From contig CAZUOM010000002.1 in assembly GCA_964621305.1 (NCBI GenBank), positions 73,733 to 137,732 of the forward strand: 64,000 nucleotides of DNA, read 5' to 3'. This stretch comes from an uncultured Gammaproteobacteria bacterium. GTDB taxonomy: Bacteria; Patescibacteriota; Microgenomatia; UBA10105; UBA927. The notes beneath the pieces were generated by a model. That model did no database searches. It was given only the letters and a program-made list of their open reading frames with translations, and was not told the DNA's origin. How positions within the stretch are numbered: the first letter of the stretch is position 1; each line of letters opens with the position of its first letter. A program made the position numbers and the translations under genes. Positions 1 through 64,000 of this stretch are shown in pieces.

Positions 1-997
1 CCTTCTGAATTTTTATGCCCGTATCCGGGAACAGAATAAGAGTTTTGAGACTTTTTCGTTTGGCAAGAAACCTTCCGAGACCGCTGTAGTCCAGCCTCCT
101 GTCAAATCCGCCGGCGATGAGCGTAGCGACGTCATCACCCAGCGCCTCAAGAGCATAGATGGTTGCCTCCGGGATAGTAGCAAGCGAGTCATTGTAAAAC
201 TTAATTCCCTTAAATTCTCCCACAAACTCCAGCCGGTGCGGGAGCGGTTTAAATTGTCCGATCGCCTGTTCTGTTAGTTTGCGACTCACTCCAAAAAATT
301 GGCCAACAGCAGTTGCGGCCGCAATGTTTTTATTGTCGCCATAAAATGCAACCTTGTTTCCCTTGCTGCTATTGGCAATTTTTGCTGACAGTTTGTTTGT
401 GCGGTCGTAAACAACAACGTCTTTTACCGTTTGGAATTTGACGATATTAGCTTTAGCAGCAACATACTGGTCAAAAGAAGAGTAATAATCCAGGTGTTCA
501 GGAAAAACATTGAGGACAACGGCAACATGGGGACTAAACTTAATATCGGCGAGTTGATGGCTAGATAGTTCTATGACGAATACCGTTTTTTGGGTCGCGG
601 CGCCTAGGTGGTCAAGCGCCGGGTTGCCGATGTTGCCGACGAGCCGCACATCGGCAAATTTCTGCTTGAGGATATCGGCAATAAGAGCTGATGTTGTACT
701 TTTTCCCTTGGTGCCAGTGACGCCGACGGTGACTCCCCGACACAGAGAAAAAAAGATGTTTACTGCTGTGGTGACAAATGGAGCGCGAACTTTTTCAGGT
801 GGAATTCCGGGGGTGCGCACGACGGTGTCATACAGCTGGAGATTATCTAAATAATTATCGCCGTCTTTTTTATCAGCGATACTTATAGACAGACTTGAAT
901 AGTTCTTGCGCAAAAACCGTTCCACGCTTTGGTTTTCTCGTCCGTAGCCAAGGAGAATTATTTTGTCCCCCCTAATTTCACTTGAGTAGTTTTTCAT
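1..997 (-). CDS. murD: UDP-N-acetylmuramoylalanine--D-glutamate ligase MurD (C-terminus runs off left window edge)
   Basis: Manual minus-strand translation from ATG (rc of cat 995-997): [25 protein letters not shown]...GVTGTKGKST (Mur-ligase P-loop)...PHRLEFV... Absent from the ORF track because the ORF runs past position 1. Start overlaps the stop of the upstream gene by about 20 nt. Confidence 0.8.
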   Translation of the reverse strand, partial: MKNYSSEIRGDKIILLGYGRENQSVERFLRKNYSSLSISIADKKDGDNYLDNLQLYDTVVRTPGIPPEKVRAPFVTTAVNIFFSLCRGVTVGVTGTKGKSTTSALIADILKQKFADVRLVGNIGNPALDHLGAATQKTVFVIELSSHQLADIKFSPHVAVVLNVFPEHLDYYSSFDQYVAAKANIVKFQTVKDVVVYDRTNKLSAKIANSSKGNKVAFYGDNKNIAAATAVGQFFGVSRKLTEQAIGQFKPLPHRLEFVGEFKGIKFYNDSLATIPEATIYALEALGDDVATLIAGGFDRRLDYSGLGRFLAKRKSLKTLILFPDTGIKIQK

Positions 998-2336
998 ATT
1001 CAGGCGGCAGAAAGTGATTTGTGTTCCAACCAGAAAGGGAATAATTTTCGCCGGCCAACATGGCGACTGCCGCTTGTGCCTCTTCCGGCGCCCCCACGCA
1101 TTCAAATGGCTTCTTGTCCCCTGCTCCGGCCAAATCTAAAAAATGTTGTTGTAGCTCTTTTTTTTCCAAAAAATTGCTGCCGAAAACCGATTTCATTTGA
1201 TAGTTCGAAAGAAATGGGGATAAAATGAGATACACAAAGGCGCACTTGGCGCAGGCTCCGCACCAGTCGCGGCCGCGGAGCTTGTTGCAACTTGCAAAAA
1301 CCGGGTGATATTTTGGCATTTTTGCAAAAATAGAGGCGACTTGGATCTCGGAAAGCGGACGAAGAAAACTGAAGTACTCGGGTTTTCTTAAGGTCTCCCC
1401 CTGCCATGCAGGGAGAGACCTTGTAAAATATTCCCTGAATTTTTTCTCAAACTCATAACTTTTGGAGTACTGGTGGTTGATGATTTTGCCCAGATATTCT
1501 ATGTTTCCCTCTGAAGCACTTGATTCATTTGAGGCAATGACATGTTGAAAACTGTGGAGCTTAGCAACCATTGAGCCGAGGAATGCAAGGTAGGCAGAAA
1601 ACGGCGTATGTCCGTTGAGATATCCTTGATGGTTAAGTTCAAGCAAAGCAGCATCAATTGTTCGCTTAACAATTATCGGATTTTCGTATCCTGCGACCTC
1701 GACAACCCTTATGGCAGCGGGAGTTGGGTTGAGAAGAAGAACGTTTTTTCGAGTCGGCATTTTTTTGAGAAGCTCAATGGTTACCACCGAGTCTTTGCCG
1801 CCACTGGCGAGGATGAGATCACCACGAGAAGCAGGGCTAGTAACACGAGCAGGGCTAGTAACACGAGAAACGCTGGAAATAGTAAGAAAGCCAGAACCGG
1901 TAAAGTCGATCGCGTTTTTGTAGAAAAATTCACCGAGGCCGTTTATGAATAAATCGTGCCACCAATCAATTTGTTCAGGGGTCAAACTCCCCGCTTTGAC
2001 AATCAACTCCGGCGGGCAGGCGGCTTTCCAGTAGCTGATTGCCTCTACCATGCCGAGGTTGAAAACCAACGGGTCGATAAGTGATCGATTGATTTCTCCC
2101 CTAACCGGAATTGTTATTTCCGGAGAAAATCGAATATCTGGTTCGAGAAGAAAATAGAATCGGACAACTAGTTTCTCGTTGGCTTCAGAAATCTCGTAGG
2201 ATTGGTAGACCAACCGAGGATGTTTAGCGCGCAATTTTTCGACATTCATCTTGCGTATTATACCATCGACCTCTATAATAGACGCATGCCGAAGCGAATA
2301 TATCAACCCAAAAAGAAAAAGCGAGCGCAAAAGCAC
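978..2336 (-). CDS. PP-loop (SGGKDS) ATP-pyrophosphatase family protein with C-terminal CxxC; candidate MurL-like UDP-MurNAc-L-Ala-L-Glu epimerase
   Basis: 452-aa [13 protein letters not shown]-loop motif and C-terminal CGACAKC. Lies immediately upstream of murD, is co-oriented with it and overlaps it. Contains an in-frame 18-bp tandem duplication ([13 protein letters not shown]) and a diverged palindromic insertion at 1389-1423. The functional assignment is inference. Confidence 0.55.
1389..1423. repeat. diverged copy of the in-frame palindromic element (AAGGTCTCCCCCTGC catg GCAGGGAGAGACCTT)
   Basis: 15-bp inverted repeat with 1 mismatch and a 4-nt loop, located inside the coding sequence. 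Encodes [11 protein letters not shown] on the minus strand, similar to the peptides encoded by the copies at 14415 and 60308. Confidence 0.6.
1831..1866. repeat. perfect 18-bp tandem duplication (GCAGGGCTAGTAACACGA x2) inside the PP-loop gene
   Basis: Read directly in the sequence. It is in frame and duplicates the hexapeptide (SRVTSP)ARVTSP just upstream of the SGGKDS motif. Confidence 0.9.
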
Positions 2337-2423
2337 GGGTTCCGGCAGCGGATGGCATCCCGAGGAGGCCGAAAAGTGCTGGCGCGCCGCCGCCTCGCGG
2401 GCCGAAGAAGGTTAACTGTATGA
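2286..2423 (+). CDS. rpmH: 50S ribosomal protein L34
   Basis: [45 protein letters not shown], the typical L34 sequence. The stop overlaps the hicB start (ATGA). Confidence 0.9.
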
Positions 2424-2662
2424 AAATTCACCACTATACCGCAGTTTTTCAAAAAGAACCGACCGGAGGATATACTGTCATTGTCCCTTCGCTGCCGGGA
2501 TGTGTGACGTGGGGGAAAACCACGGAAGATGCTATTGCTGCAGGAAAAGAAGCAATCGAATCATATCTGGGGAGCTTGGCAAAAGATAAACAAAATCCTC
2601 CGCCGGACATCAGTTTTGTTTCGACCATTGATGTTCCCCCGTCTGCAGCGGCATATGCCTAA
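2420..2662 (+). CDS. hicB: HicB-family antitoxin (UPF0150)
   Basis: 80 aa, [39 protein letters not shown]..., the HicB/UPF0150 fold signature. Confidence 0.75.
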
Positions 2663-2879
2663 ATTGCCATCGTATAAACCCCGCGACGTAGTAAAGAAGC
2701 TAGAAAAATTAGGATTTATCAAGCATCACCAAGTTGGCAGTCACCTGACCATGCGTCACCCTACAACTTATCAACGAGCAGTTATACCGCTTCACTTGAA
2801 AGATATAGCAAAGGGCACGCTTCTTTCTTTGCTTCGGGAAGCAGGTATTGACCGAGATACCTTTATTGCAACTAAGTAA
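2655..2879 (+). CDS. hicA: HicA-family mRNA interferase toxin
   Basis: Internal ATG at 2655 gives [36 protein letters not shown]..., which resembles HicA/YcfA. Overlaps the hicB stop (ATGCCTAA). Confidence 0.75.
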   Translation: MPKLPSYKPRDVVKKLEKLGFIKHHQVGSHLTMRHPTTYQRAVIPLHLKDIAKGTLLSLLREAGIDRDTFIATK

Positions 2880-2881
2880 TT

Positions 2882-3232
2882 ATGTTATCGCGGCCACATC
2901 GTCTTCCCGCTTCTGAGATAAAGAATATTCTTCGGAGTAAAGAAAGATTCTCCAGCAGAGAGTTCCATATTGTGTTTGCCAAAAACAATCTGACTGTTTC
3001 CCGTTTCGCCGTAGTTGTTTCAAACAAAATTGATAAGCGCGCAACCGTACGAAATCGCACCAAGCGCCTCATCCGTGAGTCGGCGCGGCATCTGCTTCCG
3101 CGTCTCGTAAGAGGCCGGGATGTCGTGATCATTGCAAAAAAAGCGCTTGGGGAGATTGGTCAGTCGCAGGCGCAAAAAATTGTCCAAGAAGCCTTTTCCC
3201 GTGGCAGTCTTTTCAACAATGCAACAATGTAA
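2882..3232 (+). CDS. rnpA: ribonuclease P protein component
   Basis: 116 aa, basic, RHRL...[25 protein letters not shown]. Sits in the conserved rpmH-rnpA-yidD-yidC-jag context. Confidence 0.85.
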
Positions 3233-3234
3233 CA

Positions 3235-3477
3235 ATGAAACAATTTGTTCTTTCATCGATCCGCTTCTACCAGCGCTACCTATCTTTTGATACGGGACTG
3301 CTTAAGTTTTTGTTTCTGACCGATAAAGCCTGCAGGTTTACACCCAGATGCAGTCAGTACACACATGAAGCAATCAGCCGCTATGGTATAATCATGGGAT
3401 TGACCTTGGGAGTGAGACGTATTCTTCGTTGTCATCCCTGGAATAAAGGCGGATACGATCCCGTGCCAAAAGTATGA
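3235..3477 (+). CDS. yidD: membrane protein insertion efficiency factor YidD
   Basis: 80 aa. YQRYLS...[19 protein letters not shown]...[17 protein letters not shown] is a classic YidD sequence. Confidence 0.9.
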
Positions 3478-4292
3478 CTGATCCAAACCTCTGGAACCAA
3501 CTGCTTATCTGGCCGATTGTTAATCTGTTGGTGGCCTTTTATAAATTGTTTGAGCTTTTGCACATTCCCGGCCCGTTGGGATGGGCAATCATACTTATGA
3601 CGATTGCCATTCGGCTTCTCCTTTATCCCCTCATGGAAAAGCAGCTTGCTTCAGCCAAAAAGATGGCGTCGCTCAAGCCCCACATGGATGCACTTTCCGC
3701 AAGACACAAAGACGATAAAAAGGCCCTCCAACAAGCACAACTTGCGCTTTATAAAGAGCACGGGGTAAATCCTGCCGCCGGATGTCTCCCTCTCCTGATT
3801 CAAATGCCGGTTTTGATTGCCCTCTACAACGTGTTTTATCAAATATTAAGCAACGGAAATTTGGAAAAAATGGTGGAAACCATCAATCAAGTTGTCTATC
3901 TGCCGCTATTGAAGCTGACGTCGCTTGACCCGACGTTTTTCGGAGTCAATCTCGGCATCAAACCTGAGCAGTGGCAGACACATGGCGTATGGCTTCTTTC
4001 CGTGCCGGTTATAACCGGCGCCCTCCAGTGGTGGCAATCTAAGTTGATGATCCCTCCTTCGTCGGGACAAGTGCCAAGCACTGCGTTAGCCAGCAATAAA
4101 GAAGAAAAGAAGCCGGAAGATACGGCGATGGAGATGCAAAAGCAGATGGCCATAATCATGCCCCTCATGTTTGGCTACTTCTCGCTTCAGTTTCAGTTGG
4201 GCCTGGCGCTTTACTGGAATATGTTTGGAGCGCTTGGTATTATTCAGCAATTGTCTGTGAACAGACAAAACACGGAATATGGAAGCAATTGA
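3474..4292 (+). CDS. yidC: membrane protein insertase YidC (short form)
   Basis: 272 aa, multi-TM, LYPL...QMPVLIALY, located after yidD. Confidence 0.85.
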
Positions 4293-4734
4293 TCAAGTTA
4301 AACAACTGACCGAAGATTTGCTTAAGCGCTTGGGAGTAAGCGGCACGGTTAGTGTGGACACTGACGAGGCCGGAGCCTACCGCGTTCACATTGAGACAGA
4401 AGAGACGGGTCTTCTTATTGGTTTCCACGGCAGAACGCTTGAGAGTTTTCAGATTATTTTAAGCATTCTCGTTTCCAAAAAACTAGACTCTTGGGTTAAA
4501 ACTTACGTTAATGTTGGCGATTATCGCGAGAAGCGCGAAGAAGCGCTCATGATAATGGCCCAGCGGGCCGCCGAGCGCGCGCTCTCCCTCAACCGTCCGG
4601 TGGAGCTTTCCCGTCTCTCCCCTTCCGAGCGGCGCGTCATTCACCTGACACTTTCAGGCGACGAGCGCATTGAGACAGAATCAGTGGGAGAAGGCAACAG
4701 TCGGACGCTTCTCGTCAAGCCGCGAACGCCATGA
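4279..4734 (+). CDS. jag: Jag/KhpB-like RNA-binding protein (KH/R3H)
   Basis: 151 aa. R3H-like C-terminus (RRVIHLTLSGDERIETESVGEG) and synteny after yidC. Confidence 0.8.
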   Translation: MEAIDQVKQLTEDLLKRLGVSGTVSVDTDEAGAYRVHIETEETGLLIGFHGRTLESFQIILSILVSKKLDSWVKTYVNVGDYREKREEALMIMAQRAAERALSLNRPVELSRLSPSERRVIHLTLSGDERIETESVGEGNSRTLLVKPRTP

Positions 4735-5291
4735 AAATAGGTCTCCTCGGCGGCGTTTTTAATCCTCCGCACGTCGGACATCTCATTATCGCCCAGCAGG
4801 TTTTAGATTTTACAGACATTGAAGAGATTTGGTTTGTCCCCAATTACGGCCAGCTTCCCCCCAAGCCCAACATTGCTTCCTCGGTTGATCGGTTGGCTAT
4901 GACGAAATTTTTGGTGTTGCCGAGGACGCGAATTTCGACGCTTGAAATCGACCATAAACTTGACGGTAACACTATTAATCTTCTCCCTTATTTACCCAAA
5001 GAACATTCATATCAATTTATCATGGGCAGCGACTGGTTATCGTATTTTAGGCAGTGGGGTCAATGGGAAGAGCTTATTGAACAATTGCCCTTTCTTGTGT
5101 TTCCCCGTAGCGGCCACCCCATGGAACCGCTGTATAAAAACATGACACCACTCAAACACGAACTGTTAGTCACCACGAACATTTCCGCGACCAAAATCCG
5201 CGAGCGCATAAGACGAGGGTTGCCCATCGACCAGTTGGTGCCGCGGGAGATTGCCGAATATATAAAGAGGCATGGATTATATTTGACTTGA
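4731..5291 (+). CDS. nadD: nicotinate-nucleotide adenylyltransferase
   Basis: GGVFNPPHVGHL (the (H/T)xGH motif) and overall NadD-like sequence. Confidence 0.85.
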   Translation: MKIGLLGGVFNPPHVGHLIIAQQVLDFTDIEEIWFVPNYGQLPPKPNIASSVDRLAMTKFLVLPRTRISTLEIDHKLDGNTINLLPYLPKEHSYQFIMGSDWLSYFRQWGQWEELIEQLPFLVFPRSGHPMEPLYKNMTPLKHELLVTTNISATKIRERIRRGLPIDQLVPREIAEYIKRHGLYLT

Positions 5292-5316
5292 AACGGCAAT
5301 TTGCTACACTGGCATC

Positions 5317-5649
5317 ATGCATTTGCCCGCTTTTCTTCAGCCTTCTCTTTGGAGTTATGATTTATCAACAATAGATCCAGAGAAAAGCGCTCACTTTATT
5401 ATCTCGCAGGTGTTAAATTACGGCGACGAGCGGCAGCTTAAATGGCTCTTTTCCCATTACGGAAAAGACACTGTACAGGAGGTGTTGCTCCATCCGTCGC
5501 GCGGCATTTGGCACCGGGAAAAATTAAGGAAATGGTTGGGAGTTTTTCGTCTGATGATCGACCCCTTAGTGTTTGAATCGGCGATTGTTGACCTCGCGCC
5601 GCGAATCAAACTCCACGAGGCGTTTTTTGAGCGGAAGGAGACTTCTTAA
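5317..5649 (+). CDS. hypothetical protein; putative partner/antitoxin of the downstream AbiEii-like nucleotidyltransferase
   Basis: 110-aa ORF located 7 nt upstream of the AbiEii-family gene. No motif recognised. Confidence 0.4.
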   Translation: MHLPAFLQPSLWSYDLSTIDPEKSAHFIISQVLNYGDERQLKWLFSHYGKDTVQEVLLHPSRGIWHREKLRKWLGVFRLMIDPLVFESAIVDLAPRIKLHEAFFERKETS

Positions 5650-5655
5650 GCAAGA

Positions 5656-6300
5656 ATGACGTTTCATCCAGACATACTGCACCCGAGACAACAACGCGTG
5701 TTGAGGAAACTGGCTGTTTTTCGCACGTTTGGGTATTACCTCGCGGGTGGGACCGCGCTGGCGTTGCAGCTTGGACACAGAACGTCATTGGATTTTGATT
5801 TTTACAGCAAGGAGAAACTTGAGCGTGAAACGTTCGCGGTTGGCCTCAAGCAATCGTTGTCAACGGTAAAAATATTGCGTCAAACCCATGATGCATTTCA
5901 GGCTGTTACCGAGGGCGTTAACGTGTCCGTGTTTTACTATCCGTATCAACTATTGCATGCGTTGGTTGATTTTCCACCCATTCAGCTTGCTAGCCTTGAG
6001 GATATTGCGGCCATGAAAATCGTGGCCCTCGTGCAAAGGGCTAGACAACGGGATTTTTGGGACGTCTATTATTTGGCAGAGCGCTTGGGAATAGCAAACG
6101 TAATAGCGTCTGCCTACAGGAAATACCCGTGGTATGAAGAGAACAACCAGATCATACTGCGCGCGCTCACCTATTTTGATGATGCGGACACCGATGACGA
6201 GGTCGGGAGAATAACAATTGTTGACAGAAATCTTCGATGGAAAGACGTGAAGGAGAAGATACGGCGTGCGGTGGAAGCATACCGTAAGGAGACAGCGTGA
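5656..6300 (+). CDS. nucleotidyltransferase AbiEii/AbiGii toxin family (DUF1814)
   Basis: YYLAGGTALALQLGHRTSLDFDFYS matches the GGTAL...R.S.D.DF signature of AbiEii. Confidence 0.7.
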   Translation: MTFHPDILHPRQQRVLRKLAVFRTFGYYLAGGTALALQLGHRTSLDFDFYSKEKLERETFAVGLKQSLSTVKILRQTHDAFQAVTEGVNVSVFYYPYQLLHALVDFPPIQLASLEDIAAMKIVALVQRARQRDFWDVYYLAERLGIANVIASAYRKYPWYEENNQIILRALTYFDDADTDDEVGRITIVDRNLRWKDVKEKIRRAVEAYRKETA

Positions 6301-6419
6301 CGGCAGACGAAGATATATACTGAAAAAACTCAGGTTTGCAATTCGTTTTTCCAGTATATACCCATCTAATCAGCTTTTTCGCCCTAACCGGCTGCAAACC
6401 TGAGTAAGATGGGTATAGC

Positions 6420-7184
6420 ATGATGAGCATAAAGCAAACAGCTGGCCGGCTCGTGGAGTTTTTAAAAGTTTCGTTCCAAGACTCTGGATTTACTCGGGCG
6501 GTCATCGCCCTCTCCGGCGGGGTGGACTCAAGTACTAGCTGCGCGCTGACTGCCCAAACAATCGGAAAAGAAAACGTCTATCCCCTTCTTCTTCCCTACG
6601 GGAACCTCAATAAAAAGAGTATGACCGACGCGTGGTTAGTGACAAAAGTCGTCGGAATTCCGAAAAAAAATGTTACAGAAAAAAATATTGCCCCATTGGT
6701 TGACCCGGTTCTTGCAACAGATCCGACGATGGATAACGTTCGTCGCGGCAACATCATGGCCCGCGTGCGGATGATACTCCTTTATGACTGGGCCAAAAAA
6801 CACAATGCGCTCGTAGTTGGGACGGAAAACAAAACCGAGCATCTCTTGGGATACTTTACTCGCTTCGGTGATGAGGCAAGCGACATTGAGCCGCTGCGGA
6901 GCCTTTACAAAACAGAGGTTTATGAACTTGCAAAATTACTGAAACTGCCGAAAGCAATCTTAACCAAGGCGCCAACCGCTGGTTTATGGGAAGGCCAAAC
7001 AGATGAAGGAGAGTTTGGTTTTACTTACAAAGAAGCGGATGAGATTTTGACCCTGTTGGTTGATAAGGGCCTCGCCATTGCCGATGTCATTCTAAAAGGA
7101 TATGATCGAACCACCGTTGAGAAGGTGGCGACCCGCATGAAAGCTAACAACTTTAAGCACAATCTTCCCCTCGTTCCCCTATGA
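6420..7184 (+). CDS. nadE: NH3-dependent NAD+ synthetase
   Basis: ALSGGVDSS PP-loop motif, 254 aa, NadE-like throughout. Confidence 0.85.
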   Translation: MMSIKQTAGRLVEFLKVSFQDSGFTRAVIALSGGVDSSTSCALTAQTIGKENVYPLLLPYGNLNKKSMTDAWLVTKVVGIPKKNVTEKNIAPLVDPVLATDPTMDNVRRGNIMARVRMILLYDWAKKHNALVVGTENKTEHLLGYFTRFGDEASDIEPLRSLYKTEVYELAKLLKLPKAILTKAPTAGLWEGQTDEGEFGFTYKEADEILTLLVDKGLAIADVILKGYDRTTVEKVATRMKANNFKHNLPLVPL

Positions 7185-8431
7185 GGTGGCACCAAATATT
7201 TTTTTTCCTCCTTCTTGTTTTTTTACCTACGCAATTGGGTTACCACTTTTGGCCTGACTGGGCGATGGTGTTGGGAAGGAGAGTCGACTACTTATCTCCT
7301 ACCGTTTTCTTGACGGACCTTCTCATTTTGTTAACAGTTGGCAGCTGGTTTTTTACAGAAATATCAAATATCAAAAATCAAAAATCAAAAATACAAATTA
7401 AAAATCAAAAACTTAAGTTACTTTTCTTAGCTGTTGTGTTTGTATTAATCAATATTTTTGTTTCTGAAGAGAGACCGGTTGCTATTTATAAATGGTTGAA
7501 GGTTGCGGAATTTGTTGCGCTGGGATGGTATGTAGTAAAAACAAAGCCACCTTTATCGTTTATCGCTTATCCCATGTCGCTTGGCCTTTTGTATTCATCT
7601 GTTCTGGCCATTGCACAATTTTTGCTCCAGCATTCTATCGGCGGCCCACTGTGGTGGCTTGGCGAAAGAATCTTCAATCTCGATACACCGGGTATTGCAC
7701 GTTTTGGCTGGTTTGGTCGGGAAATTCTCAGACCCTACGCAATGTTTCCACACCCGAACGTATTGGGAGGCTACCTCGCGGCAATTCTGCCGCTCATAAT
7801 TATCCAATTAACCAATAATCCAATTCTCAAATTATCCAATATAAAAAAGACGTTTTACCTTACAACTTTGGCGTTGGGGATGGTTGCGCTTGGGTTGACG
7901 TTTAGCAGGAGCGCAATTACTGTCGGAATATTTGCCATTGGACTAACGCTGTGGCAAACATTCAGAAAAAAAAGATATTTGGTTTTGTTTTTTGCCTTTG
8001 TATTGCTTATTGCTTATTGCTTATTGATTATTGCTCCCAATGGCGAGTCGTTTGTCGTTCGGCAGCAGCTTAACGATGCGGCGATAAAAATTTGGCAGCA
8101 ATCCCCCATTATTGGTGTTGGACTTGGAAACTTTCTTGTTGAGTTGCCAAAAGCACTAACCTCCCGATCCGTGTATTTTTTGCAGCCGGCGCACAACATT
8201 TACATTTTGGTTTTAGCAGAAACAGGTGTCGTTGGATTAATATTGCTTCTTTATTTACTTTGGAGAGTCTTTCGAAAAAGACCATTTGGCATTTATCATT
8301 TGTCATTTGGCATTTTGTTAATTCTGGGTCTCGTCGACCACTATCTCCTCACACTCCAACAAGGGCAATTACTGTTGACGCTTTTTGTTTCTTTGAATCT
8401 CTTCGGCTCACACAATACAATACGCTCATGA
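7181..8431 (+). CDS. O-antigen ligase-like (Wzy_C/WaaL family) polytopic membrane protein
   Basis: 416 aa, about 10 TM segments, large loop ...GLGNFLVELPKAL...PAHNIYILVLAETG typical of O-antigen ligase. Contains three to four short tandem-repeat tracts. Confidence 0.65.
   Translation: MRWHQIFFFLLLVFLPTQLGYHFWPDWAMVLGRRVDYLSPTVFLTDLLILLTVGSWFFTEISNIKNQKSKIQIKNQKLKLLFLAVVFVLINIFVSEERPVAIYKWLKVAEFVALGWYVVKTKPPLSFIAYPMSLGLLYSSVLAIAQFLLQHSIGGPLWWLGERIFNLDTPGIARFGWFGREILRPYAMFPHPNVLGGYLAAILPLIIIQLTNNPILKLSNIKKTFYLTTLALGMVALGLTFSRSAITVGIFAIGLTLWQTFRKKRYLVLFFAFVLLIAYCLLIIAPNGESFVVRQQLNDAAIKIWQQSPIIGVGLGNFLVELPKALTSRSVYFLQPAHNIYILVLAETGVVGLILLLYLLWRVFRKRPFGIYHLSFGILLILGLVDHYLLTLQQGQLLLTLFVSLNLFGSHNTIRS
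7360..7408. repeat. heptanucleotide tandem repeat tract (AATATCA x2, AAAATCA x2-3, degenerate units) inside the ligase gene
   Basis: Read directly. Encodes SNIKNQKSKIQIKNQK. Confidence 0.85.
7802..7841. repeat. five imperfect octamer units (ATCCAATT/AACCAATA/ATCCAATT/CTCAAATT/ATCCAATA)
   Basis: Read directly. Encodes IQLTNNPILKLSNI. Confidence 0.75.
8001..8035. repeat. five tandem heptamers TATTG(C/A)T
   Basis: Read directly: tattgct tattgct tattgct tattgat tattgct. Encodes LLIAYCLLIIA. Confidence 0.9.
8284..8318. repeat. five tandem heptamers CATTTNN
   Basis: Read directly: catttgg catttat catttgt catttgg cattttg. The tract straddles the 3' part of the ligase gene. Confidence 0.85.
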
Positions 8432-9642
8432 TTTCCGTATTCACAAACACCGCTTGGCAGGTGTTGGGAAAAGCAGCAACCGCAGGAACTACCTTTCTTT
8501 TGACCATCCTTATTGCCAGCGCATTTGGCGTGGAGGGCTACGGAGACTTTACCAAAATTACCACCTACGTTGCGCTCTTTTTTCTGCTCGCTGATTTTGG
8601 CCTCAATGCTGTTTATCTGCAGAAATCGACGGACTGGAGAGCCCTGTTGGGATTGCGGATTGTGGCAAGCACACTCCTCACATTTTTTGCAATCGCAACG
8701 CTTTCGTTTTTGCCGCAAGGCACGATCAACGGCTTCACGGGTCTTGTGCGCCTGGGCATTGTCCTCTACTCCCCCGCCATCATCTTTCAGGCGCTCCTTA
8801 TGACAGCCAACGCATATTTTCAAAAAAATTTACGCTACCGGTTTTCAACCGTTGCTGTAGCTAGTGGATCGATTGTTTCGCTTGTCCTCATTTGGATTGC
8901 CTCCGGTATGTTTACACCTGCAGCCGGAACGCTTGCCAGCGTTGTTGCATTGCTCGTTGGGTCGGTCGTGACTGCGGTGATTGCCCTTGCTTTCATTCAA
9001 CGACTCAAACAAAACACCTCTCCCTTGTTCAGTCGTTTTATGGCGCGTGAACTTCTGGTCGGCGCACTTCCCCTTGGGGCAACATTGATTTTTAACGTCG
9101 TGTATTTTCGGATCGACAGCCTGATTATGACCGTATCCAGAACAACTGCGGAAGTTGGCATTTACGGACTTGCATACAAATTTTTTGAACTGCCTGTTGT
9201 TTTGCCCACATTTTTTATGAACACCGTCTATCCGTTGATGCTGACAAGTCAAAAATTAATTTCCGTGGTGAAGCGGTCAGCAGTTGTCTTGCTTATTGCT
9301 TCTCTTTTATCGCTTGTCACACTCTGGCTGGCTGCCCCCCTCCTTTCTCTTATCAAATCCGATTTTGGGGCAAGCGTGCCGGCGCTTCGCGTGCTTTCGC
9401 TGGGGCTGCCTTTTTTCTTTCTTACAAGCCTTACGATGTGGACGATAATTGCACTAAAAAAACAAACAGCACTGGTTTTTATTTACGGGGTGTCGATGAT
9501 CGGCACGATTCTTGCTGACCTTCTGTTTATCCCCACGTTGGGGATGATCGCGGCGGCGTGGATTACGGTTATTTCAGAGGCGGCAGTTTTGTTAATGTCT
9601 GGATTTTTTCTTGTTCGATATTTAAAAAAAATCCAAATATGA
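8428..9642 (+). CDS. Wzx-like polysaccharide flippase (MOP superfamily)
   Basis: Start at ATG 8428 (ATGA overlap with the ligase stop). 12-TM protein, MISVFTNTAWQVLGKAATAGTTFLLTILIASAFGVEGYGDF, typical Wzx N-terminus. Confidence 0.7.
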   Translation: MISVFTNTAWQVLGKAATAGTTFLLTILIASAFGVEGYGDFTKITTYVALFFLLADFGLNAVYLQKSTDWRALLGLRIVASTLLTFFAIATLSFLPQGTINGFTGLVRLGIVLYSPAIIFQALLMTANAYFQKNLRYRFSTVAVASGSIVSLVLIWIASGMFTPAAGTLASVVALLVGSVVTAVIALAFIQRLKQNTSPLFSRFMARELLVGALPLGATLIFNVVYFRIDSLIMTVSRTTAEVGIYGLAYKFFELPVVLPTFFMNTVYPLMLTSQKLISVVKRSAVVLLIASLLSLVTLWLAAPLLSLIKSDFGASVPALRVLSLGLPFFFLTSLTMWTIIALKKQTALVFIYGVSMIGTILADLLFIPTLGMIAAAWITVISEAAVLLMSGFFLVRYLKKIQI

Positions 9643-10100
9643 AATTTATCGTGCATACTGATGGGGGAGCCAGGGGCAATCCTGGCCCAGCGGCAATAGG
9701 GGTCCTTATTGAAATGACCAATGAAAAGAAAAAAATTGTAGAAATTAGCAAAAAAATAGAGGAGGCGACGAATAATGTGGCGGAATACACCGCAGTGCTA
9801 GAGGCACTGCGGAATATCAAATATCAAATATCAAATATCAAATATGAAGAAAGAAAACAAATGCAGATTGCTTTTTTTCTCGATTCGGTGCTGGTTGTTA
9901 ATCAACTCAACGGAAAATTTAAAGTTAAAGATCCGCAATTGAGAGAGCTACTACTGGCGGTCAGACTCCTTGAACAAGAGGTTGGGGGACTGATTAGATA
10001 TGCAGCGGTTCCTCGTGAGCAAAATCAGTGGGCGGACTTTTTGGTAAATAAGGCCCTGGATGGGGATAAACTCATGTCTCTTTCTTCTTTTGCGAAATAA
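9639..10100 (+). CDS. rnhA: ribonuclease H
   Basis: MKFIVHTDGGARGNPGPAAIGVLI...NNVAEYTAVLEAL matches the RNase H fold motifs. ATGA overlap with the flippase gene. Carries an internal low-complexity insertion made of 5 heptamer repeats. Confidence 0.8.
   Translation: MKFIVHTDGGARGNPGPAAIGVLIEMTNEKKKIVEISKKIEEATNNVAEYTAVLEALRNIKYQISNIKYEERKQMQIAFFLDSVLVVNQLNGKFKVKDPQLRELLLAVRLLEQEVGGLIRYAAVPREQNQWADFLVNKALDGDKLMSLSSFAK
9813..9847. repeat. five tandem heptamers AATATCA (last unit AATATGA) inside rnhA
   Basis: Read directly. Encodes NIKYQISNIKYE. The first two units are identical to the start of the 7360 tract. Confidence 0.9.
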
Positions 10101-10162
10101 AAGGGAATCTTGACGCTGTTGTTTTCGTATCAGCCTTTTGCCATAATGGGCCAAGACTTCTT

Positions 10163-12679
10163 ATGGCTCCTGTAAGCAACCGTATCACTGAGGATGCTTT
10201 CGCTGCATCCACTTTAGCCCGTTTAGACGTGCAGGAAGTGGAGCTCGGAGTACCGATTCGTGAATTTTTAACGACGTCCGGATGTGTCGTTTTCATTAAC
10301 AAAGATCCGCCGACAACCGCAGACTATCACATCATTTATGGTGACGAATCATTTGTGAAACATATACTTTCTGTGCTTGAGACGTATCACAATAAGACCC
10401 TTATTATACTCTCTGGAGAAACCGCGCAAACTGCTGAAAATATTTCTCACAAAAAGATCGGAAAAGTTGCTTTGGTCGGAACACACTTTCTTTCTTCACG
10501 TCAAACAAGAGGCATCTTTGCATTTTTTTTTACAAGTCGGAAATTCGTAGAGATTTTTGAAGAAACACAAAGAGACACAACGAGCAAAGAACTAGAAAAA
10601 GAAAGACCTTCGAAAAATCGCCTCCTACGATCAATTGAGGACGATGATAGGCTCCGTATCGCTGACGTGATATCTCGTACGTATTGGGATCAAAGCCACG
10701 AGCGTTTAGCATTGACTCGACGAAAAGGAAAAAAGAGTGTTCAGTCTACAATCATTAAGATTTTTATGAGGTTAAAGATCAACGCTTTGTACCTTGCCGC
10801 GTTTACTATTGTATTACCGTTTATTTGGTACTTCACGTCGGTTTCTGTTGCTGCATGGTTTCTCTATTATGGATCACATCAGTTAATTAACGGACATGCA
10901 GATGCGGCAGCGGCTTCAGCCGTTGCTGGACATCAATGGACAAATAGAGCGGCATGGACATTGTCATATATTGCTCTTCCATTTCAATTGGTAGGAACTG
11001 GTGGGTGGTTTCGAAATCAAGAACGAGTCGTATCTCTTCTTCGTAATCTAGTTGATGCGGGACAAAGCGCAGCAATTCTGGTTGCCTCAGGGAAAGATAT
11101 GATTGCATCGATACTAGAGCCATTCGGCACATCGACGGCGTATGGTTCTTCGGCTGTTGCCAGCGATAGACTTAAACAAGAGCTTCTCGTTCTTGGCGGT
11201 ACACTTGGTCTTGCACAGGGAGAGCTCGACATCATACTCCGAAACGAAATATTTCCTTTCAATATAAGTGCCATAAAAAAACGTGGAGAAGCGGGGCGAT
11301 ATTCACTTTCGCACCTGCGACTGATTATGGGCGAACTGAAAGGATTTGTTTCTCTTTATCCAGCAGTTGCTGGATTTAAAGATAAGAAAGTCTACCTCGT
11401 TCTTCTTCAAAATAGTATGGAATTGCGTCCAACCGGCGGCTTTATAGGCTCTGTTGCTTCAGTCACGTTTTCAGAGGGAACGCTTTTGGATTTCGTTATA
11501 CAGGATGTCTATGATTTGGATGGACAATTGAAGGGCCATGTAGACCCGCCGGAACAGATTCGGCAGTTATTGCAACAAGAGCGCTGGTACTTGCGGGATT
11601 CTAACTGGGATCCAGACTTTGCGGTTTCCGCTCATCGTGCAGCATGGTTTTATGAGAAGGAAGCCGGGCATCAAGTTGATGGGGTCATCGCCATAAATGT
11701 ACCATTTCTTATAGATATTCTTAAGGCAGTTGGATCCGTCGAGGTCTCAGATTACAACGATCGGGTGACCGCAGAGAATTTTTTTGGTAAATCGCTCTAC
11801 TATACGCAAGCAAATTTTTTCCCTGGTTCCACCCAAAAAAAGGATTTTCTTGGGGCACTGGCGAATGCACTATTGACAAAAGTTACAAGCAACAAAAGCG
11901 TCCAGCCGCCTATTCTGTCTGCAATTGCCAAGGCGCTTAGGTCGGGCAATCTTTTACTATGGTTTACCGATCCTCAAATCCAACAAGTAGTAGAACAGCT
12001 TGGATGGGCAGGGAGAGTTCCAGCCGGTAACCAATGCAAAGGTCAGGAATTGAGCAGCTGCCTTGCTGATCGAGCCATGTTTGTTGAGGCTAATCTTTCT
12101 GTGAATAAAGTCAATTACTTTCTCAAACGAAACATTCGTCACCGGGTGGTTTTGGCAGAAGATGGTTCAGTCACAGAGACCGTGAGCGTACTATACACCA
12201 ATAACTCTCCGTCTGATGACCGAACAGGCGGCGGAACGTATCGCGCCTACGGTAGGCTGATTGTTCCAGCAGACGCTGTCGTTGAATCTGTGACACTGGA
12301 TGGAGTTGCATTGTCCGAGCCAAGCAACAAAGTGAACGCAACATTCGAGCCGCCGTATTTGGTCAACGAAAACACCTACGAGAGCAGTATCTTTGGCGTT
12401 GCGTTGGATGTGCCACGTGGACAACAACGGCAGTTGGTTCTTTCGTATCGCCGCCGAGCCCTCGTGGTATTTGTTGCTAACCGAGGCGTCTACGATTTGT
12501 ATCTGCAGAAGCAGCCGGGACTCATTAATACCGATCTGGTTGTCGATGTTTCCTTCCCCATTTTTTGGCAGCCAGAAACAACAGGTGGCAAGCTTTCGTT
12601 TCTTGCCAATCAAGCCAGGCTCGAGTACAATATGCCTTTATTACAAAACGAGCAATTTAAAATTGTTTTTACAAAATGA
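10163..12679 (+). CDS. large membrane-anchored extracytoplasmic protein (possibly DUF4012 family)
   Basis: 838 aa. One TM near residue 200 (LYLAAFTIVLPFIWYFTSVSVAAWFLYY). LLQNSMELRPTGGFIGS motif. The family assignment is from memory only. Confidence 0.5.
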   Translation: MAPVSNRITEDAFAASTLARLDVQEVELGVPIREFLTTSGCVVFINKDPPTTADYHIIYGDESFVKHILSVLETYHNKTLIILSGETAQTAENISHKKIGKVALVGTHFLSSRQTRGIFAFFFTSRKFVEIFEETQRDTTSKELEKERPSKNRLLRSIEDDDRLRIADVISRTYWDQSHERLALTRRKGKKSVQSTIIKIFMRLKINALYLAAFTIVLPFIWYFTSVSVAAWFLYYGSHQLINGHADAAAASAVAGHQWTNRAAWTLSYIALPFQLVGTGGWFRNQERVVSLLRNLVDAGQSAAILVASGKDMIASILEPFGTSTAYGSSAVASDRLKQELLVLGGTLGLAQGELDIILRNEIFPFNISAIKKRGEAGRYSLSHLRLIMGELKGFVSLYPAVAGFKDKKVYLVLLQNSMELRPTGGFIGSVASVTFSEGTLLDFVIQDVYDLDGQLKGHVDPPEQIRQLLQQERWYLRDSNWDPDFAVSAHRAAWFYEKEAGHQVDGVIAINVPFLIDILKAVGSVEVSDYNDRVTAENFFGKSLYYTQANFFPGSTQKKDFLGALANALLTKVTSNKSVQPPILSAIAKALRSGNLLLWFTDPQIQQVVEQLGWAGRVPAGNQCKGQELSSCLADRAMFVEANLSVNKVNYFLKRNIRHRVVLAEDGSVTETVSVLYTNNSPSDDRTGGGTYRAYGRLIVPADAVVESVTLDGVALSEPSNKVNATFEPPYLVNENTYESSIFGVALDVPRGQQRQLVLSYRRRALVVFVANRGVYDLYLQKQPGLINTDLVVDVSFPIFWQPETTGGKLSFLANQARLEYNMPLLQNEQFKIVFTK

Positions 12680-13389
12680 AAAAGCATTCATTATCCGCTC
12701 AGAAACGAGATTTGGTCGGTCGCAAGGTCAAACAATTAAGAAAGCAAGGAATACTGCCGGCTTCCCTGTATGGCAAAAAAGTCAAAAGCGCTTCGCTTTC
12801 GGTAAAACTTGATGACTTTGAAAAAGTTTACAAAGAAGCAGGGGAGTCGGGACTGGTGGATCTAAAAGTCGATAGCGAGGTTAAACCCGTCCTAATTCAC
12901 AACGTCCAAAAAGATCCGGTAAAAGGATTTCCACTTCATGTTGAGTTTTTCCAGGTAGATCTTAAAGCAAAAGTCCAGACACGGGTGCCGATTGAGCTTG
13001 TGGGTGAATCTGCCGCTGTAGCGCAAAAACAGGGAGTGCTCCTTACTATTCTTGACGAGATCGAAGTTGAGGCTCTGCCGACTGATTTACCGGAAAAAAT
13101 TACGGTCGATGTTTCAGGCTTGGCCGCAGTTGATCAGGAAATAAAAGTTAGTGACCTCAATGTGTCGTCGGGAGTTGCTGTTCTAACTGACGCCGGTCAA
13201 ACTCTTGTGAAAGTTGGAGCGTTGGTTACCAAACAAGCAGAAGCTGAGGTCGCGGCCGAAGAAGCAGCCAAGGCCGCAGCAGCCGCTGAGGCTGCCACTG
13301 AGGCGAAAGCCGAAGTGCCGGCAGCCCAAGAGAAACCGGCCGAGCCAGCAGCCAAAGAAGAAAAAACCCCGGAGGAGAAGAAAGAATAA
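12676..13389 (+). CDS. rplY: 50S ribosomal protein L25/general stress protein Ctc with Ala/Glu/Lys-rich C-terminal tail
   Basis: MKKHSLSAQKRDLVGRKVKQLRKQGILPASLYGK is an L25/Ctc N-terminus. The low-complexity tail is encoded at 13240-13389. Confidence 0.8.
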   Translation: MKKHSLSAQKRDLVGRKVKQLRKQGILPASLYGKKVKSASLSVKLDDFEKVYKEAGESGLVDLKVDSEVKPVLIHNVQKDPVKGFPLHVEFFQVDLKAKVQTRVPIELVGESAAVAQKQGVLLTILDEIEVEALPTDLPEKITVDVSGLAAVDQEIKVSDLNVSSGVAVLTDAGQTLVKVGALVTKQAEAEVAAEEAAKAAAAAEAATEAKAEVPAAQEKPAEPAAKEEKTPEEKKE

Positions 13390-13896
13390 CTATTTTTTTA
13401 TTAGCTCCTCAAATTTTTTTGCAACTTTGTTATTTGAATCTAAAGCAATGGCCTGATTTAGCAGCCTTTTTGTTTCCTCGGTTTTTCCTAATTGGTAGGC
13501 GAGAGAGGCCAAAGTTATATACGCGTCGCGGTAGTCGGGGTGGGCGAGTGCAACAGATTGCCAGAATTGGTAGGCTTGCGCAAGCGTCTCTGAGGCGTTT
13601 TTCCATTGGTTTAGTAAATCCTCGGTGCTGGCTCCAAGGATAGCCTCTTTTTTGGCTGTATTTCGCAGTCCCTCCTGCCAAAGCTCCTGCGCAAGTAGCC
13701 TGTGTCTCGTTGTCGAAAAAGGTTCTTGCAGCGCAGCCTCAAGTTTGCTCCAGTAGCTTGGCGCGCGATAGGTTCGCGCAAAGACATTGACCGCAAACAG
13801 AGCCGTCAGGCCGGCCCACAAAATCGAAGAAATTGACGATGCAATCAAACTTGCGGTAAATTTTCGGCTAAAGCGCGGGAATTCTAGCTTTAACAT
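13390..13896 (-). CDS. tetratricopeptide-repeat protein with N-terminal TM anchor
   Basis: 168 aa, N-terminal hydrophobic helix, TPR-like A/L/Y periodicity (AYQFWQSVALAHPDYRDAYITLASLAYQLGK). Confidence 0.6.
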   Translation of the reverse strand: MLKLEFPRFSRKFTASLIASSISSILWAGLTALFAVNVFARTYRAPSYWSKLEAALQEPFSTTRHRLLAQELWQEGLRNTAKKEAILGASTEDLLNQWKNASETLAQAYQFWQSVALAHPDYRDAYITLASLAYQLGKTEETKRLLNQAIALDSNNKVAKKFEELIKK

Positions 13897-13918
13897 AGGA
13901 TTATGCTATAGTGTAGGC

Positions 13919-14650
13919 ATGAACAGGAAGAAAACGCAACAGGTTATTGAGCTTCTTAAGAAAGAATATCCCAACGCAAAGATAGTCCTCAAGTTTAGTA
14001 ACCCGTGGGAACTTTTGGTAGCGGTGGTTTTATCAGCCCAATGCACAGACGCGGTAGTCAATAGGGTGACAGAGAAGCTTTTTGCCAAATACAAAACCCT
14101 TGATGGCTATCTAAAGGCAGACATAAAAACCTTCGAACAGGAGATAAGATCCACAGGCTTTTACCACAACAAAGCGAAAAATATTTTGGCCGCGGCAAAA
14201 CTCGTCAAGGAAAAATTTGGTGGCGAGGTGCCAAGCACGATGAGCGAGCTTTTGACGCTTCCCGGTGTGGCGAGAAAAACAGCAAACATCATTTTGGGCA
14301 ACGCGTTTAACATTATAGAGGGCATCGCTGTCGATACCCACGTGTCGCGCCTGAGCCAGCGCTTGCGGCTGGTTAATGTAGACACAATCGGCGGGAAGAA
14401 AGTTATTTTTTTCAAAAGGGGTCCCCTTGCAGCTTTGCAAGGGGACCCCTTGAAGAGAGAGATCGTAGATTATAAAAAGGACGCCGACCCGGTCAAAATA
14501 GAACGCGAGCTGATGGCGGTCGTGCCCAAACCAGATTGGTTCAAGCTCACGTATTTGTTGATCGATCACGGCCGGGCAATCTGCAAAGCCCAAAATCCCA
14601 ACTGCAGCGCCTGTGTCCTTAATAAACTTTGTCCGGCGTCACGGCTTTAA
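13919..14650 (+). CDS. nth: endonuclease III (Nth) carrying an in-frame ~36-aa insertion encoded by a palindromic element
   Basis: Start chosen at MNRKK (13919). LSAQCTD, LPGVARKTANIIL, VDTHVSRLSQRL and a C-terminal CKAQNPNCSACVLNKLCP 4Fe-4S loop. The insertion lies between the HhH-GPD core and the FeS loop and contains a 16-bp perfect inverted repeat. Confidence 0.85.
   Translation: MNRKKTQQVIELLKKEYPNAKIVLKFSNPWELLVAVVLSAQCTDAVVNRVTEKLFAKYKTLDGYLKADIKTFEQEIRSTGFYHNKAKNILAAAKLVKEKFGGEVPSTMSELLTLPGVARKTANIILGNAFNIIEGIAVDTHVSRLSQRLRLVNVDTIGGKKVIFFKRGPLAALQGDPLKREIVDYKKDADPVKIERELMAVVPKPDWFKLTYLLIDHGRAICKAQNPNCSACVLNKLCPASRL
14415..14454. repeat. palindromic in-frame element AAGGGGTCCCCTTGCA-gctt-TGCAAGGGGACCCCTT
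   Basis: Perfect 16-bp inverted repeat with a 4-nt loop inside the nth coding sequence. A near-identical copy lies in trpS at 60308-60350. Confidence 0.9.
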
Positions 14651-14653
14651 TCT

Positions 14654-14926
14654 ATGAAGATCGTTTATACTAAACACGCAGCAAAGAAGTTTAAAGATCT
14701 TAAGCGTCTGGGCTTATTTGTTTCTCGCTTACTTGTTAAGAGTATAATCGAGCATCCCCTTCACCTGGACGAAATGACGGGCTTTCCCAAAAAAATTGCC
14801 AATGGAGTACTCGATCAAACCCATGTTCTTCGCGTTGTGTACAGGCAGGAAGGTGATATAATTATGGTGATTACATTTTACCAACAAAGAAAGGCAGGTA
14901 CACGTCATGAGAATTCGTTACGATAA
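14654..14926 (+). CDS. DUF4258-like toxin-type small protein
   Basis: 90 aa, immediately followed by and overlapping a DUF2283-type gene. The family assignment is from memory. Confidence 0.45.
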   Translation: MKIVYTKHAAKKFKDLKRLGLFVSRLLVKSIIEHPLHLDEMTGFPKKIANGVLDQTHVLRVVYRQEGDIIMVITFYQQRKAGTRHENSLR

Positions 14927-15122
14927 AGAAGATGATGCGCTGATGATCTGGTTTTCGCGGGAAGCCGTGGATTTTGCCGAGCAAAAAAAGGACGTCATTG
15001 CGCACTTTTCCAAAAAGAATAAGTTGGCACTTCTGGAGATTTTAGAAGCATCGAAGTTTCTTAAAGAAGCCTCCGATGTCTTTCCTCCAAATATCAAGCA
15101 GCGTGTTTTTGCAGGCGCATAA
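14907..15122 (+). CDS. DUF2283-family small protein (putative antitoxin partner)
   Basis: MRIRYDKEDDALMIWF matches the M.I.YD.E.DALYI signature of DUF2283. Confidence 0.55.
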   Translation: MRIRYDKEDDALMIWFSREAVDFAEQKKDVIAHFSKKNKLALLEILEASKFLKEASDVFPPNIKQRVFAGA

Positions 15123-15152
15123 TATTTTAGTAGCAGATAAAGACGACTAGGT

Positions 15153-15977
15153 ATGAAAGTCGCTCTAGACATCGGCGGAACAAATTTACGCGCTGGTCTT
15201 TTTTCGGATGATCAGAGGCTGGTTGCAAAACACGTGGAGTCAACCCCCGAGAATTATCGAGATGGCCTACAACGCATCTGTTCTTTAACTAACGAGTTTC
15301 ATACAAAAGGGAACATCGAGGGGGTTGCGGTGGCTATTGCAGGCGTGCTTGATCGGCAGAAGGGGAAAATGTTAGTCAATCCAAATCTTATGGGCTGGAA
15401 CAATGTCTCCATTGGTCCAGACATCGCCAAGAAGACTGGCGTGAGAGTCGTTTTGGAAAACGATGCAGTTGCAGCAGGACTAGGGGAGGCAAACTTTGGC
15501 GCAGGGAAAGGCAAGCGGATCGTAGCGTTTCTCACCATAAGTACCGGGATCGGCGGGGCACGGATTGTCGACGGGAAGACCGATGAAAACACCTGGGGTT
15601 TTGAACCTGGGCATCAAGTCATCAGTGTTGAAGAGATAACAGCAGTTGATGGACGAGTACATGGATGGTTTGAGCGATACGCTTCCGGTTCAGCATTCGA
15701 GGCTCGCTATGGGGTGTCACCGAAGCTCTGCACCGATGGGTCCACATGGAAAGACTTTGCCAAATATTTGTCAGCCGGCATTGTCAACATTATGGTTTTG
15801 TGGTCACCGGACATTGTTGTTCTTGGAGGAGGCGTGAGTAGGAGCGCGGAAAAATTCTTTCCAGCACTTCGGGAATATCTGGATCAGGCAGTTATTTTCC
15901 CCCAAAAACCGCCGGTCGTTGCCGGAACGCTTGGCGATGAAGCTGGGTTATATGGAGGGTTAGTATTACTATCCTAG
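15153..15977 (+). CDS. ROK-family sugar kinase (glucokinase-like)
   Basis: MKVALDIGGTNLRAGLF... and ENDAVAAGLGE are ROK motifs. Confidence 0.8.
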   Translation: MKVALDIGGTNLRAGLFSDDQRLVAKHVESTPENYRDGLQRICSLTNEFHTKGNIEGVAVAIAGVLDRQKGKMLVNPNLMGWNNVSIGPDIAKKTGVRVVLENDAVAAGLGEANFGAGKGKRIVAFLTISTGIGGARIVDGKTDENTWGFEPGHQVISVEEITAVDGRVHGWFERYASGSAFEARYGVSPKLCTDGSTWKDFAKYLSAGIVNIMVLWSPDIVVLGGGVSRSAEKFFPALREYLDQAVIFPQKPPVVAGTLGDEAGLYGGLVLLS

Positions 15978-15982
15978 ACGTA

Positions 15983-16122
15983 TGACTTGGAAAGTTAGAT
16001 CGTTTCAAACATCACGAGGGGATTGTCCTGTTGAGGAATTTTTTAAGAAAAAACAGAGAAAACTCCCCCAAAGGAGCTGAAAGTCGCCATTGACAGGCTG
16101 AAGGAGATGATATAGCATATAT
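15983..16122 (+). pseudogene. degraded HigB/Gp49-like toxin gene (internal deletion plus frameshift)
   Basis: MTWKVRSFQTSRGDCPVEEFFKKKQ then a frameshift at an A-run into ...KTPPKELKVAIDRLKEMI*. Aligns to the N- and C-termini of the intact paralog at 58599-58952 with about 60 aa missing. Confidence 0.65.
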
Positions 16123-16127
16123 GCTAT

Positions 16128-16418
16128 ATGACAAGACGTCACGCTGACTTTGAAGTTTTTCTGAAAAAATCTTTAAAAGATCCAAAACTTAAAGCAGAAT
16201 TTGATAAACTTCAGCCGGAATTTGCCGCAATTGAAGCAATGCTTCGGGCACGGGTAGAAAAAGGATTGCGCCAACAAGACCTTGCCCGAAGAATGAAAAC
16301 CAAGCAGTCAGTGATTTCTCGGGTAGAGGCAGGCAAAACCAGCCCGACCGTCTCATTTCTCCAGCGGCTTGCACAGGCGCTTGATAGCAGGCTTGAAATC
16401 CGATTCATTCCTCAGTAA
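16128..16418 (+). CDS. HTH XRE-family antitoxin (HigA-like)
   Basis: 96 aa, LRQQDLARRMKTKQSVISRVEAGKTSPTVSFLQRLAQAL. Paralogous to 58990-59274 and 18599-18886. Confidence 0.75.
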   Translation: MTRRHADFEVFLKKSLKDPKLKAEFDKLQPEFAAIEAMLRARVEKGLRQQDLARRMKTKQSVISRVEAGKTSPTVSFLQRLAQALDSRLEIRFIPQ

Positions 16419-16421
16419 CCC

Positions 16422-17135
16422 ATGAAGCTTTCGCTTCAAACAATCCGTCGAGAGACTGCCGACGCCTCGACGTTTATTTTTACGCCGGATGTCGTCTTCC
16501 AGTATTTAGCCGGTCAGCACGTGAGCATGATGCTGCCAGTTGAAAATCCTGATGAGCGCGGAAAAGTACGCACGTTTACTTTGAGTTCCTCGCCGACAGA
16601 GGAAGGGATAGTTAGTATTACCACCAAGGACGGACCAAGTGCATTTAAGCAAACTCTTTTTGCATTGCCAATTAGGACGACTATTGAAGCGCGCGGGCCA
16701 ACTGGATCAATGGTTCTTGATGAGGCCGATCAACGTCAAAAAATTTTGCTTGCCGGCGGCATTGGAATTGCTCCGTTTAGATCGATGATCAAATACGCTG
16801 CGGACAAAACATTGAGCATGCCGATCGTTCTTCTCTACTCCAACAAAACTCCGGAAGAGATTGTTTTTTGCGCTGAACTCGACGAACTGCAAAAACAGCT
16901 TTCGAATTTGACAATTGTTCACACCATTACGCAACCAGAAGCTAGTCAGGAGATTTGGGAAGGAAGAAGTGGAAGAATTGATGAATCTCTCATCGGCGAG
17001 CATGTCAGTGACATTAACCAGTCTATTTTTATGACTGCCGGCCCAACAGCCATGGTGGAGGCGATGATTGCCATACTTGCCTCGATGGGAGTCCCGCCGG
17101 AAAATGTGAAGTTTGAAAAGTTTTCGGGTTATTAG
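16422..17135 (+). CDS. ferredoxin-NADP reductase-like FAD/NAD(P)-binding oxidoreductase
   Basis: RTFTLSSSP (RxYS-like FAD motif) and LLAGGIGIAPFRSMI (NAD-binding). Confidence 0.65.
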   Translation: MKLSLQTIRRETADASTFIFTPDVVFQYLAGQHVSMMLPVENPDERGKVRTFTLSSSPTEEGIVSITTKDGPSAFKQTLFALPIRTTIEARGPTGSMVLDEADQRQKILLAGGIGIAPFRSMIKYAADKTLSMPIVLLYSNKTPEEIVFCAELDELQKQLSNLTIVHTITQPEASQEIWEGRSGRIDESLIGEHVSDINQSIFMTAGPTAMVEAMIAILASMGVPPENVKFEKFSGY

Positions 17136-17181
17136 AGCTACAATTTGACAACTATAAAGTATCACGTTATACTTTATTGCT

Positions 17182-18171
17182 ATGAATACACTGCTTGACG
17201 CCATTGATCAAAAGAAGCGGATCCTCGACGCGCGGCGCCCTTTCCCGGTTGATCTCGTGAAAAACTTAGACCAGTGGTTTACCGTCGAGTTGACCTATAA
17301 CTCTAATGCCATCGAAGGCAATACGCTTTCTCGGGCAGAAACCGCCTTGGTTGTAGAAAAGGGGATCGTCGTAGAAGGCAAGACGCTCGTTGAGCATCTG
17401 GAGGCCGTCAACCATGCTGCTGCGTTTTCCTGGGTGAGGGAGCGGGCGGTGAAACGCACAAGGGTGTCTCTGCAGGATGTTTTGGAACTGCATCGGTTGA
17501 TACTCTCAAAAATCGACGATAGCAATGCCGGCCGTTACCGCACTGTATCGGTGCGTATTGCCGGCTCTCGGGTAGTGCTTCCCAATCCTGCCAAAATTTC
17601 CACGCTCATGGGTGATTTTTCCCTGTGGCTGGGCAAGGCAGCCGGCCACCCGGCCACCGTTGCAAGCCAAGCTCACCTCAAGCTCGTTACCATCCATCCG
17701 TTTGTCGACGGCAACGGGAGAACGGCGCGTCTCCTCATGAATCTTCTTCTTCTGGCGTCCGGCTATCCGCCGGCCATTATTAGAACCCAAGACCGGAGGC
17801 GCTACATTACCAGCATTGAAGCGGCCCAACTGGGGGGTGAGGTCGCCGAGTATTATTCCCTCATGTATGAGTCGGTTGATCGGTCGCTCTCCACCTATCT
17901 GGAAGCTTTAGATGAAAAAAGCGACAGGATAAAACTTGAAAGCAAGCCGTTTTTGACCATCGGGCAAGTAGCTAAGCTCACTGGCGAAACCGTTCCCACA
18001 ATCCGATTTTGGACCACGCAAGGGCTTCTCAGCGCTACCGGCCGCTCTGCCGGCGGTTATCAGCTCTACGGGCGCGATGTCGTTGGTCTGGCACAAAAAA
18101 TTCGCACGCTGCAGAGATCAAAACGTTTATTGCTGTCTGAAATTAAGAGCGAGCTTGCCAGAAGTATGTAA
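17182..18171 (+). CDS. Fic-family protein with C-terminal MerR-like HTH
   Basis: HPFVDGNGRTARLLMNLLL is the Fic motif. C-terminal LTIGQVAKLTGETVPTIRFWTTQGLL is a MerR-type HTH. Confidence 0.8.
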   Translation: MNTLLDAIDQKKRILDARRPFPVDLVKNLDQWFTVELTYNSNAIEGNTLSRAETALVVEKGIVVEGKTLVEHLEAVNHAAAFSWVRERAVKRTRVSLQDVLELHRLILSKIDDSNAGRYRTVSVRIAGSRVVLPNPAKISTLMGDFSLWLGKAAGHPATVASQAHLKLVTIHPFVDGNGRTARLLMNLLLLASGYPPAIIRTQDRRRYITSIEAAQLGGEVAEYYSLMYESVDRSLSTYLEALDEKSDRIKLESKPFLTIGQVAKLTGETVPTIRFWTTQGLLSATGRSAGGYQLYGRDVVGLAQKIRTLQRSKRLLLSEIKSELARSM

Positions 18172-18389
18172 AGTTTGAAAATCAACCGCGCAACTAGGAC
18201 GAATTTATTTTTTTCTTCGGAGACTTGCCTTCTCCTGCTACCTCCCAGAATTTCCAAAACAGTTGGCGCTGGGTATTGGCATAGACTGCGTTGACGATCT
18301 CAATGCCCACCGGCTCGTTTTCGATCCAGTTGGCAATGGCGTACGTAAAGAAACGATGTGTTGTATTATAGAAGCAGATCTAATCGACT

Positions 18390-18539
18390 ATGAACATTTT
18401 TGCTGGTGACCCAGTGTCCGGCGACATTGACGCGCTGATGGATGAGACCAGAAGCCATGCGCGAGCGCAAGGCATTTCTTATTTGAAGATACAACTTTCG
18501 GCGCACAATACCGATGCCTTGAACTTTTACAGAAAGTAA
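18390..18539 (+). pseudogene. C-terminal fragment of a GNAT acetyltransferase
   Basis: 49-aa ORF ...AHNTDALNFYRK*. Only the last motif of the GNAT fold is present. Confidence 0.4.
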
Positions 18540-18598
18540 GGCTTTAAACCCTCACAACTGATTGCGTTTCAGAAAGTCGGATAGGGTCATGAGTGTGA

Positions 18599-18886
18599 TT
18601 ATTTTAACGAAAAGCGAATATCCAGCGTGGCATTGAGGGCTTTTGCGAAGCGTTTTAAGAGGGAAACTGTAGGTGTCGATGCCATCGACTCAATTCTGGA
18701 CACCACAGGCTGCTTTGTGTCCATTTTTTTGGCTAGCTGCGCCTGGGTCATCTTGCGGGCCAGTCGAGCTCCAATCAGAGCGCGTGTGAGCTGATAGTCA
18801 GGTTCAATCCGTTCGGCCTCACGCCGAAATGCCGGATCTTTCATCCGCTTTTTTTCGGATCGCCGCCAGTTTGTATATTTTTTCAT
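18599..18886 (-). CDS. HTH XRE-family antitoxin (HigA-like)
   Basis: Start taken at MKKYTNWRRSEKKRMKDPAFRREAE (AGGAG 8 nt upstream). LTRALIGARLARKMTQAQLAKKMDTKQPVVSRIE. The longer N-terminal extension in the ORF track is rejected. Confidence 0.75.
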   Translation of the reverse strand: MKKYTNWRRSEKKRMKDPAFRREAERIEPDYQLTRALIGARLARKMTQAQLAKKMDTKQPVVSRIESMASTPTVSLLKRFAKALNATLDIRFSLK

Positions 18887-18972
18887 ATGCGTTTCTCCTT
18901 TAGCATATTTGCTCGATGCACTGCCGTGTCTATGTCTTGTTTTGGCGTTTTTTGGAACTGTTTTCCTTTCAT
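18883..18972 (-). pseudogene. 5'-truncated HigB/Gp49-like toxin remnant (last ~28 aa only)
   Basis: MKGKQFQKTPKQDIDTAVHRANMLKEKRI* aligns to the C-terminus (KKTQKTPTKEIATALARLRDYEQKER) of the intact paralog. Its stop overlaps the antitoxin start (ATGA). Confidence 0.55.
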
Positions 18973-19077
18973 AATTTATAACAAAAAAGTTATAAAATGT
19001 CAAGAGTTTCTTCTCCTTTAGCATCACGAGCGTATTACTTGTTGCAGCCAGTAAGGTCAATGTGCTATGCTCCAAAA

Positions 19078-19722
19078 ATGGCAAAGAAAAAGACCGCGGA
19101 AGAGACTTTGTCTCCGGCACAAACTCCCCCGGGATCGCCTTTGAAAGAACTGTTTCATAGTCCCAGGCGCTTGTACCTTATCGTTGCGCTCTTGGCCGTT
19201 TCTGCTTTCGTTATTGCCAATAAAAGCTGGCTAGTTGCCGGCGTCGTCAATGGCAAGCCCATCTGGAGCTGGGAACTTAACAAGGTTATGTCTGATCGCT
19301 TCGGCAAGCAGACGCTTGAGGGGATAATTTCCGAGCGGCTCATTGGCGATGAAGCTGCCAAACTGGGCGTCGAGGTAACCAAAGAAGACATTGATAAAAA
19401 ACAGGGAGAGATTCTCAAAACGCTCGGTGGCAACCTGGGCGTTGACGAGCTTTTGAAATATCAGGGAATTTCTCGCAGCGACTTTGACAACCAGATCCGA
19501 TTGCAACTGACGGTGCAAAAAATTTTAGGCAAGGACGTAGTGATTACCGAGGACGACGTCACACGATTTATTGCTACCAATAGCGCAACGCTCACGGCTA
19601 CAGAGCCGGCAGCGCTTCGCGCCGAAGCTCGCCAGGCGATTTTGGATGCCAAGGTAGGCGAGAAGCTCCAAGGCTGGTTCCTCGAGCTCAAAAACAAAGC
19701 CAAGATCCTACGATTCCTCTGA
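19078..19722 (+). CDS. SurA N-terminal-domain-like secreted chaperone (no PPIase domain)
   Basis: Start at MAKKKTAEE. Signal/TM helix LYLIVALLAVSAFVIA and SurA-N-like helical region. Confidence 0.5.
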   Translation: MAKKKTAEETLSPAQTPPGSPLKELFHSPRRLYLIVALLAVSAFVIANKSWLVAGVVNGKPIWSWELNKVMSDRFGKQTLEGIISERLIGDEAAKLGVEVTKEDIDKKQGEILKTLGGNLGVDELLKYQGISRSDFDNQIRLQLTVQKILGKDVVITEDDVTRFIATNSATLTATEPAALRAEARQAILDAKVGEKLQGWFLELKNKAKILRFL

Positions 19723-19911
19723 ATCACTTTTTCAAATGAGTCCTATTGCATGAACTACGTTAATAAGGTCGGCAACCGCTTTTCCTCGGGCGGAAATTGC
19801 GAGGGTTTGATATAACGGCTTAACGGCTGTAATCCGTCAGATGCGGGAGGAGCGGTTTGGTAGAATAGATTTTCTATTGACAAAGTGTACGTTTGGCAGT
19901 AATATTTAAGC

Positions 19912-20196
19912 ATGAACACGATGACGGTTTCAGCAACACACGCTAGAAACAATTTTTTTGAGCTGCTTGATCTGGTCGTAAGCGGCAGGACCATCGTGGT
20001 AAAAAAGGATACAAAGGAAGTAGCAGAAATCGTCCCGCGCAAACAAGTTTTAGACTGGCAGGGACTACTTAGGGCATCGAAAGCAAGCCAAGGCATACTC
20101 AGAAACTTCAAGCTGAGCGACAGTCCATTGAGAAAACCGCAAGCCTGGAAGCGTCTTGGGACGTGGGATAGGGGGATGCGGAAGCAAAACACATGA
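19912..20196 (+). CDS. Phd/YefM-family antitoxin
   Basis: MNTMTVSATHARNNFFELLDLVVSGRTIVVKKDTKEVAEIVP is a Phd N-terminus. Confidence 0.75.
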   Translation: MNTMTVSATHARNNFFELLDLVVSGRTIVVKKDTKEVAEIVPRKQVLDWQGLLRASKASQGILRNFKLSDSPLRKPQAWKRLGTWDRGMRKQNT

Positions 20197-20570
20197 AGGT
20201 CGTTGTTGACACGAGTATTCTTGTAGATCATCTGCGAGGAGGGGATCAATGGGTGGATTTCATTCAAAAAGCAGAACGCACGGCCTCTTTGTGTCTTCCA
20301 ACAATTGTCATCTATGAGCTTTGTGCAGGGAAAAGCGCGGAGACATTAATGGTACAGGAAAAAATTTATGAGCTTACCAGGAGGCTCCAAAAAGTTGATC
20401 TGACAGAAGAGATAGCCAGGGAAGCCGGAAGGCTCTATCGCAGCGTCACATCGAATCTGGAAGCGCCGGATTATATTATTGCAGCAAGTGCTCTTACCCT
20501 TGGGGCTTCCGTCCTGACGCTCAACCGCAAACACTTCCGCCAGGTCCCCGGCTTAGTAATCGCCTCATGA
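20193..20570 (+). CDS. vapC: PIN-domain toxin (VapC)
   Basis: MKVVVDTSILVDHL... with acidic PIN residues. ATGA overlap with the phd gene. Confidence 0.8.
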   Translation: MKVVVDTSILVDHLRGGDQWVDFIQKAERTASLCLPTIVIYELCAGKSAETLMVQEKIYELTRRLQKVDLTEEIAREAGRLYRSVTSNLEAPDYIIAASALTLGASVLTLNRKHFRQVPGLVIAS

Positions 20571-21652
20571 AAACGTGGCAAAAACTTAAACAAGACCCAA
20601 AACTCTGGGAGCGGTATTTTGTGAGGGAGAAGGTAATAAAGGCTATCCGCAGGTTTTTTTTTGACCGGGGGTTTCACGAAGTGGAAACGCCCTACCTGAC
20701 AGGGAGCCTGCCTCCCGAATCATACCTTGATGTTTTTGAGACCATTCTCCTTGACCGGCATCGCCGGCCGAAACAAGCGTTTTTACCCACATCTCCGGAG
20801 CCGTTTCTCAAAAAACTCCTCGTTGCCGGCATTGGGAATTGCTTTGCTCTTCCCAAAAGCTTTCGCAACACCGAAGACATGAGCCGGACGCACAATCCGG
20901 AGTTTACGATCCTCGAGTGGTATCGGGTTAACAGTGATTACACCGATATCATGGCCGACTGCGAGGAGCTTCTTGTTTTTATAAATGCCTATTTACAAAG
21001 GAGTAGCTCAGGTCACGGCTCCGTGAAATTAACCGACCTTTTCTACCAAAAAAAACGAGTTGATCTCTCCGGCCCGTGGGAGCGGCTCTCTATGGTTGAG
21101 GCATTCCACCGGTACGCAAAGATAGATCTTACCCGCGCTTTAACCCGCCACACTCTGGCCCCGATTGCCAAGAAGAAAGGATATACTGTGGACGAAGCCT
21201 ATGGATGGGAGGAGCTATTTGACCAGATATTTCTCAATGAGGTTGTGCCGCACCTGGGGCGGGGGAGGCCGACCATCGTCTATGATTATCCGCTCGCACT
21301 TGCCGCGCTTTCGCAGAAGAAAAAATCCGATCCACGGTTTGCAGAACGGTTCGAGTTTTACATTGAAGGGCTTGAGCTTGGAGACGCATACACAGAGCTC
21401 ACTGACTGGAAAGAGCAGCTAGAGCGGTTTCGACTGGAAGAGAGGGAGCGTAAACGTCTGGGAAAGGTGGAGCACCCCATAGACATGGACTTTATTGAAG
21501 CGCTCAAGGTAGGATTGCCTCCCTCCAGCGGGATTGCGGTAGGTGTGGATCGCCTCGTGATGCTATTTGCGGATACAAACGACATTGCTAACACGCTGTT
21601 TTTCCCAGGGAAAGAATTATTTCTTAACCGCCCTGGCAAGCTCTCCAAGTAA
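20567..21652 (+). CDS. epmA: EF-P lysine aminoacylase EpmA/PoxA-like (class II LysRS catalytic-domain paralog)
   Basis: Class II motifs FHEVETPYLT, FRNTEDMSRTHNPEFTILEWY and GIAVGVDRLVMLF. No anticodon-binding domain is present. Confidence 0.7.
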   Translation: MKTWQKLKQDPKLWERYFVREKVIKAIRRFFFDRGFHEVETPYLTGSLPPESYLDVFETILLDRHRRPKQAFLPTSPEPFLKKLLVAGIGNCFALPKSFRNTEDMSRTHNPEFTILEWYRVNSDYTDIMADCEELLVFINAYLQRSSSGHGSVKLTDLFYQKKRVDLSGPWERLSMVEAFHRYAKIDLTRALTRHTLAPIAKKKGYTVDEAYGWEELFDQIFLNEVVPHLGRGRPTIVYDYPLALAALSQKKKSDPRFAERFEFYIEGLELGDAYTELTDWKEQLERFRLEERERKRLGKVEHPIDMDFIEALKVGLPPSSGIAVGVDRLVMLFADTNDIANTLFFPGKELFLNRPGKLSK

Positions 21653-22072
21653 TTCTTTTGGATTAACAATACGCAAAGGCGCAACGTTTTTTCGGACCTC
21701 TGCTCGCAGAAGGTGTTTTTTGTCGAGCGTGACCAGATATGTACACTGTGCTCCTTGTGCGCCCACCAACAGGTGCGCATCCGTCGATTCGACGATGCCT
21801 GAGACCTTTTCTATTTCCGCCTGGGTTACCCGTTCCCGAACCATCAGACCGGAGTTTTTGATAAACCAGGAGATTTCTTCGGGAGTTTGTTGGATTTTTT
21901 CCGCGTGATCGGCCACTTCATCAATAACCGTTTGTGAAGTAATGGCGACAATGGCTTTATTTTTTGTCAGCATGAGGAGTTTGGCGGATCCCCCGGTTGG
22001 CGAAAGGATGGCCGCGATTATGACGGACGCATCAAAGAATACGGTCGTCTTTGAGGAATGTTTTGATTTCAT
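21617..22072 (-). CDS. PIN-domain protein (toxin)
   Basis: ...VFFDASVIIAAIL... is PIN-like. Overlaps the upstream AbrB-type gene. Confidence 0.65.
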   Translation of the reverse strand: MKSKHSSKTTVFFDASVIIAAILSPTGGSAKLLMLTKNKAIVAITSQTVIDEVADHAEKIQQTPEEISWFIKNSGLMVRERVTQAEIEKVSGIVESTDAHLLVGAQGAQCTYLVTLDKKHLLRAEVRKNVAPLRIVNPKELLGELARAVKK

Positions 22073-22274
22073 CGTCGGTGTAGATCCTGTAGGGGGCAGG
22101 TGGTGATTTGGGAAACGTAAGCACGACGTTTTTGCCCCGCTTACTTGCTTTTATCACGTCGCCCTCGGCAATTCCGAGATCTATCCGCCATTTTTTCGGG
22201 ATGGTAATCATGCCTTTTCCGAGAATTTTGAGCCACTCGTCTTGGGCTATGTTTGAAGTCAGTTGTAGTGCCAT
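22032..22274 (-). CDS. AbrB/MazE/SpoVT-type antitoxin
   Basis: 80 aa, ITIPKKWRIDLGIAEGDVI looped-hinge helix motif. Confidence 0.7.
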   Translation of the reverse strand: MALQLTSNIAQDEWLKILGKGMITIPKKWRIDLGIAEGDVIKASKRGKNVVLTFPKSPPAPYRIYTDDEIKTFLKDDRIL

Positions 22275-22388
22275 AGGTTTAACTTTCTACATTGTAAACT
22301 TTCTAACTTTGGCTGTCAAGAGCCTAGTTTGTTTGGCAATAGTCCCTATTGCAGTATAATAAACATGTCTCCAAGGGGGGGGATTTTT

Positions 22389-22952
22389 ATGTCAACGATC
22401 ACTACCGCACAATTTAAAAAAGGGATATTTATTGAGTTTAAAGGTGAGCCGCACCAGATTGTGGACATGCAGTTTGTCAATCCTGGCAAAGGGAGTGCAT
22501 TTGTGCGGACGAGCCTCAAGTCCCTCAAAACCGGCAAAGTCCAAGACTTTACCTATAAATCCGGTGAATCTGCGGCGGAAGTGCCCATCCAAACCCACGA
22601 AATGCAGTATCTCTATAAAGAGGGGAACCGCTATGTATTCATGGACAATTTTACCTATGATCAAGTATCAGTTGCCGAAGCAATTCTTGAGGATTATCTG
22701 GACTATTTAAAACCCAACGAGGCGTACCAGGTACTCCTGCATGGGGAAACACCCATGGGCATTCGGTTTCCGAAGAAAGTACGCTTGAAGGTAACCCACG
22801 CAGAGGAGGGGGCACGCGGCAACACAGTCTCCGGAGCTGGGAAGGTCGTGGAAGTCGAAACCGGAAAAAAAGTGACAGTGCCGCTGTTTATCAAAGAGGG
22901 CGATACTATTGCCATTGATACCGAAACCGGTGCCTACCTCGAGCGGGCGTAG
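22389..22952 (+). CDS. efp: elongation factor P
   Basis: MSTITTAQFKKGIFIEFKGEPHQIV..VNPGKGSAFVRT with the conserved modifiable Lys in the PGKG loop. Confidence 0.9.
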   Translation: MSTITTAQFKKGIFIEFKGEPHQIVDMQFVNPGKGSAFVRTSLKSLKTGKVQDFTYKSGESAAEVPIQTHEMQYLYKEGNRYVFMDNFTYDQVSVAEAILEDYLDYLKPNEAYQVLLHGETPMGIRFPKKVRLKVTHAEEGARGNTVSGAGKVVEVETGKKVTVPLFIKEGDTIAIDTETGAYLERA

Positions 22953-22955
22953 CTC

Positions 22956-22992
22956 TTGACAACATATACACCATCTGTTATGGTGTATATGT
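22956..22992. promoter_or_regulatory. TTGACA -35 box followed by a 13-bp inverted repeat (ACATATACACCAT ctgtt ATGGTGTATATGT); candidate autoregulatory operator of the RHH-PIN module
   Basis: Read directly. Lies immediately upstream of the RHH gene start at 22997. Confidence 0.55.
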
Positions 22993-22996
22993 ATAT

Positions 22997-23254
22997 ATGC
23001 AGCGATACCAAATATACCTTGATCCACACACCGTAACTATTTTGGATGATGCTTAATCTATAAGCAACGCTTCTCGTTCTCAACTCATCCGTATGGCAGC
23101 CGAAGCGGTGAGCGAAAATTTTGCAAAAATTCTAGCCGTGGTCAAGCCTGCAAATGATCGGTACACCCACCTTAATAATCTCGCTGGATTCATCAAGCCC
23201 AAAACTAAACAACCGACCAACTATGCCACGAAACGTGACCGTGACTATCTCTGA
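22997..23254 (+). pseudogene. RHH (CopG-family) antitoxin gene with in-frame TAA nonsense codon at 23054-23056
   Basis: MQRYQIYLDPHTVTILDDA*SISNASRSQLIRMAAEAV... is continuous and RHH-like across the stop. The downstream PIN gene is intact. Confidence 0.6.
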
Positions 23255-23259
23255 GGCGA

Positions 23260-23688
23260 ATGAAAGTTTTTATTGATACCAGCGCCTTCATTGCCCACTT
23301 TGTTGCAAGCGAACAACACCACCGCATCGTAGAAGAACGATTCCGGCAGAATTTCAGAGAGCGTGCTATATTCCTCACATCCGACTACGTTCTGTCTGAA
23401 CTCTTTACGCGCGTTGTCTACGATTTTGGACGAAATGCACCGGAGAAAACAATCAAGGAAATACGAGCAGCTCTATCCAAAGGTGAAATTCAAATACTTA
23501 CCATTGACGCCGCAACGTTTTCCCGATCCATGGATGTTATGATAAAGTTTTCCGATCACCCGATCTCACTCACAGACGCATCCATTGTCGTACTATACAA
23601 AAATCTGGCACTTGATGAAATGTTTACTCTTGATTCGGACTTCAAAAAACTCAAACTGACGGTTTCTTTTCCCCGTCTATCAACATAA
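23260..23688 (+). CDS. PIN-domain toxin (VapC-like)
   Basis: MKVFIDTSAFIAHF...LTSDYVLSEL... Confidence 0.75.
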   Translation: MKVFIDTSAFIAHFVASEQHHRIVEERFRQNFRERAIFLTSDYVLSELFTRVVYDFGRNAPEKTIKEIRAALSKGEIQILTIDAATFSRSMDVMIKFSDHPISLTDASIVVLYKNLALDEMFTLDSDFKKLKLTVSFPRLST

Positions 23689-23832
23689 GACAGTGCGTAA
23701 CCAGCTTGGTCGCCATCGACACCGAGACTGGACAGTGCTTGGAGCGGGCGTAAACATGGAAAAATATATCATTTTGAGGACTTAAATTCCCAATTACTTG
23801 ATATTTTTTAGGACATATGATATGCTGGGGGC

Positions 23833-24963
23833 ATGTTGTACCGGCACTATCAGGACATTGAGAAACTCCTGGAGGCCAACAAAGCGCTCATTCTGCTTGG
23901 TCCACGACGCGTAGGGAAGACGACTATTCTTACAGAGTTTCTCAAAAACACATCACTCAAGTATCGTTTAGACAATGGAGACAATCTTGCCACTCGGGAC
24001 ATTTTGGGATCTCAACGCTTTGATCGAATTTTTCGATATGCCGAAGGATATGAGCTCATTGCCATAGACGAGGCCCAGCGTATTTCCAATGTGGGAATGG
24101 GTATCAAAATCTTAGTTGATCAAATTCCTGGTATTCGGGTCATTGCGACCGGTTCAGCAAGTTTTGATTTGTCGCATCAGGTGGGCGAACCGTTAGTCGG
24201 GAGAAAACGGACACTTACCATATATCCTCTGGCTCAACAGGAATTATTACATGGTGCAAGCCCTCATGATTTGGAGCAGCAAAAAGAAGATTATCTAGTT
24301 TTTGGGAGCTACCCTGAGGTATTGACTGCAAAAACCGAAGGAGAGAAGCGTGATATTCTTACTGATATTGCCCAGTCTTATCTACTCAAAGACATACTGG
24401 AATTAGACCGGGTCCGCGGATCCGCAACACTTGTTCGGCTTGTTCAACTTTTAGCGCTGCAAGTTGGGAGCGAGGTTTCTCGCTTGGAACTTGCAAGCAA
24501 TCTTGAAATTGATGTCAAAACTGTGACGCGCTATTTAGATTTATTAGAGAAGGCGTTTGTAATTTTCGAGGTTAGAGCGTATCACCGGAATCTTCGGAAA
24601 GAGCTCATGAAGAAAAGTAAGTATTTTTTTTATGATACAGGGATCAGGAACGCAGTCATTTCAAACTTTAACCGCATGTTTGTTCGTGATGACGTAGGGA
24701 GGCTATGGGAAAATTTTTGCATTGTGGAGCGGCGGAAAAAGCAAGAGTATTCCCGCCTGTACGCCAACAATTACTTTTGGCGGACGTGGGATCAAAAAGA
24801 GATAGACTGGGTGGAGATGCGGGAAGGGAAACTGTTTGGCTATGAGATAACGTGGGGGACGCAGAAAAAAATGAGGTCGAAGAACGCATGGCTTGCCGCG
24901 TATCCGAATGAAGCGGAATTTGAACTTATTAACCAGGAGAACTATCTTTCGTTTATCACATAA
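23833..24963 (+). CDS. AAA-family ATPase with DUF4143-type C-terminal domain
   Basis: ALILLGPRRVGKTT Walker A, AIDEAQ Walker B, about 376 aa. Confidence 0.7.
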   Translation: MLYRHYQDIEKLLEANKALILLGPRRVGKTTILTEFLKNTSLKYRLDNGDNLATRDILGSQRFDRIFRYAEGYELIAIDEAQRISNVGMGIKILVDQIPGIRVIATGSASFDLSHQVGEPLVGRKRTLTIYPLAQQELLHGASPHDLEQQKEDYLVFGSYPEVLTAKTEGEKRDILTDIAQSYLLKDILELDRVRGSATLVRLVQLLALQVGSEVSRLELASNLEIDVKTVTRYLDLLEKAFVIFEVRAYHRNLRKELMKKSKYFFYDTGIRNAVISNFNRMFVRDDVGRLWENFCIVERRKKQEYSRLYANNYFWRTWDQKEIDWVEMREGKLFGYEITWGTQKKMRSKNAWLAAYPNEAEFELINQENYLSFIT

Positions 24964-25061
24964 TATCAGAAGATATTATCGCAATTCTTCTTCTACATTA
25001 CCCGTTAGGCTTATAAACTGATGCTTTTCACTTATCGCTTTTCAATTTATACTAAGTCTAT

Positions 25062-26546
25062 ATGCCCGAAGAATTTTTTGGTGATATCAGCGATCAAAAG
25101 ATGCCGCCGACGTACAGATTTTTCAATGGTACACAATGGGTACAAAGCGCAAGCGGAAAAACCACCGAAGTAAAATCTCCTATTGATAACTCCGCTCTCG
25201 GCAGCCTTCAAGTTGTTTCAACTGCAGAAATTGACGCTGTGATGGGAAAGGCCGTTGCGGCTCAAAAGACCTGGGAAGTAACACCTCTTAATCGGCGCGT
25301 CAAAATAATGCATTTGGCGGCTGATTGGATTCGACATTTTGAGGACTATCTAACTAACCTCCTTGTCTGGGAAATCGGCAAAACCAGCGAAGAGGCAAAG
25401 AGTGAAATCAAGCGGACAGCTGACCTGACTGATTATTTCGCCGATGAAGCACAATCCATCCGAGGAGAGGGGTTGGATAGTGACAACTTTCCGGGCTACG
25501 ATAAAGGACGAATTGCCATTGTGGAGCGCGTAGCCCACGGGGTGGTAGTGGCTATCGCTCCTTTTAACTATCCGGTTAACCTTGCCGCAAGCAAGATTGC
25601 CCCCGCTTTACTCATGGGAAATAGTGTTGTTTTTAAGCCACCCACACAGGGCGGCATAAGTGGCGTTCACTTGGCGCAGATTTTCAGGAAAGCCGGAGTG
25701 CCGGATGGAGTTTTATCCTGTATTACCGGAGGTGGCGCGGATATCGGCAATTATCTGGTCGGACACAAAAGGGCAGACATGATTGCATTTACCGGCTCCT
25801 CAGACACGGGGGTTGCGATAGCAAAAGTAGCCGGAATGAAGCCGCTGCTTTTTGAATGCGGAGGCAATAACCCGGCAGTGGTTTTGCCTGATGCGGACGC
25901 CAACCTTGCAGCACGGGAAATTGTCAAAGGGGCATTTTCTTACGCAGGGCAACGGTGCACGGGGATAAAATACGTTTTAGGAACCCGAGAAATACTAGAA
26001 ACACTAGAAACTCTGGTGGTAAAAGCGCTCGGCGAACTCGTGCATAAGGGCGATCCAAGAAGTCCGGAAACGAAAATGGTAGGACCGGTGATTTCGGAAG
26101 CTGCAGCCATCCACATTGAGGAATTGATTAATGCATCAGTGAAGGCCGGGAGCAAGATTTTGGTTGGAGGTAAACGCAACAAGGCTTATATCGAGCCAAC
26201 GATTCTAGTTAATGTCAATCCAATAATGCCAACGGTTACCAATGAAGTCTTTGGCCCGGTCGTTTCGTTTGTTACCCTAGCTGATTACGGAGAAGCAGCC
26301 AAAATCATCAATGACTCACGGTTCGGCTTGCAAGCGTCTGTGTTTACCAAGGACGTAGGCACTGGGTTAACCTTTGCCAAGCAACTTAATGTGGGAACTG
26401 TTCAAATTAACGGTTCTCCACAAAGGGGCCCGGACCATTTTCCTTTTCTCGGCGTCAAACAGTCCGGCGTCGGGGTCCAGGGAGTACGCTATTCCCTCGA
26501 GGCCATGTCCCGCTTGCGGCCGATTGTGATCAATAAACCCGCTTGA
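25062..26546 (+). CDS. aldehyde dehydrogenase family, GapN-like (non-phosphorylating G3P dehydrogenase)
   Basis: FNYPVNLAASKIAPALLMGNSVVFKPP, FTGSSDTGVAI, FECGGNNP and GQRCTG (catalytic Cys). Confidence 0.75.
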   Translation: MPEEFFGDISDQKMPPTYRFFNGTQWVQSASGKTTEVKSPIDNSALGSLQVVSTAEIDAVMGKAVAAQKTWEVTPLNRRVKIMHLAADWIRHFEDYLTNLLVWEIGKTSEEAKSEIKRTADLTDYFADEAQSIRGEGLDSDNFPGYDKGRIAIVERVAHGVVVAIAPFNYPVNLAASKIAPALLMGNSVVFKPPTQGGISGVHLAQIFRKAGVPDGVLSCITGGGADIGNYLVGHKRADMIAFTGSSDTGVAIAKVAGMKPLLFECGGNNPAVVLPDADANLAAREIVKGAFSYAGQRCTGIKYVLGTREILETLETLVVKALGELVHKGDPRSPETKMVGPVISEAAAIHIEELINASVKAGSKILVGGKRNKAYIEPTILVNVNPIMPTVTNEVFGPVVSFVTLADYGEAAKIINDSRFGLQASVFTKDVGTGLTFAKQLNVGTVQINGSPQRGPDHFPFLGVKQSGVGVQGVRYSLEAMSRLRPIVINKPA

Positions 26547-26571
26547 CATGTGCATAATTATTTTGTAATAT
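26543..26571 (+). promoter_or_regulatory. sigma70-like promoter (TTGACA-17-TAATAT) upstream of the RHH-PIN module
   Basis: Read directly. Confidence 0.45.
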
Positions 26572-26574
26572 GTA

Positions 26575-26832
26575 ATGCGTATGACACAACTTGTAGTCCG
26601 CATCAGCGATGATCAACAAAGACAATTAATGCTTCTTGCACATCGAGAGCAGAAGCGTATTTCTGACGTGGTTCGCGATGCGCTGGAGGAGCATTTCCGG
26701 TCCAAAATGAAGACAGGGAAAAACGAACTCCTGGCGCTTGCTGAGATTGGCAAACGGTATAAAGGGAAGAAGTATCCGGCGGATCTCTCTACCAACTACA
26801 AGCGCTATCTGTATGGGGACAAGCGGATATGA
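26575..26832 (+). CDS. RHH (CopG-family) antitoxin
   Basis: ...MTQLVVRISDDQQRQLMLLAHREQKRISDVVRDALEEHF. Confidence 0.7.
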   Translation: MRMTQLVVRISDDQQRQLMLLAHREQKRISDVVRDALEEHFRSKMKTGKNELLALAEIGKRYKGKKYPADLSTNYKRYLYGDKRI

Positions 26833-27218
26833 TTTTTGTCGACGCTTCATTTTACGTGAGTCTCCTCAAGCCTTCTGACAGAAACCACGATAATGCAGTA
26901 GCGCTCGCCAGAGAGCACGGCATGGCCCCGAAAATTACATCGCAAGCAGTGTTGGGAGAGCTGGCAACAGTAGGATCGCAGCGATTCAGCAAGGAAGCGA
27001 CGATTGTATTTATTGAAGACATACTTCGCGGCAGCACGACGACGATTCTTTTTGACACACACGAGTTTGTGACCCGAGCGTTGGAGATTTTCAAGAAAGT
27101 CAAAAACAAGAATATAAGCTGGGTGGACTGCTATTCGCGAGCAATCATCGAAGCATACAAGATTGAAACGGTTTTGACGTTTGATAAGGACTTCCAAAAA
27201 ATGGCCCGTGCGAAGTAA
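26829..27218 (+). CDS. PIN-domain toxin
   Basis: MIFVDASFYVSLL.... Paralog of 29759-30148. Confidence 0.75.
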   Translation: MIFVDASFYVSLLKPSDRNHDNAVALAREHGMAPKITSQAVLGELATVGSQRFSKEATIVFIEDILRGSTTTILFDTHEFVTRALEIFKKVKNKNISWVDCYSRAIIEAYKIETVLTFDKDFQKMARAK

Positions 27219-27339
27219 ATTTCCCTGTTTTAACAACTCCATATCGTTATCCCTAAGCGCATCGTATGTGCAGCAGACCGTATCGCTCAAGAGGCATATG
27301 CCGTACAGGCAGAGAGAAGGAGCTAGTCGGGTTAAAGGG

Positions 27340-28857
27340 TTACTCCCATTCCATTGTCGCTGGGGGTTTAGTCGTAATGTCGTAGACGACGCGAGAAACT
27401 CTTGGGACCTCATTGACTATTCTTGATGACATAGCTGCGAGTACTTCGTACGGAAGATGCGACCACTGGCTGGTCATGATGTCCACAGATTCATACGCCC
27501 GGATGGCGACCACCTCGCCGAATACGCGGCCGTCGCCCTTGACTGCTGTGGAGTACGCGCCGGTCATGACGGCAAAGCACTGAAAAACGCTATCGTAAAG
27601 TTTTGCGGCTTTGACTTCTTCAACAACAATCCGATCCGCAATTTTTACCTGCGCGAGCCGAGCCTCGGTTACTTCGCCGCGGATCCTGACTGCGTAGCCC
27701 GGACCGGGAAAAGGATGTTCGGCGATGATGTCTTCCGGAAGCCCAGCGAGGCGGCCCAACTCACGCACTTCGTCTTTGTAGTAGTTGCGCAACGGCTCAA
27801 GAAGGGTAAGCTTTAAACTTTTTGGCAAGCCCCCAACATTGTGATGCGACTTGATATGGGAGGCGTGTTTGGTGCCTCTAGACTCAATCACATCAGAATA
27901 AATCGTCCCTTGGCCCAAAAAAGCGGCGTCTTTATATTTATTTGCCTCTTTTTGAAAAATGTCGATATAAAGTTTACCAATGGTTTTTCTTTTCGCTTCG
28001 GGATCTGTAACTCCCTTAAGCGCTGTTAAGAATCGTTTTTTTGCGTCAACAATAGTTAGTTTAGCCTTAATTAATTTATTAAAAATATACCGCACGCGTG
28101 CATCTGTTTCCGGACGCATGAGGCCACTATCAACGTAGATGGGAATAAGATTTTTGCCAATAGCTTTTCCAATTAAAAATGCGGCGACTGTTGAGTCGAC
28201 ACCTCCAGATACTGCACAGATAGCTTTTTTATTTCCAACTGACTCTTTAATACCCTGGATTATTTTTTGTAGACTAAGCGAAAGAGGGGTAAGTGTTTCA
28301 CCACAGACATCGCACGCAAAATTTTGAAGCATGGTAAGGCCCTGCTCTGTATGGTGTGCCTCCGGGTGAAATTGAACGCCAAACAACTGCCTGGTTAGGT
28401 CTACAACAGCGGCATTGATGACGCTTCTAGTTGAACCAGCGACCTCAAACCTCTTAGGCAGTCGGACGACCGTGTCTCCATGAGACATAAAAACAGAGCA
28501 GGATCGTTTCGGTAAAGAAAAAACGCCATCCTTTTTCTTAAACTGCACTTGTTGGGGGCCATATTCTTTCTGAGTGTTGCGAACTTCACCGCCCAAAAGT
28601 TTTGCCATCAGTTGCCAGCCGTAGCAGATAGCCAAAATGGGGATACCGGCATCAAATATTTCCGGATCAATTGTGGGCACTCCCTTGTCATAGACGCTCG
28701 CCGGCCCGCCGGAGAGGATTAACCCCTTCGGTTTCAGTAAAGAAATTTGTTCAAGCACATCCTCCGGATTTATAATGTTGACCGCAACACCTATGTCCCG
28801 TATCCGCCGGGCAATAAGATGCGCCATCTGTGAACCGAAGTCAACGATGAGAATCAT
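27340..28857 (-). CDS. guaA: GMP synthase (glutamine-hydrolysing)
   Basis: N-terminal GATase (MILIVDFGSQMAHLIARRIRDIGV) and SGGVDSTV PP-loop. Confidence 0.9.
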   Translation of the reverse strand: MILIVDFGSQMAHLIARRIRDIGVAVNIINPEDVLEQISLLKPKGLILSGGPASVYDKGVPTIDPEIFDAGIPILAICYGWQLMAKLLGGEVRNTQKEYGPQQVQFKKKDGVFSLPKRSCSVFMSHGDTVVRLPKRFEVAGSTRSVINAAVVDLTRQLFGVQFHPEAHHTEQGLTMLQNFACDVCGETLTPLSLSLQKIIQGIKESVGNKKAICAVSGGVDSTVAAFLIGKAIGKNLIPIYVDSGLMRPETDARVRYIFNKLIKAKLTIVDAKKRFLTALKGVTDPEAKRKTIGKLYIDIFQKEANKYKDAAFLGQGTIYSDVIESRGTKHASHIKSHHNVGGLPKSLKLTLLEPLRNYYKDEVRELGRLAGLPEDIIAEHPFPGPGYAVRIRGEVTEARLAQVKIADRIVVEEVKAAKLYDSVFQCFAVMTGAYSTAVKGDGRVFGEVVAIRAYESVDIMTSQWSHLPYEVLAAMSSRIVNEVPRVSRVVYDITTKPPATMEWE

Positions 28858-29093
28858 GGTGTTTGTCGAGAAAACCAGTAGATGGTTTTCTGGTCACGTG
28901 TGTTCACTACAAAGGCCGATGGCGTTTCAAAAGCTTGGTGGTAGACCTGCGGAGGCTCTGCATCTCGTTTTAGTGTCCACTCTTCAATGTGGAGCGACCC
29001 TTCACCTTTCTCCGCTGAAACCGTTACTGTTTCACCTGGACCGATGGCGACGGTGACCACTGTACTATCGATATAGATGTTCTTTTCTTCCAT
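28854..29093 (-). CDS. hypothetical small protein co-transcribed upstream of guaA
   Basis: 79-aa ORF overlapping the guaA start. No motif recognised. Confidence 0.35.
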   Translation of the reverse strand: MEEKNIYIDSTVVTVAIGPGETVTVSAEKGEGSLHIEEWTLKRDAEPPQVYHQAFETPSAFVVNTRDQKTIYWFSRQTP

Positions 29094-29129
29094 AGTTCAG
29101 ACGCAGCGCTAATACTGCAGCTTATATAG

Positions 29130-29711
29130 TCATTTAAGATAGTATTTTTTGACGAATTGTAGTTCTTGATCCGTATAGCCGAGCGTGTGTAAAAATCGCC
29201 GTGCTTCGGCGCTTGGTTTTTCTTCCTTTTTTAATTGTTTGCTAATAAGAATGGTCATTTCGGTGGGTTCATAAGGGAAAAGGATCCAACGGCTGGTTTG
29301 TTTGACGAAAAAGTCTGGTCGGTACACCGAGTGCGGCTTGTAAAAGAGCGTGGCGCTGGTTACAGTTGCCGGTCGGAAGCGGGAGAGATAGCGAAGAGCG
29401 CGTTTAAGGGTTTTGCCTGAGTCGGCGACGTCGTCGACGATCAGGACCTGCTTCCCACCAACTGGAGCGGTGAGTTTTCCGGTGATCTTCAACTCCCCCT
29501 GCGTTTGAATATCCGTGTAGCTTTGGATGGTGATGGTGGAGATGGGGATTTGGAGGAGATCGCTCATGAGGTGGCCAAGCGTCAAGCCGCCGCGGGCAAT
29601 GGCGACGATTTCATCTGGTTTATTCTTTTGCGCGAGGATTTTTTCCGCGAGGGATTGCGAGAGAGAGTGATATTCGTTCCACGAAACCGGTAGGTATTTT
29701 ATATCCGGCAT
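29130..29711 (-). CDS. hpt: hypoxanthine/xanthine-guanine phosphoribosyltransferase
   Basis: VLIVDDVADSGKTL is the PRT motif. Confidence 0.75.
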   Translation of the reverse strand: MPDIKYLPVSWNEYHSLSQSLAEKILAQKNKPDEIVAIARGGLTLGHLMSDLLQIPISTITIQSYTDIQTQGELKITGKLTAPVGGKQVLIVDDVADSGKTLKRALRYLSRFRPATVTSATLFYKPHSVYRPDFFVKQTSRWILFPYEPTEMTILISKQLKKEEKPSAEARRFLHTLGYTDQELQFVKKYYLK

Positions 29712-29758
29712 AAGCTATTATGCATCTGAAGACGTTTCGTTGTCAATCTGTTTGTGCA

Positions 29759-30148
29759 TTAGGGGAGGGGGCGGAGGCCGAAGAATTTGAAGTGGCGGTC
29801 AAAGGTGAGGATTTTTTTGGTTTTCAATTCTTTGCAGATTGCCACGGTGATGCAGTCAATAAGGGAGACATCTTTTTGGACTTTTGGATTGAGGAAAAGT
29901 GCGAGACCGGCCTGAAAACGTTCATGAGAGACTGGAAGGATGGTGTAATCGGCTAAAATTTTTTGGCATGCATCGATGCTCGCGATTTTTCCCATCCGTT
30001 GGCTCACGACGGTGAGCGTTTCTTTTATAACGTCTTCGGACGTGACGAGTTCGTTTTCGTCGGTGGGATAAAGACGCATGGCCCGAGAGAAGTTTCGGTC
30101 CGTGGTAAAGAAAAATGATACAAAAAAACTCGCGTCAACGAATATCAT
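29759..30148 (-). CDS. PIN-domain toxin
   Basis: MIFVDASFFVSFF.... Paralog of 26829-27218. Confidence 0.75.
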   Translation of the reverse strand: MIFVDASFFVSFFFTTDRNFSRAMRLYPTDENELVTSEDVIKETLTVVSQRMGKIASIDACQKILADYTILPVSHERFQAGLALFLNPKVQKDVSLIDCITVAICKELKTKKILTFDRHFKFFGLRPLP

Positions 30149-30426
30149 TGGTTTGCGTGCTTCTTCGGCGTTCCGTATACGTAGTGGTCAAGTTCAATAG
30201 AGACATCCGTGGGTGTTCCCGGCGGGGTAGGGTGTTTTTTATGAAATGCATCAAGCCACTTCAGAAAGTCCTGGCGGCGCTGTTTAGGCGTCAGCTTGGG
30301 TTCCACGTAGTGTTTGATAGACCTGCGTATGACGTCAGAGACAGAGGTGCCTTCTCGTTTGGCTTGCTCCTGGGCGAGTCGGTAAGTGGCCGGATCGATA
30401 TAGAGTTGCGTGCGTTTCATTAGCAT
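30145..30426 (-). CDS. RHH (CopG-family) antitoxin
   Basis: MLMKRTQLYIDPATYRLAQEQAKREGTSVSDVIRRSIKHYV. Confidence 0.7.
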   Translation of the reverse strand: MLMKRTQLYIDPATYRLAQEQAKREGTSVSDVIRRSIKHYVEPKLTPKQRRQDFLKWLDAFHKKHPTPPGTPTDVSIELDHYVYGTPKKHANQ

Positions 30427-30465
30427 ACATCATTAACATACATCATCAAATACTGTATGTCAAGT

Positions 30466-30493
30466 GCTTGACGGGTATCAAAGGGAGAATATA
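30466..30493 (+). promoter_or_regulatory. sigma70-like promoter TTGACG-16-TATAAT followed by AGGAG and ATG
   Basis: Read directly: ttgacgggtatcaaagggagaatataataggagcATG. Confidence 0.55.
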
Positions 30494-30501
30494 ATAGGAG
30501 C

Positions 30502-31101
30502 ATGCAAGCCCTGAAGTATGCCTCTGTCGCCATCTCCGGCAGGCCCGGGGCGGGTAGATCAACGCTTCTAAAAAATCTCCGGCAATACCTTGAGCCTCTC
30601 GGTTGGGAATTTTTTTCCGGTGGCGACTGGTCGCGGCAGTTTTCCATAGCCGCCGGCAAGCAGGATCCCAATGACCCCAAACATCATGTTGCCACTGACT
30701 ATGGAGACGAGATTGATCATCAAATTGATGCAGCGATGCGGCAGAAAGTTTCTGACCCAAATGTCCACATGGCAATTGAGTCCTGGATTGCAGGCTGGAA
30801 TGCACGAGAGATACAGCATGTTCTGCGTGTTCTTTTGATGTGCGATGACGCACTGCGTATAGACCGAATTGTCAACCGAGATGGAGTTGCTGTGGAAGAA
30901 GCAAAAAAACACTTGCGGGAGCGGGAGGAAACAAACCTTGGAAAATGGAAGCGTATGTACGGAGTCGACGACTTTTGGGACCCAAAACACTATGATCTGA
31001 TAATAAACACTTACTCACATAGCCCCAAAGAAACTCTTGATCTTGTCCTTCAGGCCCTCGGCTACTTTTCCGCAAACGGACAGCAAAAAGAGACAATATG
31101 A
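30502..31101 (+). CDS. cytidylate-kinase-like AAA-family nucleotide kinase
   Basis: ISGRPGAGRSTL is a P-loop. About 199 aa, resembling archaeal-type CMP kinase. Confidence 0.55.
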   Translation: MQALKYASVAISGRPGAGRSTLLKNLRQYLEPLGWEFFSGGDWSRQFSIAAGKQDPNDPKHHVATDYGDEIDHQIDAAMRQKVSDPNVHMAIESWIAGWNAREIQHVLRVLLMCDDALRIDRIVNRDGVAVEEAKKHLREREETNLGKWKRMYGVDDFWDPKHYDLIINTYSHSPKETLDLVLQALGYFSANGQQKETI

Positions 31102-31155
31102 CTCCGAAGACATAAATTTGACAATTTGTACATATTGTACTAATATAGATTTTGT

Positions 31156-31437
31156 ATGACGATTACTGTCTCCATCAGCCAGTTTCGACAAAACATGTCA
31201 AAGTACCTTCTCGGGAGGCAGGAAGGTGACATCATTAGGCTTAAAGACGACAAGCGGGGAGTGTATATTGCTGACGTTATTCCTAGAAAAACGTTTGATC
31301 CTGTGGCTTTTGAGAGAGCACTGCAGGAGTCGGCAGGAGTATTCACTGCAAAGAACCATCCTGAATGGCGTACCAAAAGAGATGTGATCAGGTGGGTGCG
31401 AAAAGAACGGAAAGCCGCGGATCGCTGGTTTAATTGA
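31156..31437 (+). CDS. Phd/YefM-like antitoxin
   Basis: MTITVSISQFRQNMSKYLLGRQEGDIIRLKDDKRGVYIA. Confidence 0.6.
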   Translation: MTITVSISQFRQNMSKYLLGRQEGDIIRLKDDKRGVYIADVIPRKTFDPVAFERALQESAGVFTAKNHPEWRTKRDVIRWVRKERKAADRWFN

Positions 31438-31441
31438 GGGT

Positions 31442-31822
31442 ATGTTTCTTATAGACACGGACATTCTTATATGGGTGCTGCGAGGAAACAAAGAGCATGT
31501 TGAGCTGCTCCGGCATCTCAAGGAGCAAAAACCACTTTCCATATCAGCTATAACGGTCGCGGAAGTATACAAAAACACTTTTGCCGTAGAACTTCATCGT
31601 ACAGAGAAGATGTTAAACGAATTATATTTATGGGATGTAAACCGGCCCATTGCCAGACAGGCAGGGTTATATTGGCAGCAATTTGCCAAGCAGTTTAAAA
31701 ATCTTCATATCCTCGATTGTATTATAGCCGCGACGGCTCGAGAGCACAATCTTGAGCTCATAACACTCAACACGAGGCATTTCCCCATGGCAGATATCAT
31801 TGTGGGGAAGTTTCACGCCTAA
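31442..31822 (+). CDS. vapC: PIN-domain toxin (VapC)
   Basis: MFLIDTDILIWVLRGN... Confidence 0.8.
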   Translation: MFLIDTDILIWVLRGNKEHVELLRHLKEQKPLSISAITVAEVYKNTFAVELHRTEKMLNELYLWDVNRPIARQAGLYWQQFAKQFKNLHILDCIIAATAREHNLELITLNTRHFPMADIIVGKFHA

Positions 31823-32360
31823 ATGTATGATTCCGACGGAAGAACAGATAAAGGCGCTATGGATAAAGTACCGGCTGCCGGTGGGGAAACGAAAACATAT
31901 GGAGGTTGTGGCGCGGGTCGCTGGATTTATTGCAGACAAATTAGACCAATTAGGCAAATTTGACAAATTAGATAAACCACTATTAATTGCTGGCGCACTT
32001 CTTCACGACATTGACAAAAAAGTTCCACGGTCCCCGGGTGAGCAGCATCCGGATACTGCGGTGAGAATTCTTAAAGAAGAGGGAATGGATGAGGTGGCGC
32101 TGTTGGTCGAGAAACACCCGCTTCATGTCATACTTGATCCGGCCGTCGCGTCCACGACACTAGTTGAAAAAATACTTTTTCTTGCAGACAAGATGGTTAA
32201 ATTTGATTACATTGGCGTCGACGAACGATTTAGACTTTGGAACGAGGAACACTTAGCTCCCGATGCGCAAAAAATCCTTGACACCGCGTACCCAAAAGTG
32301 AAAGCACTTGAACAGGAAATTTTCTCACTTTGCAAAATTGGTCTTCGTGATATAAAATAA
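31800..32360 (+). CDS. HD-domain phosphohydrolase
   Basis: LLHDIDK is the HD motif. Confidence 0.7.
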   Translation: MWGSFTPKCMIPTEEQIKALWIKYRLPVGKRKHMEVVARVAGFIADKLDQLGKFDKLDKPLLIAGALLHDIDKKVPRSPGEQHPDTAVRILKEEGMDEVALLVEKHPLHVILDPAVASTTLVEKILFLADKMVKFDYIGVDERFRLWNEEHLAPDAQKILDTAYPKVKALEQEIFSLCKIGLRDIK

Positions 32361-32369
32361 AAAACGCTT

Positions 32370-32909
32370 ATGAACATAAAACCATTTTTGGCTGTTTCTT
32401 CTCTAGTTATAACTCTTTTATCTACGCCATTTTTAATAGCAGCAAAAACTCCAGTGTCAGTCGTTGTACAAAAGTCAGAATATGTCCTTCCATACCCCGG
32501 AATTTTGCCAGATCATCCGCTATATTTTCTAAAACAGGCGCGAGACAAAATTTTAGATTTTCTCATTGTTGACCCGCTGCGAAAAGCAGAATTTTATATC
32601 CTCCAGGCAGACAAGCGGCTCGGCATGGGGATGATGCTTTTGGATAAAGGCATTGGTGCGCTTGCTGAAACGACGATGTCCAAGGGCGAAAACTATATGG
32701 AGCAGGCGATTTCATCACTTGTTAACCTGAAAGCAAGCGGAAAAGAAACCCCTGGTTATCTAGTTGATCGCCTTGAGCGCTCAGTAGATAAACACATTGA
32801 AGTTATTGCCGCCCGATCATCAAATGAAAGCGGTCCAGTTAAAGACGCACTGACTGGGCTTTTGGAAAGAGTAAAAAAATTGCGGACACAAGCGGCGAAA
32901 GTAAAATAA
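32370..32909 (+). CDS. secreted DUF5667-like protein
   Basis: Signal peptide, then LPYPGILPDHPLYFLK. The family assignment is from memory. Confidence 0.5.
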   Translation: MNIKPFLAVSSLVITLLSTPFLIAAKTPVSVVVQKSEYVLPYPGILPDHPLYFLKQARDKILDFLIVDPLRKAEFYILQADKRLGMGMMLLDKGIGALAETTMSKGENYMEQAISSLVNLKASGKETPGYLVDRLERSVDKHIEVIAARSSNESGPVKDALTGLLERVKKLRTQAAKVK

Positions 32910-33030
32910 TCGAACACAGATTTTTTTCTTTGTTTTTTTGACATTAGTTTTTTGCCGTACTTTTTCCTCACAAAAAGTCTCCTGAAGCTAAAAAATCCTG
33001 TTGATTTTTTTTGATATAGAAATTGCCAGT

Positions 33031-33060
33031 TGACGAGGTTTTATTTGCCTTATATAGTGG
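33031..33060 (+). promoter_or_regulatory. candidate promoter of nrdR (TTGACG ... TTATATAG)
   Basis: Read directly. Confidence 0.35.
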
Positions 33061-33106
33061 CTAATTGTTTACCCATGCCACACATATAGCGTTTGAGTTT
33101 TCATTC

Positions 33107-33553
33107 ATGAAATGTCCGTATTGCAACAATCATGACAGTGATGTAATAGAAACGCGAGACAGTGAAGACTTAACGGTTACACGAAGAAGAAGGGTTTGTC
33201 CCAAGTGTGCGAAGAGGTTTACGACCTACGAGAGAGTTGAAACAGTACCGCTAACAGTCATAAAAAAAGACGAGCGGCGAGAAACATTTGACAGGGAAAA
33301 ACTGCGACGCGGCATTTGGCGGGCAAGCGGTAAAACAAAGATAAAAGCCGACGACGTTGACCGAATTGTTGATGAAGTCGAACGTGAACTAATCGCCGGC
33401 GAGACGACCGAAGTATCTAGCAAAAAAATAGGAGAGCTGGTTGCCAGGCGACTTAAGAGACTCGATAAGGTGGCATACATCCGATTTGCTAGTGTATTTA
33501 GAAGATTTGTAGATGTTGAAGATTTTGAGAAAGAAGTAAAAAAATTGCTTTGA
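33107..33553 (+). CDS. nrdR: transcriptional repressor NrdR
   Basis: MKCPYCNNHDSDVIETRDSEDLTVTRRRRVCPKCAKRFTTYE carries the Zn ribbon and ATP-cone. Confidence 0.9.
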   Translation: MKCPYCNNHDSDVIETRDSEDLTVTRRRRVCPKCAKRFTTYERVETVPLTVIKKDERRETFDREKLRRGIWRASGKTKIKADDVDRIVDEVERELIAGETTEVSSKKIGELVARRLKRLDKVAYIRFASVFRRFVDVEDFEKEVKKLL

Positions 33554-33600
33554 GCACAATGCCAATCAACTAATGATATGCCAATACAACGAATAAAATA

Positions 33601-33660
33601 ACGAATGCAACAAATTTGTAGATTGGTTATGCATTCGTAGCATTGGTACAGATTTGTAGA
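33601..33660. promoter_or_regulatory. candidate NrdR operator: perfect palindrome ACAAATTTGT plus second box ACAGATTTGT within 13-bp direct repeats ATTTGTAGATTGG, 38 bp apart
   Basis: Read directly in the nrdR-nrdJ intergenic region. Box 1 is flanked by the inverted repeat ACGAATGCA/TGCATTCGT. Confidence 0.45.
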
Positions 33661-33673
33661 TTGGATTATAAAT

Positions 33674-36079
33674 ATGCAACTTACCGGTATTCGTCAACAA
33701 GTATTTCTTGACCGATACGCCAAGAAGGATGAGGCGGGTAAGCCCATTGAGCAAACGCCTGAGGAAATGTGGCGAAGGGTTGCTCATGCCATTGCCCAGG
33801 TGGAGTCAAAAGCCAAGCGTGATGAGTGGGAAGAAAAATTTTACAACGCGATGCAGGACTTCGTTTTGGTTCCAGGCGGACGGATTCTTTCCGGGGCAGG
33901 AACCGGATACAAGGTGACGTTTTATAATTGCTTCGTAATTCCCAGCCCGCAGGATTCCCGTTCCGGCATCCTCAAAACGCTTGCCCAGATGGTGGAGATT
34001 ATGTCCCGCGGTGGGGGGGTAGGGATCAACCTCTCCAGTCTCCGTGGCAGGGGGACTCGGGTGAAGAAGGTCAACGGGTTTTCCTCCGGCCCCTGCAACT
34101 GGGCGGAGCTTTTTTCCGTAGCAACAAAGGACATCATCCAACAGGGTGGCAGTCGTAGGGGCGCCCTCATGCTTATGCTCTGGGACTGGCATCCGGATAT
34201 TGAAGAATTTATTACGGTCAAGCAGGACCTTTCTCGCATCAACGGCGCAAACCTATCCGTTTGCGTGTCTGACGCATTCATGGAGGCGGTCAAAAACGAT
34301 AGGGACTGGGAGTTGGTTTTCCCGGACATTGATGATCCGGAGTATGACGAAGAGTGGGATGGGTATTTGCCCAACTGGATAGCGCTTGGCAAAAAAGTTA
34401 TCGTCCACAAAACTGTCAAAGCACGTACTATTTGGGACATGATTGCTCAGGCGGCATGGAGAAGTGCCGAGCCAGGTGTCGTCTTTATGGAACGGTACAA
34501 CAAGTGGTCTAACAATTATTACTGGGAATATATCAACTGTGTTAATCCTTGCGGTGAAGAGGGGCTTCCGAACTACGGGGTCTGCAATCTTACCTCCATT
34601 AATCTTTCAGCGCTCGTAAATGATCAGGGGGAGATGAATTATGAAAAACTTGCTGAAATTGCAAAAATCGGCGTCCGGTTTCAGGATGATGTCGTTGACG
34701 GAGACTTCTATGTATTTCCGGAAATTAAAAAGCGCCAGGTCGAAGGGGAGCGCCGGATCGGTCTTGGAACCGTGGGATTAGGGGATGCGCTTATCAAAAT
34801 GAAACTCCGTTACGGCTCCAAAGAAAGCCTGCCGGTGATTGACAGAATTTACCGGACGGTTCGCGACGCAGCCTATGCGACATCTGTTGATTTGGCTCGC
34901 GAAAAAGGCCCTTTTCCGGCAATTGACAAGAAAAAACACCTGGAGGGGTATTTTGTGAAACAGTTGCCGGAGGAAATACGCGAGAAAATGAAGAAGTGGG
35001 GAGTGCGCAACTCTGTCATTCTCCAACAGGCACCAACAGGCACAACGTCTCTTCTTTCCGGGGTTTCCAGCGGGATTGAGCCTGTGTATGAGTTCGAGAT
35101 GATCCGACACGACCGGCTAGGCGAGCACATCCTTCGGCACCCACTTTATGAAGCGTGGCATGAGGAGTTTAAAAAAATTCATGGTCGGGAGCCTGCAAGA
35201 GAAAGCCGGCCGGCACATTTTGTTTCCGCAAACGACTTATCACCTGAAGACCATGTTTCCGTACAGGCAACCATTCAGAAATACGTGGATGCTTCAATCA
35301 GTAAAACCGTGAATGCCCCCAACAGTCATACGGTTGAGGATGTGAAAAAACTTTACACTCTGGCTTACGAGCTTGGGTGCAAAGGCATTACCTACATGCG
35401 CGAAGGGAGCCGCCCGGGAGTCCTTTCCCGGCCGGATGAAAAAAACGGAGTTTCGCCGAATGGACAGGTGGCGGTAAAAGTTGAAGGCCACTACGTGCCG
35501 GAAGTCAAACCTCGTCCAGTGGTCGTGCACGGTTCCACCTACCAGGTAGAAACGCCCGTAGGTCAAGCGTACGTGACGATCAATACCAATGGCGGCAACC
35601 AGCCGGTGGAGTTATTTGTTAATGTGGGCAAAGCAGGAAGTGACGTGACGGCGATGGCGGAGGCGCTGGGACGCTTAGCATCCCTCATGCTTAGGATTGC
35701 TTCGCCAATAACTCCCATGGACAGGGTGCATAAAATCGCCTCAGAATTGATTGGCATCGGCGGCGCCCGTTCCCTGGGGTTTGGTGAAAATCGGGTGCGG
35801 AGCTTGCCGGATGCAGTTGCCAAAGTGATAGACCGGCACTTTGGGTTTTTTAAAAAACAGGAGATTGGGACAACTCTACCAACAAATGGACAGAAAAACG
35901 GACGCGTGCAGCCCGTTGTTGAGCCGGCGGAAAAACCGTTTGATCCGCGGCCCCAACAGATGGTGGTTACCGAAAAACGGGTAGTGACGGTGGACTTGTG
36001 CCCCAACTGCGGGGAAGGAAGTTTGGTTTTTGAGGAATCCTGCAAAAAATGTTACTCGTGTGGATACTCCGAGTGCTAA
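33674..36079 (+). CDS. nrdJ: class II (adenosylcobalamin-dependent) ribonucleotide reductase
   Basis: 801 aa. GVCNLTSINLS active-site region and C-terminal CPNCGEGSLVFEESCKKCYSCGYSEC Zn ribbon. Context: NrdR and a PduO-type adenosyltransferase. Confidence 0.8.
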   Translation: MQLTGIRQQVFLDRYAKKDEAGKPIEQTPEEMWRRVAHAIAQVESKAKRDEWEEKFYNAMQDFVLVPGGRILSGAGTGYKVTFYNCFVIPSPQDSRSGILKTLAQMVEIMSRGGGVGINLSSLRGRGTRVKKVNGFSSGPCNWAELFSVATKDIIQQGGSRRGALMLMLWDWHPDIEEFITVKQDLSRINGANLSVCVSDAFMEAVKNDRDWELVFPDIDDPEYDEEWDGYLPNWIALGKKVIVHKTVKARTIWDMIAQAAWRSAEPGVVFMERYNKWSNNYYWEYINCVNPCGEEGLPNYGVCNLTSINLSALVNDQGEMNYEKLAEIAKIGVRFQDDVVDGDFYVFPEIKKRQVEGERRIGLGTVGLGDALIKMKLRYGSKESLPVIDRIYRTVRDAAYATSVDLAREKGPFPAIDKKKHLEGYFVKQLPEEIREKMKKWGVRNSVILQQAPTGTTSLLSGVSSGIEPVYEFEMIRHDRLGEHILRHPLYEAWHEEFKKIHGREPARESRPAHFVSANDLSPEDHVSVQATIQKYVDASISKTVNAPNSHTVEDVKKLYTLAYELGCKGITYMREGSRPGVLSRPDEKNGVSPNGQVAVKVEGHYVPEVKPRPVVVHGSTYQVETPVGQAYVTINTNGGNQPVELFVNVGKAGSDVTAMAEALGRLASLMLRIASPITPMDRVHKIASELIGIGGARSLGFGENRVRSLPDAVAKVIDRHFGFFKKQEIGTTLPTNGQKNGRVQPVVEPAEKPFDPRPQQMVVTEKRVVTVDLCPNCGEGSLVFEESCKKCYSCGYSEC

Positions 36080-36092
36080 AGACAGTTACAAG

Positions 36093-36136
36093 TTCATAAA
36101 GTTATAAAGTTTGTAAAGAGATTGCTTTATGAACTT
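36093..36136. terminator. 11-bp inverted repeat AGTTCATAAAG ... CTTTATGAACT (23-nt loop) in an AT-rich repeat region after nrdJ
   Basis: Read directly. Surrounded by TTATAAAGTTT/TTATAAACTTT repeats. No clear T-run, so its role as a terminator is uncertain. Confidence 0.3.
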
Positions 36137-36169
36137 TATAAACTTTCTACTTTATAACTCTTATCTTTT

Positions 36170-36709
36170 ATGTCGATCTACACCCGTACCGGTGACGACG
36201 GAACGACCGCGCTTTTTGGCGGAAAGAGGGTCTTAAAATGCGAAGATCTCGTGGATGCCTATGGTTCTTTAGATGAGCTCAATTCGTGGGTTGGATTCAT
36301 CGCCTCGCAGAGTAAAGAACAGAGCGAGAAAAAATTTCTTCAAACAATACAATCAGACCTTTTTACCATTGGGAGTACGCTGGCCGGATGGAAGGGGGAT
36401 ATAACACAACTGGGCAAACGCGTTATAGAAATGGAACAATGGATCGACCGGATGGAAAAAGTCCTGCCAGAACTTACGAACTTTATTCTTCCCGGCGGGT
36501 CAACCAACGGAGCACGAGTTCATTTGGCGCGAAGCGTTTGCCGGCGGGTTGAACGAAAAATTGTTGCGTTGAAGAAAAAACAAGAGGTTGATCTATCTAT
36601 TATTGAATATCTTAACCGTTTTTCGGACTTGCTATTTACTCTGGCGCGAATTATAAATAAGGACGCAAACGTACCAGAAATAATTTGGAATAGTAGAAAA
36701 AAAGCTTGA
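36170..36709 (+). CDS. PduO-type ATP:cob(I)alamin adenosyltransferase
   Basis: MSIYTRTGDDGTTALFGGKRVLKCEDLVDAYGSLDELNSWVG is the PduO-family N-terminus. Confidence 0.85.
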   Translation: MSIYTRTGDDGTTALFGGKRVLKCEDLVDAYGSLDELNSWVGFIASQSKEQSEKKFLQTIQSDLFTIGSTLAGWKGDITQLGKRVIEMEQWIDRMEKVLPELTNFILPGGSTNGARVHLARSVCRRVERKIVALKKKQEVDLSIIEYLNRFSDLLFTLARIINKDANVPEIIWNSRKKA

Positions 36710-36877
36710 TTGGGGGAATCGTGGTGCAATCCCACGGCTGTGCCGCAACTGTATAGCCAGACTACCCAATCACGCGTCATCCCAGCATCACCAGAATGTG
36801 CTGGGTAAACCTTCGAGCAAAGGGCAGTTTTTATACGCGCCTTCTCGCTCGAGGAGGTTTTTTGATGGGAAATAGAT

Positions 36878-38728
36878 ATGGGTAAATTTAATAAGGAAGT
36901 TTTTAGGATATCCTACGAGGTTTTGAAAAAAAAAGTTGTTGCGGCAAACCCCGACTTTTCCGAGCACGACATTAACATCGAAACGGCTCAGCGGTTCCGC
37001 CCGCGGTTTTTCCTTGACATGGCAACTGTTCGCCACGAAGATCGGGGGACAAAAAAATACGCCGTTGGCGACATAGAGCTTTTATCTACCGGAGACATTT
37101 ACTATAGGCAATATGGCGTAACCTTAGAAGAACTTAATGAAAATACTCGATTATATAATCCAAACGCTTACTTAGTAACTGACCATCAAGCCTCACGGCT
37201 GGCGGCACAAAGGTTACACGCAGGAGCTTCAATCGTAGCTTTTGCTTCCGCTAGGAAAGGCAGCGATAACCGGGATATTCAGGTTCTCACAATTGATCCG
37301 GTAACAAAAAAAGGAATATCCATAACCATAAACGCCGCCTCAGACGGAGGGCTTCATACGTTTTCAGAAATGCAGAGAGTGATTCAAAACTTATTTCCAG
37401 AGCTCACTCAAGTTCAACCTCAAGAGAATGTAAGCATTTTTACTGATAGACCAACTTCTGTTGAAAGAGCTCGCCAGATTGTTTCAAGAGTCAATTTTAG
37501 CCAGCAGCTGCGGACAGGAAAAGTAGTTAGGGAAAACAATCATGATATGCAGAAAAGGACTAATGATTTTAGAGCGTTTAGGTCACAAGACGACAAAAAG
37601 TTAACAGTCGTGAAAACAGAGACAAAAATAGCAAATGACCGACGCCGAGCGATACGTGACATTTTTGTCTATCGTCAAAAAGGCTGGATAGAGTTACAAC
37701 CGAATCAATCGATAAACCGAGGTTATGAAAAAATAAAACATATTATTATTGATGCAAACCAAAGGCGTTACACCGACATGAAAAAAACGGCTCTTACGCT
37801 TTGGTTTGCAGGTAAAACTCAGGTTGCCATTGGTGCTGTTCCACTGTTGGTTGCCTCTTTGGCAAAAGAAATACCCCAGCCGCTGCGAGCGGTTGAAAAA
37901 AGCATTGCGCGGCATCAAAAGAAAGAGGCAAAAAGGCTCTATAAAGAAAAAAAGAAGATTAGGGAACGACAAAAAAGGCATGCTCAAGAGAGCATTGAGA
38001 GAGGTAGAAAGATGGATATTGAAGATAAACTGAGAAGGCGCGAACCGAAACAAAAAAGAAAAAAGTCACAAAAAGAACGCACCGTTTTTTCTAAAGAAAC
38101 GCAGCGAAAAAAGAAAAAAGATAAGCCATTTCAATTCAAGGAGCAACGGGAGAAGAAACAAACGAAATATGTAGAAAGGTCAAAGATGAAAAAGGGAAAA
38201 GAAAGGTTTGTTAAAAAAGAAAAAAGGCTTACCAAGAATACGGAAAAAATGAAGAGGGGCGTTGTTAAGATGTGCACAGAAAAGGCATTAATACGAGCCC
38301 TTACTTTATGGGCAAAAAAATTGAAACAGAAGCGAGAAGAAGGCGAGAGCAGGGCAATTAGAACGGTATCAAAAAAAATAGAGGAATTGTTACGGTCACC
38401 AACTCTTTCCAAAAAAGCTGGGAAAGAACAAATCCCCACTGTAGGTTTTTCTTTTGCCTGGATTTTATGGCTTTTATTTGAACCATCGAGAAGAAGGCGG
38501 CTACGCCCAAAAGTAGGTAGGGCTGACAACTTAGGAAAGACAGAAATTATTCCAGAGGGGATAATAACTCAAGAGCAGAGACAGTGGCTGCTTTTGTGTA
38601 TCATTTGGTATTTGACTATGATACAGGAGACGGGATTAGGAAACAAAAAAAATTACAAACATGCTGGACATCATTTGCCCAAGCCTTTTGCCCAAACAGG
38701 CGTAATTTTTGCGTATCAATCGTGGTAG
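36878..38728 (+). CDS. hypothetical 616-aa protein with ~350-aa N-terminal domain and a long K/R/E-rich low-complexity segment
   Basis: No recognised motif. First gene of a three-gene cluster ending in a VirD4/TraG-like ATPase. Confidence 0.6.
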   Translation: MGKFNKEVFRISYEVLKKKVVAANPDFSEHDINIETAQRFRPRFFLDMATVRHEDRGTKKYAVGDIELLSTGDIYYRQYGVTLEELNENTRLYNPNAYLVTDHQASRLAAQRLHAGASIVAFASARKGSDNRDIQVLTIDPVTKKGISITINAASDGGLHTFSEMQRVIQNLFPELTQVQPQENVSIFTDRPTSVERARQIVSRVNFSQQLRTGKVVRENNHDMQKRTNDFRAFRSQDDKKLTVVKTETKIANDRRRAIRDIFVYRQKGWIELQPNQSINRGYEKIKHIIIDANQRRYTDMKKTALTLWFAGKTQVAIGAVPLLVASLAKEIPQPLRAVEKSIARHQKKEAKRLYKEKKKIRERQKRHAQESIERGRKMDIEDKLRRREPKQKRKKSQKERTVFSKETQRKKKKDKPFQFKEQREKKQTKYVERSKMKKGKERFVKKEKRLTKNTEKMKRGVVKMCTEKALIRALTLWAKKLKQKREEGESRAIRTVSKKIEELLRSPTLSKKAGKEQIPTVGFSFAWILWLLFEPSRRRRLRPKVGRADNLGKTEIIPEGIITQEQRQWLLLCIIWYLTMIQETGLGNKKNYKHAGHHLPKPFAQTGVIFAYQSW

Positions 38729-38737
38729 AATGATCGT

Positions 38738-39178
38738 ATGTATACGTCTGCCCGATCTTCTTCGGACGATCAAACAGTAAGCTTGCCACAACAGTCGGTT
38801 TCTGGGGGTGGAGTGGCAATTGGTAAAGAGGTTGAGGTGGTAGGAGTTAGTAGGGTAGAAGCGGCTGCCATCAAAGAGATCGGACGAGAGATTGAGTTGC
38901 CGCCAAATGTCACAAACGCCGGTGTTCAAGTGCGCCCAACAACAGTGCAGATTCCCAAGCCAGTTGCCCAGATGGGAGTAAAACCAGCTGGCCAAACAGT
39001 TATGCCGCCTGCTGTTTCGGTTTCCTTACCGCTTTCCGATGAGCAGATTGCTAAGGGGATGCACCAGGGCATCACAAGTTCCTGGCGCTGGCTTGCCGAG
39101 TGGTGCCGCCGACGGCTCAAACAGGCCCACATTGTGCTCAAAACTTTTCATGGGAAGATTGCGCGGGTGAAATCATGA
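38738..39178 (+). CDS. hypothetical 146-aa protein
   Basis: ORF with ATGA coupling to the downstream ATPase gene. Confidence 0.5.
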   Translation: MYTSARSSSDDQTVSLPQQSVSGGGVAIGKEVEVVGVSRVEAAAIKEIGREIELPPNVTNAGVQVRPTTVQIPKPVAQMGVKPAGQTVMPPAVSVSLPLSDEQIAKGMHQGITSSWRWLAEWCRRRLKQAHIVLKTFHGKIARVKS

Positions 39179-41523
39179 ACGACCAATTTTTAGATCTTAT
39201 CTATAGACTTGAGGTTTTTGGTATAAGCCTACTGCTTATGATCCTCTTCATTGTTGGGTTTATTGTCTTGGGCTATATGTTATTTCTTGCTTGGAAATAT
39301 CGTAATCGAGAACAACACAGCTTGGACACTGTGCTCTTGCAGGTGGCAGTTCCCAGAGACAATGAGATAAAAATTGACGCGGCAGAGCAGATGTTTGCTA
39401 GCCTCCATAGTCTGTATCACGATGATAAATTGGCATTTCTTAAACCTCAAGAACATCTTTCTTTTGAGATTGTTGCAAAGCGGGAGGACGTCCGTTTTTA
39501 TGTGGCCATTCCCAAAAAACATAAAGATTTAGTTGAAAAACAGATCCATGGGTCTTATCCTGGAGCCGACGTCCGTGAGGTCGAAGAATACAATATCTTT
39601 TCAGAAAATGGTAAGGTAGCCTTTGCGGCTCTCCGGCTAAAAAACGCAAATTTTTGCCCAATTCGTATCTACAAAGATTTGCCGGTTGATCCATTATCCA
39701 CAATCACGTCAGTGCTTGCTAAAATGGGGGAGGGGGAGGGAGCAGCCATTCAAGTTCTGGTTCAACCAACCGGCGGAAAATGGAGAAGACAAGGTAGAGG
39801 ATATATTGCTCACGTTAAAAAAATCGAAGCAAACCCAGAAAAAGCGAGCTTTAAAGTTGACCAAAAAACGCTAGAAGCAATCGAACACAAAATTAGCAAA
39901 TCCGGTTACCACGTGGTCGTGCGGCTTGTAGTTTCTTCAACGAGCGAAGAGGGAGCCAAGCATCATCTGGAAAATCTCATTACTGCATTCGGACAGTTTG
40001 TCAGCGACCAGAACCATTTTTTCAAAGTCAAATTTCCCATTAAAAAACTGTTCATGGTGGATTTTGTTTACCGCTACTTTCCATATATTAACCCGCCAAT
40101 TTTTTCCCAATACAGCGTTCTTAACAGCGATGAGTTGGCAACCATTTATCATTTCCCCAACAAGTCTATTGAAACACCCCACATATTTTGGCTTAATGCG
40201 AAACGCGCTCCAGCTCCCATGCAAATTCCCCAGTCGGGATTGTTTTTAGGCATTTCTCGTTACCGGGGGGTTGACCGGTCGATTTATATAAGCGATGAAG
40301 ATCGAAGGCGCCACATGTATGTGATTGGGAAAACCGGGACTGGCAAATCGCAATTACTTGAGGAGATGATCATGCAGGACATTAAAAATGGAAAAGGCCT
40401 GGCGGTTGTAGATCCTCATGGAGATCTTATTGACGGGATTATGTCGAGGATGCCGCCGGATCGGGCAGAGGACATTATTTATTTTGACCCGGCCGATGAA
40501 GAACGGCCTATGGGACTCAACATGTTGGAAGCAAAAACCGAGCAGCAGAAACATTTCGTAGCAACAGCTATTGTAGGCCTCATGTATAAACTTTATGATC
40601 CGCAAAAGACCGGCATAATTGGTCCCCGATTTGAACACGCTATCCGAAATGCGATGCTTACGGTTATGTGCGAGCCGGGCAACACGTTTGTGGAAATCGT
40701 ACGGGTTTTGACTGACAGTGCATTCGTCCAAGAGTTATTGCCCAAAGTGCAGGATCCGATTATCCGTCGATATTGGACCGATCAAATAGCGCAAACGGCA
40801 GACTTTCATAAATCCGAGGTCCTTGACTACATCGTATCCAAGTTCGGTCGGTTCGTTACCAACAAGCTTATGCGCAACATCATCGGTCAGTCTGTTTCCA
40901 GCTTTGATATGCGAAAAGTAATGGATGAGGGAAAAATTCTTTTAGTGAATCTATCGAAAGGAAAAATGGGAGAGGAAAATAGTAATTTTTTGGGGCTTAT
41001 TCTCGTACCTCGCATCTTGATTTCCGCTATGAGCAGACAAGAGATCCCCGAGGATCAACGGCGGGATTTTTACCTCTATGTTGATGAGTTCCAAAATTTT
41101 GCGACTCCTGACTTTGCTCAGATACTCTCCGAAGCTCGTAAATACCGGCTCAATTTGGTTGTTGCCAATCAATTTATTGGGCAAATGGAGGAGGAGGTCA
41201 AAAATGCCATTTTTGGTAACGTAGGGACCGTGACAGCCTTTCGCGTTGGGGTAACGGATGCTAATTATCTTCAGCACGAGTATCAACCGACGTTTAATGA
41301 GACCGACCTCATCAATATTGAAAAATATAATGCCTATATTAAGACAACTGTCCATAACGAACCAGTGAAACCATTTAGTATAGATTTGACTAAGGACATG
41401 AAAAAGGTCACTGCCGAGCGAAATTCACAAATCGGCAAAGCGATTGTGGAACTATCCCGCCTCAAATACGGTCGGAGCAAAGAGTTGGTGGAAGCAGAAA
41501 TTGCGCAACGGGCACGCCTCTGA
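39176..41523 (+). CDS. VirD4/TraG/TraD-like type IV coupling-protein-family ATPase with two N-terminal TM helices
   Basis: Start MNDQFLD at 39176. TM region FGISLLLMILFIVGFIVLGYMLFLAW. Walker A VIGKTGTGKSQLL, Walker B LYVDEFQNF, and a TraG-D_C-like ARKYRLNLVVANQ segment. Confidence 0.7.
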
Positions 41524-41572
41524 TTTATGTTCCCCCTTTACATTCTTCAGAAATATTATATTGTTGATACTT

Positions 41573-42601
41573 ATGCGCATTGCTTTTACGTTTAATGTCA
41601 GACATGTTGCTGCCGCCCTTGAAGGGCAGGCGCAGGACGAGGCCGAATTTGATGAGCCTGCTACAATTGCGGCAATTCACAATGCTATCGTATCCAATGG
41701 ATACGAATGTGTAGACGTAGAAGCAAACGAAGAAGCTTATCTCAAATTAAAAAAGTTAAAAGGGAGTATAGACTTGGTTTTCAACATTGCCGAGGGGCTC
41801 CGCGGCGAGATCCGCGAGGCACAGATTCCGGCAATACTTGAGATCCTCGGGATCCCTTATACTCACTCCGGAGCTCTAACCCAAGCGATTAACCTTGATA
41901 AATCCCTCACCAAAAAAATTTGGCAGTACCACGGGGTGCCAACGCCTAGGTTTGTTGAGATAGGGCCAAAAGATAAACCATACGTTGAGGGTCTGCGTTT
42001 TCCGGTTATAGTCAAACCCAACAGTGAAGGATCCAGCAAGGGAATCTTTAACGATAGTCTTGTCGAAGTTGCGCAGAATTTACCAGCTAAAATTCACCAG
42101 ACCCGCAAGGCTTTTGGCAACGGCGTGCTTGTCGAAGAGTTTATGCCGGGGCGGGAATTTACTATTACAGTAATGGGCAACCCGGGGACAGGGAAGGGGG
42201 TTTATATGCTTCCGACTGTCGAACAGAATTACGACGTGGTGCCGGCAAAATATAAAAAATTTGCCTCCTACGAGGTAAAATGGCTTTTTGAGGATAAGTT
42301 GCCGGACGTGCGGGCAGCCTACATTTGTCCGGCCAAGCTTGATGCGAAGTTGGAAAAGCTTATTGCCGAGCATTGCATAAAAGCATTCACTGTTCTTAAT
42401 TGCCGTGACATTGCGCGCATAGACATTCGGCTAGATCTTTCCGGCAATCCTCACCTGCTTGAGCTTAACACGCTTCCTGGCATGATGCCGGACCCCAATG
42501 TTGTTTCCTATTTCCCCGTTGCGGCCCGAGCAGCCGGTTGGGATTTTAACCGGATGATTGGGCAAATCATTATTCACGCGAAAGAACGCCTTGGAATGTG
42601 A
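41573..42601 (+). CDS. ddl: D-alanine--D-alanine ligase family ATP-grasp enzyme
   Basis: Start MRIAFTF at 41573. ...FPVIVKPNSEGSSKGI... and LNTLPGM are ATP-grasp motifs. Confidence 0.75.
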   Translation: MRIAFTFNVRHVAAALEGQAQDEAEFDEPATIAAIHNAIVSNGYECVDVEANEEAYLKLKKLKGSIDLVFNIAEGLRGEIREAQIPAILEILGIPYTHSGALTQAINLDKSLTKKIWQYHGVPTPRFVEIGPKDKPYVEGLRFPVIVKPNSEGSSKGIFNDSLVEVAQNLPAKIHQTRKAFGNGVLVEEFMPGREFTITVMGNPGTGKGVYMLPTVEQNYDVVPAKYKKFASYEVKWLFEDKLPDVRAAYICPAKLDAKLEKLIAEHCIKAFTVLNCRDIARIDIRLDLSGNPHLLELNTLPGMMPDPNVVSYFPVAARAAGWDFNRMIGQIIIHAKERLGM

Positions 42602-42652
42602 TTTTGGTATAATACCGTGAGATTTACCAGAAGATTTCGCAATAGTTGTTTT

Positions 42653-42725
42653 GGGCCGGTAGCTCAGTGGTAGTAGCACTACTCTTATAAAGTAGGGGTC
42701 GATGGTTCGATCCCATCCCGGCCCA
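42653..42725 (+). tRNA. tRNA-Ile (anticodon UAU)
   Basis: Cloverleaf folded by eye: acceptor GGGCCGG/CCGGCCC, anticodon stem CTACT/AGTAG, loop cTTATaa, T-arm GATGG-TTCGATC-CCATC, discriminator A. No CCA is encoded. Confidence 0.7.
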
Positions 42726-42763
42726 CATAAGCAAAGAGAACACATCATACATCTAAAGAGCAT

Positions 42764-44578
42764 ATGCCAACCGAAAGAGCAGAAGCCAATTTGTTGCCTG
42801 ACTTAACGCCGAATCAGGTACAAGCAAAAAAGCAAATCCTCAATTTATTGAAATCGTTTTCTCCTACAAAGAAAGCGCTTGTGGTCGTTGAGGGGTTTTC
42901 TGGTGTCGGTAAATCGTTTGTTCTCCAACATCTTGAGGCGGAAGCTATGGAAAAAAAATTTATAACGCCTGGTGAGCGAAGGGACATTCAAAGTCTTTTA
43001 GGACAGATAATCTCTGATGCTAGCTGCGCAGGAGCAGTTATAAGTGTTGGTCCAGGTGAAACTAGACTTGGCAAAGAAAATATAGATTTTCTAGCTAGTC
43101 AAGCAGGGCTTAAGACGATTTCTGTCATTTTGCCAGGAATGGACAGAAAAGAAACGGAGGAATATCTTAAAAAAAATTTTTTAACAGTAGCCGAAGCACC
43201 GCTATCAAAAGATCAGTTAGCACGTTATTCTTTAGGGATTCCGTTGTTGGCGAGACGTTTGGTTGAGGGGGCGGTGAACGATCAACAAGCAATAGAATTA
43301 GTTGCCGAATATCTCTACGAAGTCACGCCAAAAGCGCTGTTAGACCCTGAAGTCGGAGTTTTAGAAAATTTTAGACAAGGGTTTTTTCGTCAACCTTTTC
43401 CTCAAGAGATAATTACTCGGCTTACAACAATTATCGTGGAAAAACGGAAACAGTTTTTGACAGAAGGAATACGATCGTATTTGGCAAAAACGAGAGACCG
43501 ATGGAATAAATTAAAAGAAGAGGGAATTGATGAAATTCCTGCCACTCCGCTAACAGAAGAAACCACTCAGATGTATATTCTTTCGGCCATAAATCGGCCC
43601 GAAGCAGCACTTTTCGGAATGATGCGGCACATAGAAATATTGGCGCCCGGCCTAAGCCAAGAAACATTCGAAAAAATACAACACAGTTTGGGGTTTGAGG
43701 TCGGTCGCTATGGTAAGCCAGAGAAGATTCCGAGAGGAAAGATATTTACTATAGAGGACGATAGATTGATTATTGCCGCATTTACCACCGATGGTACAGT
43801 ATACCTTCACGAAGGAAGGAGGGCGCATCAAGAGAACGGAGTTCACGTTGTCACTAACAGCGCAAAAAAAATCGTAGATCGAGCAAGAGCTGCAACATTA
43901 ATCCCAACAGAAACTCCACTTGGTAATGCAATCTATATGGAATATTTTGATCACGGCAATCTTCCAAACGACGCCATCAAAGCCGGCCTCATGGTAGAGA
44001 CGCTTTTGCAACACGTAGGCGTACCCTACTACGCGGTAAATACGTACGCGGGCAAAGAGTACGCGTATGTTCCGGAAGAAAATCGTTATTATATGCCACT
44101 AACTGAACAGACTCTATCTATCCGGGATATCCTTAATAACAAGGGTTTATCTGGTGTTGAAGAAGAGCTTAAAAGCCGAGGTGCTGACGAAGGCGTCATA
44201 CGAGAACACCTAGCTAAAGATCCACGAACGCGGCGGTTGCTTTTCGGAATTCCTAAAAACGTGTCGCTTTCATCCCTTCGGTCTATTTTGGAACAAAAAA
44301 TCAAGTTAGAGACAAATCCTGAGAGGCTGAAGGGGTTTGAATATTTGCAAGAAGATATTAAATTTAGCAGTAGTAGTTCATGGTCACTCTTAAGCGCTAG
44401 AGCAAAACTTGAAGTTTATGAGTTTGAGGCGATCGAAAAATTGAGAAAGATACTGTTTAGCGAGAATTTAGAGGAAAGAGCGAAAGTTGAAAACGGGTTA
44501 GATATGGCCACGGATTATGCCGTTATTCAAAAATTAAAAACTGAGATCACTGCGAAAATAATGAAGACAAGAAAGTAA
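42764..44578 (+). CDS. hypothetical 604-aa protein with N-terminal P-loop NTPase-like domain
   Basis: VVVEGFSGVGKSFVL is Walker A-like. The rest is unrecognised. Confidence 0.55.
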   Translation: MPTERAEANLLPDLTPNQVQAKKQILNLLKSFSPTKKALVVVEGFSGVGKSFVLQHLEAEAMEKKFITPGERRDIQSLLGQIISDASCAGAVISVGPGETRLGKENIDFLASQAGLKTISVILPGMDRKETEEYLKKNFLTVAEAPLSKDQLARYSLGIPLLARRLVEGAVNDQQAIELVAEYLYEVTPKALLDPEVGVLENFRQGFFRQPFPQEIITRLTTIIVEKRKQFLTEGIRSYLAKTRDRWNKLKEEGIDEIPATPLTEETTQMYILSAINRPEAALFGMMRHIEILAPGLSQETFEKIQHSLGFEVGRYGKPEKIPRGKIFTIEDDRLIIAAFTTDGTVYLHEGRRAHQENGVHVVTNSAKKIVDRARAATLIPTETPLGNAIYMEYFDHGNLPNDAIKAGLMVETLLQHVGVPYYAVNTYAGKEYAYVPEENRYYMPLTEQTLSIRDILNNKGLSGVEEELKSRGADEGVIREHLAKDPRTRRLLFGIPKNVSLSSLRSILEQKIKLETNPERLKGFEYLQEDIKFSSSSSWSLLSARAKLEVYEFEAIEKLRKILFSENLEERAKVENGLDMATDYAVIQKLKTEITAKIMKTRK

Positions 44579-44580
44579 TT

Positions 44581-44652
44581 ACAATTCTTCTAGTTTTACT
44601 CTCTCCGCTGGCTGGTCCTTGACAAATTCTGAATTTCTGATATTCTGAAAAT
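44581..44652 (-). pseudogene. duplicated 3'-end remnant of the tyrosine recombinase gene
   Basis: Minus-strand translation FQNIRNSEFVKDQPAERVKLEEL* matches the C-terminus of the intact recombinase (LEFIKGQPAERVKLEEL*). There are synonymous differences. Confidence 0.6.
44598..44632. repeat. left copy of ~35-bp imperfect direct repeat AGTTTTACTCTCTC(C/T)GCTGGCTGG(T/C)CCTTGA
   Basis: Matches 45362-45396 with 3 mismatches. Together they flank the AbrB-PIN cassette. Confidence 0.85.
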
Positions 44653-44913
44653 ATGATCTATACTGCGGTGATTAGACAGCGGGGACAACTCACGGTTCCC
44701 GACCGGATACGGGACATCCTGTCTTGGCTTCGGACCGGATCGGTAGTTGGCATTGAAGTGACTGGTGACGAATTACGCCTTACCCCTCATACGAAGACCA
44801 TGAAACCTATTGACTGGGACGCCTTTTTTTCCAAAATTCACTTAGCACGGTCATTTCGGGGGAAACGGGGAAACCTTTCTGCTGCGGTGGCAGAAGATAG
44901 AGAGAATCATTAG
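44653..44913 (+). CDS. AbrB/MazE-type antitoxin
   Basis: MIYTAVIRQRGQLTVPDRIRDILSWLRTGSVVGIEV is the SpoVT/AbrB motif. Confidence 0.7.
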   Translation: MIYTAVIRQRGQLTVPDRIRDILSWLRTGSVVGIEVTGDELRLTPHTKTMKPIDWDAFFSKIHLARSFRGKRGNLSAAVAEDRENH

Positions 44914-44914
44914 C

Positions 44915-45343
44915 ATGGTCAAACCGACAAAATTAGTCGTCGACTCTTCAGTATTGGTGAAGTGGGTAAATAGCCAGGATGAACAATATCTTGCACAAGC
45001 CGACGCCATAGCCCGCGACTGCAGAAGGGGAAAAGTCCTCTTGCTAGCCCCGGAATTAGCAAAGTACGAAGTAGCTAATGCACTGTGGAAAAAGGGGCTG
45101 CCGGCGCCGCAAGCCCAAGCATCTCTGGGAACGATTTACGTCTCCCCAGTAGAGTTTGTGAAGCAGGATGAGCAACAGGCGATGCGAGCAATGGAGATAG
45201 CCATCGCCACCCCGATGACCTTTTACGACGCCTCATCTTTAAGCCTTGCGGAATCTGTTGGAGCCACACTCGTTACAGATAATCCAAAACATCAGAAGAA
45301 GGTAAAAGGAGTAAAAGTAGTTTCGCTCAAAGACTATCAGTAA
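44915..45343 (+). CDS. PIN-domain toxin
   Basis: LVVDSSVLVKWVNSQDE... Confidence 0.75.
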   Translation: MVKPTKLVVDSSVLVKWVNSQDEQYLAQADAIARDCRRGKVLLLAPELAKYEVANALWKKGLPAPQAQASLGTIYVSPVEFVKQDEQQAMRAMEIAIATPMTFYDASSLSLAESVGATLVTDNPKHQKKVKGVKVVSLKDYQ

Positions 45344-45348
45344 TTTCT

Positions 45349-46215
45349 CTAGAGCTCCTCGAGTTTTACTCTCTCTGCTGGCTGGCCCTTGATGAACTCG
45401 AGGTATTTTTCCGTCGTCGAGAGGCGCTTGTGGCCGACGAGTTTACTTAGGGTGGTGATTGGCGTTCCCGCCATCAGGTGGTGGGCGATGAATGTGTGAC
45501 GGAGGTCGTTAACCTTGGCATCCTCAATGCCTGCCACTTTGAAATATCGGTCTATAGCGGTCCGGATATTACGGATAAGAAGAGGCTTGCCGGTTTTGGT
45601 AATAAAGAGTGCTTTACTCTTGATATTATCGCCGCGTATTATGACATAACGAGCGATTGCGTCCTTGGCTGCTTTGTTTAGCGGGATGCTTCGTTCCGCA
45701 TGCCCCTCTTGCGCGGCGATGTGGAGCTGGTTGTCTTTGATATCTTCAGTTGCCAAGTTAGCTAGTTCGCCGATACGTATACCGGTTTGCAAAAACAGCT
45801 CGACGATGGCATAAGTACGAATGTCTCCGCGGCAGGCATCACGAAGCGCCCGGTATTCCAGTTTGGACAAAATGCGGGGCGGCTTGATCTCATACTTGGG
45901 ATGCTCAATTTCTCTAGCCGGATCTACAGCGATAGCACCGCCTGACTTGAGGAACCGGAAAAAAGTTTTGATCGAGTTGATTTTGCGAGAAATGGACTTG
46001 GCCTTGTAATTGTCGCTTCCTAGTTTTTTGATGAATGCCTCTAATTCGTCCAGTGATACATCTAGTACAGCTTTTACCCCCATATTCTCGAGGAATGAGA
46101 CTAACTGTTCAATATCTTTGTGATATGCTACGATTGTGGCTTTGGCACGGCGGCGGCTACCGAGGTAGTCGGTAAATTGGGCATGTGCGGCTCGAAGGTC
46201 GGGTGTAGTAGCCAT
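45349..46215 (-). CDS. tyrosine site-specific recombinase (XerC/XerD-like)
   Basis: 288 aa. N-terminal core-binding domain and catalytic region with R...HxxR...Y (DLRHTFIAHHLMAGTPITTLSKLVGHKRLSTTEKYLEF). Confidence 0.85.
   Translation of the reverse strand: MATTPDLRAAHAQFTDYLGSRRRAKATIVAYHKDIEQLVSFLENMGVKAVLDVSLDELEAFIKKLGSDNYKAKSISRKINSIKTFFRFLKSGGAIAVDPAREIEHPKYEIKPPRILSKLEYRALRDACRGDIRTYAIVELFLQTGIRIGELANLATEDIKDNQLHIAAQEGHAERSIPLNKAAKDAIARYVIIRGDNIKSKALFITKTGKPLLIRNIRTAIDRYFKVAGIEDAKVNDLRHTFIAHHLMAGTPITTLSKLVGHKRLSTTEKYLEFIKGQPAERVKLEEL
45362..45396. repeat. right copy of the direct repeat, lying in the 3' coding end of the recombinase gene
   Basis: See 44598-44632. Confidence 0.85.
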
Positions 46216-46264
46216 AGAATGTACCCTATAATATCATACACCAAGACACTACGCAAGCACCACA

Positions 46265-46636
46265 ATGTTATACGTTTACAGAAAAACCCATTTAGTTCAT
46301 ATCCTCATAGTTGGGGTGAGTTTGCTTGTGGCTGTTACACTTTCTCGATCGGTATACAACCTTTGGAAGAAACATAACGTTGTCGGCAAGCGCGCAGAAA
46401 TACTTGCGATGGAACAAAGAGAGAACGAACGATTACAACAAGAGCTAATTGACGTACAAAAGCCAGAATTTATAGAAAAAGAAGTTCGTGAGAAGTTGGG
46501 CATGGCACGGGATGGGGAGGTAGTCGTCATACTACCGAAAGTACAGCCACCAGCTGACAAATTAGGCCTTAGAGATGGCAAAAAACAAACAAAAGAGACT
46601 TTTTATTGGTTACAATGGTGGGAAATTTTCTTTTAG
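46265..46636 (+). CDS. FtsB/DivIC-like septum formation initiator
   Basis: N-terminal TM then coiled coil (ENERLQQELIDVQKPEFIEKEVREKLGM). Confidence 0.6.
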   Translation: MLYVYRKTHLVHILIVGVSLLVAVTLSRSVYNLWKKHNVVGKRAEILAMEQRENERLQQELIDVQKPEFIEKEVREKLGMARDGEVVVILPKVQPPADKLGLRDGKKQTKETFYWLQWWEIFF

Positions 46637-48345
46637 CATATATGGTCAATCTCTTGTTTATTTTTTTATGGTTTTTTATGGCTCTGCCTGTGTACGCTCA
46701 AACATGCGACCCCGTGTGTACCAATGCAGACGAGTGTAAAGAGAAAATTGCCAAGTGCCAGGAAGCGTGGAACATGATGGAGTCAGCTAAAAAGCCTCAC
46801 GTTGATACATTGAAAAAAGTGGAAGCGGACATTGTCTCATTTCAGGAGCGCATTAAGGCGTTAGAAGTGGACATTGCCCGGAAGGCAGCTGCAATTGTTG
46901 TAAGAGAAAAAGAGCTTATTGGTTATCTGGTCGTTACCACGCGACGAGTACGACAGTTTTATATTCGAAGCTTTGCTGCAAATCCTTTAACTCTCTTTTT
47001 TTCATCAACATCAGCTGGATCGTTTCTTCGGACACTGGGCTACCAACAGACAGTTATTAATGAAGACAAGAAGGTAATAACCCAGACAGCTGTTTCTGTC
47101 CATGATTTGGAGGAACGCAAGCAGAGGTTAGAAAAAGAACGAGGCGCGCTTGCGTACATTAAAGCAGAAACAGATCGACGAGCAGAGTCTGTGAGAAAAC
47201 TCGTAGGGGAAGCAACAGCATATCAGTTAAAAGTATCCGGCATTATCGTAAGGCTCACCACCCAACAACAGGCGATACTCACTGCCCGATCGGGAACATT
47301 CACAACGAGCGTTGGAGATGTTCCTTTGGCGGACGACCCAAACTCAAGTCCTGAGTATGATCCGGGCTTTCGTCCTGCTTATGCGGGTTTTTCGTTTGGT
47401 GCCTATACGCACAAAAAAGGCATGAGCCAGTATGGAGCCAAAGGGAGAGCCGATTCTGGACAAAACTATCGGGACATATTACGAGCATATTATGGCAGAG
47501 AACCGTCGGAGAAGGATACAGGAGGATCAATTAGCGTTGCTGGGTTTGGCAGCATGGATTTTGAAACGAATTATCTTCTGGGTATAGCCGAGATGCCGTC
47601 GAATTTTCCTAAAGAGGCGCTGAAGGCTCAAGCAGTTGCCGCCAGAACATATGCTTGGCGGTACAAAAATTCGGGACAAACGATTTGCACGACGCAATCG
47701 TGTCAGGTGTTTTCTAAATCAAAAGCAGAGAACCCACCGGGCGAGTGGCGCTCAGCTGTTGAAGAAACACGGGGGCAGGTGTTGGATGAGGTTGTCGGTT
47801 ACTACTCATCCACAACTGGTGGCTATATCAACACTATTGGTTGGGATACCACATGTGGAAACGGCGGTTGTTGGACCGGCGGAGCGTATGAAAAAATAGC
47901 CGGATCGCCGTGGTTTTACAAAGGTTGGTATACGGCCGATTACTACAATTCGTCTGGTAAATGTGGTCGGTCGCACCCGTGGCTCACAGTCGAAGAATTT
48001 GCCGATATTATAAATTCATGGATTGTTCGTAAAAACGGGTCAGTTGATGATGCGAGCCATATTTTGCCAACTACGATAAACAGTTGTCCGATAGCTGGAA
48101 CAAGTGGCAATCCTTACTCTATGGAGGAGATGCGTACGAAAGCCTCTAGCATGGGAGGAGCAGTGACGTCTATTGCCAGTGTTTCAGTTTCCTACAACAG
48201 CGGTGGTTATACGGAAAACGTCATACTGCAAACCAATCGCGGTGGCTTGACGATACCCGGAGGCGAATTTAAAGAATCATTTAACTTACGAGCCCCAGGA
48301 TACATTTCCATCAGAAGCGCGTTATTTAATATAGAAAAAAAGTAG
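46606..48345 (+). CDS. secreted SpoIID/LytB-domain protein with N-terminal coiled coil
   Basis: Signal peptide. ...EALKAQAVAARTYAWRYKN...CTTQSCQVF...YYSSTTGGY is the SpoIID/LytB signature. Confidence 0.75.
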   Translation: MVTMVGNFLLAYMVNLLFIFLWFFMALPVYAQTCDPVCTNADECKEKIAKCQEAWNMMESAKKPHVDTLKKVEADIVSFQERIKALEVDIARKAAAIVVREKELIGYLVVTTRRVRQFYIRSFAANPLTLFFSSTSAGSFLRTLGYQQTVINEDKKVITQTAVSVHDLEERKQRLEKERGALAYIKAETDRRAESVRKLVGEATAYQLKVSGIIVRLTTQQQAILTARSGTFTTSVGDVPLADDPNSSPEYDPGFRPAYAGFSFGAYTHKKGMSQYGAKGRADSGQNYRDILRAYYGREPSEKDTGGSISVAGFGSMDFETNYLLGIAEMPSNFPKEALKAQAVAARTYAWRYKNSGQTICTTQSCQVFSKSKAENPPGEWRSAVEETRGQVLDEVVGYYSSTTGGYINTIGWDTTCGNGGCWTGGAYEKIAGSPWFYKGWYTADYYNSSGKCGRSHPWLTVEEFADIINSWIVRKNGSVDDASHILPTTINSCPIAGTSGNPYSMEEMRTKASSMGGAVTSIASVSVSYNSGGYTENVILQTNRGGLTIPGGEFKESFNLRAPGYISIRSALFNIEKK

Positions 48346-48358
48346 TATACTAGCCCAA

Positions 48359-48943
48359 ATGACTACGCATTTTGCCGGTGGCAAGCACATGGGACCGCTA
48401 GCTGCCTTTGCAATTAATCCGAAAGGACTGCGGTTCGAGACCCAGCAAGAAGATGAGACGGTGCTGTTGTTTTTACGGCAGCACTTGGTGGTTAATGTAC
48501 CCTGGATTTTTTTGACTATTTTTTTGCTGGTTGCCCCTTTTGTTTTATTTCCGACGGTCGTAGGGTCTATTGCTCCGATCATAATTCCGGCAAATTATAG
48601 CACCGTGAGCATTCTTGTTTGGTATTTAGTGACATTTGGATTTGCTTTTAGTAGCTTTTTGAAGTGGTTTTTTAATATTTACATCGTTACCAACGAGCGG
48701 ATTGTAGATATAGATTTTCTTCATCTTCTCTATAAACAGTTTTCTGAGGCAAGACTTGTCAACATACAAGACATCACCTATAAAACCGGTGGCATTATAG
48801 AAACGATGTTTAATTTTGGTACCGTGCTCGTTCAGACTGCCGGGACGGCTCCTAATTTTGAGTTTGGCGCAGTTCCCAATCCAGACCAGATTGTCAAAAT
48901 CATCTCTGAAGCCGCCGAGGAGGCAAAAAAACGAGGTGTATGA
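48359..48943 (+). CDS. bacterial PH-domain (YdbS/YdbT-like) membrane protein
   Basis: Two TM helices followed by a bPH_2-like domain (TNERIVDIDF). Confidence 0.55.
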   Translation: MTTHFAGGKHMGPLAAFAINPKGLRFETQQEDETVLLFLRQHLVVNVPWIFLTIFLLVAPFVLFPTVVGSIAPIIIPANYSTVSILVWYLVTFGFAFSSFLKWFFNIYIVTNERIVDIDFLHLLYKQFSEARLVNIQDITYKTGGIIETMFNFGTVLVQTAGTAPNFEFGAVPNPDQIVKIISEAAEEAKKRGV

Positions 48944-49161
48944 TCATCAGTCAACTACCAACGGTTGCGCTTTTTGGGTTTAAAATCCTCCTCCTTGTTG
49001 GTCTTGGGGTTTACACGATTTTTGCCATGGTCATGATGCAGCAGACGCGGCTCATGACCAACGTGTTTAACGATTCTTTTGAAACAGTGCTTAAGATCAT
49101 TTCACTTTTCCATTTGGTTGCCGCAATTGCTCTCCTTCTTCTGGCAACGGTTATCTTATAA
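48940..49161 (+). CDS. small membrane protein
   Basis: 73 aa, two hydrophobic helices, ATGA-coupled to the upstream gene. Confidence 0.4.
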   Translation: MIISQLPTVALFGFKILLLVGLGVYTIFAMVMMQQTRLMTNVFNDSFETVLKIISLFHLVAAIALLLLATVIL

Positions 49162-49176
49162 CGATTATAATGATTC

Positions 49177-50973
49177 TTGATGAGAATCAAACCAACGGTT
49201 GATCCTGTGGTTGGACCAACTGATGATACACACTGGGGACAGGTTCTTATTCTCCCAAATGCCTATGGTGTTATTGAGGTTTTTGATCTCGATGGAGCTG
49301 CGCGCGATATCGGACTTCGTCTCTTGAGTACTCTTTCCGATCAGCTGGCTGAGCCAGTCGTAAGCCTTATAGACGTTGAAACGTGTGTTCAGCGGGTGGT
49401 CGATCCCAAACTGACAAGCCTCATCGTTCTTGTGCCTGTAGGAGTGGTGGCGTATCTAGTCTGTAAAGATAGCGGCGCCGTATATTTGAAGCGCGATGGA
49501 AGGATCGCAAGATTGTTAGCTAATACAGGATCAGTTTCCGGAAAGCTTGTTGTTGGAGATACATTACTTGTTATGACAAAGCGATTTGTAGAAACCATAG
49601 GGGAAGCAGAGATCGCATTAATATTTGATCACGAAGACCCAAAGACCATCTCTGAGAAACTGACAGTACAACTATCAAGATCAGAAAGCGCGGCTGGTGC
49701 TGCTGGTTTGGTTTTCGGTGTTAGGAGTCTCATGCCCATGGAGGGCGAAGAGAGCGTATCAATGGTACCAAAAAAAGCGCTAGCGGGACGCGTCGGGCGC
49801 ATGATCCACAAGACAATGCCAAAAGCAACTCACTTTTGGCATACTGTGCGTGATCGAGCGCGAAGGAAAAACAGTGCGATTTTAGCCATTGCAATTTTTT
49901 CTTTCATACTCTTTATTGGGAGTGTACTATTGGGTGTGAAAAAACAGCTGAGGTTAAGGGTCGACACGCAGATCGTTGGAGCAATGATTGAAGCTCAGCA
50001 TGCATTCAATGAAGGGGTGGCACTTTTAGATCTTAACTCCGTAAAGGGCAGAGAGCGACTGAGTCAAGCAAAGAGGATTCTGGATCCCTTGGCTGCCACG
50101 GTTTCTGCAAAAACAAAAACCGGCAGGCACATCGTGGCGCTTTCGAAGGAAGTTGATAGTCGGCTGAGTCTGGCCATGCAGGTTCATCGTGGAGAGCCTC
50201 AGTTATTTTATGATACTGGGCTTCTTAAAAAGGGTGCCGTCGCATCCTCGGTTGCCCTTGTATCAGAGCGCATGGCGTTGCTGGATGCCAGCGGAAAAAC
50301 TGTGTTTTTTCTTAACTTGGTATCAAAAAACGGTCAAATCGTCGCTGGCGGTGAACAGTTTTCCGGTTCCCGTTTCGTCGCCATGCAAGGAGACAAGGTT
50401 TATGTGCTCGTTGCCGATGGCATTCATATGATCCGTACAGAAGACAAAAAGACCGAGCCGCTCATTGTCAAAAGAGACAGCGAGTGGGGCAGCATTGCTG
50501 ACCTTGTCGCTTATGGAGGCAATCTCTATCTTCTCGACCTTGCCCGCGGCCGGATCTGGAAATATGTGTCAACCGGAGCAGGTTTCAGCGAGCGCCGCGA
50601 ATACTTAAATCCCGATACTCTTCCAGATTTTACTTGGGCGACTACCATGGTTATTGACGGATCGGTGTGGCTGGGAACCAACGAGGGCAAAATCCTACGA
50701 TTTACCCAGGGACAGGAACAGACGTTTTTGCCCAAAGGGGTTGCGCCGCCCCTTGGCAGAGATCTTGCCGTCTATACAAGCGACGAGGCATCGCGTGTCT
50801 ACATTTTAGACCGAGAGAATAAGCGGGTGGTTATGCTTGAAAAAGACGGCACGTATCTGTCTCAATACGTTTGGGAAGGCGCTATCAAACCAACACAATT
50901 TGTTGTTTCTGAAATCCTCAAAACTATTTTTCTCCTTTACGATGGTAAAGTTTACAACCTGGAGCTCAAATGA
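49177..50973 (+). CDS. hypothetical 598-aa membrane protein (central TM; C-terminal repeat-rich, possibly beta-propeller-like extracytoplasmic domain)
   Basis: Long ORF, TM helix SAILAIAIFSFILFIGSVLLGV, repeated G..YLLD/GS.WLGT motifs. Confidence 0.55.
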   Translation: MMRIKPTVDPVVGPTDDTHWGQVLILPNAYGVIEVFDLDGAARDIGLRLLSTLSDQLAEPVVSLIDVETCVQRVVDPKLTSLIVLVPVGVVAYLVCKDSGAVYLKRDGRIARLLANTGSVSGKLVVGDTLLVMTKRFVETIGEAEIALIFDHEDPKTISEKLTVQLSRSESAAGAAGLVFGVRSLMPMEGEESVSMVPKKALAGRVGRMIHKTMPKATHFWHTVRDRARRKNSAILAIAIFSFILFIGSVLLGVKKQLRLRVDTQIVGAMIEAQHAFNEGVALLDLNSVKGRERLSQAKRILDPLAATVSAKTKTGRHIVALSKEVDSRLSLAMQVHRGEPQLFYDTGLLKKGAVASSVALVSERMALLDASGKTVFFLNLVSKNGQIVAGGEQFSGSRFVAMQGDKVYVLVADGIHMIRTEDKKTEPLIVKRDSEWGSIADLVAYGGNLYLLDLARGRIWKYVSTGAGFSERREYLNPDTLPDFTWATTMVIDGSVWLGTNEGKILRFTQGQEQTFLPKGVAPPLGRDLAVYTSDEASRVYILDRENKRVVMLEKDGTYLSQYVWEGAIKPTQFVVSEILKTIFLLYDGKVYNLELK

Positions 50974-51413
50974 CCATCATTAACCGCCGCGCCACACATG
51001 ACTACACTATTCTTGACCGCTTCGAGGCGGGGATCCATCTCGTGGGCGCTGAAGTAAAATCTCTTAAAGGCGGCCATGCGTCACTTGACGGTGCGTTTGT
51101 CCGGCTGATTGGTTCTGAAGCATACCTGGTCAACGCTCAAATTTTTCCATACATTTACGCGCGTCCTGAGGGCTACGACCCAAAGCGCACCAGAAAACTT
51201 CTCCTTCATAAAAAAGAAATCATGAGCTTGAGAGGAAAAATTGAAGGAGCAAATTTGACTCTCGTCCCCCTTTCTTGGTATACTAGAGGGCCCTTAGTCA
51301 AGCTCGAAGTTGGCCTAGCCCGCGGCAAGAAGCAGTTCGAAAAACGCGAAGCAAAGCGTCATGCCGACATTAAGCGAGAGCTGGAGCAGGATTATCGGGG
51401 GAAAGTAAAGTAA
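50970..51413 (+). CDS. smpB: SsrA-binding protein SmpB
   Basis: INRRATHDYTILDRFEAGIHLVGAEVKSLK is a classic SmpB sequence. Confidence 0.9.
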   Translation: MTIINRRATHDYTILDRFEAGIHLVGAEVKSLKGGHASLDGAFVRLIGSEAYLVNAQIFPYIYARPEGYDPKRTRKLLLHKKEIMSLRGKIEGANLTLVPLSWYTRGPLVKLEVGLARGKKQFEKREAKRHADIKRELEQDYRGKVK

Positions 51414-51418
51414 ATTTT

Positions 51419-51811
51419 GGGGATGAGTGATTCGACGGGGAGAGCACGTTAAAAACTGCAAGCCGGCGATGACAAAAGAGCCGTAAAAATTTGTCAAATC
51501 TAACTGCTAATATTATTAGCGAGGAAGACGAGCAAGCGCTTCTTGCGTTAGCTCTCTCCCGACGTCAAGCACGATTGGCTTTTGCCTATCAAGCGTAAAC
51601 GTCCATCTCTAAAGTTGTTTTCTCGGTGACTCTCTTGAGGTGTAAAAACAGCCGAGGCGTCAGGAGTCAATTGACCGATTGATTCCGGAGTAAAAGGTCA
51701 AACCATTGTACGGTTTTTGTCCGTTTTTATCGTATAATGTATCAAACGGACTACGCTTGTAGATGTTTAGATGTGCTCCTTCGGACCCGGGTTCATTACC
51801 CGGCATCTCCA
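51419..51811 (+). ncRNA. ssrA: tmRNA (ssrA)
   Basis: 5' GGGGATGAGTGATTCGACGGGG (canonical GGGG.UG...GAUUCGACGGGG). 3' tRNA-like end GGACCCGGGTTCATTACCCGGCATCTCC-A with acceptor pairing GGGGATG/CATCTCC including the G3-U70 Ala identity pair. About 393 nt, immediately downstream of smpB. GCT resume codon at nt 88. Confidence 0.85.
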
Positions 51812-51813
51812 CA

Positions 51814-52437
51814 GTGGGAATTTTAGATTTTATTTTTCCGAAGCGCTGCCTGGGGTGCGGGAGGACCGGAAAATATTTTTGTGACAGGTGCAGAAGAGAG
51901 ATCAGAACAATTGAAACGCGCGAGAGGGCAACAGGCAGCCTCGACGGCTTGACAAGCTTTTTTCGTTACGACAGTCTTGTCAGACAAGCAATAAAAGCGC
52001 TCAAATATAGCTTCGTCTCCGACCTTGCTCACGAATTTATTTCTCTTATCCCACAATCATCGTTTTTTCGTCTCCCTAAGTACTCTGTTCTCGTGCCGAT
52101 TCCATTGCATTCGGCACGGTTGCGGCATCGCGGTTTTAACCAAGCAGAACTTTTAGGAAATTTGATTGCACAAAAGCTATCTATTCCGATGCGAACTGAC
52201 ATATTGGTCCGTACGCAAAAAACCACTCCCCAAGTAGAAATGAAGGATAGAGAAAAAAGGCTAAAAAATATGCATAATGTTTTTTCGGTTAGCTCTTCAA
52301 CAATTCAACAATTTAACAATGCAACAATTTTTCTTTTCGACGATGTCTTCACCACCGGTGCCACCATGCGCTCAGCAGCAACCGCGCTTAAGCGGAACGG
52401 GGTAGGATTTGTTTTGGGTATCACGATGGCACGGTGA
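51814..52437 (+). CDS. comF: ComF-family phosphoribosyltransferase (competence protein ComFC)
   Basis: GTG start taken so the gene does not overlap tmRNA. ...ILDFIFPKRCLGCG...CDRC is the Zn-finger N-terminus. PRT motif IFLFDDVFTTGATM. Confidence 0.7.
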   Translation: MGILDFIFPKRCLGCGRTGKYFCDRCRREIRTIETRERATGSLDGLTSFFRYDSLVRQAIKALKYSFVSDLAHEFISLIPQSSFFRLPKYSVLVPIPLHSARLRHRGFNQAELLGNLIAQKLSIPMRTDILVRTQKTTPQVEMKDREKRLKNMHNVFSVSSSTIQQFNNATIFLFDDVFTTGATMRSAATALKRNGVGFVLGITMAR

Positions 52438-52452
52438 TATAATAGAGGGAAA

Positions 52453-52539
52453 GGAGGGTTGGCTGAGCGGTCCAAAGCGAAAGGTTGCTAACCTTTTGAG
52501 CCGAATAAGCTCGCACAGGTTCAAATCCTGTACCCTCCG
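52453..52539 (+). tRNA. tRNA-Ser (anticodon GCU)
   Basis: Type II cloverleaf: acceptor GGAGGGT/ACCCTCC, anticodon stem AAAGG/CCTTT, loop ttGCTaa, long variable arm, T-arm ACAGG-TTCAAAT-CCTGT. No CCA is encoded. Confidence 0.8.
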
Positions 52540-52617
52540 CAGAACAATTTTCTACAAAAATTTTCTGCGTAAACGCCCTTTTGGGTTTACCCGGAAAATT
52601 TTTCTGAAATTTGTTCC

Positions 52618-52704
52618 GGGAGAGTTGGCCGAGCGGTTCATGGCGCTGGTCTTGAAAACCAGTGAGCGAAAGCTTTCGCAGGTTCGAATCCTGCACTCTC
52701 CGCC
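52618..52704 (+). tRNA. tRNA-Ser (anticodon UGA), CCA encoded
   Basis: Acceptor GGAGAGT/ACTCTCC, anticodon stem CTGGT/ACCAG, loop ctTGAaa, long variable arm, T-arm GCAGG-TTCGAAT-CCTGC, discriminator G plus CCA. Confidence 0.8.
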
Positions 52705-53499
52705 ATGGCTAAAATTGCCCCTTTCATTGCTAGGCTGCGAGATTTAACTAATCCCCCAAAACAAATGTATTATCAGGGTAAGTGGAACGAATCACTGTTT
52801 AATAAGTGCGCGGCGATCGTCGGCACCAGGCGAATGACCCAGTATGGCAGGATGGTGATAGAGAAACTCGTACCTCGCCTGGTTGCGGACGGATATACTA
52901 TTGTCTCTGGTTTTATGTACGGCGTAGACCAGGCAGCCCACCGCGAGTGCATTACCTGCGGCGGCAGAACAATAGCGGTGTTGGGGTGGGGAATTAACTG
53001 GAACGGGATTGACGACGATGATACGAAACTACTGGCTGAAGTTGAAAAAAACGGATTAGTGATTTCCGAATGGGAAGAGCAAAAGCCAGCCCTCTGGACG
53101 TTTCCTCAGCGAAACCGTATTGTTGCAGCTATCGCACAAGATGTATTCGTGATTGAGGCGGCGGTCAAAAGCGGTGCACTAATCACCGCCCATATTGCGC
53201 AAAAACTCAAAAGAACCATTTGGGCTGTCCCCGGACCAGTCACCTCCAGCCTATCGGAGGGGACCAATAGGTTAATCGTTGAAGGCATCGCCCGCATGTG
53301 GCTGCCGAACATAGACTCTCGTGCGCCGTCTGCGCCATCAACAAACCCCATCATAGAGCTTTTGGAAAGGCAGGCGCTGGATGCCTCAGCAATTGCCAGA
53401 TTGCTCCATCAGCCGGTTGATGTCGTCGGGGCACAATTGTCTCTGTTGGTCCTTTCCGGTGAGATTATCTACGAAGAGGGGACATATTATGTTAATTAA
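52705..53499 (+). CDS. dprA: DNA-processing protein DprA (Smf)
   Basis: ...AAIVGTRRMTQYGR...VSGFMYGVDQAAHREC... is the DprA Rossmann-fold signature. Confidence 0.75.
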   Translation: MAKIAPFIARLRDLTNPPKQMYYQGKWNESLFNKCAAIVGTRRMTQYGRMVIEKLVPRLVADGYTIVSGFMYGVDQAAHRECITCGGRTIAVLGWGINWNGIDDDDTKLLAEVEKNGLVISEWEEQKPALWTFPQRNRIVAAIAQDVFVIEAAVKSGALITAHIAQKLKRTIWAVPGPVTSSLSEGTNRLIVEGIARMWLPNIDSRAPSAPSTNPIIELLERQALDASAIARLLHQPVDVVGAQLSLLVLSGEIIYEEGTYYVN

Positions 53500-55018
53500 C
53501 ATTGCTTCGGTGGCAAACATAGGACTTGAGACTATTGGGGTGGAGGTGGAAGTTGATGTTGCTACTCAGGGTTTTCCCGGTTTTACCATCGTGGGTTTGG
53601 CGGGAAAGGCTGTAGAGGAGGCGCGTGAGCGGGTAAAAACAGCAATTGTCAACTCAGGCATGGAATTTCCGGGGAAAAAAATAACGGTTAATTTGGCCCC
53701 TGCTGATCTGCCTAAGGATGGAGGAGCCTACGACCTGCCGATAGCAATGGGCATTTTGATAGCGTCGGGACAGGTGGATTTCGGAGTCTGTAAACCTTCC
53801 GATGCCGTATTTTACGGAGAGCTGGGACTAGACGGAGGATTACGTACCACAAAAGGCGTTTTACTTGTGGGTTTATACGCCAAGAGGCAAAAGATGAGAG
53901 AGCTTTTCGTCCCCATGGCATCGGCAGGAGAAGCAGCGGTCGTTTCCGGTATCCGCGTTTATCCTTTACGGAATTTACGAGAGTGTGCCGATCACCTTTC
54001 GGGCACAAAACTTCTCAATCCGGCCAAACCACAAAAGCAGTTGTACAGCCCAAATGACGACATTGTTGAATTTGACCTGTCGGAAATATCCGGTCAAGAA
54101 CAGGCCAAGCGGGCCATGCTCATTGCCGCTGCAGGCGGGCACAATCTTCTCATGTCTGGTCCTCCGGGAGCCGGCAAGACGATGCTTGCGCGGGCCATGC
54201 CCGGCATATTGCCGCCGCTTGATTTTTCCGAGTCCCTCGAGGTGACTAGAATCTATTCTGTTGCCGGTCTTTTGCCGTCTGGAACATCTCTCGTAAGAGC
54301 GCGGCCGTTTCGGAGTCCTCATCACGGCATATCGGCTGCCGGAGTCATTGGCGGAGGGAGTAATCCGTTGCCCGGAGAGGTGAGTCTAGCGCATTTGGGT
54401 GTGCTGTTTTTGGACGAGATGCCGGAGTTTCCGCGATCGGTTCTGGAGTCCTTACGTCAACCCATGGAAGACGGCGTAGTATCCATTGTTCGAGTGGGAG
54501 CCCGCGTGACCTATCCGGCCAGTTTCACTCTCCTTGCGGCGGTCAACCCGTGTCCGTGCGGATATCTGGGGCATCCGACGCGTGCATGCAAGTGCTCGGA
54601 AAAGCAAGTGCGCAAGTATAGGTCTCGTCTTTCCGGCCCGATTTTGGACAGAATTGATCTGCATGTTCTCGTACCGTCCGTTGAAACGGGAAAACTGTCT
54701 GGTTTGGTGGCAGATGGGATGAATTCATCGGCCATGCGGGCCATGGTTTTAGACGCCCGAGCTAGGCAAACGAAGCGGTTTGCCGCCGATGGCATCTATA
54801 CCAACTCGCAGATGAAAAATAAACATGTCAAGATGTATTGCCACCTGGATGGAGAAACCCAGAAGCTTTTAAAGCTTGCTCTAGAGGCATATGATATGTC
54901 TGCACGGTCATATTTCCGTTTGATAAAAATTGCCCGAACAATTGCAGATTTGGCCAACAGTAGTGCGATTTCCGTCTCGCACATGGCAGAAGCATTGCAG
55001 TATCGGTCTGGACTGTAA
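53489..55018 (+). CDS. comM: Mg-chelatase-like AAA+ ATPase ComM/YifB
   Basis: Start MLINIASVAN at 53489. Lon-like N-terminal domain, MSGPPGAGKTMLA Walker A, LFLDEMPEF Walker B. Confidence 0.8.
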   Translation: MLINIASVANIGLETIGVEVEVDVATQGFPGFTIVGLAGKAVEEARERVKTAIVNSGMEFPGKKITVNLAPADLPKDGGAYDLPIAMGILIASGQVDFGVCKPSDAVFYGELGLDGGLRTTKGVLLVGLYAKRQKMRELFVPMASAGEAAVVSGIRVYPLRNLRECADHLSGTKLLNPAKPQKQLYSPNDDIVEFDLSEISGQEQAKRAMLIAAAGGHNLLMSGPPGAGKTMLARAMPGILPPLDFSESLEVTRIYSVAGLLPSGTSLVRARPFRSPHHGISAAGVIGGGSNPLPGEVSLAHLGVLFLDEMPEFPRSVLESLRQPMEDGVVSIVRVGARVTYPASFTLLAAVNPCPCGYLGHPTRACKCSEKQVRKYRSRLSGPILDRIDLHVLVPSVETGKLSGLVADGMNSSAMRAMVLDARARQTKRFAADGIYTNSQMKNKHVKMYCHLDGETQKLLKLALEAYDMSARSYFRLIKIARTIADLANSSAISVSHMAEALQYRSGL

Positions 55019-55021
55019 TAC

Positions 55022-55378
55022 ATGAAGGCGCTCAATAAAGATACTGGCCGGCTCGGAGAGCAGCTTGCCGAGCACCTGCTGGCAGAGAAGGGGTATCGGA
55101 TTGTAAAGAGAAATTTTTTCACACGTTTCGGTGAGATCGACATAATCTGTCTGGACAAAGACACGACGGTGTTTGTTGAAGTAAAGACCAAACGAGGCGT
55201 AGATTTTGGGACGCCGGAGGAAATGTTTACGAAAGGAAAGGCAGGACAAGTAAAGCGGATGGCCTCGGTGTACTTACAGGGGAAAGAAGTTAACTGCAGG
55301 ATTGACATGGTCGCCATTGTGTTGGGAGATGATAACCAGCCGCAGCGTATGACCCACTATATTAATGTTGTATTGTGA
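55022..55378 (+). CDS. yraN: YraN-family (UPF0102) endonuclease
   Basis: LGEQLAEHLLAEKGYRIVKRNF..GEIDIIC...VFVEVKTKR is a classic YraN sequence. Confidence 0.8.
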   Translation: MKALNKDTGRLGEQLAEHLLAEKGYRIVKRNFFTRFGEIDIICLDKDTTVFVEVKTKRGVDFGTPEEMFTKGKAGQVKRMASVYLQGKEVNCRIDMVAIVLGDDNQPQRMTHYINVVL

Positions 55379-55423
55379 CCAAATATGCTTGCACTGAGGA
55401 TCTGCCAGCCGGCGGAGGCCAAG

Positions 55424-55495
55424 TGCCAGCGGCAGGGATTGAACCTGCTACCCTCGCCTTATGAAGACGGTGCTCTACCAATGAGCTACGCTGGC
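55424..55495 (-). tRNA. tRNA with CAU anticodon (Met or Ile2-lysidine type)
   Basis: Reverse complement GCCAGCG-TA-GCTC-ATTGGTA-GAGC...ttCATaa...GCAGG-TTCAATC-CCTGC-CGCTGGC-A. The anticodon stem is only 4 bp with a U-G pair. Confidence 0.65.
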
Positions 55496-55923
55496 TCAGC
55501 CTCATTGTATGAAACTTGAGCTAGAAAGGCAATTCTGGTATAGTAGTGATGTTCATTTACCGCGGGGTAGTGTACAGTTGCACAGAAGGCTTAAGTATGG
55601 GCTCATCGGTAAGAAATTACTGTATGATAATTCGGCTATATCGGTGAAACCCGGATATTATGACTTTGTCACCGTCCGGGCAATACCGAGGAAAGATCCC
55701 GAGTAGAATCGAGGGAAATCCGTAGAGACTATACGCCGAACCCTTCGTCGCTTCGCTCCTCAGGGCAAGTCCTGTCGAGCGAAATTGACAAGGTGATGAT
55801 ATAGTCCGACACTCTCAGTAATGGGAGCCCGTGAAGCAGAACAAGTACGCTTCAGGGTAAAAAACACGTGCATAATCTTCTAGGCTGGGTGCGACTCCCA
55901 GCCCCGCAACCCAGGCTATTAAA

Positions 55924-55954
55924 CAAAAAACCACTCATTATGAGTGGTTTTTTG
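55924..55954. terminator. bidirectional intrinsic terminator hairpin AAAAAACCACTCAT-ta-ATGAGTGGTTTTTT
   Basis: Read directly: perfect 13-14-bp stem flanked by an A-run and a T-run. Confidence 0.75.
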
Positions 55955-56090
55955 TTCCAGCCTGGTGGGGTCGGTCCCGCCGATGGCGAAGCCATAATGG
56001 CGGGATAATGACCCCAACTCTTTTTCTTCCAGCCTCATCGGGTCGGTGTGCGCAAAGCGCACATAATGACCCGAACAGGATTACAATAAC
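55954..56090. repeat. two tandem hairpin repeat units sharing TTCCAGCCT..GGGTCGGT..ATAATGACCC flanks with different internal stems
   Basis: Unit 1 GGGGTCGGTCCCGCC...GGCGGGATAATGACCCC. Unit 2 CGGGTCGGTGTGCGCaaaGCGCACATAATGACCCG. Confidence 0.6.
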
Positions 56091-56093
56091 CTA

Positions 56094-56363
56094 ATGTATT
56101 ACGTTTACGTTCTTCAATCACAAAAGAAATCTAAATGGCTATATAAAGGTTCAACTTCGGATCTCAAAAGACGCCTTGCCGAACATAACGCAGGTAAAAA
56201 TTTTTCTACCGCTCCATATATTCCATTTACGCTTATTTATTACGAGGCTTATCTTCTAAAATCTGATGCAGAAGCAAGAGAGCAATATTTAAAAACATCA
56301 ATGGGAATGAGGGTTTTGAAGAAACAATTATCAAATCTGTTGAAAATTGGAGAGAAAGCATGA
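56094..56363 (+). CDS. GIY-YIG nuclease-family protein
   Basis: YYVYVLQS...LYKGSTSDLKRRLAEHN is the GIY-YIG motif. Confidence 0.75.
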   Translation: MYYVYVLQSQKKSKWLYKGSTSDLKRRLAEHNAGKNFSTAPYIPFTLIYYEAYLLKSDAEAREQYLKTSMGMRVLKKQLSNLLKIGEKA

Positions 56364-56378
56364 TACATTACTCGCCAT

Positions 56379-56696
56379 ATGCTGAAATTTGAAGATTTCG
56401 CAAAATTAGAAATAAAAATGGGTACTGTTCTTGAAGCAGAACGAGTAGCTGGTACAGATAAATTGTTAAAAATTGTAGTAGACATGGGTAATGAAAAGCG
56501 CCAGGTAATTGGGGGATTTGGAAATAAATACACACCAGAAAGCCTAATAGGAAAACAAGTGCCCATTGTTTTAAACATTGAGCCAGCAGTTATAAGAGGC
56601 GTTGAAAGTAATGGTATTTTTATGGCTATTGACGCAAATGAACCAATGCTTCTTTTACCCGAAAATTCAGTTCCCAACGGAAGTAAAGTAAAATAG
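56379..56696 (+). CDS. stand-alone tRNA-binding (EMAP/CsaA/Trbp111-like) domain protein
   Basis: FAKLEIKMGTVLEAERVAGTDKLLKIVVDMGNEKRQVIGG is an OB-fold tRNA-binding domain, as found at the C-terminus of MetRS. Confidence 0.7.
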   Translation: MLKFEDFAKLEIKMGTVLEAERVAGTDKLLKIVVDMGNEKRQVIGGFGNKYTPESLIGKQVPIVLNIEPAVIRGVESNGIFMAIDANEPMLLLPENSVPNGSKVK

Positions 56697-56767
56697 CTTA
56701 TTCCAATTGAAAATAATACGTTCTAATTTCCTGTAATCCCCGCAACAAAATACAGGCGGACGCCCAT

Positions 56768-56793
56768 ATGGCGTCCGTTTTTACCCCAGCACC
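56768..56793 (+). terminator. intrinsic terminator GGACGCC-cata-TGGCGTCC followed by GTTTTTA
   Basis: Read directly. Lies downstream of the tRNA-binding protein gene. Confidence 0.6.
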
Positions 56794-56971
56794 AGAATGC
56801 CCCGAGCGTAAGCTTGGGGGACTAGTGGTTTCAAAAGGCATTCGGTGCGGGGTTTCGCGCTCCGAATGAACCAGCCGATGCCCCGACCGTAAGGAGTGGG
56901 AGCGCTTCACTTATAAAAACCACGGGACTCTTTTGTATCGCATAGCATTGTTTGTGCGATATACTGGATTT

Positions 56972-57465
56972 ATGGCCAAAAAGAAAGCAGTGCGCTGGAG
57001 GCGGAAAAAATTGCTCGCGCTCGGGATCCCCGCAGTTTTTGATACCAGGTTTATTAATGGCAATGGTGTTGGGGTGGAATCCGAAAGAATTGACGAGGAC
57101 AAAAGATTATTACGCCAATAAAACATTGTTTCCCAAATCCGGTGAGGCAGTTGAATTCTATGATGGCGACACGTTCCGGCTAAAAAGTGGCGTGGAAGTG
57201 CGGCTTATTGGCGTCGATGCGCCCAACAAGGGAGAGGCTAATTGGCAGGCGTCGCGGATAGCGCTAGAAGATATGATCAGAAATAAACTAGTGTATTTGG
57301 AATATGACCGGTATTCAGTCTCGCCCTGGGCTTATGGAAAACCCCGACGGGTGTAATAAGGGGAAGTTGGTTAATGAAGAGTTGGTCCGGGCTGGCTTGG
57401 TAGCTGCGGAGCGGTATAAAGACCGAGGGGCGCTCAAATACGAACAAAGAATATCGAGGTTATAA
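56972..57465 (+). pseudogene. staphylococcal-nuclease (SNase/thermonuclease)-like gene broken by two homopolymer frameshifts
   Basis: Frame A MAKKKAVRWRRKKLLALGIPAVF. Frame B ...LIPGLLMAMVLGW...VEFYDGDTFRLKSGVEVRLIGVDAPNKGE (SNase motif)...AYGKPRRV*. Frame C KGKLVNEELVRAGLVAAERYKD... The shifts fall at a T5 run and an A4/C4 run. Confidence 0.55.
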
Positions 57466-57482
57466 GGCAAAGAGGGGCAGGA

Positions 57483-57866
57483 CTAACGTTTGTGGGAGTG
57501 GGATTTGAGCCAAGAGGCAATGGTGTCGAGAGAAAAATTCTTTACATCGACGGATACCATAAACGGGACAACCTCTTTTTTTGATCCACGCAGGGTATAT
57601 CCATTGAGGAAAAGAAACCGTTTGGTTGAGTAATATGCGGTCCGCTTATTCCCATCATCAAAGGGATGATTTTTTACTAACGAGTGGAGAAGTGCAGCCG
57701 CTTTTTGCCAAATCGTCGGGTACAACTCTTGACCGCCGAAGGTAACTTTTGGTCGTTCAACTGCAGAGTGGAGAAGTGTAAAGTCGTGAATATCACCTCT
57801 GCCGCCACCTACCGCAATCATACGCTGATGGATTGCGTATACATCCTCAAGCGTCAAGTACTTCAT
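57483..57866 (-). CDS. doc: Doc (death-on-curing) Fic-family toxin
   Basis: HPFDDGNKRTAY is the Doc variant of the Fic motif. 127 aa. Confidence 0.8.
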   Translation of the reverse strand: MKYLTLEDVYAIHQRMIAVGGGRGDIHDFTLLHSAVERPKVTFGGQELYPTIWQKAAALLHSLVKNHPFDDGNKRTAYYSTKRFLFLNGYTLRGSKKEVVPFMVSVDVKNFSLDTIASWLKSHSHKR

Positions 57867-58108
57867 ACCGCAGCCAGCGCTTTAATAATGTCGGCGTCTT
57901 CTTTGACCACTTGATCTAGCCACGCTTTAAACTCCGGTGTCAGCGTGGGGCTGGCGTCTACTTTGTCTTTCCGCACATAGACAGCAGGAATATCAGCATT
58001 TGCTTCTACAAGGACTTTATCGCCAGCCTTGAATTTTGCTTTTTGCGTAAATGCTTTTGGTAGCGTGATGGCAAGCGAATTGCCTACCTGAAAAACAGTT
58101 TGTAACAT
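57863..58108 (-). CDS. AbrB/MazE/Phd-type antitoxin of Doc
   Basis: MLQTVFQVGNSLAITLPKAF is the looped-hinge-helix motif. Overlaps the doc start. Confidence 0.7.
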   Translation of the reverse strand: MLQTVFQVGNSLAITLPKAFTQKAKFKAGDKVLVEANADIPAVYVRKDKVDASPTLTPEFKAWLDQVVKEDADIIKALAAV

Positions 58109-58598
58109 GCTATATCCTCCTTGTTATAACGAATTATAACATGACGTATTTGACAAAGTCAAGATTTACGATATACTCCTTTTCACAATTGAATAAAAGC
58201 GTTGAGGAGGCGTGGATGGAGCCTCTGAGCTGACGCTAATCACGTACGGAGGTGAAACCGTAAAAAGTCTGTCAACGGGTGTCGTACTAATGGAGCTCGT
58301 CAAGAATGAGGTTATCCTCAACTGACGTCCCGCTTACGCGGGATTATTTGTGGGTAACAAAGCAAGGTGGCAACGCCATAGCAGGCCCTTGCAAGCCGTC
58401 TACGTTTATCGTGGATGATTTGCAAGGGCTTTTAGGTGGTAGTTGCAAATCCGCCAGCCGACGGAGAAGCTTACTGCCACCTATGGTGAGTAGCGAAGCG
58501 ACGTACCATTTATTGGGTGAGTAGTTTAGTTGGAAAAATGTCTGTTTCACCTTCGATTCTCGCAAAGAGTCTGTTACAGAGATATTATGGAGGAATAC

Positions 58599-58952
58599 AT
58601 GAATGAAACGTGGCGTGTGACGTATTATGTTACTGCCGGCGGAAACATTCCCGTGAGGGATTTTTTAAATGCGGCGGCGCCAACGCTAAAAGTCAAAGCC
58701 TTGCGACTCTTTTTGCATTTGAGCGAATATGGATTGCAAGGAGTTATTCCGCACCTGAAGAAACTAACCGGCACGCCGTTGTGGGAGCTACGGATTATGG
58801 GCGGGGAGAGCGTGAGAATTCTGTTTGTGACGCAGGTGGGAAAGAAAATTATTTTGTTGCATGGGTTTTATAAGAAGACGCAAAAGACGCCAACTAAGGA
58901 GATTGCCACGGCTCTGGCTCGACTGCGGGACTACGAACAAAAAGAACGATAG
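58599..58952 (+). CDS. higB: HigB/Gp49-like (DUF891) RelE-superfamily toxin, intact
   Basis: MNETWRVTYYVTAGGNIPVRDFL...LWELRIMGGESVRILFVTQVGKKIILLHGFYKKTQKTPTKEIATALARLRDY. Confidence 0.75.
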   Translation: MNETWRVTYYVTAGGNIPVRDFLNAAAPTLKVKALRLFLHLSEYGLQGVIPHLKKLTGTPLWELRIMGGESVRILFVTQVGKKIILLHGFYKKTQKTPTKEIATALARLRDYEQKER

Positions 58953-58989
58953 TTGACAGAATATATCTTTTGAGATATATTCTTCTCAT

Positions 58990-59274
58990 ATGGCACGGAG
59001 AGTATATACACTAGAAGATCATTTGAGAGAATCCTTAAAAGACCCTGAGTTTCGCAAGGCATGGGAAGCCAGTGAAGTAGAGTACCAACTGTCCCGGCAG
59101 ATTATCGCCCAGCGTTTGCGAAGAAAAATGACGCAGGGGCAGCTTGCACAAAAAGCGCAGACGACACAAGCAGTTATTTCTCGCATAGAGCGAATGACTG
59201 AAAACGTGTCAGTAGAGCTCCTCAAGAGGATTGCTGGAGCATTTGGATCACGATTAAAAGTCGGATTTGAATAA
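58990..59274 (+). CDS. higA: HTH XRE-family antitoxin (HigA-like)
   Basis: LSRQIIAQRLRRKMTQGQLAQKAQTTQAVISRIE. Confidence 0.75.
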   Translation: MARRVYTLEDHLRESLKDPEFRKAWEASEVEYQLSRQIIAQRLRRKMTQGQLAQKAQTTQAVISRIERMTENVSVELLKRIAGAFGSRLKVGFE

Positions 59275-59284
59275 AGGAAACCTT

Positions 59285-60733
59285 ATGAAACGATTTATTT
59301 CTGGTATTACGCCGAGCGGGGATGGGAGTTTACATATTGGCAATTATTTGGGTGCCGTGCGGCAGTTTATTGATCTTGCTCGATCAAATGAGACGTATCT
59401 CATGGTTGCAGACCTTCACGGCTTGACGACGATCCAGGATAAACAGCAGTTGATTCATAACATCGAAACATTGGTCCTCAATGAATTGGCACTCCTGCGC
59501 GGGTTTATGACAGCGAAAGAATTTAGCAAAATTGTCTTTTTTCGCCAATCTGATGTACTCATGCACGCCGAGTGCCAGTCGATTCTCAACAACGTCACCC
59601 CTCTGGGGTTACTTAAGCGCGCGCACGCGTACAAAGATAAGCTTGGTAAGGATACAGTGAAGGACGACATCAACGTTGGCCTCTTTTCCTATCCGATGCT
59701 CATGGCTGCAGACATACTCCTCTACCAGCCGGATCTAGTGCCGGTTGGTAAAGATCAAAAGCAACACATAGAAATAACGCGTGATATCGCCGATCGGTTC
59801 AACAAAATTTTTCGAGCAAAAGTCTTTAAACTTCCTGAGCCGTATATTCCAGAGGAAGTTGCTGTGGTATTGGGGACAGACGGGAAGCGCAAGATGAGTA
59901 AATCCCTCGGAAACATTATTGCTATGTTTGAGCCGGAAGAGGTCATCAAAAAACAGGTGATGGAAACCTACACGGATCCGGCCCGAGCTCACGCCACCGA
60001 TCCAGGGCACGTAGAAGGGAATATGGTGTTTGCATATCTGGATTTTTTCGGAGAACCGCGTAGCGTTGCGAAACTAAAAGAAAAATACCGTCGCGGAACC
60101 GTCGCGGACGTAGAGGTGAAAGAGTATTTGTTTAAAACTTTAATTGAGTATTTTGCTCCAGCCCGCAAAGCATATGAGCAGTTAAAGGCTAATCCAGTAA
60201 TGGTCAAAAAAATTCTTGCCGACGGAGCCCAAAAGGCCAGTGCGGTTGCCAGTCAAACCATGATGGCGGTGCGAGAGGCGATAGGGTTGACGAACAAGTA
60301 CTCAATAAGGGGTCCCCTTGCGGGGCCATCTTTGCAAGGGGACCCCTTGCAAAAAACGATTAGTATCGATGAATTTGCGCGGGTGGAGGAACGGGTGGGG
60401 AAGGTAATCGAGGCGACGAATGTCGAAGGGAGCGAGAAGCTCATTCGATTGGTGGTTGATTTTGGCCCCGCCTTCGCTGAAGCTACGGCGGGCGAGGGAA
60501 AGCGGATTATTTTCACCGGCGTGCGGGGATTTGGTTATACGCCGGAAGATTTTCTCAACAAACAATTTTTGTTTGTCACCAATCTTGCGCCGAGAAAGAT
60601 GCCCTCCTACGTTGAAACTCCGGCGGGTAAAATGGGGGAAGAATCACAAGGCATGATTTTAGCCGTAGACGGACCTGGTAAACCAATCTTTGTTTCCGCC
60701 GAAGAAATGCCATTGGGAGCAAAAGTCAGATAA
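59285..60733 (+). CDS. trpS: tryptophan--tRNA ligase fused to a C-terminal EMAP/Trbp111-like tRNA-binding domain, with in-frame palindromic insertion in the linker
   Basis: Start MKRFISGITPSG..HIGNYLGAV (HIGH-type) and KMSKS. C-terminal ~110 aa VGKVIEATNVEGSEKLIRLVVDFG... is the OB tRNA-binding domain. Confidence 0.85.
   Translation: MKRFISGITPSGDGSLHIGNYLGAVRQFIDLARSNETYLMVADLHGLTTIQDKQQLIHNIETLVLNELALLRGFMTAKEFSKIVFFRQSDVLMHAECQSILNNVTPLGLLKRAHAYKDKLGKDTVKDDINVGLFSYPMLMAADILLYQPDLVPVGKDQKQHIEITRDIADRFNKIFRAKVFKLPEPYIPEEVAVVLGTDGKRKMSKSLGNIIAMFEPEEVIKKQVMETYTDPARAHATDPGHVEGNMVFAYLDFFGEPRSVAKLKEKYRRGTVADVEVKEYLFKTLIEYFAPARKAYEQLKANPVMVKKILADGAQKASAVASQTMMAVREAIGLTNKYSIRGPLAGPSLQGDPLQKTISIDEFARVEERVGKVIEATNVEGSEKLIRLVVDFGPAFAEATAGEGKRIIFTGVRGFGYTPEDFLNKQFLFVTNLAPRKMPSYVETPAGKMGEESQGMILAVDGPGKPIFVSAEEMPLGAKVR
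60308..60350. repeat. palindromic in-frame element AAGGGGTCCCCTTGC-ggggccatcttt-GCAAGGGGACCCCTT inside trpS
   Basis: Arms identical to the nth copy. Encodes IRGPLAGPSLQGDPLQ. Confidence 0.9.
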
Positions 60734-60740
60734 TGAAATC

Positions 60741-61550
60741 ATGGAAGGCGCTCGCGGCCATTTAGCATCAGGAGAAATACTCGGAAATAACGCGTCTTTA
60801 ATACCAGTTTACTCAATGGAATATCTTCATGGTTCTTTAGCGGTCAATAAACGGAATCATGAATTAAGAACTCAACTACAACAGATGCGTAAAATCGCCT
60901 CGACGATGGGTGAAAGTCTTGCTGCATTATTGGGAGGAGAAACCAAGCTGCATAATCCAATCTACCCATACGAGGTAGACTACAATTCTGTTTTAGATGA
61001 ATTTCGCAAAAGAAATGTTGCTTCCGTGACCCGGTTACCTAGAGGAAAAACAATGGCATTTACAATCCAAACCGGATGGGATTATATAGACTTAATAGGA
61101 GCATATCCTAATGCAAGGTGGAAATTTTACATTTCTTGCATACAAGATACGGACGTCCGCCGCGCTTTGGGAAAAAAATTCGTTCGGATGCTCATTGGTG
61201 ATGTATTCAAATCGCATCTAACATTACAGATAAAAAGCATGGATCATACCTACGACAGCCTCGATCTTTATACATGGCACCCAAAAGAACTTTCACAAAT
61301 TCTAATAAAATTATATACCAGCCATAAGGATATGTTTATTGATGCACCCCGTGTATTTCAACGAATAATAGATCCATCGGTGCCAGTAAACCAGATCGGG
61401 TTAGTACAAGAGCCCGCGGGAGGAAAGGGCGGTTCTCATTCAAATAGAATGGGACGACTAGGAAAAGCACTAGATGAAGGACGTTCTTTTGAGGAGGCTT
61501 GCAAGTTTGCGAGAGTCAAGCAGTTGGCGCCGTGGGAAGTAGAGATCTGA
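60741..61550 (+). CDS. hypothetical 269-aa protein
   Basis: ORF immediately after trpS. No recognised motif. Confidence 0.5.
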   Translation: MEGARGHLASGEILGNNASLIPVYSMEYLHGSLAVNKRNHELRTQLQQMRKIASTMGESLAALLGGETKLHNPIYPYEVDYNSVLDEFRKRNVASVTRLPRGKTMAFTIQTGWDYIDLIGAYPNARWKFYISCIQDTDVRRALGKKFVRMLIGDVFKSHLTLQIKSMDHTYDSLDLYTWHPKELSQILIKLYTSHKDMFIDAPRVFQRIIDPSVPVNQIGLVQEPAGGKGGSHSNRMGRLGKALDEGRSFEEACKFARVKQLAPWEVEI

Positions 61551-61636
61551 CTACCCGTTTCCGCTGAAGGTATACCGTTGGGGGCAAAGATGCGGTGATT
61601 CTTGACATGTTTCGTTACGTTTAGTACAATGTCGTC

Positions 61637-61891
61637 ATGTTAAGTACAAAAGTATATACCCCGGAACAGGTGGCTGAAATGCTGCAATTGTCCAAAAATA
61701 CGGTGTACGGGCTCATAAACCGAGGTGAAATTGTAGCTAAAAAAATCGGCAAGGTGTACCGGATTCCCGCGCGGTCGATTTCATTCATGTTTACCGGACT
61801 CGACTGGGACCTCTACGAAGCGCAAAAAGAGGATGAAGCGCGCCTTGCGGAAACAGAATCAGCCATTGCGACCGTTCGATCTACCCATTGA
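61637..61891 (+). CDS. excisionase-family HTH DNA-binding protein (putative antitoxin)
   Basis: YTPEQVAEMLQLSKNTVYGLINRGEIVAKKIGKVYRI is an Xis/MerR-like HTH. ATGA-coupled to the PIN gene. Confidence 0.65.
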   Translation: MLSTKVYTPEQVAEMLQLSKNTVYGLINRGEIVAKKIGKVYRIPARSISFMFTGLDWDLYEAQKEDEARLAETESAIATVRSTH

Positions 61892-62319
61892 TCATGCCTG
61901 TCCGCGTTTTTGTCGATTCTGACGTCATCATCTCTTCCATCATTTCCCAAAAAGGCGCAGCATATCTTCTTATGCGTGACAGCAGAATAACCCGTTTTGT
62001 GTCCGACGTCTTGATTGCTGAAGTGACGCGCGTGGCGAGTATTTTAAATTTATCACAGACAGAGTTACGGCGGATGGTACATAAACAATGCACAAAAGTT
62101 GTTCTTGGCGCAAAGAAAGAGACTCTGTTAAAGCGTGTGGATGCCTATTGTCGCGACGACAATGACAGGCACATCGTGGCAGGCGCGAAAGCCGCAAAAG
62201 CGCGGTTTCTGGTCACGTACAACATAAAGCACTTTAATGTGGAGAACATACGGGAAGAATTAGGAATCATCGTTTTGCCGCCGGCATTTCTCCTCCAGTA
62301 CATGCGGAGTCTCAATTAA
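61888..62319 (+). CDS. PIN-domain toxin
   Basis: VRVFVDSDVIISSI... Confidence 0.7.
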   Translation: MIMPVRVFVDSDVIISSIISQKGAAYLLMRDSRITRFVSDVLIAEVTRVASILNLSQTELRRMVHKQCTKVVLGAKKETLLKRVDAYCRDDNDRHIVAGAKAAKARFLVTYNIKHFNVENIREELGIIVLPPAFLLQYMRSLN

Positions 62320-62552
62320 AAGACCCAATAGAGCTTACCATGCCCGGGCCGTTGATTATCCGGTGGCGGTTGCGAAAAAAAAGACTTTGCCAAAGGGTAA
62401 GATTTTGAAAAAGTGGCAAAAGAGTTGGTGATATGACGAGATTGCAATTGTCCAAAAAATTAGAACCCCTTCTCCGGACGATCGTTTCCGGCGAATAAAA
62501 GCTCTCTAGATCTTCCAAAAAGAAATCAGCCTCTACAAGCCAACGAAGTGAG

Positions 62553-63401
62553 TTATAAAAGAAGAACGACTCCTATTAAGCTGAGCACTGCCCCCCCTAC
62601 TTTCCTTACTAGATTTTTTCTTTCTCCCAGAAGAAAAATTGCAAGTAAAACGGTGAGGACGGCCGAGGTTTGGCTGAGTGGCGCTATTTGAGCTGCATTT
62701 CTTCCAACCTGATAAGCAAGAAAAATGGTTATTGCAGACAGTGAATAGAGAATTGAAAGAACAGTCATTTTTAAGCCCGCTGATTTTGTAAAAAAATGCC
62801 GCATCGACAGCGTAGAAGAAGGATAAATGAGCCAAACAAACAATGCGGGCACCAAGAATGCGATAACAAGGTAGGAAGGAACGTCACTAGATCGTATGAT
62901 AAATGCATCGTTAGTAAAGGCAAGTCCATAACAACTTGCTGCTCCAAGAGCGAAGAGTGCACTTTTTGATAGTTGCAACCCCCTTTTTGTCCATGAGACT
63001 AATATGACGCTTGAAACGATAAGCAAGGCACCAAGAGATTGCTTAACCGAAAAGGATTCATCCAGAAAAGCCATCGCAGCTAAAATGGTCCAAATCATGC
63101 GTGTAGTAAAAATGATTGTAAATTGAGAGGCCTCTCCCGTTTGTAAAGACTTAAAAACAAACACGTTTCCTGCTCCATATAAAATCATCATGAAAATAAA
63201 ATTGAGTGGGAGATTTTGGACGGGCGGCATATAAAAGCCGCGGAATGCTGTATATAAGAAGATAACTACCCCAACAAATATTTGGAAAAGTATGGAAAAT
63301 GCGACCGGATCAACCTTGTTATCTTTAAGAAGCTTTTTTTGGATAAGAATAGAAAATGAATAAGTGATAACACTTATAACGATCAAAAATTGCCAAGTCA
63401 T
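62553..63401 (-). CDS. EamA/DMT-family transporter
   Basis: 282 aa, 10 TM helices, two EamA-like halves. Confidence 0.75.
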   Translation of the reverse strand: MTWQFLIVISVITYSFSILIQKKLLKDNKVDPVAFSILFQIFVGVVIFLYTAFRGFYMPPVQNLPLNFIFMMILYGAGNVFVFKSLQTGEASQFTIIFTTRMIWTILAAMAFLDESFSVKQSLGALLIVSSVILVSWTKRGLQLSKSALFALGAASCYGLAFTNDAFIIRSSDVPSYLVIAFLVPALFVWLIYPSSTLSMRHFFTKSAGLKMTVLSILYSLSAITIFLAYQVGRNAAQIAPLSQTSAVLTVLLAIFLLGERKNLVRKVGGAVLSLIGVVLLL

Positions 63402-63463
63402 TAGGTCATTTTAACATTCCATTCGTGGCAATAATAGCCCACTTCATGATATACTTGAGACTT

Positions 63464-64000
63464 ATGCCGAAGCAAAACGGTAAAAATCAGTTGATGAAGA
63501 AAAACGGTAATGGCAAGCGCAATGGGAACGGATTTCCGCGGGGGATGAAAATCTTTGAGCTCAAGCTCAACCTCAATCCGAAAAACATCTTTATTGGCCT
63601 CTTTGTTGCGTTTCTTCTTTTTTCGATGCTAGGGAGCTTGGGACGGGAGGCGAGCCTGTACCCGGAAAAACCATTGTCAACGGTTATTACAGATGTCAAA
63701 GAGGGTAAAGTAGAAAAAATTGAAATTGAGGAGAGTAAACTCACCGTAGTCTATAAAGGAGGAGAGAAAGTTACCAGCCACAAAGAGCCCCAGGAGTCCC
63801 TCATTAAAACCTTTGAGAGCGCTGGGGTGGACCCCAAAAACGTAGAGATAAAAGTCAAGGATCTGTCTATGGGTCAGATTTGGTTGGGGCTAATCAGTAA
63901 CGTACTGCCGCTTCTTCTTACTGTTTTGTTTTTTCTTATGATTTTTCGCCAGGCACGGGGAGCCCAAGACAGCATTTTTTCCTTTGGTCAATCGCGTGCG
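63464..64000 (+). CDS. ftsH: ATP-dependent zinc metalloprotease FtsH (N-terminal part; continues beyond window)
   Basis: N-terminal TM, periplasmic domain, second TM then ...FGQSRA, as at the start of the FtsH AAA module. Absent from the ORF track because it runs off the window. Confidence 0.6.
   Translation, partial: MPKQNGKNQLMKKNGNGKRNGNGFPRGMKIFELKLNLNPKNIFIGLFVAFLLFSMLGSLGREASLYPEKPLSTVITDVKEGKVEKIEIEESKLTVVYKGGEKVTSHKEPQESLIKTFESAGVDPKNVEIKVKDLSMGQIWLGLISNVLPLLLTVLFFLMIFRQARGAQDSIFSFGQSRA

Follow-up and report, generated by a model that had tools for sequence, protein, structure and literature searches.

A murL gene overlapping a MurD2-type ligase gene in a Patescibacteria-type genome suggests that D-glutamate is formed on the peptidoglycan precursor

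In the MurD2/MurL pathway, MurD2 attaches L-Glu to the cell-wall precursor and MurL, an ATP-consuming enzyme, then converts the attached residue to D-Glu (PMC8788868, PMC5808125). The published MurL requires ATP and Mg2+, yields AMP, and was described by its discoverers as lacking known domains. Reviews from the Dairi group regard the pathway as confined to a few genera and as a possible narrow-spectrum drug target (PMC8788868, PMC5808125). In Xanthomonas oryzae, MurL is XOO_1319 and MurD2 is XOO_1320 (PMC8788868); the preliminary description of the DNA analyzed here, which gave XOO_1320 as MurL, had therefore named the partner ligase. Here, we examined a 64,000-nucleotide stretch of DNA (the window), at the start of which a PP-loop gene overlaps a murD homolog. 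Judged from sequence, the pair is probably a murL-murD2 operon that would supply the D-Glu of peptidoglycan precursors without free D-glutamate, a reading to which we assign a probability of roughly 0.85.

The murL coding sequence was located at 978..2249 on the minus strand, encoding 423 aa from an ATG at 2249, with the open frame reaching upstream to a GTG at 2336. The 452-aa ORF originally proposed (978..2336, minus strand) does exist in the ORF list if GTG 2336 is used, but since 37 homologs begin at ATG 2249 in the alignment, the 423-aa protein is the likelier product. Exact-match look-ups with the 423-aa and the 452-aa proteins each retrieved no record. The MurL model NF041275 was its sole NCBIfam match at E ≤ 1, aligning residues 62 to 400 with model positions 61 to 395 of 447 (E = 4.1e-73, 246.4 bits). 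This score lies far below the equivalog cutoff of 700 bits; as the model is restricted to Xanthomonadales and its cutoff tuned for them, we read the shortfall as divergence and not as a sign of another function, although at 246 against 700 bits orthology to the characterized Xanthomonas MurL is presumed rather than certified. Homologs 68 to 75% identical to the window protein, aligned end to end, carry the Pfam domains MurL_N (PF26299) and MurL_epimerase_C (PF26298), both precomputed on 120/120 homologs among the matches listed. A Pfam scan of the window protein itself, run with a set that possibly lacked both models, returned neither. At positions conserved in at least 95% of 82 other MurL-family sequences, the protein retains 65 of 66 residues, the single change being I to V. 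The gene is an ordinary, intact member of the known MurL family, and the initial guess of a MurL-type epimerase is borne out by the NF041275 match, the Pfam domains of homologs, and the pairing with a ligase.

An AlphaFold model of the window MurL (pLDDT 93, pTM 0.92) and family alignments outlined its architecture. The N-terminal domain (approximately residues 1 to 125; 1875..2249, minus strand), its boundary estimated from the secondary structure of the model, corresponds to MurL_N in homologs and holds a conserved SYWKAAC stretch and a nearly invariant Cys78 (nt 2016-2018), with pLDDT >90. It is followed by a QueC-like PP-loop ATP-pyrophosphatase domain (approximately residues 143 to 345; 1215..1823, minus strand), the proposed site of adenylation. 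Both the SGGKDS motif and the C-terminal Cys cluster of the preliminary description were recovered here. The former, read from the sequence, spans residues 149 to 154 (1788..1805, minus strand), and 83 MurL-family members follow the pattern [G/S/A]-G-G-K-D-S with G150, G151, and D153 invariant. The latter is a Cys4 motif, C321-x8-C330-x2-C333-x2-C336 (1242..1289, minus strand), invariant in 83/83 sequences. A further cysteine, Cys384 in KPFECVG (codon 1098..1100, minus strand), was likewise found in all 83, and Cys78 in 82 of them; these two residues are putative candidates for a catalytic acid/base role. The SGGxDS motif and Rossmann-like alpha/beta fold place the protein in the PP-loop ATP pyrophosphatase superfamily, and the best structural matches of the model were QueC and QueC-like PP-loop adenylating enzymes. 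The Cys motif of Escherichia coli QueC, TCYNGFKGDGCGHCAAC, has spacing identical to that of MurL (C-x8-C-x2-C-x2-C), and the Cys4 motif is a probable QueC-type zinc site. When the MurL family was compared with E. coli QueC using hhalign, the Cys motif segment alone aligned, at a probability of 6.8% that is not significant as a whole. No solved MurL was found in the PDB: a sequence search with the single window protein gave no match, and a search with the family profile gave a weak PP-loop match to TtuA and nothing else. The QueC-type fold and Cys4 motif fit the published AMP-forming chemistry and, together with the two additional invariant cysteines, provide concrete, mutable hypotheses on how MurL acts.

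The SGGKDS motif, Cys cluster, and PP-loop fold would also suit an unremarkable member of a different PP-loop family, such as QueC, TilS, a tRNA thiolase, or an NAD synthetase, that adjoins murD by chance. This reading is effectively refuted by the MurL match (4e-73), the linkage to murD, and gene fusions. No Pfam or NCBIfam match to any of these four families was obtained at E ≤ 1, and a separate NAD synthase is encoded at 6420-7184, in synteny with an NAD_synthase gene in two related loci (L001 and L002). Moreover, among 80 loci from GTDB species of many phyla, approximately 75 have a murD homolog downstream on the same strand, mostly directly adjoining; of the 150 cluster representatives with the highest scores, 26 are fusions of MurL to a Mur ligase, in both gene orders.

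The ligase gene itself occupies 1..997 on the minus strand and runs past the start of the window, leaving the N-terminal 332 aa of a MurD2-type UDP-MurNAc-L-Ala:glutamate ligase for analysis; the C-terminal ~80 to 120 residues, including the P433 and F435 positions, lie beyond it (relatives are 410 to 452 aa long). This fragment scored 222.9 bits against TIGR01087 (MurD; cutoff 211.95) and also matched Mur_ligase_M and Mur_ligase_C. As first described, the two genes overlap by 20 nt (978..997, minus strand), with the murL stop codon at 978-980 and the murD ATG at 995-997, a start that agrees with the homolog alignment. Such an overlap is consistent with translational coupling. Related loci have a 26-nt overlap (L089, the nearest relative), a 4-nt overlap (L002), or directly adjoining genes (L003).

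Inspection of the MurD substrate-specificity residues, a check proposed in the preliminary description, revealed an L-Glu-type Glu and Arg plus a Leu at the K319 position. Aligned to E. coli MurD, the ligase carries Glu167 (497-499, in NVFPEH), Leu272 (182-184), and Arg300 (98-100, in GGFDR), all on the minus strand, at D182, K319, and K348, respectively. All 79 MurL-linked ligases compared have Arg at K348; 76 combine it with Glu at D182, and 78 have K319 replaced by Ile or Leu. In the PDB, D/K/K is found at positions D182/K348/K319 of canonical D-Glu MurDs, or T/R/K in the case of 3lk7. The E197D/R358K double mutant of MurD2 switches to D-Glu, E. coli MurD K319T accepts L-Glu, and the D-Glu ligase MurD of Streptococcus mutans has Arg at the K348 position (PMC8788868). 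Given that Arg at K348 therefore also occurs in D-Glu ligases (3lk7 and S. mutans MurD), only Glu at D182 and the replacement of K319 are discriminating. Hence, the ligase is likely of the MurD2 type, with a predicted preference for L-Glu.

An L-Glu-type ligase signature is sensible only if an epimerase follows, which bears on a rival reading of the gene pair. A MurL-family paralog could adenylate the same Glu carboxylate for other chemistry, for example amidation to isoglutamine (compare the first half-reaction of QueC, and MurT/GatD), with D-Glu then supplied by a murI at another genomic location. The closest folds, QueC and its relatives, do belong to enzymes that make amides from adenylated carboxylates, and the NF041275 score falls short of the equivalog cutoff. 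Against this, the partner ligase combines the E/R signature with a replaced K319, the window MurL retains every family-wide invariant residue, and linkage and fusions to a MurD2-type ligase hold across phyla; nor does a gene for a glutaminase or an ammonia-delivering partner lie between or beside murL and murD. We consider such a paralog quite unlikely. Neither murI nor a D-amino-acid aminotransferase gene was found in the 64-kb window, using tblastn with E. coli MurI and a Pfam scan of ten ORFs of 237 to 488 aa. If an L-Glu ligase and an epimerase make D-Glu on the nucleotide precursor, no glutamate racemase need be expected. An automatic pipeline would label the pair a "hypothetical protein" beside a "D-glutamate ligase," where the likely true functions are an epimerase and an L-Glu ligase.

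In the pathway we propose for the murL-murD2 pair, the MurD2-type ligase would first add L-Glu to the cell-wall precursor, after which MurL would turn the precursor-linked L-Glu into D-Glu at the expense of ATP. The QueC-like PP-loop domain, with its Cys4 motif (probably binding zinc), would adenylate the alpha-carboxylate of the terminal Glu, making the alpha-proton more acidic. Inversion at the alpha-carbon might then proceed via an oxazolone or via acid/base residues, with the non-zinc Cys78 and Cys384 as candidates, and hydrolysis of the adenylate would render the reaction unidirectional.

Homologs of MurL formed 1,591 clusters at 50% identity (E ≤ 1e-30), and a scan of GTDB species-representative genomes returned at least 584 matches, some of them in MAGs of gut Clostridia and Bacteroidales. 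Complete Patescibacteria genomes that encode MurL include CP011210.1, CP179889.1, and NZ_AP038758.1 (Minisyncoccus archaeiphilus), the last of which carries no MAG label. A family of this size is relevant to the proposed use of MurD2/MurL as a target for narrow-spectrum antibiotics. Literature searches on murI or glutamate racemase in Patescibacteria/CPR, on MurL with QueC, and on the systematic name of the enzyme, one of them swamped by unrelated "Murl" words, retrieved nothing relevant beyond the Dairi-group reviews. A broader proposal, possible but rather doubtful, is that MurL is a QueC-derived PP-loop/zinc enzyme, a hybrid of adenylation and a two-thiol racemase in which Cys78 of the N-domain and Cys384 near the C terminus would invert the adenylated Glu, and that MurD2/MurL, not MurI, is the usual source of D-Glu in much of Patescibacteria and in many Clostridia and Bacteroidales. 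If true, such a usual route would contrast with the reviewed view of a few genera.

Two in-frame insertions distinguish the window murL. The 18-bp tandem duplication reported previously is present as a perfect repeat at 1830..1865, encoding RVTSPA twice in a hypervariable linker between two domains; Tandem Repeats Finder (TRF) placed the repeat at 1830-1867 (2.1 copies, 100% match), and a repeat finder agreed on the duplication. Residues 131 to 140 of this linker have a pLDDT of 60, its length ranges from 19 to 39 aa among homologs, and L089 carries its own threefold 9-nt repeat at the same site. The second insertion, of 39 nt (1389..1427), forms part of a surface loop and contains a 33-nt palindrome at 1390-1422, AAGGTCTCCCCCTGC-CAT-GCAGGGAGAGACCTT, whose 15-nt arms are 93% complementary; the palindromic-element copy noted earlier in this gene is thus a real inverted repeat. 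DNA alignment showed the 39 nt to be missing from L089 and L002. The insertion loop measures 18 aa, more than in any other of the 83 sequences compared (median 11 aa), and has a pLDDT of 61 at residues 281 to 290. Related palindrome copies lie at 14416-14451 and 60307-60348, and matches to the arm across the window numbered 11 against 4.8 expected, a count reached by 0 shuffles. The element also occurs in frame in the endonuclease III (nth) and Tyr/Trp-tRNA synthetase genes of the window, and its exact arm was absent from 89/89 loci searched, 86 of them from relatives. A separate 10-nt palindrome, CGCGGCCGCG at 1268-1277, was dropped as its frequency was at chance level.

Two lineage-specific insertions missing from the closest homologs could indicate that murL is decaying or nonfunctional. 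This is very unlikely: both insertions are in frame and fall in length-variable, low-confidence loops, the ORF is intact with a single I to V change at its conserved positions, and the same palindromic element is carried in frame by two housekeeping genes. Rather, both insertions are in-frame surface-loop indels that the protein tolerates, and neither is a functional part of this otherwise standard MurL.

Upstream of murL, an extended -10-like sequence read by eye, TGGTATAAT (2257..2265, minus strand), ends 7 nt from ATG 2249 and may be the murL-murD promoter, in which case the mRNA may be leaderless or near-leaderless. It was not reported by a consensus promoter scan that required a -35 hexamer, and consensus promoter and terminator scans near murL gave nothing exceeding background.

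Compared with known systems, the window protein is homologous to Xanthomonadales MurL across nearly its full length (E = 4e-73); its gene likewise immediately precedes a MurD-type ligase gene, to which it is coupled, and the ATP-to-AMP chemistry of the family is consistent with its PP-loop. It differs in coming from a genome of an uncultured Patescibacteria-type bacterium, most likely of Microgenomates/Gottesmanbacteria type, a group outside the published distribution of MurL, in its two private in-frame insertions, and in lacking, along with its nearest relatives, a C-terminal insert of ~30 aa that most homologs have. The ligase resembles MurD2 as a MurD homolog with Glu and Arg at the E197 and R358 positions that is paired with MurL, but, like the ligase of L089, it has a shortened N-terminal domain and a central domain from which ~37 aa are deleted. 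At the P433 position its close relatives have Ala, not Pro, a residue that is not decisive in MurD2 (PMC8788868).

Rickettsia palindromic elements are short palindromic repeats that insert in frame into coding sequences where the protein tolerates them. The copies in murL, nth, and the Tyr/Trp-tRNA synthetase gene follow this pattern by analogy only: the element seen here is much shorter (33 to 42 nt), is unrelated in sequence, and has no known mobility mechanism. Other close systems are QueC and the QueC-like defense proteins Cap9 and QatC. The window protein shares fold and motif with QueC but is not a QueC, returning no Pfam or NCBIfam QueC match at E ≤ 1. Unlike these enzymes, MurL has an additional N-terminal domain of ~125 aa and a C-terminal extension, and its outcome is epimerization and hydrolysis rather than amide or nitrile formation. 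MurI fills the same physiological role as MurL, the supply of D-Glu for the peptidoglycan stem peptide, yet the two are unrelated in fold and chemistry: MurI is cofactor-independent and acts reversibly on the free amino acid, whereas MurL consumes ATP and acts in one direction on a nucleotide-linked dipeptide.

[quoted passage not shown] Pfam returned only two matches, DUF6395 and Ribonuclease-III-like, both sub-threshold, and the QueC, TilS, thiolase, and NAD-synthetase families were matched in neither the Pfam nor the NCBIfam scan. Hence, the MurL assignment withstood comparison with rival PP-loop families. All 120 homologues listed from a large protein collection carried precomputed PF26299 (MurL_N) and PF26298 (MurL_epimerase_C) domains, among them proteins from Candidatus Gottesmanbacteria and other Patescibacteria (68-75% identity) and from Oscillatoria-type cyanobacteria (~50%). 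The family is already modelled in both NCBIfam and Pfam, and the window murL belongs to it. A ~30-aa helical segment near the C terminus, found in most MurL homologues, was absent from the window protein and from the close relatives P0001, P0002, P0016, P0087, and P0100, the segment measuring 13 aa in the window MurL (residues ~395-408, nt ~1026-1067) against a median of 40.

When begun at GTG, the murL ORF (978-2336, minus strand) encodes 452 aa including the SGGKDS motif and C-terminal cysteine cluster originally described. The gene call of the nearest homologue, P0001, has a comparable N-terminal extension, so the GTG could still be the true start. However, alignment with 37 homologues favored the ATG at 2249, making a 423-aa product the likelier one, and residues are numbered from this ATG throughout. 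In the translated ORF, SGGKDS occupies residues 149-154 and the cluster reads C321-x8-C330-x2-C333-x2-C336. On the same strand, the Mur-ligase ORF opens at ATG 997, with 332 aa visible before it is cut by the window start; with the murL stop codon at 978-980 (minus strand), the reported 20-nt overlap with murD was upheld. The two genes overlap by 4 nt in the Gottesmanbacteria contig L002 and by 26 nt at the locus of the nearest relative, L089, and are directly adjacent in a further relative (L003). Read from the sequence, TGGTATAAT (2257-2265, minus strand) fits an extended -10 consensus and stops 7 nt short of the murL ATG, a position at which a consensus scan made no promoter call. On inspection, no Shine-Dalgarno sequence was visible before this ATG; together with the proximity of TGGTATAAT, this suggests that the murL-murD mRNA has little or no leader.

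In the window, in both Gottesmanbacteria contigs (L001 and L002), and in L089, rnpA-yidD-yidC-jag lay on one strand with murL-murD divergent on the other, and in the window, L001, and L002, nadD and nadE followed beyond jag. Together with the best-matching homologues, this shared gene order suggests that the window comes from a Microgenomates/Gottesmanbacteria-type organism. Two ORFs between murL and rnpA were assigned by eye, one at 2420-2662 as a HicB-like antitoxin and one ending at 2879 as a HicA-like toxin; HicA/HicB-like genes also occurred in the L089 neighborhood and were absent from L001 and L002. We scanned GTDB, one genome per species, with the family alignment as query. At least 600 stretches matched, and 584 of those listed were confirmed as MurL relatives. 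The best 80 came from many Patescibacteria lineages, including the isolate Minisyncoccus archaeiphilus, as well as from Bacteroidales, Lachnospiraceae, Oscillospiraceae, Acidobacteria, Rokubacteria, and others. At about 75 of the 80, murL was followed on its strand by a murD homologue, usually as its immediate neighbor, and the loci lacking one were mostly on short or truncated contigs. When 1.84 billion cluster representatives were searched exhaustively with a profile, 1,591 MurL clusters were recovered at E<=1e-30. Among the best 150 representatives (the P0123-P0266 list), 27 were 740-1,060 aa long (e.g., P0126, P0150, P0137, P0180, and P0260), and BLAST matched a MurD-type ligase, before or after the MurL part, in all but one of these 27; Mur-ligase domains were found in each of the 10 scanned against Pfam. 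The MurL part came first in most fusions and last in at least three. The ligase part of P0180 also matched PF01225, a MurC/E/F-type N-terminal domain. Some of these long proteins may represent gene-calling read-through. Conserved adjacency and repeated fusion indicate that MurL and the MurD-type ligase act together.

The 332-aa ligase fragment passed the MurD model TIGR01087 (222.9 bits; cutoff, 211.95). E. coli MurD and X. oryzae MurD2, the L-Glu-adding enzyme, diverge at four residues around the Glu site, and chirality is governed by two of these, MurD2 E197 and R358 (D182 and K348 in E. coli MurD); changing both (E197D/R358K) turns MurD2 into a D-Glu ligase, and E. coli MurD K319T accepts L-Glu (PMC8788868, review by Ogasawara and Dairi). 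At the E. coli positions D182, K348, and K319, the window ligase carries Glu167 (NVFPEH), Arg300 (GGFDR), and Leu272 (NDSLAT), respectively. This check of substrate-specificity residues, called for at the outset, matched the pattern of 79 MurL-linked ligases (Glu in 76, Arg in 79, and Ile/Leu in 78) and of 23 of 26 fused ligases (E/[LI]/R in the order D182/K319/K348), while five solved D-Glu ligases carry D/K/K, or T/R/K in 3lk7 (order D182/K348/K319). Judged by these residues, the window ligase is of the MurD2 type. Full-length relatives also pass the D-Glu model TIGR01087, and NCBIfam returned no MurD2-specific model for MurL-linked ligases; hence, annotation pipelines will mislabel MurD2-type ligases. 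The window (1-997, minus strand) and L089 (L089:3851-5083) ligases share a ~37-aa central-domain deletion and lack parts of the N-terminal domain present in L002 and E. coli MurD, the full length being 410 aa in L089 versus 452 aa in L002. The ~37-aa deletion is a lineage trait rather than decay. Neither murI (glutamate racemase) nor dat was found in the 64-kb window, to which this check was confined.

Both sequence peculiarities previously noted in murL were recovered. The in-frame 18-bp tandem duplication consists of perfect copies at 1830-1865 (originally placed at 1831-1866), within an inter-domain linker (model pLDDT 60) that varies from 19 to 39 aa across the family. At the same linker position, L089 (~3010-3040) has its own (TCCCGTACT)x3 repeat, encoding SRT three times, so repeats seem to arise readily in this linker. 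The palindromic element (1390-1422) is carried by a 39-nt in-frame insertion (1389-1427) that DNA alignment showed to be absent from L089 and L002, in a surface loop (pLDDT 61) that is the longest of 83 sequences compared. Of 66 positions with >=95% conservation across the family, the window MurL retains 65, with I to V at the remaining one, and the gene therefore looks functional. Two further copies of the palindromic element lie in protein-coding genes, one at 14416-14451 and one at 60307-60348; besides murL, the element sits in an endonuclease III gene, where it separates the HhH-GPD domain from the Fe-S motif, and in a Tyr/Trp-tRNA synthetase gene, within the linker preceding the tRNA_bind domain. 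The arms are AAGGGGTCCCCTTGC / GCAAGGGGACCCCTT with a loop of 3-12 nt, and all three copies begin at codon position 3; the encoded peptides resemble one another (xRGPLA...QGDPL). Four metagenome contigs (L090:6059-6092; L091:2397-2429; L092:1320-1355; L093:3262-3295) carry exact copies, three of which lie in long open frames with the same phase. Rickettsia palindromic elements are also in-frame insertions, and the pattern seen here recalls them. Elsewhere in the window, Rfam placed a group I catalytic intron at 55582-55828 (plus strand; 62 bits, E=2e-13), ~90 nt away from an oppositely oriented tRNA gene (55424-55495). Two tRNA genes (52453-52539 and 52619-52702) come after a tmRNA gene (51419-51814, plus strand; 108.6 bits). 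A match to the AdoCbl-II (cobalamin) riboswitch aptamer (36704-36775, plus strand), scoring 40.4 bits, just over the gathering score of 36.5, overlaps the end of ORF 36170-36709 upstream of ORF 36878-38728.

Conservation across 83 family members extended to the [G/S/A]GGKDS loop and the four motif cysteines, as well as to C78 (82 of 83) and C384 (83 of 83). The Cys4 spacing of E. coli QueC (TCYNGFKGDGCGHCAAC) equals that of MurL, and an hhalign comparison of the MurL family with E. coli QueC was weak, aligning only the Cys4 segment. We propose that the QueC-like domain would adenylate the alpha-carboxylate of the terminal L-Glu, that inversion at the activated alpha-carbon would follow, and that hydrolysis of the adenylate would then free the D-product and AMP, which would render the reaction irreversible. 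More speculatively, the analogy of two-thiol racemases would make C78 and C384 candidates for the acid/base residues. The discoverers of MurL described an enzyme without known conserved domains that requires ATP and Mg2+, yields AMP, and is unidirectional (PMC8788868, PMC5808125). The MurD2/MurL pathway, published in 2017, has been reviewed as occurring only in some Gamma- and Alphaproteobacteria and Micromonosporaceae, with low-similarity matches in cyanobacteria, a fungus, and an amoeba (PMC8788868, PMC5808125). The breadth of MurL, its frequent ligase fusions, and its QueC-like fold are database-level observations that may already be known to curators, and they usefully extend this reviewed picture.

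Follow-up and report, generated by a model that had tools for sequence, protein, structure and literature searches.

What is a near-perfect, GC-rich palindrome doing inside the coding sequence of a MurL-like gene? The locus lies in a Gottesmanbacteria-like genome of the Patescibacteria, and the window referred to below is the whole 64,000-nt stretch of DNA that was analysed. The initial annotation had reported a palindrome at 1386–1425 with 15-bp arms, one mismatch and a 4-nt loop (catg), and regarded it as a diverged, older and decaying third copy of an element also present in nth and trpS. The arms were confirmed, with 14 of the 15 positions complementary and T opposite G, on the gene strand, as the only mismatch. 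The coordinates bracketed the palindrome, whose exact position is 1390–1422; its loop is 3 nt, one G having been counted twice, and its length is 33 nt, not 34 nt. We designated this palindrome, AAGGTCTCCCCCTGC-CAT-GCAGGGAGAGACCTT on the + strand, as copy C. It falls within the ORF 978–2249/2336 of the minus strand, where its codons read ACA AGG TCT CTC CCT GCA TGG CAG GGG GAG ACC TTA (12 residues). Stems of at least 15 bp with at most one mismatch occurred five times in the window, compared with a mean of 0.03 in 30 first-order Markov simulations. As single-stranded DNA, the sense strand of copy C folded at −15.4 kcal/mol (z = −5.6), and none of 200 shuffled sequences folded equally well. The simulations and shuffles ruled out a chance palindrome; the hairpin of copy C is real.

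The host protein matched the NCBIfam MurL model NF041275 (E = 4e-73; 246 bits, under the equivalog cut-off of 700), and the MurL domains PF26298 and PF26299 (MurL_N and MurL_epimerase_C) were present in all of its homologues. Sequence comparison supports its membership of the MurL family, as a predicted epimerase. An insertion inside this PP-loop gene had been proposed, and the comparison with the two nearest orthologues, P0001 and P0002, agreed: both lack 39 nt that contain copy C, the boundaries being uncertain by a few nucleotides owing to ambiguous alignment. P0001 reads FREY-EN-PNYF and P0002 reads FRDY-SKE-PTYF where the window has 23 residues, and at the codon level the empty sites are TAT GAA AAT CCA and TAC TCT AAA GAA CCG. 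Conservation of the same residues in orthologues, which would speak against an insertion, was looked for, and the residues were not conserved in P0001 or P0002. A conserved protein motif was likewise rejected, as the residues are missing in the nearest orthologues and recJ copies of the element read its left half in another frame (QGLSL, compared with RSLPA); the common feature is therefore the DNA and not the peptide. The AF2 model of the MurL-like protein (mean pLDDT 90.8) showed a helix up to residue 278 and a loop at residues 279–290, with pLDDT below 50 at residues 283–286. On this model, the insert is predicted to occupy a permissive surface loop, the length of which varies across the MurL family. 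From the intact frame, we assume translation of the 39 nt, which would lengthen the protein by about 13 residues. Elsewhere in the gene, an 18-bp tandem duplication (1831–1866) was attributed to local slippage.

Table 1. Positions of copy C, its host gene and its sister copies in the window.
Feature	Position	Strand	Details
MurD2-like Mur-ligase gene (Mur_ligase_M)	1–1105	−	adjoins the MurL-like gene
Host gene, MurL-like PP-loop protein (UDP-MurNAc-L-Ala-L-Glu epimerase family, predicted)	978–2249	−	NF041275; Pfam domains of homologues
45-nt unit	1383–1427	−	tttac + copy C palindrome + aagaaaa (gene strand); flanks match the recJ copy of L100
In-frame 39-nt insertion relative to nearest MurL orthologues (ends uncertain by a few nt)	1389–1427	−	codons F275–L287, 13 residues
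Copy C, arm 1	1390–1404	−	+ strand AAGGTCTCCCCCTGC; on the gene strand the 3' arm, GCAGGGGGAGACCTT
Copy C, loop	1405–1407	−	3 nt; CAT on the + strand, ATG on the gene strand
Copy C, arm 2	1408–1422	−	+ strand GCAGGGAGAGACCTT; on the gene strand the 5' arm, AAGGTCTCTCCCTGC
Sister copy A	14416–14451	+	AAGGGGTCCCCTTGCA-gctt-TGCAAGGGGACCCCTT; in endonuclease III, nth (13916–14650); encodes RGPLAALQGDPL
Sister copy B	60307–60348	+	arms of copy A, 12-nt loop; in trpS (59285–60733); encodes RGPLAGPSLQGDPL

Stems of at least 12 bp formed 12 hairpins in the window, and only three of them were GC-rich (61–64%, compared with 46% for the window). These three start with AAGG, end with CCTT, lie within coding sequence and are read in the same codon phase (xxA AGG, the codon boundary following the A). 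The initial annotation was thus right that copy C has its family architecture, codon phase and peptide type in common with the nth and trpS copies. Copy A sits within a loop expanded by 36 residues in comparison with the solved EndoIII structure, and copy B in the linker joining the TrpRS core and the tRNA-binding domain. The HhH-GPD model match of Nth is broken by the insert. A fourth copy, with another arm variant, was found in the same genome 6 kb past the window, and all four copies are intragenic. A search for further degraded copies in the window (at most three mismatches in 15, or lone arms) returned none besides the three. A CRISPR-like or tandem array was rejected, the copies being solitary and 13–46 kb apart. 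The only near-identical assemblies (L142 and L143) are both 100% identical to the window.

The arms of copy C match those of copies A and B at 12 of 15 positions. This resemblance, together with the one arm mismatch, could be read as the mark of an old nth/trpS-type element that diverged by mutations in place and is decaying, and half-elements do exist, in Nth of L141 (AAGGGGCCCCCTGCA, then no second arm) and in P0139 and P0152. However, each of the three differences from A/B is compensated in the opposite arm, unlike random decay. In addition, arms of the copy C type, AAGGTCTCYCCYTGC/GCARGGRGAGACCTT (AAGGTCTCYCC), recurred in L054, L069, L075, L082, L100 and 24 metagenome loci, including recJ copies (L082/L100/L122), and none of these loci aligned with the window at the DNA level. 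The tsaD copy of L075 has arms identical to those of copy C, the same mismatch included, although the search patterns permitted a mismatch at that single position and its recurrence is partly built in. This 30/30 match is moderately significant, with a chance of about 0.1 of one such among 110 matches given the family constraints. Since the arm type recurs in unrelated genes of other genomes, copy C represents a separate TCTCY subfamily rather than a degraded form of the nth/trpS GGTCC subfamily, and the description 'diverged copy' was not supported.

The age attributed to copy C was also unsupported. Orthologous recJ elements kept 30/30 arm bases while their flanks were 69–79% identical and 0–3 of 4 loop positions were identical; orthologous trpS elements kept 29/30 arm bases between flanks of 71% identity. 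In these alignments, the arms have changed less than the coding DNA around them. Because orthologous elements stay intact despite such divergence, a copy can be perfect without being recent, like the trpS copy common to both orthologues, and a single mismatch is not proof of age. The nearest MurL orthologue, 73–75% identical, is without the insert, and hence there is no sign of copy C being old. Taken together, an old, decaying copy of the nth/trpS element is a very unlikely explanation of copy C.

The wider family has the architecture AAGG-N5-CCYT-GC / loop / GC-ARGG-N5'-CCTT. A scan of public genome contigs, with a pattern leaving three free positions per arm, returned at least 110 matches, mostly in Patescibacteria. 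The free triplet was perfectly complementary in 102 matches (chance 1/64 each), and 27 different triplets were found at the low-GC loci; on this comparison, arm covariation in the family is strong. Copies were located in tight intergenic spacers just 3' of genes and deep inside genes such as recJ, tsaD, lepA, nth and trpS. The reading frame was open in every deep intragenic copy examined, and the phase was xxA AGG in 17 of 22 independent ones (p about 3e-5). The initial annotation had noted the same phase across its copies and called this expected for a palindrome; the observation stood and the expectation did not, because palindromy makes orientation irrelevant but leaves the choice among three phases free. 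A possible reason for the bias is that xxA AGG alone avoids a Cys codon from the conserved TGC/GCA. A literature search found no earlier description of the family in the Candidate Phyla Radiation/Patescibacteria, though subscription-only papers may differ. We consider it very probable that copy C belongs to a family of short, GC-rich hairpin repeats of about 30–48 nt dispersed in Patescibacteria.

Certain loops are occupied repeatedly. Orthologues carried different, intact palindromes at hot-spot loops of nth, trpS, MurL (in L001) and a ComEC-like gene (L034/L065), and many orthologues lack the element at each of the MurL, nth and trpS sites. In the MurL tree, ((P0003,P0004),(P0002,(P0001,window))), the element was present in the window and P0003 only, a distribution that favours two gains over one gain and three losses, with the limits that palindromes are easily deleted and that the empty sites have 4–7 residues where the family norm is 10. 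The variable length of the MurL loop and the tandem duplication in the same gene would also fit a palindrome unrelated to the other copies, one that arose on the spot in a mutable loop when replication switched template or folded back in error. Yet the AAGG/CCTT ends, inner GC clamp, arm length, phase and flanks are common to unrelated genes and genomes, template switching would not yield a family consensus, and the arm sequence cannot be derived from the empty MurL sites of relatives. A purely local origin is therefore extremely improbable.

In a set of 24 intragenic copies, the 5' flank was tttac, ttcat, ttgc or ccac and the 3' flank aagaaa, gcaaaa or gaaaaa, and neither a target-site duplication nor a conserved flanking tag or tetranucleotide was seen around the intragenic copies. 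A MITE was rejected: MITEs typically span 50–500 bp and have terminal inverted repeats around an internal region together with a target-site duplication, whereas copy C is a single hairpin of the 33–45-nt class with no flanking direct repeat. An intrinsic terminator, in which a T/U run follows the GC-rich hairpin on the transcribed strand, was rejected as well, both strands being T-rich before and A-rich after the hairpin and a terminator scan calling nothing at 1390–1422. A search for promoters and terminators gave nothing meaningful at the copy C site, and Rfam 15 gave no match at any of the three window palindromes.

We compared the family with known systems. Rickettsia palindromic elements (RPE), in particular the short RPE-4 and RPE-6, reportedly described by Ogata et al. 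in 2000 and 2002 (cited in PMC3733652), are similar in being in-frame palindromic repeats in essential genes of a reduced genome that give surface peptides compatible with function and are kept across species. Copy C agrees with them as an in-frame insert, missing in the orthologues P0001 and P0002, that encodes a predicted surface peptide. The elements here measure 33–45 nt, whereas RPE-1 measures 100–150 bp; they occur in another lineage, and one loop carries different arm variants across orthologues. As the host is a Gottesmanbacteria-like member of the Patescibacteria, sequence homology with RPE is not expected. IS200/IS605 elements and RAYTs move by means of a short imperfect DNA hairpin, without terminal inverted repeats or target-site duplications. 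Hairpin-dependent mobility of this kind offers a mechanistic analogy, although we found no Y1 transposase among the approximately 75 window ORFs, and the flanks hold no conserved tetranucleotide that could be a cleavage site. Mitochondrial GC clusters, coding palindromes and yeast byp elements resemble the family as GC-rich palindromes within protein-coding genes of compact, AT-leaning genomes. Ribosomes skip byps, which may lie out of frame, whereas all deep intragenic copies examined here keep the frame open. The coding palindromes of Nematomorpha mitochondria, up to 284 bp, are much longer (PMC6649704).

REPs offer a further comparison. The GTAG- and CGTC-tagged superfamilies include REPs inside ORFs, with DNA repair and tRNA synthetase genes among the hosts; different REPs occupy roughly the same site in orthologous recB genes of Xanthomonas, and CGTC REPs lack a dedicated transposase (PMC3733652). 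REPs and the present family are both multicopy, GC-rich imperfect palindromes of 20–40 nt, with copies just downstream of genes and others in frame within them (here nth, recJ and trpS, among others), and in both the inserts are tolerated in loops or linkers. Copy C, 33 nt with a stable stem-loop, agrees in size and in being a GC-rich palindrome. In contrast, the GTAG/CGTC tag was absent from the flanks of the 24 intragenic copies, the arms are AAGG-N5-CCYT-GC, the hosts are Patescibacteria, and no RAYT was present within the 64-kb window. REPs typically have many dispersed copies per genome, predominantly extragenic and 3' of genes; here, all three window copies and the fourth beyond it are intragenic, and other Patescibacteria loci have 3'-spacer copies as well.

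A dispersed hairpin repeat that spreads would account for these features as follows. In the Gottesmanbacteria-like genome, the 39-nt unit lies in frame in the predicted permissive surface loop of MurL and would simply be translated. The element probably spreads at the DNA level, and by analogy with REP/RAYT and IS200/IS605 it would most likely move as a single-stranded hairpin acted upon in trans by an enzyme encoded outside the window. Pfam scans of the approximately 75 window ORFs found no Y1/RAYT and no DDE transposase; the sole recombinase among them is XerC/D-like (45349–46215). In very compact genomes, only in-frame insertions in the Cys-free phase, in loops or linkers, would survive. 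After insertion, the stem may be kept by hairpin selection or by gene conversion among copies, so that the copies would be spared the decay of neutral DNA.

That the arms are more conserved than their flanks is explained by a selected function no less well than by a selfish element. The palindromes might be functional nucleic-acid structures (mRNA hairpins, DNA cruciforms or protein-binding sites) rather than selfish repeats, with roles such as ribosome pausing at loops or linkers, mRNA processing or stability, or binding of nucleoid or topology factors like E. coli REP/BIME. Such selection would explain why copies are retained inside genes where intergenic space is nearly absent, why the arms are far better conserved than the coding DNA beside them while the loops vary, and why many orthologues have elements in the same loops and linkers. 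Compensated arm differences at one orthologous site (nth, window compared with L138) and sense-strand flanks rich in T before the hairpin and in A after it, opposite to the arrangement of a terminator, also point in this direction. On the other hand, many orthologues manage without the element at each site, there was no Rfam family match and no terminator call at the site, and the arms would look equally conserved under gene conversion among copies. An mRNA hairpin should favour the G-U-compatible mismatch on the sense strand; the T-G and C-A mismatches were about equally frequent in the two orientations (approximately 4 and 4). We regard selected structure as a minority explanation that deserves to be kept in view, and it overlaps the dispersed-repeat reading, with origin by spread and retention by function.

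A stronger form is somewhat less probable again: AAGG-N5-CCTT hairpins may be a selectively maintained, Patescibacteria-specific structural signal in coding sequence, kept by compensatory evolution or directed repair. The signal could act as a DNA cruciform, a protein-binding site or an mRNA hairpin pacing translation at loops and linkers; it would recur in many essential genes, each time at the same permissive loops, and would be written into coding sequence because almost no intergenic space exists. More remote is a variant in which RNA- or ribosome-level processes would remove or bypass some of the copies.

Rickettsia and a few REP-rich bacteria provide the best-known cases of short palindromic repeats in frame within essential genes, and the same phenomenon is seen here in Patescibacteria (Candidate Phyla Radiation) with a different repeat architecture. 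The thousands of metagenome-assembled genomes of this group are natural replicates, in which the loops of nth, trpS, murL, recJ and the ComEC-like gene carry different, still perfect arm variants by lineage. Such variants, combined with slowly evolving arms, make the choice between a selfish and a selected element testable by comparative genomics alone. The inserts add 10–15 residues to conserved enzymes and break domain-model matches, and the recurrent peptide motifs that they create (RGPLA...QGDPL and RPGL...RPGL) risk being mistaken for protein features.

A repeat finder confirmed copy C, the palindrome in the MurL-like gene, as a hairpin with 15-nt arms and one mismatch (AAGGTCTCCCCCTGC CAT GCAGGGAGAGACCTT on the plus strand; Table). 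The initial annotation had given the spacer as 'catg', counting one G twice; the loop is 3 nt and the element 33 nt, not 34 nt. On the minus strand, ACA AGG TCT CTC CCT GCA TGG CAG GGG GAG ACC TTA encodes 12 residues of the MurL-like ORF, and the single mismatch is a T opposite a G on this gene strand. Thirty first-order Markov simulations gave a mean of 0.03 hairpins per window whose stems reach 15 bp or more with no more than one mismatch. The sense strand folded as single-stranded DNA at -15.4 kcal/mol (z = -5.6); none of 200 shuffles was equally stable. Chance is no explanation for this hairpin. Only 3 of the 12 window hairpins whose stems measure 12 bp or more were GC-rich (61-64%, versus 46% for the window); all three start with AAGG, end with CCTT and lie in coding sequence.

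Coordinates of the palindromic elements, the host gene and other features (window positions unless another contig is named)
Feature	Position	Strand	Description
Copy C arms	1390-1404 and 1408-1422		15 nt each, 93% complementary, 3 nt between
Copy C host ORF	978..2249 (ATG start) or 978..2336 (GTG start)	minus	MurL-like
Tandem duplication	1831-1866		perfect, 18 bp (gcagggctagtaacacga x2), same MurL gene
HicA/HicB	2420-2879
AbiEii	5656-6300
Copy A	14416-14451		AAGGGGTCCCCTTGCA-gctt-TGCAAGGGGACCCCTT; in endonuclease III
Ribonucleotide reductase with TSCPD domain	33674-36079
Cobalamin adenosyltransferase gene	36170-36709
AdoCbl-II riboswitch	36704-36775
616-aa ORF	36878-38728		no Pfam match
TrwB/VirD4-like coupling protein	39100-41523
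tRNA	55424-55495	minus
Group I intron hit	55582-55828	plus	Rfam, 62 bits, E = 2e-13
Palindrome	55922-55956		perfect, 17 bp
Inverted repeat	58385-58429		imperfect, 20 bp, GCCCTTGCAAGCCGTCTACG / CGTGGATGATTTGCAAGGGC; intergenic
Copy B	60307-60348		arms as copy A, 12-nt loop; in tryptophanyl-tRNA synthetase
Fourth copy	L142:19642-19681		about 6 kb past window end; AAGGGGTGGCCTTGC-aaagagagct-GCAAGGGCACCCCTT, one mismatch; in GT4 glycosyltransferase gene

Several known kinds of element were considered. Rfam contained no family at any of the three window copies. A terminator was rejected: on both strands the stem has T-rich sequence before it and A-rich sequence after it, and a terminator scan called nothing at the site. 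A MITE was rejected as well, the element having neither separate terminal repeats nor a target-site duplication. The GTAG and CGTC tags that define the two superfamilies of repetitive extragenic palindromes (REPs; PMC3733652) are absent from the element. Among about 75 window ORFs there was no Y1/RAYT (REP-associated tyrosine transposase) or DDE transposase; a XerC/D-like recombinase was the only such find. Mismatch orientation showed no sense-strand preference, which leaves a purely mRNA-level pairing requirement without support.

Copy A lies inside a 36-aa expansion of a 3-residue loop, relative to the solved structure of the Bacillus enzyme, and copy B in the linker that joins the synthetase core (ending near residue 342) to the C-terminal tRNA-binding domain. 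The contig L142 (GCA_005239695.1, SBBN01000005.1), from the same genome and 100% identical to window positions 49285-64000, carries a fourth copy, in a codon phase that differs from that of the three window copies. Its arm variant is different again, indicating that the family normally has diverse arms in a single genome. The intergenic inverted repeat, which includes the family's arm core (CCCTTGCAAG / TTGCAAGGG) and is possibly a remnant or relative, had no Rfam hit.

We scanned bacteria and archaea (one genome per species) with the pattern AAGGNNNCYCCNTGC-N(0-20)-GCANGGRGNNNCCTT, which leaves three free positions per arm, and obtained at least 110 matches at no fewer than 109 loci. The free triplets were perfectly complementary in 102 of the 110 matches listed, against a chance of 1 in 64 per match, and the low-GC loci among them carried 27 different free triplets. 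This covariation is strong and demonstrates a real stem. About half of the listed loci are labelled Patescibacteria (Gottesman-, Shapiro-, Collier-, Davies- and Saccharibacteria, Paceibacterota and others), and another group 'uncultured Gammaproteobacteria'. In the latter group, at least the MAG CAYNJY01 (L006, L141) appears to be a mislabelled relative: L141 shows synteny to the Gottesmanbacteria-like window (rnpA-yidD-yidC-khpB-wzy-...-L25-TPR-nth) and encodes an Nth protein with 74% identity. The other 'uncultured Gammaproteobacteria' TPA MAGs (L005, L018, L020, L038, L054, L069, L075, L082 and others) are probably mislabelled too. The high-GC matches (Streptomyces and similar) are probably unrelated hairpins caught by the pattern.

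Family copies share the architecture AAGG-N5-CCTT (or CCCT)-GC, a loop of 0-18 nt, and GC-AAGG (or AGGG)-N5'-CCTT. They occupy two settings. Some are in very short spacers directly 3' of genes or between co-directional genes; the spacer just 3' of genes is the classical REP position. Others lie deep in long ORFs, flanked on either side by over 100 codons: lepA (L006), a ComEC-like gene (L034, L065), a large membrane protein (L045), a Xaa-Pro peptidase gene (L054), tsaD (L075), recJ (L082, L100, L122), tsaC/tsaE (L108) and others. Further GC-rich palindrome families outside the AAGG...CCTT pattern, such as CACCCCGGGGGTG...CACCCCCGGGGTG and CACCTCCGAGGTG...CACCTCGGAGGTG, were seen in the same Patescibacteria contigs (L001, L034, L045, L059, L073, L085). 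A second in-frame repeat, unrelated in sequence, encodes the peptide VILASESSSASRI in two unrelated proteins of the Gottesmanbacteria MAG JACQHE01 (L035, L100), and peptides like 'RRESS/SSASS' occur in further host proteins (also L045, L065). These peptides suggest that coding sequence here is a target for several repeat families.

The phase xxA AGG was used by all three window copies and by 15 of the 21 deep intragenic copies from other genomes, or 17 of 22 once orthologous sites were collapsed (binomial p about 3e-5 versus a rate of 1/3). The initial annotation was right that the window copies share a phase, but palindromy, to which it attributed this, frees the gene strand and does not fix the phase. 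The resulting peptide is R-x-x-L/P-A ... Q-G-x-x-L, and this is the only phase without a cysteine codon from the conserved TGC/GCA. Selection against surface cysteines could possibly account for the bias.

The host of copy C, previously described only as a PP-loop gene, does encode a PP-loop protein but is not anonymous: it matched the NCBIfam MurL model (UDP-MurNAc-L-Ala-L-Glu epimerase) with E = 4e-73, under the equivalog cut-off. MurL_N and MurL_epimerase_C domains (Pfam) were present in all of its homologues, and a Mur-ligase gene comes next. We aligned 22 homologues and measured the interval between the conserved FREY and YFSFLRP motifs. It spans 17 aa in the window and 4 aa (ENPN) in P0001, the nearest homologue (73-75% identical); P0002 has 5 aa, P0004 has 7 aa, and the remaining homologues have about 10 aa (xxKYLTxxxx). 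The 39 extra nucleotides of the window gene comprise tttac, the 33-nt palindrome and one more base; empty sites read TAT GAA AAT CCA AAT TAC (L002) and TAC TCT AAA GAA CCG ACG TAT (L003/L004). Orthologues without the palindrome do not keep the residues, and the insertion was thus not refuted by the test that the initial annotation proposed. In an AlphaFold2 model built on this alignment, confident overall (mean pLDDT 90.8), the insert takes up the end of helix 265-278 together with loop 279-290, and pLDDT is below 50 at 283-286; this predicted position is as expected for a tolerated surface insertion. The tandem duplication in the same gene encodes 12 residues in a variable linker, the other low-confidence segment of the model (residues 132-135).

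An element is also present in P0003 (L001: AAGGCCCGGCCTTTTG-gctt-CAAAAGGCCGGGCCTT), at the same codon position and in the same phase with very different arms. On the neighbour-joining tree ((P0003,P0004),(P0002,(P0001,window))), parsimony would favour two gains at this site over a single gain with three losses, although palindromes are readily lost by deletion and the empty sites are shorter than usual.

Copy C had been regarded as diverged, older and decaying. Its arms differ from those of copies A and B at 3 of 15 positions, each compensated in the opposite arm, which random decay would not yield. Arms of the AAGGTCTCYCCYTGC type recur in other genomes: L075 (tsaD) reads AAGGTCTCTCCCTGC-cgc-GCAGGGGGAGACCTT, with arms equal to those of copy C on the gene strand, T-G mismatch included; L069, from the same MAG, has the T variant with the same mismatch, and L054, L082 and L100 a perfect T variant. 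A dedicated scan of metagenome contigs added 24 loci with such arms. Neither these nor the five preceding loci aligned with the window at the nucleotide level, so they are not from the same organism. From these sequences we are confident that the subfamily is real; the 30/30 identity to L075 is not remarkable in itself, as family constraints give a chance probability of roughly 0.1 for one such match in 110 hits, and the search patterns permitted a mismatch only at the T-G position. The gene-strand flanks of copy C (tttac ... aagaaaa) equal those of the recJ copy in L100, suggesting a unit some 45 nt long.

In the recJ orthologues L082, L100 and L122, the element lies at the same codon and the flanking DNA is 69-79% identical; 30/30 arm bases are identical in all three, against 0-3/4 in the loop. 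At the flank rate, unchanged arms have a probability of 2e-5 to 9e-4. The trpS copy common to the window and its orthologue L144 is identical at 29/30 arm positions and 39/42 overall, with flanks 71% identical. Elements may therefore be old yet perfect, and one mismatch is uninformative on age; with the compensated differences and the recurrent subfamily, this leaves the reading of copy C as decaying without support. Decay in the family was seen as deletion: the L141 Nth gene keeps only AAGGGGCCCCCTGCA, the second arm being gone, P0139 and P0152 (Nth) have half-length peptides, and several Nth orthologues have nothing at the site.

Gottesmanbacteria Nth proteins with 65-75% identity carry varied peptides, or none, in one loop: RGPLAALQGDPL in the window; RGDLAELQGH in L138, whose DNA (AAGGGGTGACCTTGCA-gaat-TGCAAGGTCACCCCTT) differs from the window by two compensated pair changes; RPGLGGHQRPGL and RPGLPGLRPGL in L139 and L140, with identical arms (AAGGCCAGGCCTT/AAGGCCTGGCCTT) and different loops; RGGLAIPQGHPL; and others. 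The trpS linker and the ComEC-like gene (L034 versus L065) show similar variety. Either these loops are the few sites at which insertions survive, and take repeated hits, or one ancient insertion keeps changing, perhaps through compensatory substitutions or through conversion to whichever subfamily dominates the genome.

Copy C is very probably a member of a dispersed repeat family resembling REPs and Rickettsia palindromic elements (RPEs), inserted in frame and presumably translated. The family forms stable hairpins with strong arm covariation, has copies in unrelated genes and genomes, and is inserted in frame in loops and linkers; its arms are more conserved than the adjacent coding DNA, and its loops are free. 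We infer that the element spread at the DNA level. By analogy with REP/RAYT and IS200/IS605, the most plausible route would be a single-stranded hairpin and a trans-acting enzyme, a specific proposal that we hold only tentatively. In very compact genomes, copies would survive only in spacers and, in frame, in permissive protein loops, and the stem would then be kept by selection on structure or by gene conversion. A selected function of the hairpin itself seems unlikely. In-frame intragenic palindromes are already known as a kind: intragenic REPs occur in Opitutus terrae, Rickettsia conorii (as RPE-4/6) and Xanthomonas, with repair and tRNA synthetase genes among the hosts; orthologous recB genes also carry inserts at similar positions (PMC3733652). 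The present family differs from them in arm architecture, missing tags, host lineage and the extent of repeated loop occupation. No description for Candidate Phyla Radiation/Patescibacteria appeared in the literature searched, though subscription-only papers may contain one.

Other features of the window were recorded. The group I intron hit lies near a tRNA and a perfect palindrome, and the L142 gene calls include a GIY-YIG ORF and a free-standing tRNA_bind ORF about 1 kb further downstream. The AdoCbl-II riboswitch is located between the cobalamin adenosyltransferase gene and the 616-aa ORF, downstream of NrdR and ribonucleotide reductase. Toxin-antitoxin and defence-type genes are dense across the window; besides HicA/HicB and AbiEii, it contains at least six PIN-domain genes, two Fic genes, MazE and Gp49/HTH, and it also encodes a TrwB/VirD4-like coupling protein.

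Follow-up and report, generated by a model that had tools for sequence, protein, structure and literature searches.

Gene content and organisation of the locus

The window, i.e. the whole 64-kb stretch of DNA that was analysed, belongs to an uncultured groundwater bacterium of the Gottesmanbacteria (Patescibacteria). It carries rpmH and rnpA of the rpmH-rnpA operon on the same strand and close to dnaA-dnaN (which lie about 2.5-5.2 kb upstream on the source contig), but the adjacency of rpmH and rnpA is broken by a hicB-hicA (hicBA) pair (Table 1). These four genes are packed without space for a promoter or a terminator between them, and the rest of the operon, yidD-yidC-jag-nadD (3235..5291, + strand), follows rnpA in an equally tight packing. 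The same DNA is found in the NCBI assembly GCA_005239695.1 and in an independent Logan contig, and the gene order rpmH-hicB-hicA-rnpA recurs in relatives from unrelated samples; the arrangement is therefore not an assembly artefact.

Table 1. Features of the rpmH-hicB-hicA-rnpA locus (positions in the window)
Feature	Position	Strand	Evidence or description
Putative operon promoter	2252..2279	+	TTGCGT (2252-2257), 16-nt spacer, TATAAT (2274-2279)
rpmH, ribosomal protein L34 (45 aa)	2286..2423	+	PF00468, 64.4 bits (cut-off 25); TIGR01030, 58.4 bits
rpmH/hicB overlap, ATGA, 4 nt	2420..2423	+	Sequence; rpmH stop TGA and hicB start ATG
hicB, small antitoxin (80 aa)	2420..2662	+	PF15919 (HicB_lk_antitox), 41.0 bits (cut-off 27)
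hicB/hicA overlap, 8 nt, non-ATGA	2655..2662	+	Sequence; ATGCCTAA
hicA, toxin (74 aa), predicted mRNA interferase	2655..2879	+	PF07927 (HicA_toxin), 61.8 bits (cut-off 27)
hicA/rnpA spacer, 2 nt, no overlap	2880..2881	+	Sequence; TAA-tt-ATG
rnpA, RNase P protein component (116 aa)	2882..3232	+	PF00825, 72.7 bits; TIGR00188, 67 bits
yidD	3235..3477	+	ORF coordinates; Pfam YidD; +2 nt from rnpA
yidC	3474..4292	+	ORF coordinates; Pfam 60KD_IMP; -4 nt junction with yidD
jag/khpB	4279..4734	+	ORF coordinates; Pfam KH_KhpA-B+R3H; -14 nt junction with yidC
nadD	4731..5291	+	ORF coordinates; product CTP_transf_like; -4 nt junction with jag/khpB

The original prediction described a "triple ATGA" coupling, which has to be corrected: only the rpmH/hicB junction is an ATGA, hicB and hicA being joined by the 8-nt overlap ATGCCTAA and hicA and rnpA being separated by the 2-nt spacer. 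All three junctions are tight, even though a single one is of the ATGA type. The rpmH/hicB ATGA is also present in the related loci L004, L060, L144 and L145, while L061 and L063 have a 5-nt spacer instead. The 8-nt hicB/hicA overlap is kept in all rpmH-embedded relatives, and many other loci of the subfamily show an overlap of the same kind (5-8 nt), the family consensus ends at this overlap being -YA* and MPK-. Between hicA and rnpA, L004, L144 and L145 have a 1-nt spacer, and L060, L061 and L063 one of 6-8 nt.

Identity of the inserted genes

All four genes (rpmH, hicB, hicA and rnpA) pass the curated Pfam cut-offs, and rpmH and rnpA in addition pass their equivalog models (TIGR01030 and TIGR00188). 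The HMM search, on which the identification of the two inserted ORFs as HicB and HicA had been made to depend, thus matched both above cut-off, and this identification is borne out by sequence matches to PDB entries and, for HicB, by fold comparison. The PF15919 match covers HicB residues 6-62 and profile positions 1-57 of 123 (N-terminal domain only), and the PF07927 match covers HicA residues 10-65 and profile positions 2-58 of 58. NCBIfam and PADLOC searches gave no match for either ORF, blanks that are uninformative either way because the Pfam matches are clear. Hundreds of the homologues are annotated as HicA or HicB by their sources, and no second copy of hicA or hicB was found elsewhere in the 64-kb window.

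The HicB sequence matches the solved HicB structures 6g1c, 6g1n, 6u0i and 6hpb. Its AlphaFold model, of moderate confidence (mean pLDDT 61), has strands at residues 9-12, 18-21 and 29-32 and a helix at 35-55, and residues 62-80, after the helix, are predicted to be disordered. When this model was compared with the PDB using Foldseek, the 17 top matches were all HicB proteins or TTHA0281 (best E-value 3.3e-4, TMq about 0.55-0.68). HicB is thus predicted to adopt a partial RNase H fold of the N-terminal HicB type. No DNA-binding Pfam domain was found in this 80-aa protein, and nearly all of its 758 homologues are 75-103 aa long.

For HicA, the nearest solved structure by sequence is 1WHZ (E 5.5e-9), followed by HicA3 4P78 (E 0.022). 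The protein keeps the 17 positions that are invariant in its subfamily (alignment of 27 members with the window protein), including G28-S29-H30. The histidine of this G-S-H motif has a catalytic role in classical HicA.

Classification of the pair

In the classification of Gerdes (2024; mBio 15:e03293-23, PMC10865869), as given in the part of the article drawn on here, Class 2 comprises hicBA modules with a small HicB devoid of a DNA-binding domain (HicB of 63-103 codons, HicA of 60-85 codons, genes closely linked or overlapping). It is described there as the most common bicistronic arrangement, and how it is regulated without a DNA-binding domain is posed as an open question. By these definitions the window pair belongs to Class 2, with hicB preceding hicA, a HicB of 80 codons and an 8-nt overlap. 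It is not a Class 3/4 HicB, because it ends at residue 80 with a disordered tail, lacks a DNA-binding domain and has homologues of 75-103 aa. The antitoxin-first order had been presented as the reverse of the common one; this view is not supported, since PMC10865869 describes hicBA as the most common bicistronic order and since hicB lies directly upstream of hicA in nearly all of the 80 metagenomic loci with HicA relatives.

Transcription and translation signals

Promoter and ribosome-binding signals were searched for, as the original prediction had recommended, and yielded a candidate promoter before rpmH only and no Shine-Dalgarno enrichment. The perfect -10 box of this putative promoter ends 6 nt before the rpmH ATG, and in about 20 loci of Gottesmanbacteria and Levybacteria the rpmH ATG is preceded by a TATACT/TATAAT box at a distance of 6-9 nt (mostly 6-7). 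The consensus scanner missed it because the -35 box fits at only 3 of 6 positions. Such a position of the -10 box implies that the rpmH mRNA is, apparently, leaderless or near-leaderless.

Within the hicBA module, neither the promoter scan nor the comparison with L004 and L144 revealed a conserved promoter. The sole promoter-like match there is TATACT at 2471-2476; as part of a candidate hicB promoter (TTCAAA-17-TATACT, 2448-2476) it was rejected, since it lies within the codons for the conserved GGYTV and its box is TATACC in L004 and L144. At the sequence level the pair also fails as an autonomous operon with its own promoter or operator upstream of hicB: there is no intergenic DNA at this place, because the hicB ATG overlaps the rpmH stop codon. 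No terminator-like site was detected in 1900-5400 (4.2 expected), the Rfam search of 1-9000 gave no match at E up to 0.1, and RNA folding of 2286-2900 (z-score -0.39) indicated no attenuator or structured element. The composition profile shows no GC or skew anomaly of the insert, which consequently bears no sign of recent foreign origin.

Shine-Dalgarno-like 4-mers precede 8 of the 57 starts in the window, against a background of 17%, i.e. without enrichment. The missing Shine-Dalgarno sequence before hicA and rnpA is therefore not in itself evidence of coupling. Given the absence of terminator-like sites in 1900-5400, the absence of a conserved internal promoter and the tight junctions, the co-expression of hicBA with L34 and RnpA that had been suggested is the most plausible reading.

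Distribution among relatives

The distance from the rpmH stop to the rnpA start is 458 nt in the window. Among 45 Patescibacteria species representatives its median is about 8 nt and 43 of the 45 values do not exceed 115 nt, so that the insertion is more than a chance variation; this synteny comparison confirms that hicBA interrupts an otherwise strongly conserved adjacency. Relatives without the insert have a gap of 1-18 nt, and the juxtaposition of rpmH and rnpA, hence their coupling, would be ancestral. The search for related loci included an RnpA-based scan with an alignment of the 6 closer sequences. The insertion is confined to one Gottesmanbacteria lineage, where it is intact in the window, L145, L060, L061 and L063 and decayed in L004 and L144.

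Only 1 nt separates the gene of P0015, the closest HicA homologue (85% identity), from a downstream gene of at least 96 aa, a layout compatible with the same arrangement. Close relatives of the window hicBA occur mostly elsewhere, in toxin-antitoxin (TA) and defence clusters next to AbiEii, HEPN/MNT, PIN and DUF433/DUF5615 genes. Viral contigs contain only distant HicA relatives (at most 45% identity), and there is consequently no evidence that the module was delivered by a phage.

Decay and loss of the module

In L004, hicA has undergone an in-frame 30-codon deletion that removes G-S-H, and hicB has a 1-nt frameshift (a base lost beside an A run) that could be an assembly error. In L144, an in-frame deletion of about 60 codons has reduced hicA to a 14-codon remnant, an ORF that still begins within the overlap with hicB and ends 1 nt short of rnpA, next to an intact hicB (90% identity). 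Finally, hicBA is missing between rpmH and rnpA in L005, where a single nucleotide separates the rpmH stop from the rnpA ATG. Since L144 and L145, which are more distant than L005 in both L34 and RnpA, carry the insert, a loss in L005 is likelier than a later gain, and the absence is probably a clean deletion.

A stop-start relay to rnpA remains in all three cases of loss (L004, L144 and L005). Only two in-frame hicA deletions were seen, both of them in frame by chance in about 1 case in 9, and as a sign of a coupling constraint they are suggestive only. Intact hicA beside a destroyed hicB was found in no locus examined. Loss of the toxin with retention of the antitoxin is what would be expected of a functional toxic pair, and the pattern points indirectly to such a function.

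Selection on hicBA

Synonymous divergence is saturated (pS 0.64-0.97), whereas pN is 0.07-0.09 for hicB and 0.11 for hicA, against 0.17-0.20 for rpmH and about 0.32 for rnpA. Identity is 89-90% for HicB and 86% for HicA where L34 reaches only 67-71%. Between the window and L004, hicB has a dN/dS of about 0-0.11 and what is left of hicA one of 0.05, and HicB identity is 94% (73/78 residues; hand count on frame-corrected alignments). In this lineage hicBA is under purifying selection stronger than that on L34 or RnpA, and the pair has been inherited between rpmH and rnpA for a long time. HicB identity to the window is about 90% for L144/L145 and about 70% for L060/L061, and RnpA identities rank the relatives in this way too. 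A recent horizontal acquisition of hicB was considered because its window-L004 dS (0.7) is lower than that of the flanks, and was discarded because pS against L144/L145 is 0.72-0.73, saturated like the flanks.

Proposed mechanism

Given what the two proteins are, how the junctions are built, the restriction to one lineage, the long purifying selection and the decay pattern in relatives, we regard as probable that hicBA is a Class 2 TA passenger without a promoter of its own, transcribed from the rpmH promoter, translated by coupling and forming a link in the relay to rnpA. Briefly, the pair would have been captured between rpmH and rnpA, close to dnaA-dnaN, in the ancestor of one Gottesmanbacteria lineage. 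It would since have been transcribed as a passenger of the rpmH-rnpA-yidD-yidC-jag-nadD operon from the putative promoter just before rpmH, a co-transcription that we infer from the gene layout.

Because Shine-Dalgarno sequences are not enriched in the genome, the internal cistrons most likely depend on termination-reinitiation for their translation. After finishing rpmH, ribosomes would begin hicB at the ATGA; from the end of hicB they would pass to hicA at the 8-nt overlap, presumably with lower efficiency, so that antitoxin would exceed toxin; and after hicA they would resume at the rnpA start 2 nt further on. Such a coupling across rpmH-hicB-hicA-rnpA is favoured by the decayed copies, in which the stop-start relay persists. 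HicB would neutralise HicA by direct binding, whereas free HicA would cleave mRNA and arrest growth. This toxicity and its neutralisation are proposed by homology to the Class 3/4 systems, since no Class 2 member has been tested experimentally according to the cited part of Gerdes 2024 (PMC10865869). The module would in this way have turned into a link of a translational relay feeding the essential rnpA, and for this reason could be lost only by deletions that restore a stop-start juxtaposition.

A stronger version of this mechanism makes the module an obligatory reinitiation link that holds rnpA translation "hostage" and is thereby shielded from ordinary deletion and from nonsense or frameshift decay; we put it forward tentatively and consider it rather unlikely. 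If it were true, only in-frame or perfectly clean deletions would survive, and genomic addiction would operate at a second level that does not depend on toxin activity. For the window case, this version would also explain how a Class 2 hicBA without a DNA-binding domain is expressed.

Alternative histories and roles

The alternative that survives best, possible although we doubt it, is that the rpmH neighbourhood is an insertion hotspot which hicBA entered repeatedly, rather than once with subsequent vertical descent. At least three other events have indeed taken place at or beside the operon: L005 has a different hicBA between rnpA and yidD (HicA only 39% identical), L059 has two tandem hicBA pairs about 90-1200 nt upstream of rpmH, and the distant L120 has one pair about 670 nt upstream of rpmH. 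In L046, moreover, a GGDEF gene lies between rpmH and rnpA. A neighbour-joining tree of HicB plus HicA leaves the embedded copies non-monophyletic, but it is built on about 150 residues, is star-like and has essentially no resolution. Several copies in other contexts are 71-76% identical to the window pair, as close as those of L060/L061 (68%), so that the module may have entered repeatedly or have been exchanged between lineages. Against repeated entry, HicB and HicA identities track those of the housekeeping proteins and the rpmH/hicB junction sequences look homologous between lineages. A hotspot concerns the history of the locus and not its mechanism, and can hold together with the main explanation.

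It is unlikely that the pair is a purely selfish or neutral passenger which landed by chance and is kept by addiction only, with no benefit to the host and no role for rnpA. Such a passenger would fit with the prevalence of its close relatives in TA and defence clusters elsewhere, with the loss of the toxin at least two times and of the whole pair once in one small clade, and with the 45 other species that lack the module. However, with synonymous divergence at saturation, HicB and HicA have changed less than L34 and RnpA, which indicates strong and long-lasting selection on them, and a coupling constraint explains better than chance why each of the three losses keeps the stop-start relay. Even by itself, addiction keeps the antitoxin and the HicB-HicA interface under selection.

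Far less credible is a domestication of the pair for RNA metabolism, as a partner of RNase P or ribosome biogenesis or for tuning the operon, its TA role being gone. This idea takes the HicA fold as RNA-binding (dsRBD-like). The direct contact of hic genes with rnpA in several lineages, the very high conservation of HicB and HicA relative to L34 and the intact orphan hicB left in L144 after hicA loss would agree with it, but HicA keeps the catalytic G-S-H typical of active toxins and hicA is dispensable (deleted in L004 and L144, the pair being absent from L005 and from 45 other species). Near-identical modules also occur in unrelated contexts, and no feature sets the embedded copies apart from the free ones.

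Lastly, that the ORFs are other than HicB and HicA, to which only the NCBIfam and PADLOC blanks could be related, or that the arrangement is an assembly chimera, is already refuted by Pfam scores well over the gathering thresholds, agreeing PDB sequence and fold matches, hundreds of homologues labelled HicA or HicB at source and the repetition of the arrangement in independent assemblies and samples.

Returning to the passenger transcribed and translated with rpmH, the locus would be a natural Class 2 case that lacks its own regulatory DNA and depends on a core operon linked to growth, and this dependence would tie the supply of antitoxin to the expression of a ribosomal-protein operon. The relatives range from intact copies, through a toxin gene shortened in frame and another cut down to a 14-codon ORF, to a clean loss. 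For translational coupling in a bacterium that does without Shine-Dalgarno sequences, they amount to a natural experiment on a small scale. The case suggests that a selfish element inserted into an essential operon can become structurally entrenched there.

Comparison with known systems

The nearest known systems are the Class 2 modules (PMC10865869, from the part drawn on here), which the window pair resembles by its upstream hicB, its 80-aa HicB without a DNA-binding domain, its 74-aa HicA and an overlap suggesting translational coupling, and from which it differs by the absence of an upstream intergenic region and by its position inside a core housekeeping operon. A context like rpmH-rnpA is not mentioned for Class 2 in the sections of Gerdes 2024 (PMC10865869) used for this comparison, and our literature search found no paper tying hicAB to rpmH or rnpA.

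The classical hicAB systems of E. coli K-12, Burkholderia pseudomallei and Yersinia pestis (Classes 3/4; 6HPB, 6G26, 4P78) have a toxin of the same HicA family. In the accounts considered here, their toxin gene comes first and the C-terminal HTH or RHH domain of HicB autorepresses its own promoter, whereas the window pair has the reversed order, no DNA-binding domain and no detectable promoter of its own. In Thermus thermophilus, TTHA0281 and TTHA1013 (UPF0150; 2DSY, 1WV8) are stand-alone short HicB-like proteins of a size similar to the window HicB, and TTHA1913 (1WHZ) is a HicA-like protein, also of similar size, that gives the best solved sequence match for the window HicA. These three are structural-genomics proteins without functional data, encoded outside the rpmH-rnpA operon.

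A type II pair also shares a transcript with host genes in relA-mazEF of E. coli and in mazEF upstream of the sigB operon of Staphylococcus aureus. Those modules lie at one edge of the adjacent unit, either its end or its start, and have kept their own autoregulated promoter, unlike the window pair, which is wedged between two translationally juxtaposed essential genes, seemingly without regulation of its own. Finally, the canonical bacterial rpmH-rnpA(-yidD-yidC-jag) operon has the same genes, in the same order and at the same position near dnaA-dnaN, but in the window rpmH and rnpA are split by 458 nt with two foreign genes. The protein pair thus belongs to an already described and very common class, and it is its genomic context that is new.

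Organisation of the hicBA-containing operon

A hicB-hicA toxin-antitoxin pair lies between rpmH (L34) and rnpA (RNase P protein), in an operon of eight plus-strand genes delineated by reading positions 1900-3900 together with the ORF list. All neighbouring genes of this operon are separated by -14 to +2 nt, and tight junctions are no peculiarity of the hic genes. The original prediction had described triple ATGA coupling: the module is indeed present and tightly wedged between its neighbours, with ATGA found at the rpmH/hicB junction only.

Features of the hicBA locus and its surroundings in the window
Feature	Position or extent	Strand	Basis
423-aa protein gene	981-2249	-	
TATAAT (-10 box)	2274-2279		
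rpmH (L34)	2286-2423	+	ORF list; Pfam and NCBIfam
rpmH/hicB junction	4-nt overlap, ATGA		read in sequence
hicB, 80 aa	2420-2662	+	PF15919 HicB_lk_antitox, 41.0 bits (cut-off 27)
hicB/hicA junction	8-nt overlap, ATGCCTAA		read in sequence
hicA, 74 aa	2655-2879	+	PF07927 HicA_toxin, 61.8 bits (cut-off 27)
hicA/rnpA junction	2-nt spacer, TAA-tt-ATG		read in sequence
rnpA (RnpA)	2882-3232	+	ORF list; Pfam and NCBIfam
yidD	3235-3477	+	ORF list; YidD by Pfam/NCBIfam
yidC	3474-4292	+	ORF list; YidC by Pfam/NCBIfam
jag/khpB	4279-4734	+	ORF list; Jag by Pfam/NCBIfam
nadD	4731-5291	+	ORF list
DUF6922 gene	5317-5649		
AbiEii nucleotidyltransferase toxin gene	5656-6300		
Wzy_C-family membrane protein gene	7181-8431		

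RnpA homologues assign the organism to Candidatus Gottesmanbacteria (Patescibacteria/CPR). Identical DNA was recovered from assembly GCA_005239695.1 and, independently, from a Logan contig. On this source contig the opposite strand carries dnaN and dnaA a few kb upstream, and the locus is therefore the dnaA-dnaN/rpmH neighbourhood, which adjoins the replication origin in many bacteria and is recognised here from the genes alone. The insert does not differ from its flanks in composition, and the hicBA region gave no Rfam match and no unusual RNA fold.

The 423-aa protein gene, divergent from rpmH, encodes an SGGKDS (PP-loop-like) motif with a weak DUF6395 match and is followed on the source contig by a Mur-ligase-family gene, then dnaA-dnaN; the same pair of genes is called at the related locus L004, and L005 and L008 encode homologues of the 423-aa protein. 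Directly past nadD, the DUF6922 and AbiEii genes (5317-6300) look like a second toxin-antitoxin module; at two other loci (L053, L054) a small ORF and an AbiEii-like ORF, judged from size, position and first residues, stand beside hicBA relatives. Within the Wzy_C-family gene, GC content falls to 0.28 at 7300-7500, where a Lys/Asn/Gln-rich repeat (…KNQKSKIQIKNQKLK…) is encoded.

Features of HicB and HicA

The PF15919 match of HicB covers profile positions 1-57 of 123, and nearly all of its 758 homologues are 75-103 aa long. Its AlphaFold model (mean pLDDT 61) consists of strand-strand-strand-helix and a disordered tail, and the best PDB fold matches are exclusively HicB N-terminal domains or TTHA0281. 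HMM matches, model and homologue lengths gave no sign of, and leave no room for, a DNA-binding domain in the 80-aa protein. For HicA, 168 homologues were found at E<1e-5, with 70-85% identity in many cases, and the 17 invariant positions of the subfamily alignment, including G28-S29-H30, are all present in the window protein. The solved structures closest in sequence to the antitoxin are those of HicB from B. pseudomallei and E. coli; for the toxin they are HicA-like 1WHZ and HicA3.

Distribution and history of the insertion

Of 47 Patescibacteria species representatives retrieved via RnpA alignment, 45 carry both rpmH and rnpA. Between the rpmH stop and the rnpA start the median distance is about 8 nt, with 43 of these 45 species at 115 nt or less. 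An exception besides the window is the Patescibacteria genome L046 (846-3878), where the gene between the two encodes 854 aa with a pair of GGDEF domains and has its stop codon 2 nt ahead of the rnpA ATG; adjacency is thus strongly, not absolutely, conserved. The gap in the window is 458 nt, and none of the 45 representatives has hic genes within 4 kb.

Intact rpmH-hicB-hicA-rnpA order was found at the relatives' loci L145, L060, L061 and L063 (respectively 89, 72, 70 and 68% identity to the window for HicB, and 86, 66, 64 and 62% for HicA), and the same order with a decayed module at L004 (RnpA 61%) and L144 (HicB 90%). Other close relatives of the module mostly lie elsewhere, in toxin-antitoxin/defence clusters or inside other operons, and viral contigs hold distant relatives only. 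At L005, where rpmH adjoins rnpA, a distinct hicB (99-101 aa) and hicA (73 aa; HicA 39% identical to that of the window) lie between rnpA and yidD (840-1344), a second invasion of this operon at a different junction. Two tandem hicBA pairs immediately precede rpmH at L059 (275-2472), and one hic pair lies upstream of rpmH at the distant L120.

A gene for a PF05635 (23S rRNA intervening-sequence) protein was seen between rnpA and yidD at L059 and near the operon at L004; upstream of rpmH at L063, an ORF (73-483) looks similar by eye. A HicA relative of 80% identity (P0016; L135-L137, 3757-4865) sits in a same-strand gene string, 27 nt behind a 542-aa gene and overlapping the next, 216-aa gene by 8 nt, and therefore operon embedding of this HicA subfamily may not be unique to rpmH-rnpA.

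In pooled housekeeping identity (YidC, Jag, YidD, L34), the window, L004 and L005 form an equidistant trio at 85%, L061 reaches 74-75% and the insert-free L006 73-75%. L004 and L005 are closer to the window in L34 (82-84%) than L144 and L145 (L34 67-71%, RnpA 50-54%), whose HicB is nonetheless about 90% identical. This, together with a ranking of relatives by HicB/HicA identity that equals their ranking by RnpA identity, fits a single old insertion that would have been inherited vertically and later cleanly lost in L005. A neighbour-joining tree of HicB+HicA lacked resolution and did not group the copies embedded between rpmH and rnpA, and the module may therefore have been inserted more than once or exchanged.

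Constraint and decay of the module

Synonymous sites are saturated in all comparisons (pS 0.64-0.97), and the embedded module has been kept over this divergence. hicB and hicA are the slowest-evolving genes of the segment: against L144/L145, pN is 0.07-0.09 for hicB, 0.11 for hicA, 0.17-0.20 for rpmH and about 0.32 for rnpA. The comparison of the window with L004 gives a dN/dS of 0-0.11 in hicB and 0.05 in what is left of hicA. Both genes coded for functional proteins over a long period. Separately, RnpA evolves far faster than its operon neighbours (40-62% identity between the window and Gottesmanbacteria L004-L010, L012 and L014, against 74-91% for Jag and 64-87% for YidC).

The locus has met three outcomes in relatives. 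At L004, a 30-codon in-frame deletion removes G-S-H from hicA, which also carries a P2L change, and hicB has lost 1 nt beside an A run, its shifted ORF still stopping 6 nt ahead of the start of hicA'. At L144, hicB is intact and an in-frame deletion has cut hicA to a 14-residue remnant, which starts in the 8-nt hicB overlap and stops 1 nt ahead of the rnpA ATG. At L005, no hicBA lies between rpmH and rnpA, and 1 nt separates the rpmH stop from the rnpA ATG. A relay of stop-start contacts to rnpA is retained in all three. The toxin goes first and the antitoxin stays, as would be predicted for a truly toxic pair.

Expression and interpretation

The perfect TATAAT of the window ends 6 nt ahead of the rpmH ATG, and TATACT or TATAAT recurs 6-9 nt (mostly 6-7) ahead of this ATG at many Gottesmanbacteria and Levybacteria loci (window 2252-2288, L004-L014, L021, L022, L027, L040, L045, L047, L059-L063 and L144), which argues for a leaderless rpmH mRNA and suggests that this holds across the group. 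SD-like motifs are not enriched ahead of starts in the 64-kb window (8 of 57, background 17%, a strong 5-mer in 1 only; ORFs of at least 120 aa, crude calls at the first ATG of each), and this organism seems to initiate translation independently of SD sequences. No terminator-like site was found in 1900-5400.

The best-supported reading is that a Class 2 HicBA was captured inside the rpmH-rnpA operon, where the rpmH promoter would drive its transcription and its translation would run through a termination-reinitiation chain that would also feed the essential rnpA. The data establish what the proteins are, how the genes are arranged and distributed, how far the proteins are constrained and how the module decays; co-transcription, the leaderless start, coupling and toxicity are inferred. 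Repeated insertion at a hotspot, a purely selfish passenger and domestication for RNA metabolism are rival accounts; all are compatible with the architecture and differ over host benefit and history.

Relation to known HicBA systems

Both the family and the class of this toxin-antitoxin pair are known. Gerdes 2024 (PMC10865869) defines Class 2 as hicBA with a small HicB devoid of a DNA-binding domain, presents it as the commonest bicistronic arrangement, and calls its regulation unexplained and the class experimentally unstudied. The window pair fits this definition exactly, with hicB first and a small HicB that has no such domain. As Class 2 is the commonest arrangement, and as almost all of 80 metagenomic loci that carry relatives of the window HicA have hicB immediately ahead of hicA, the earlier view of the antitoxin-first order as unusual fails. 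The literature searched contains no report of this context, in which a module sits between two essential genes that otherwise abut, is kept over saturated synonymous divergence and leaves relay-preserving remnants. The locus bears on the expression of HicBA modules that have no DNA-binding domain.
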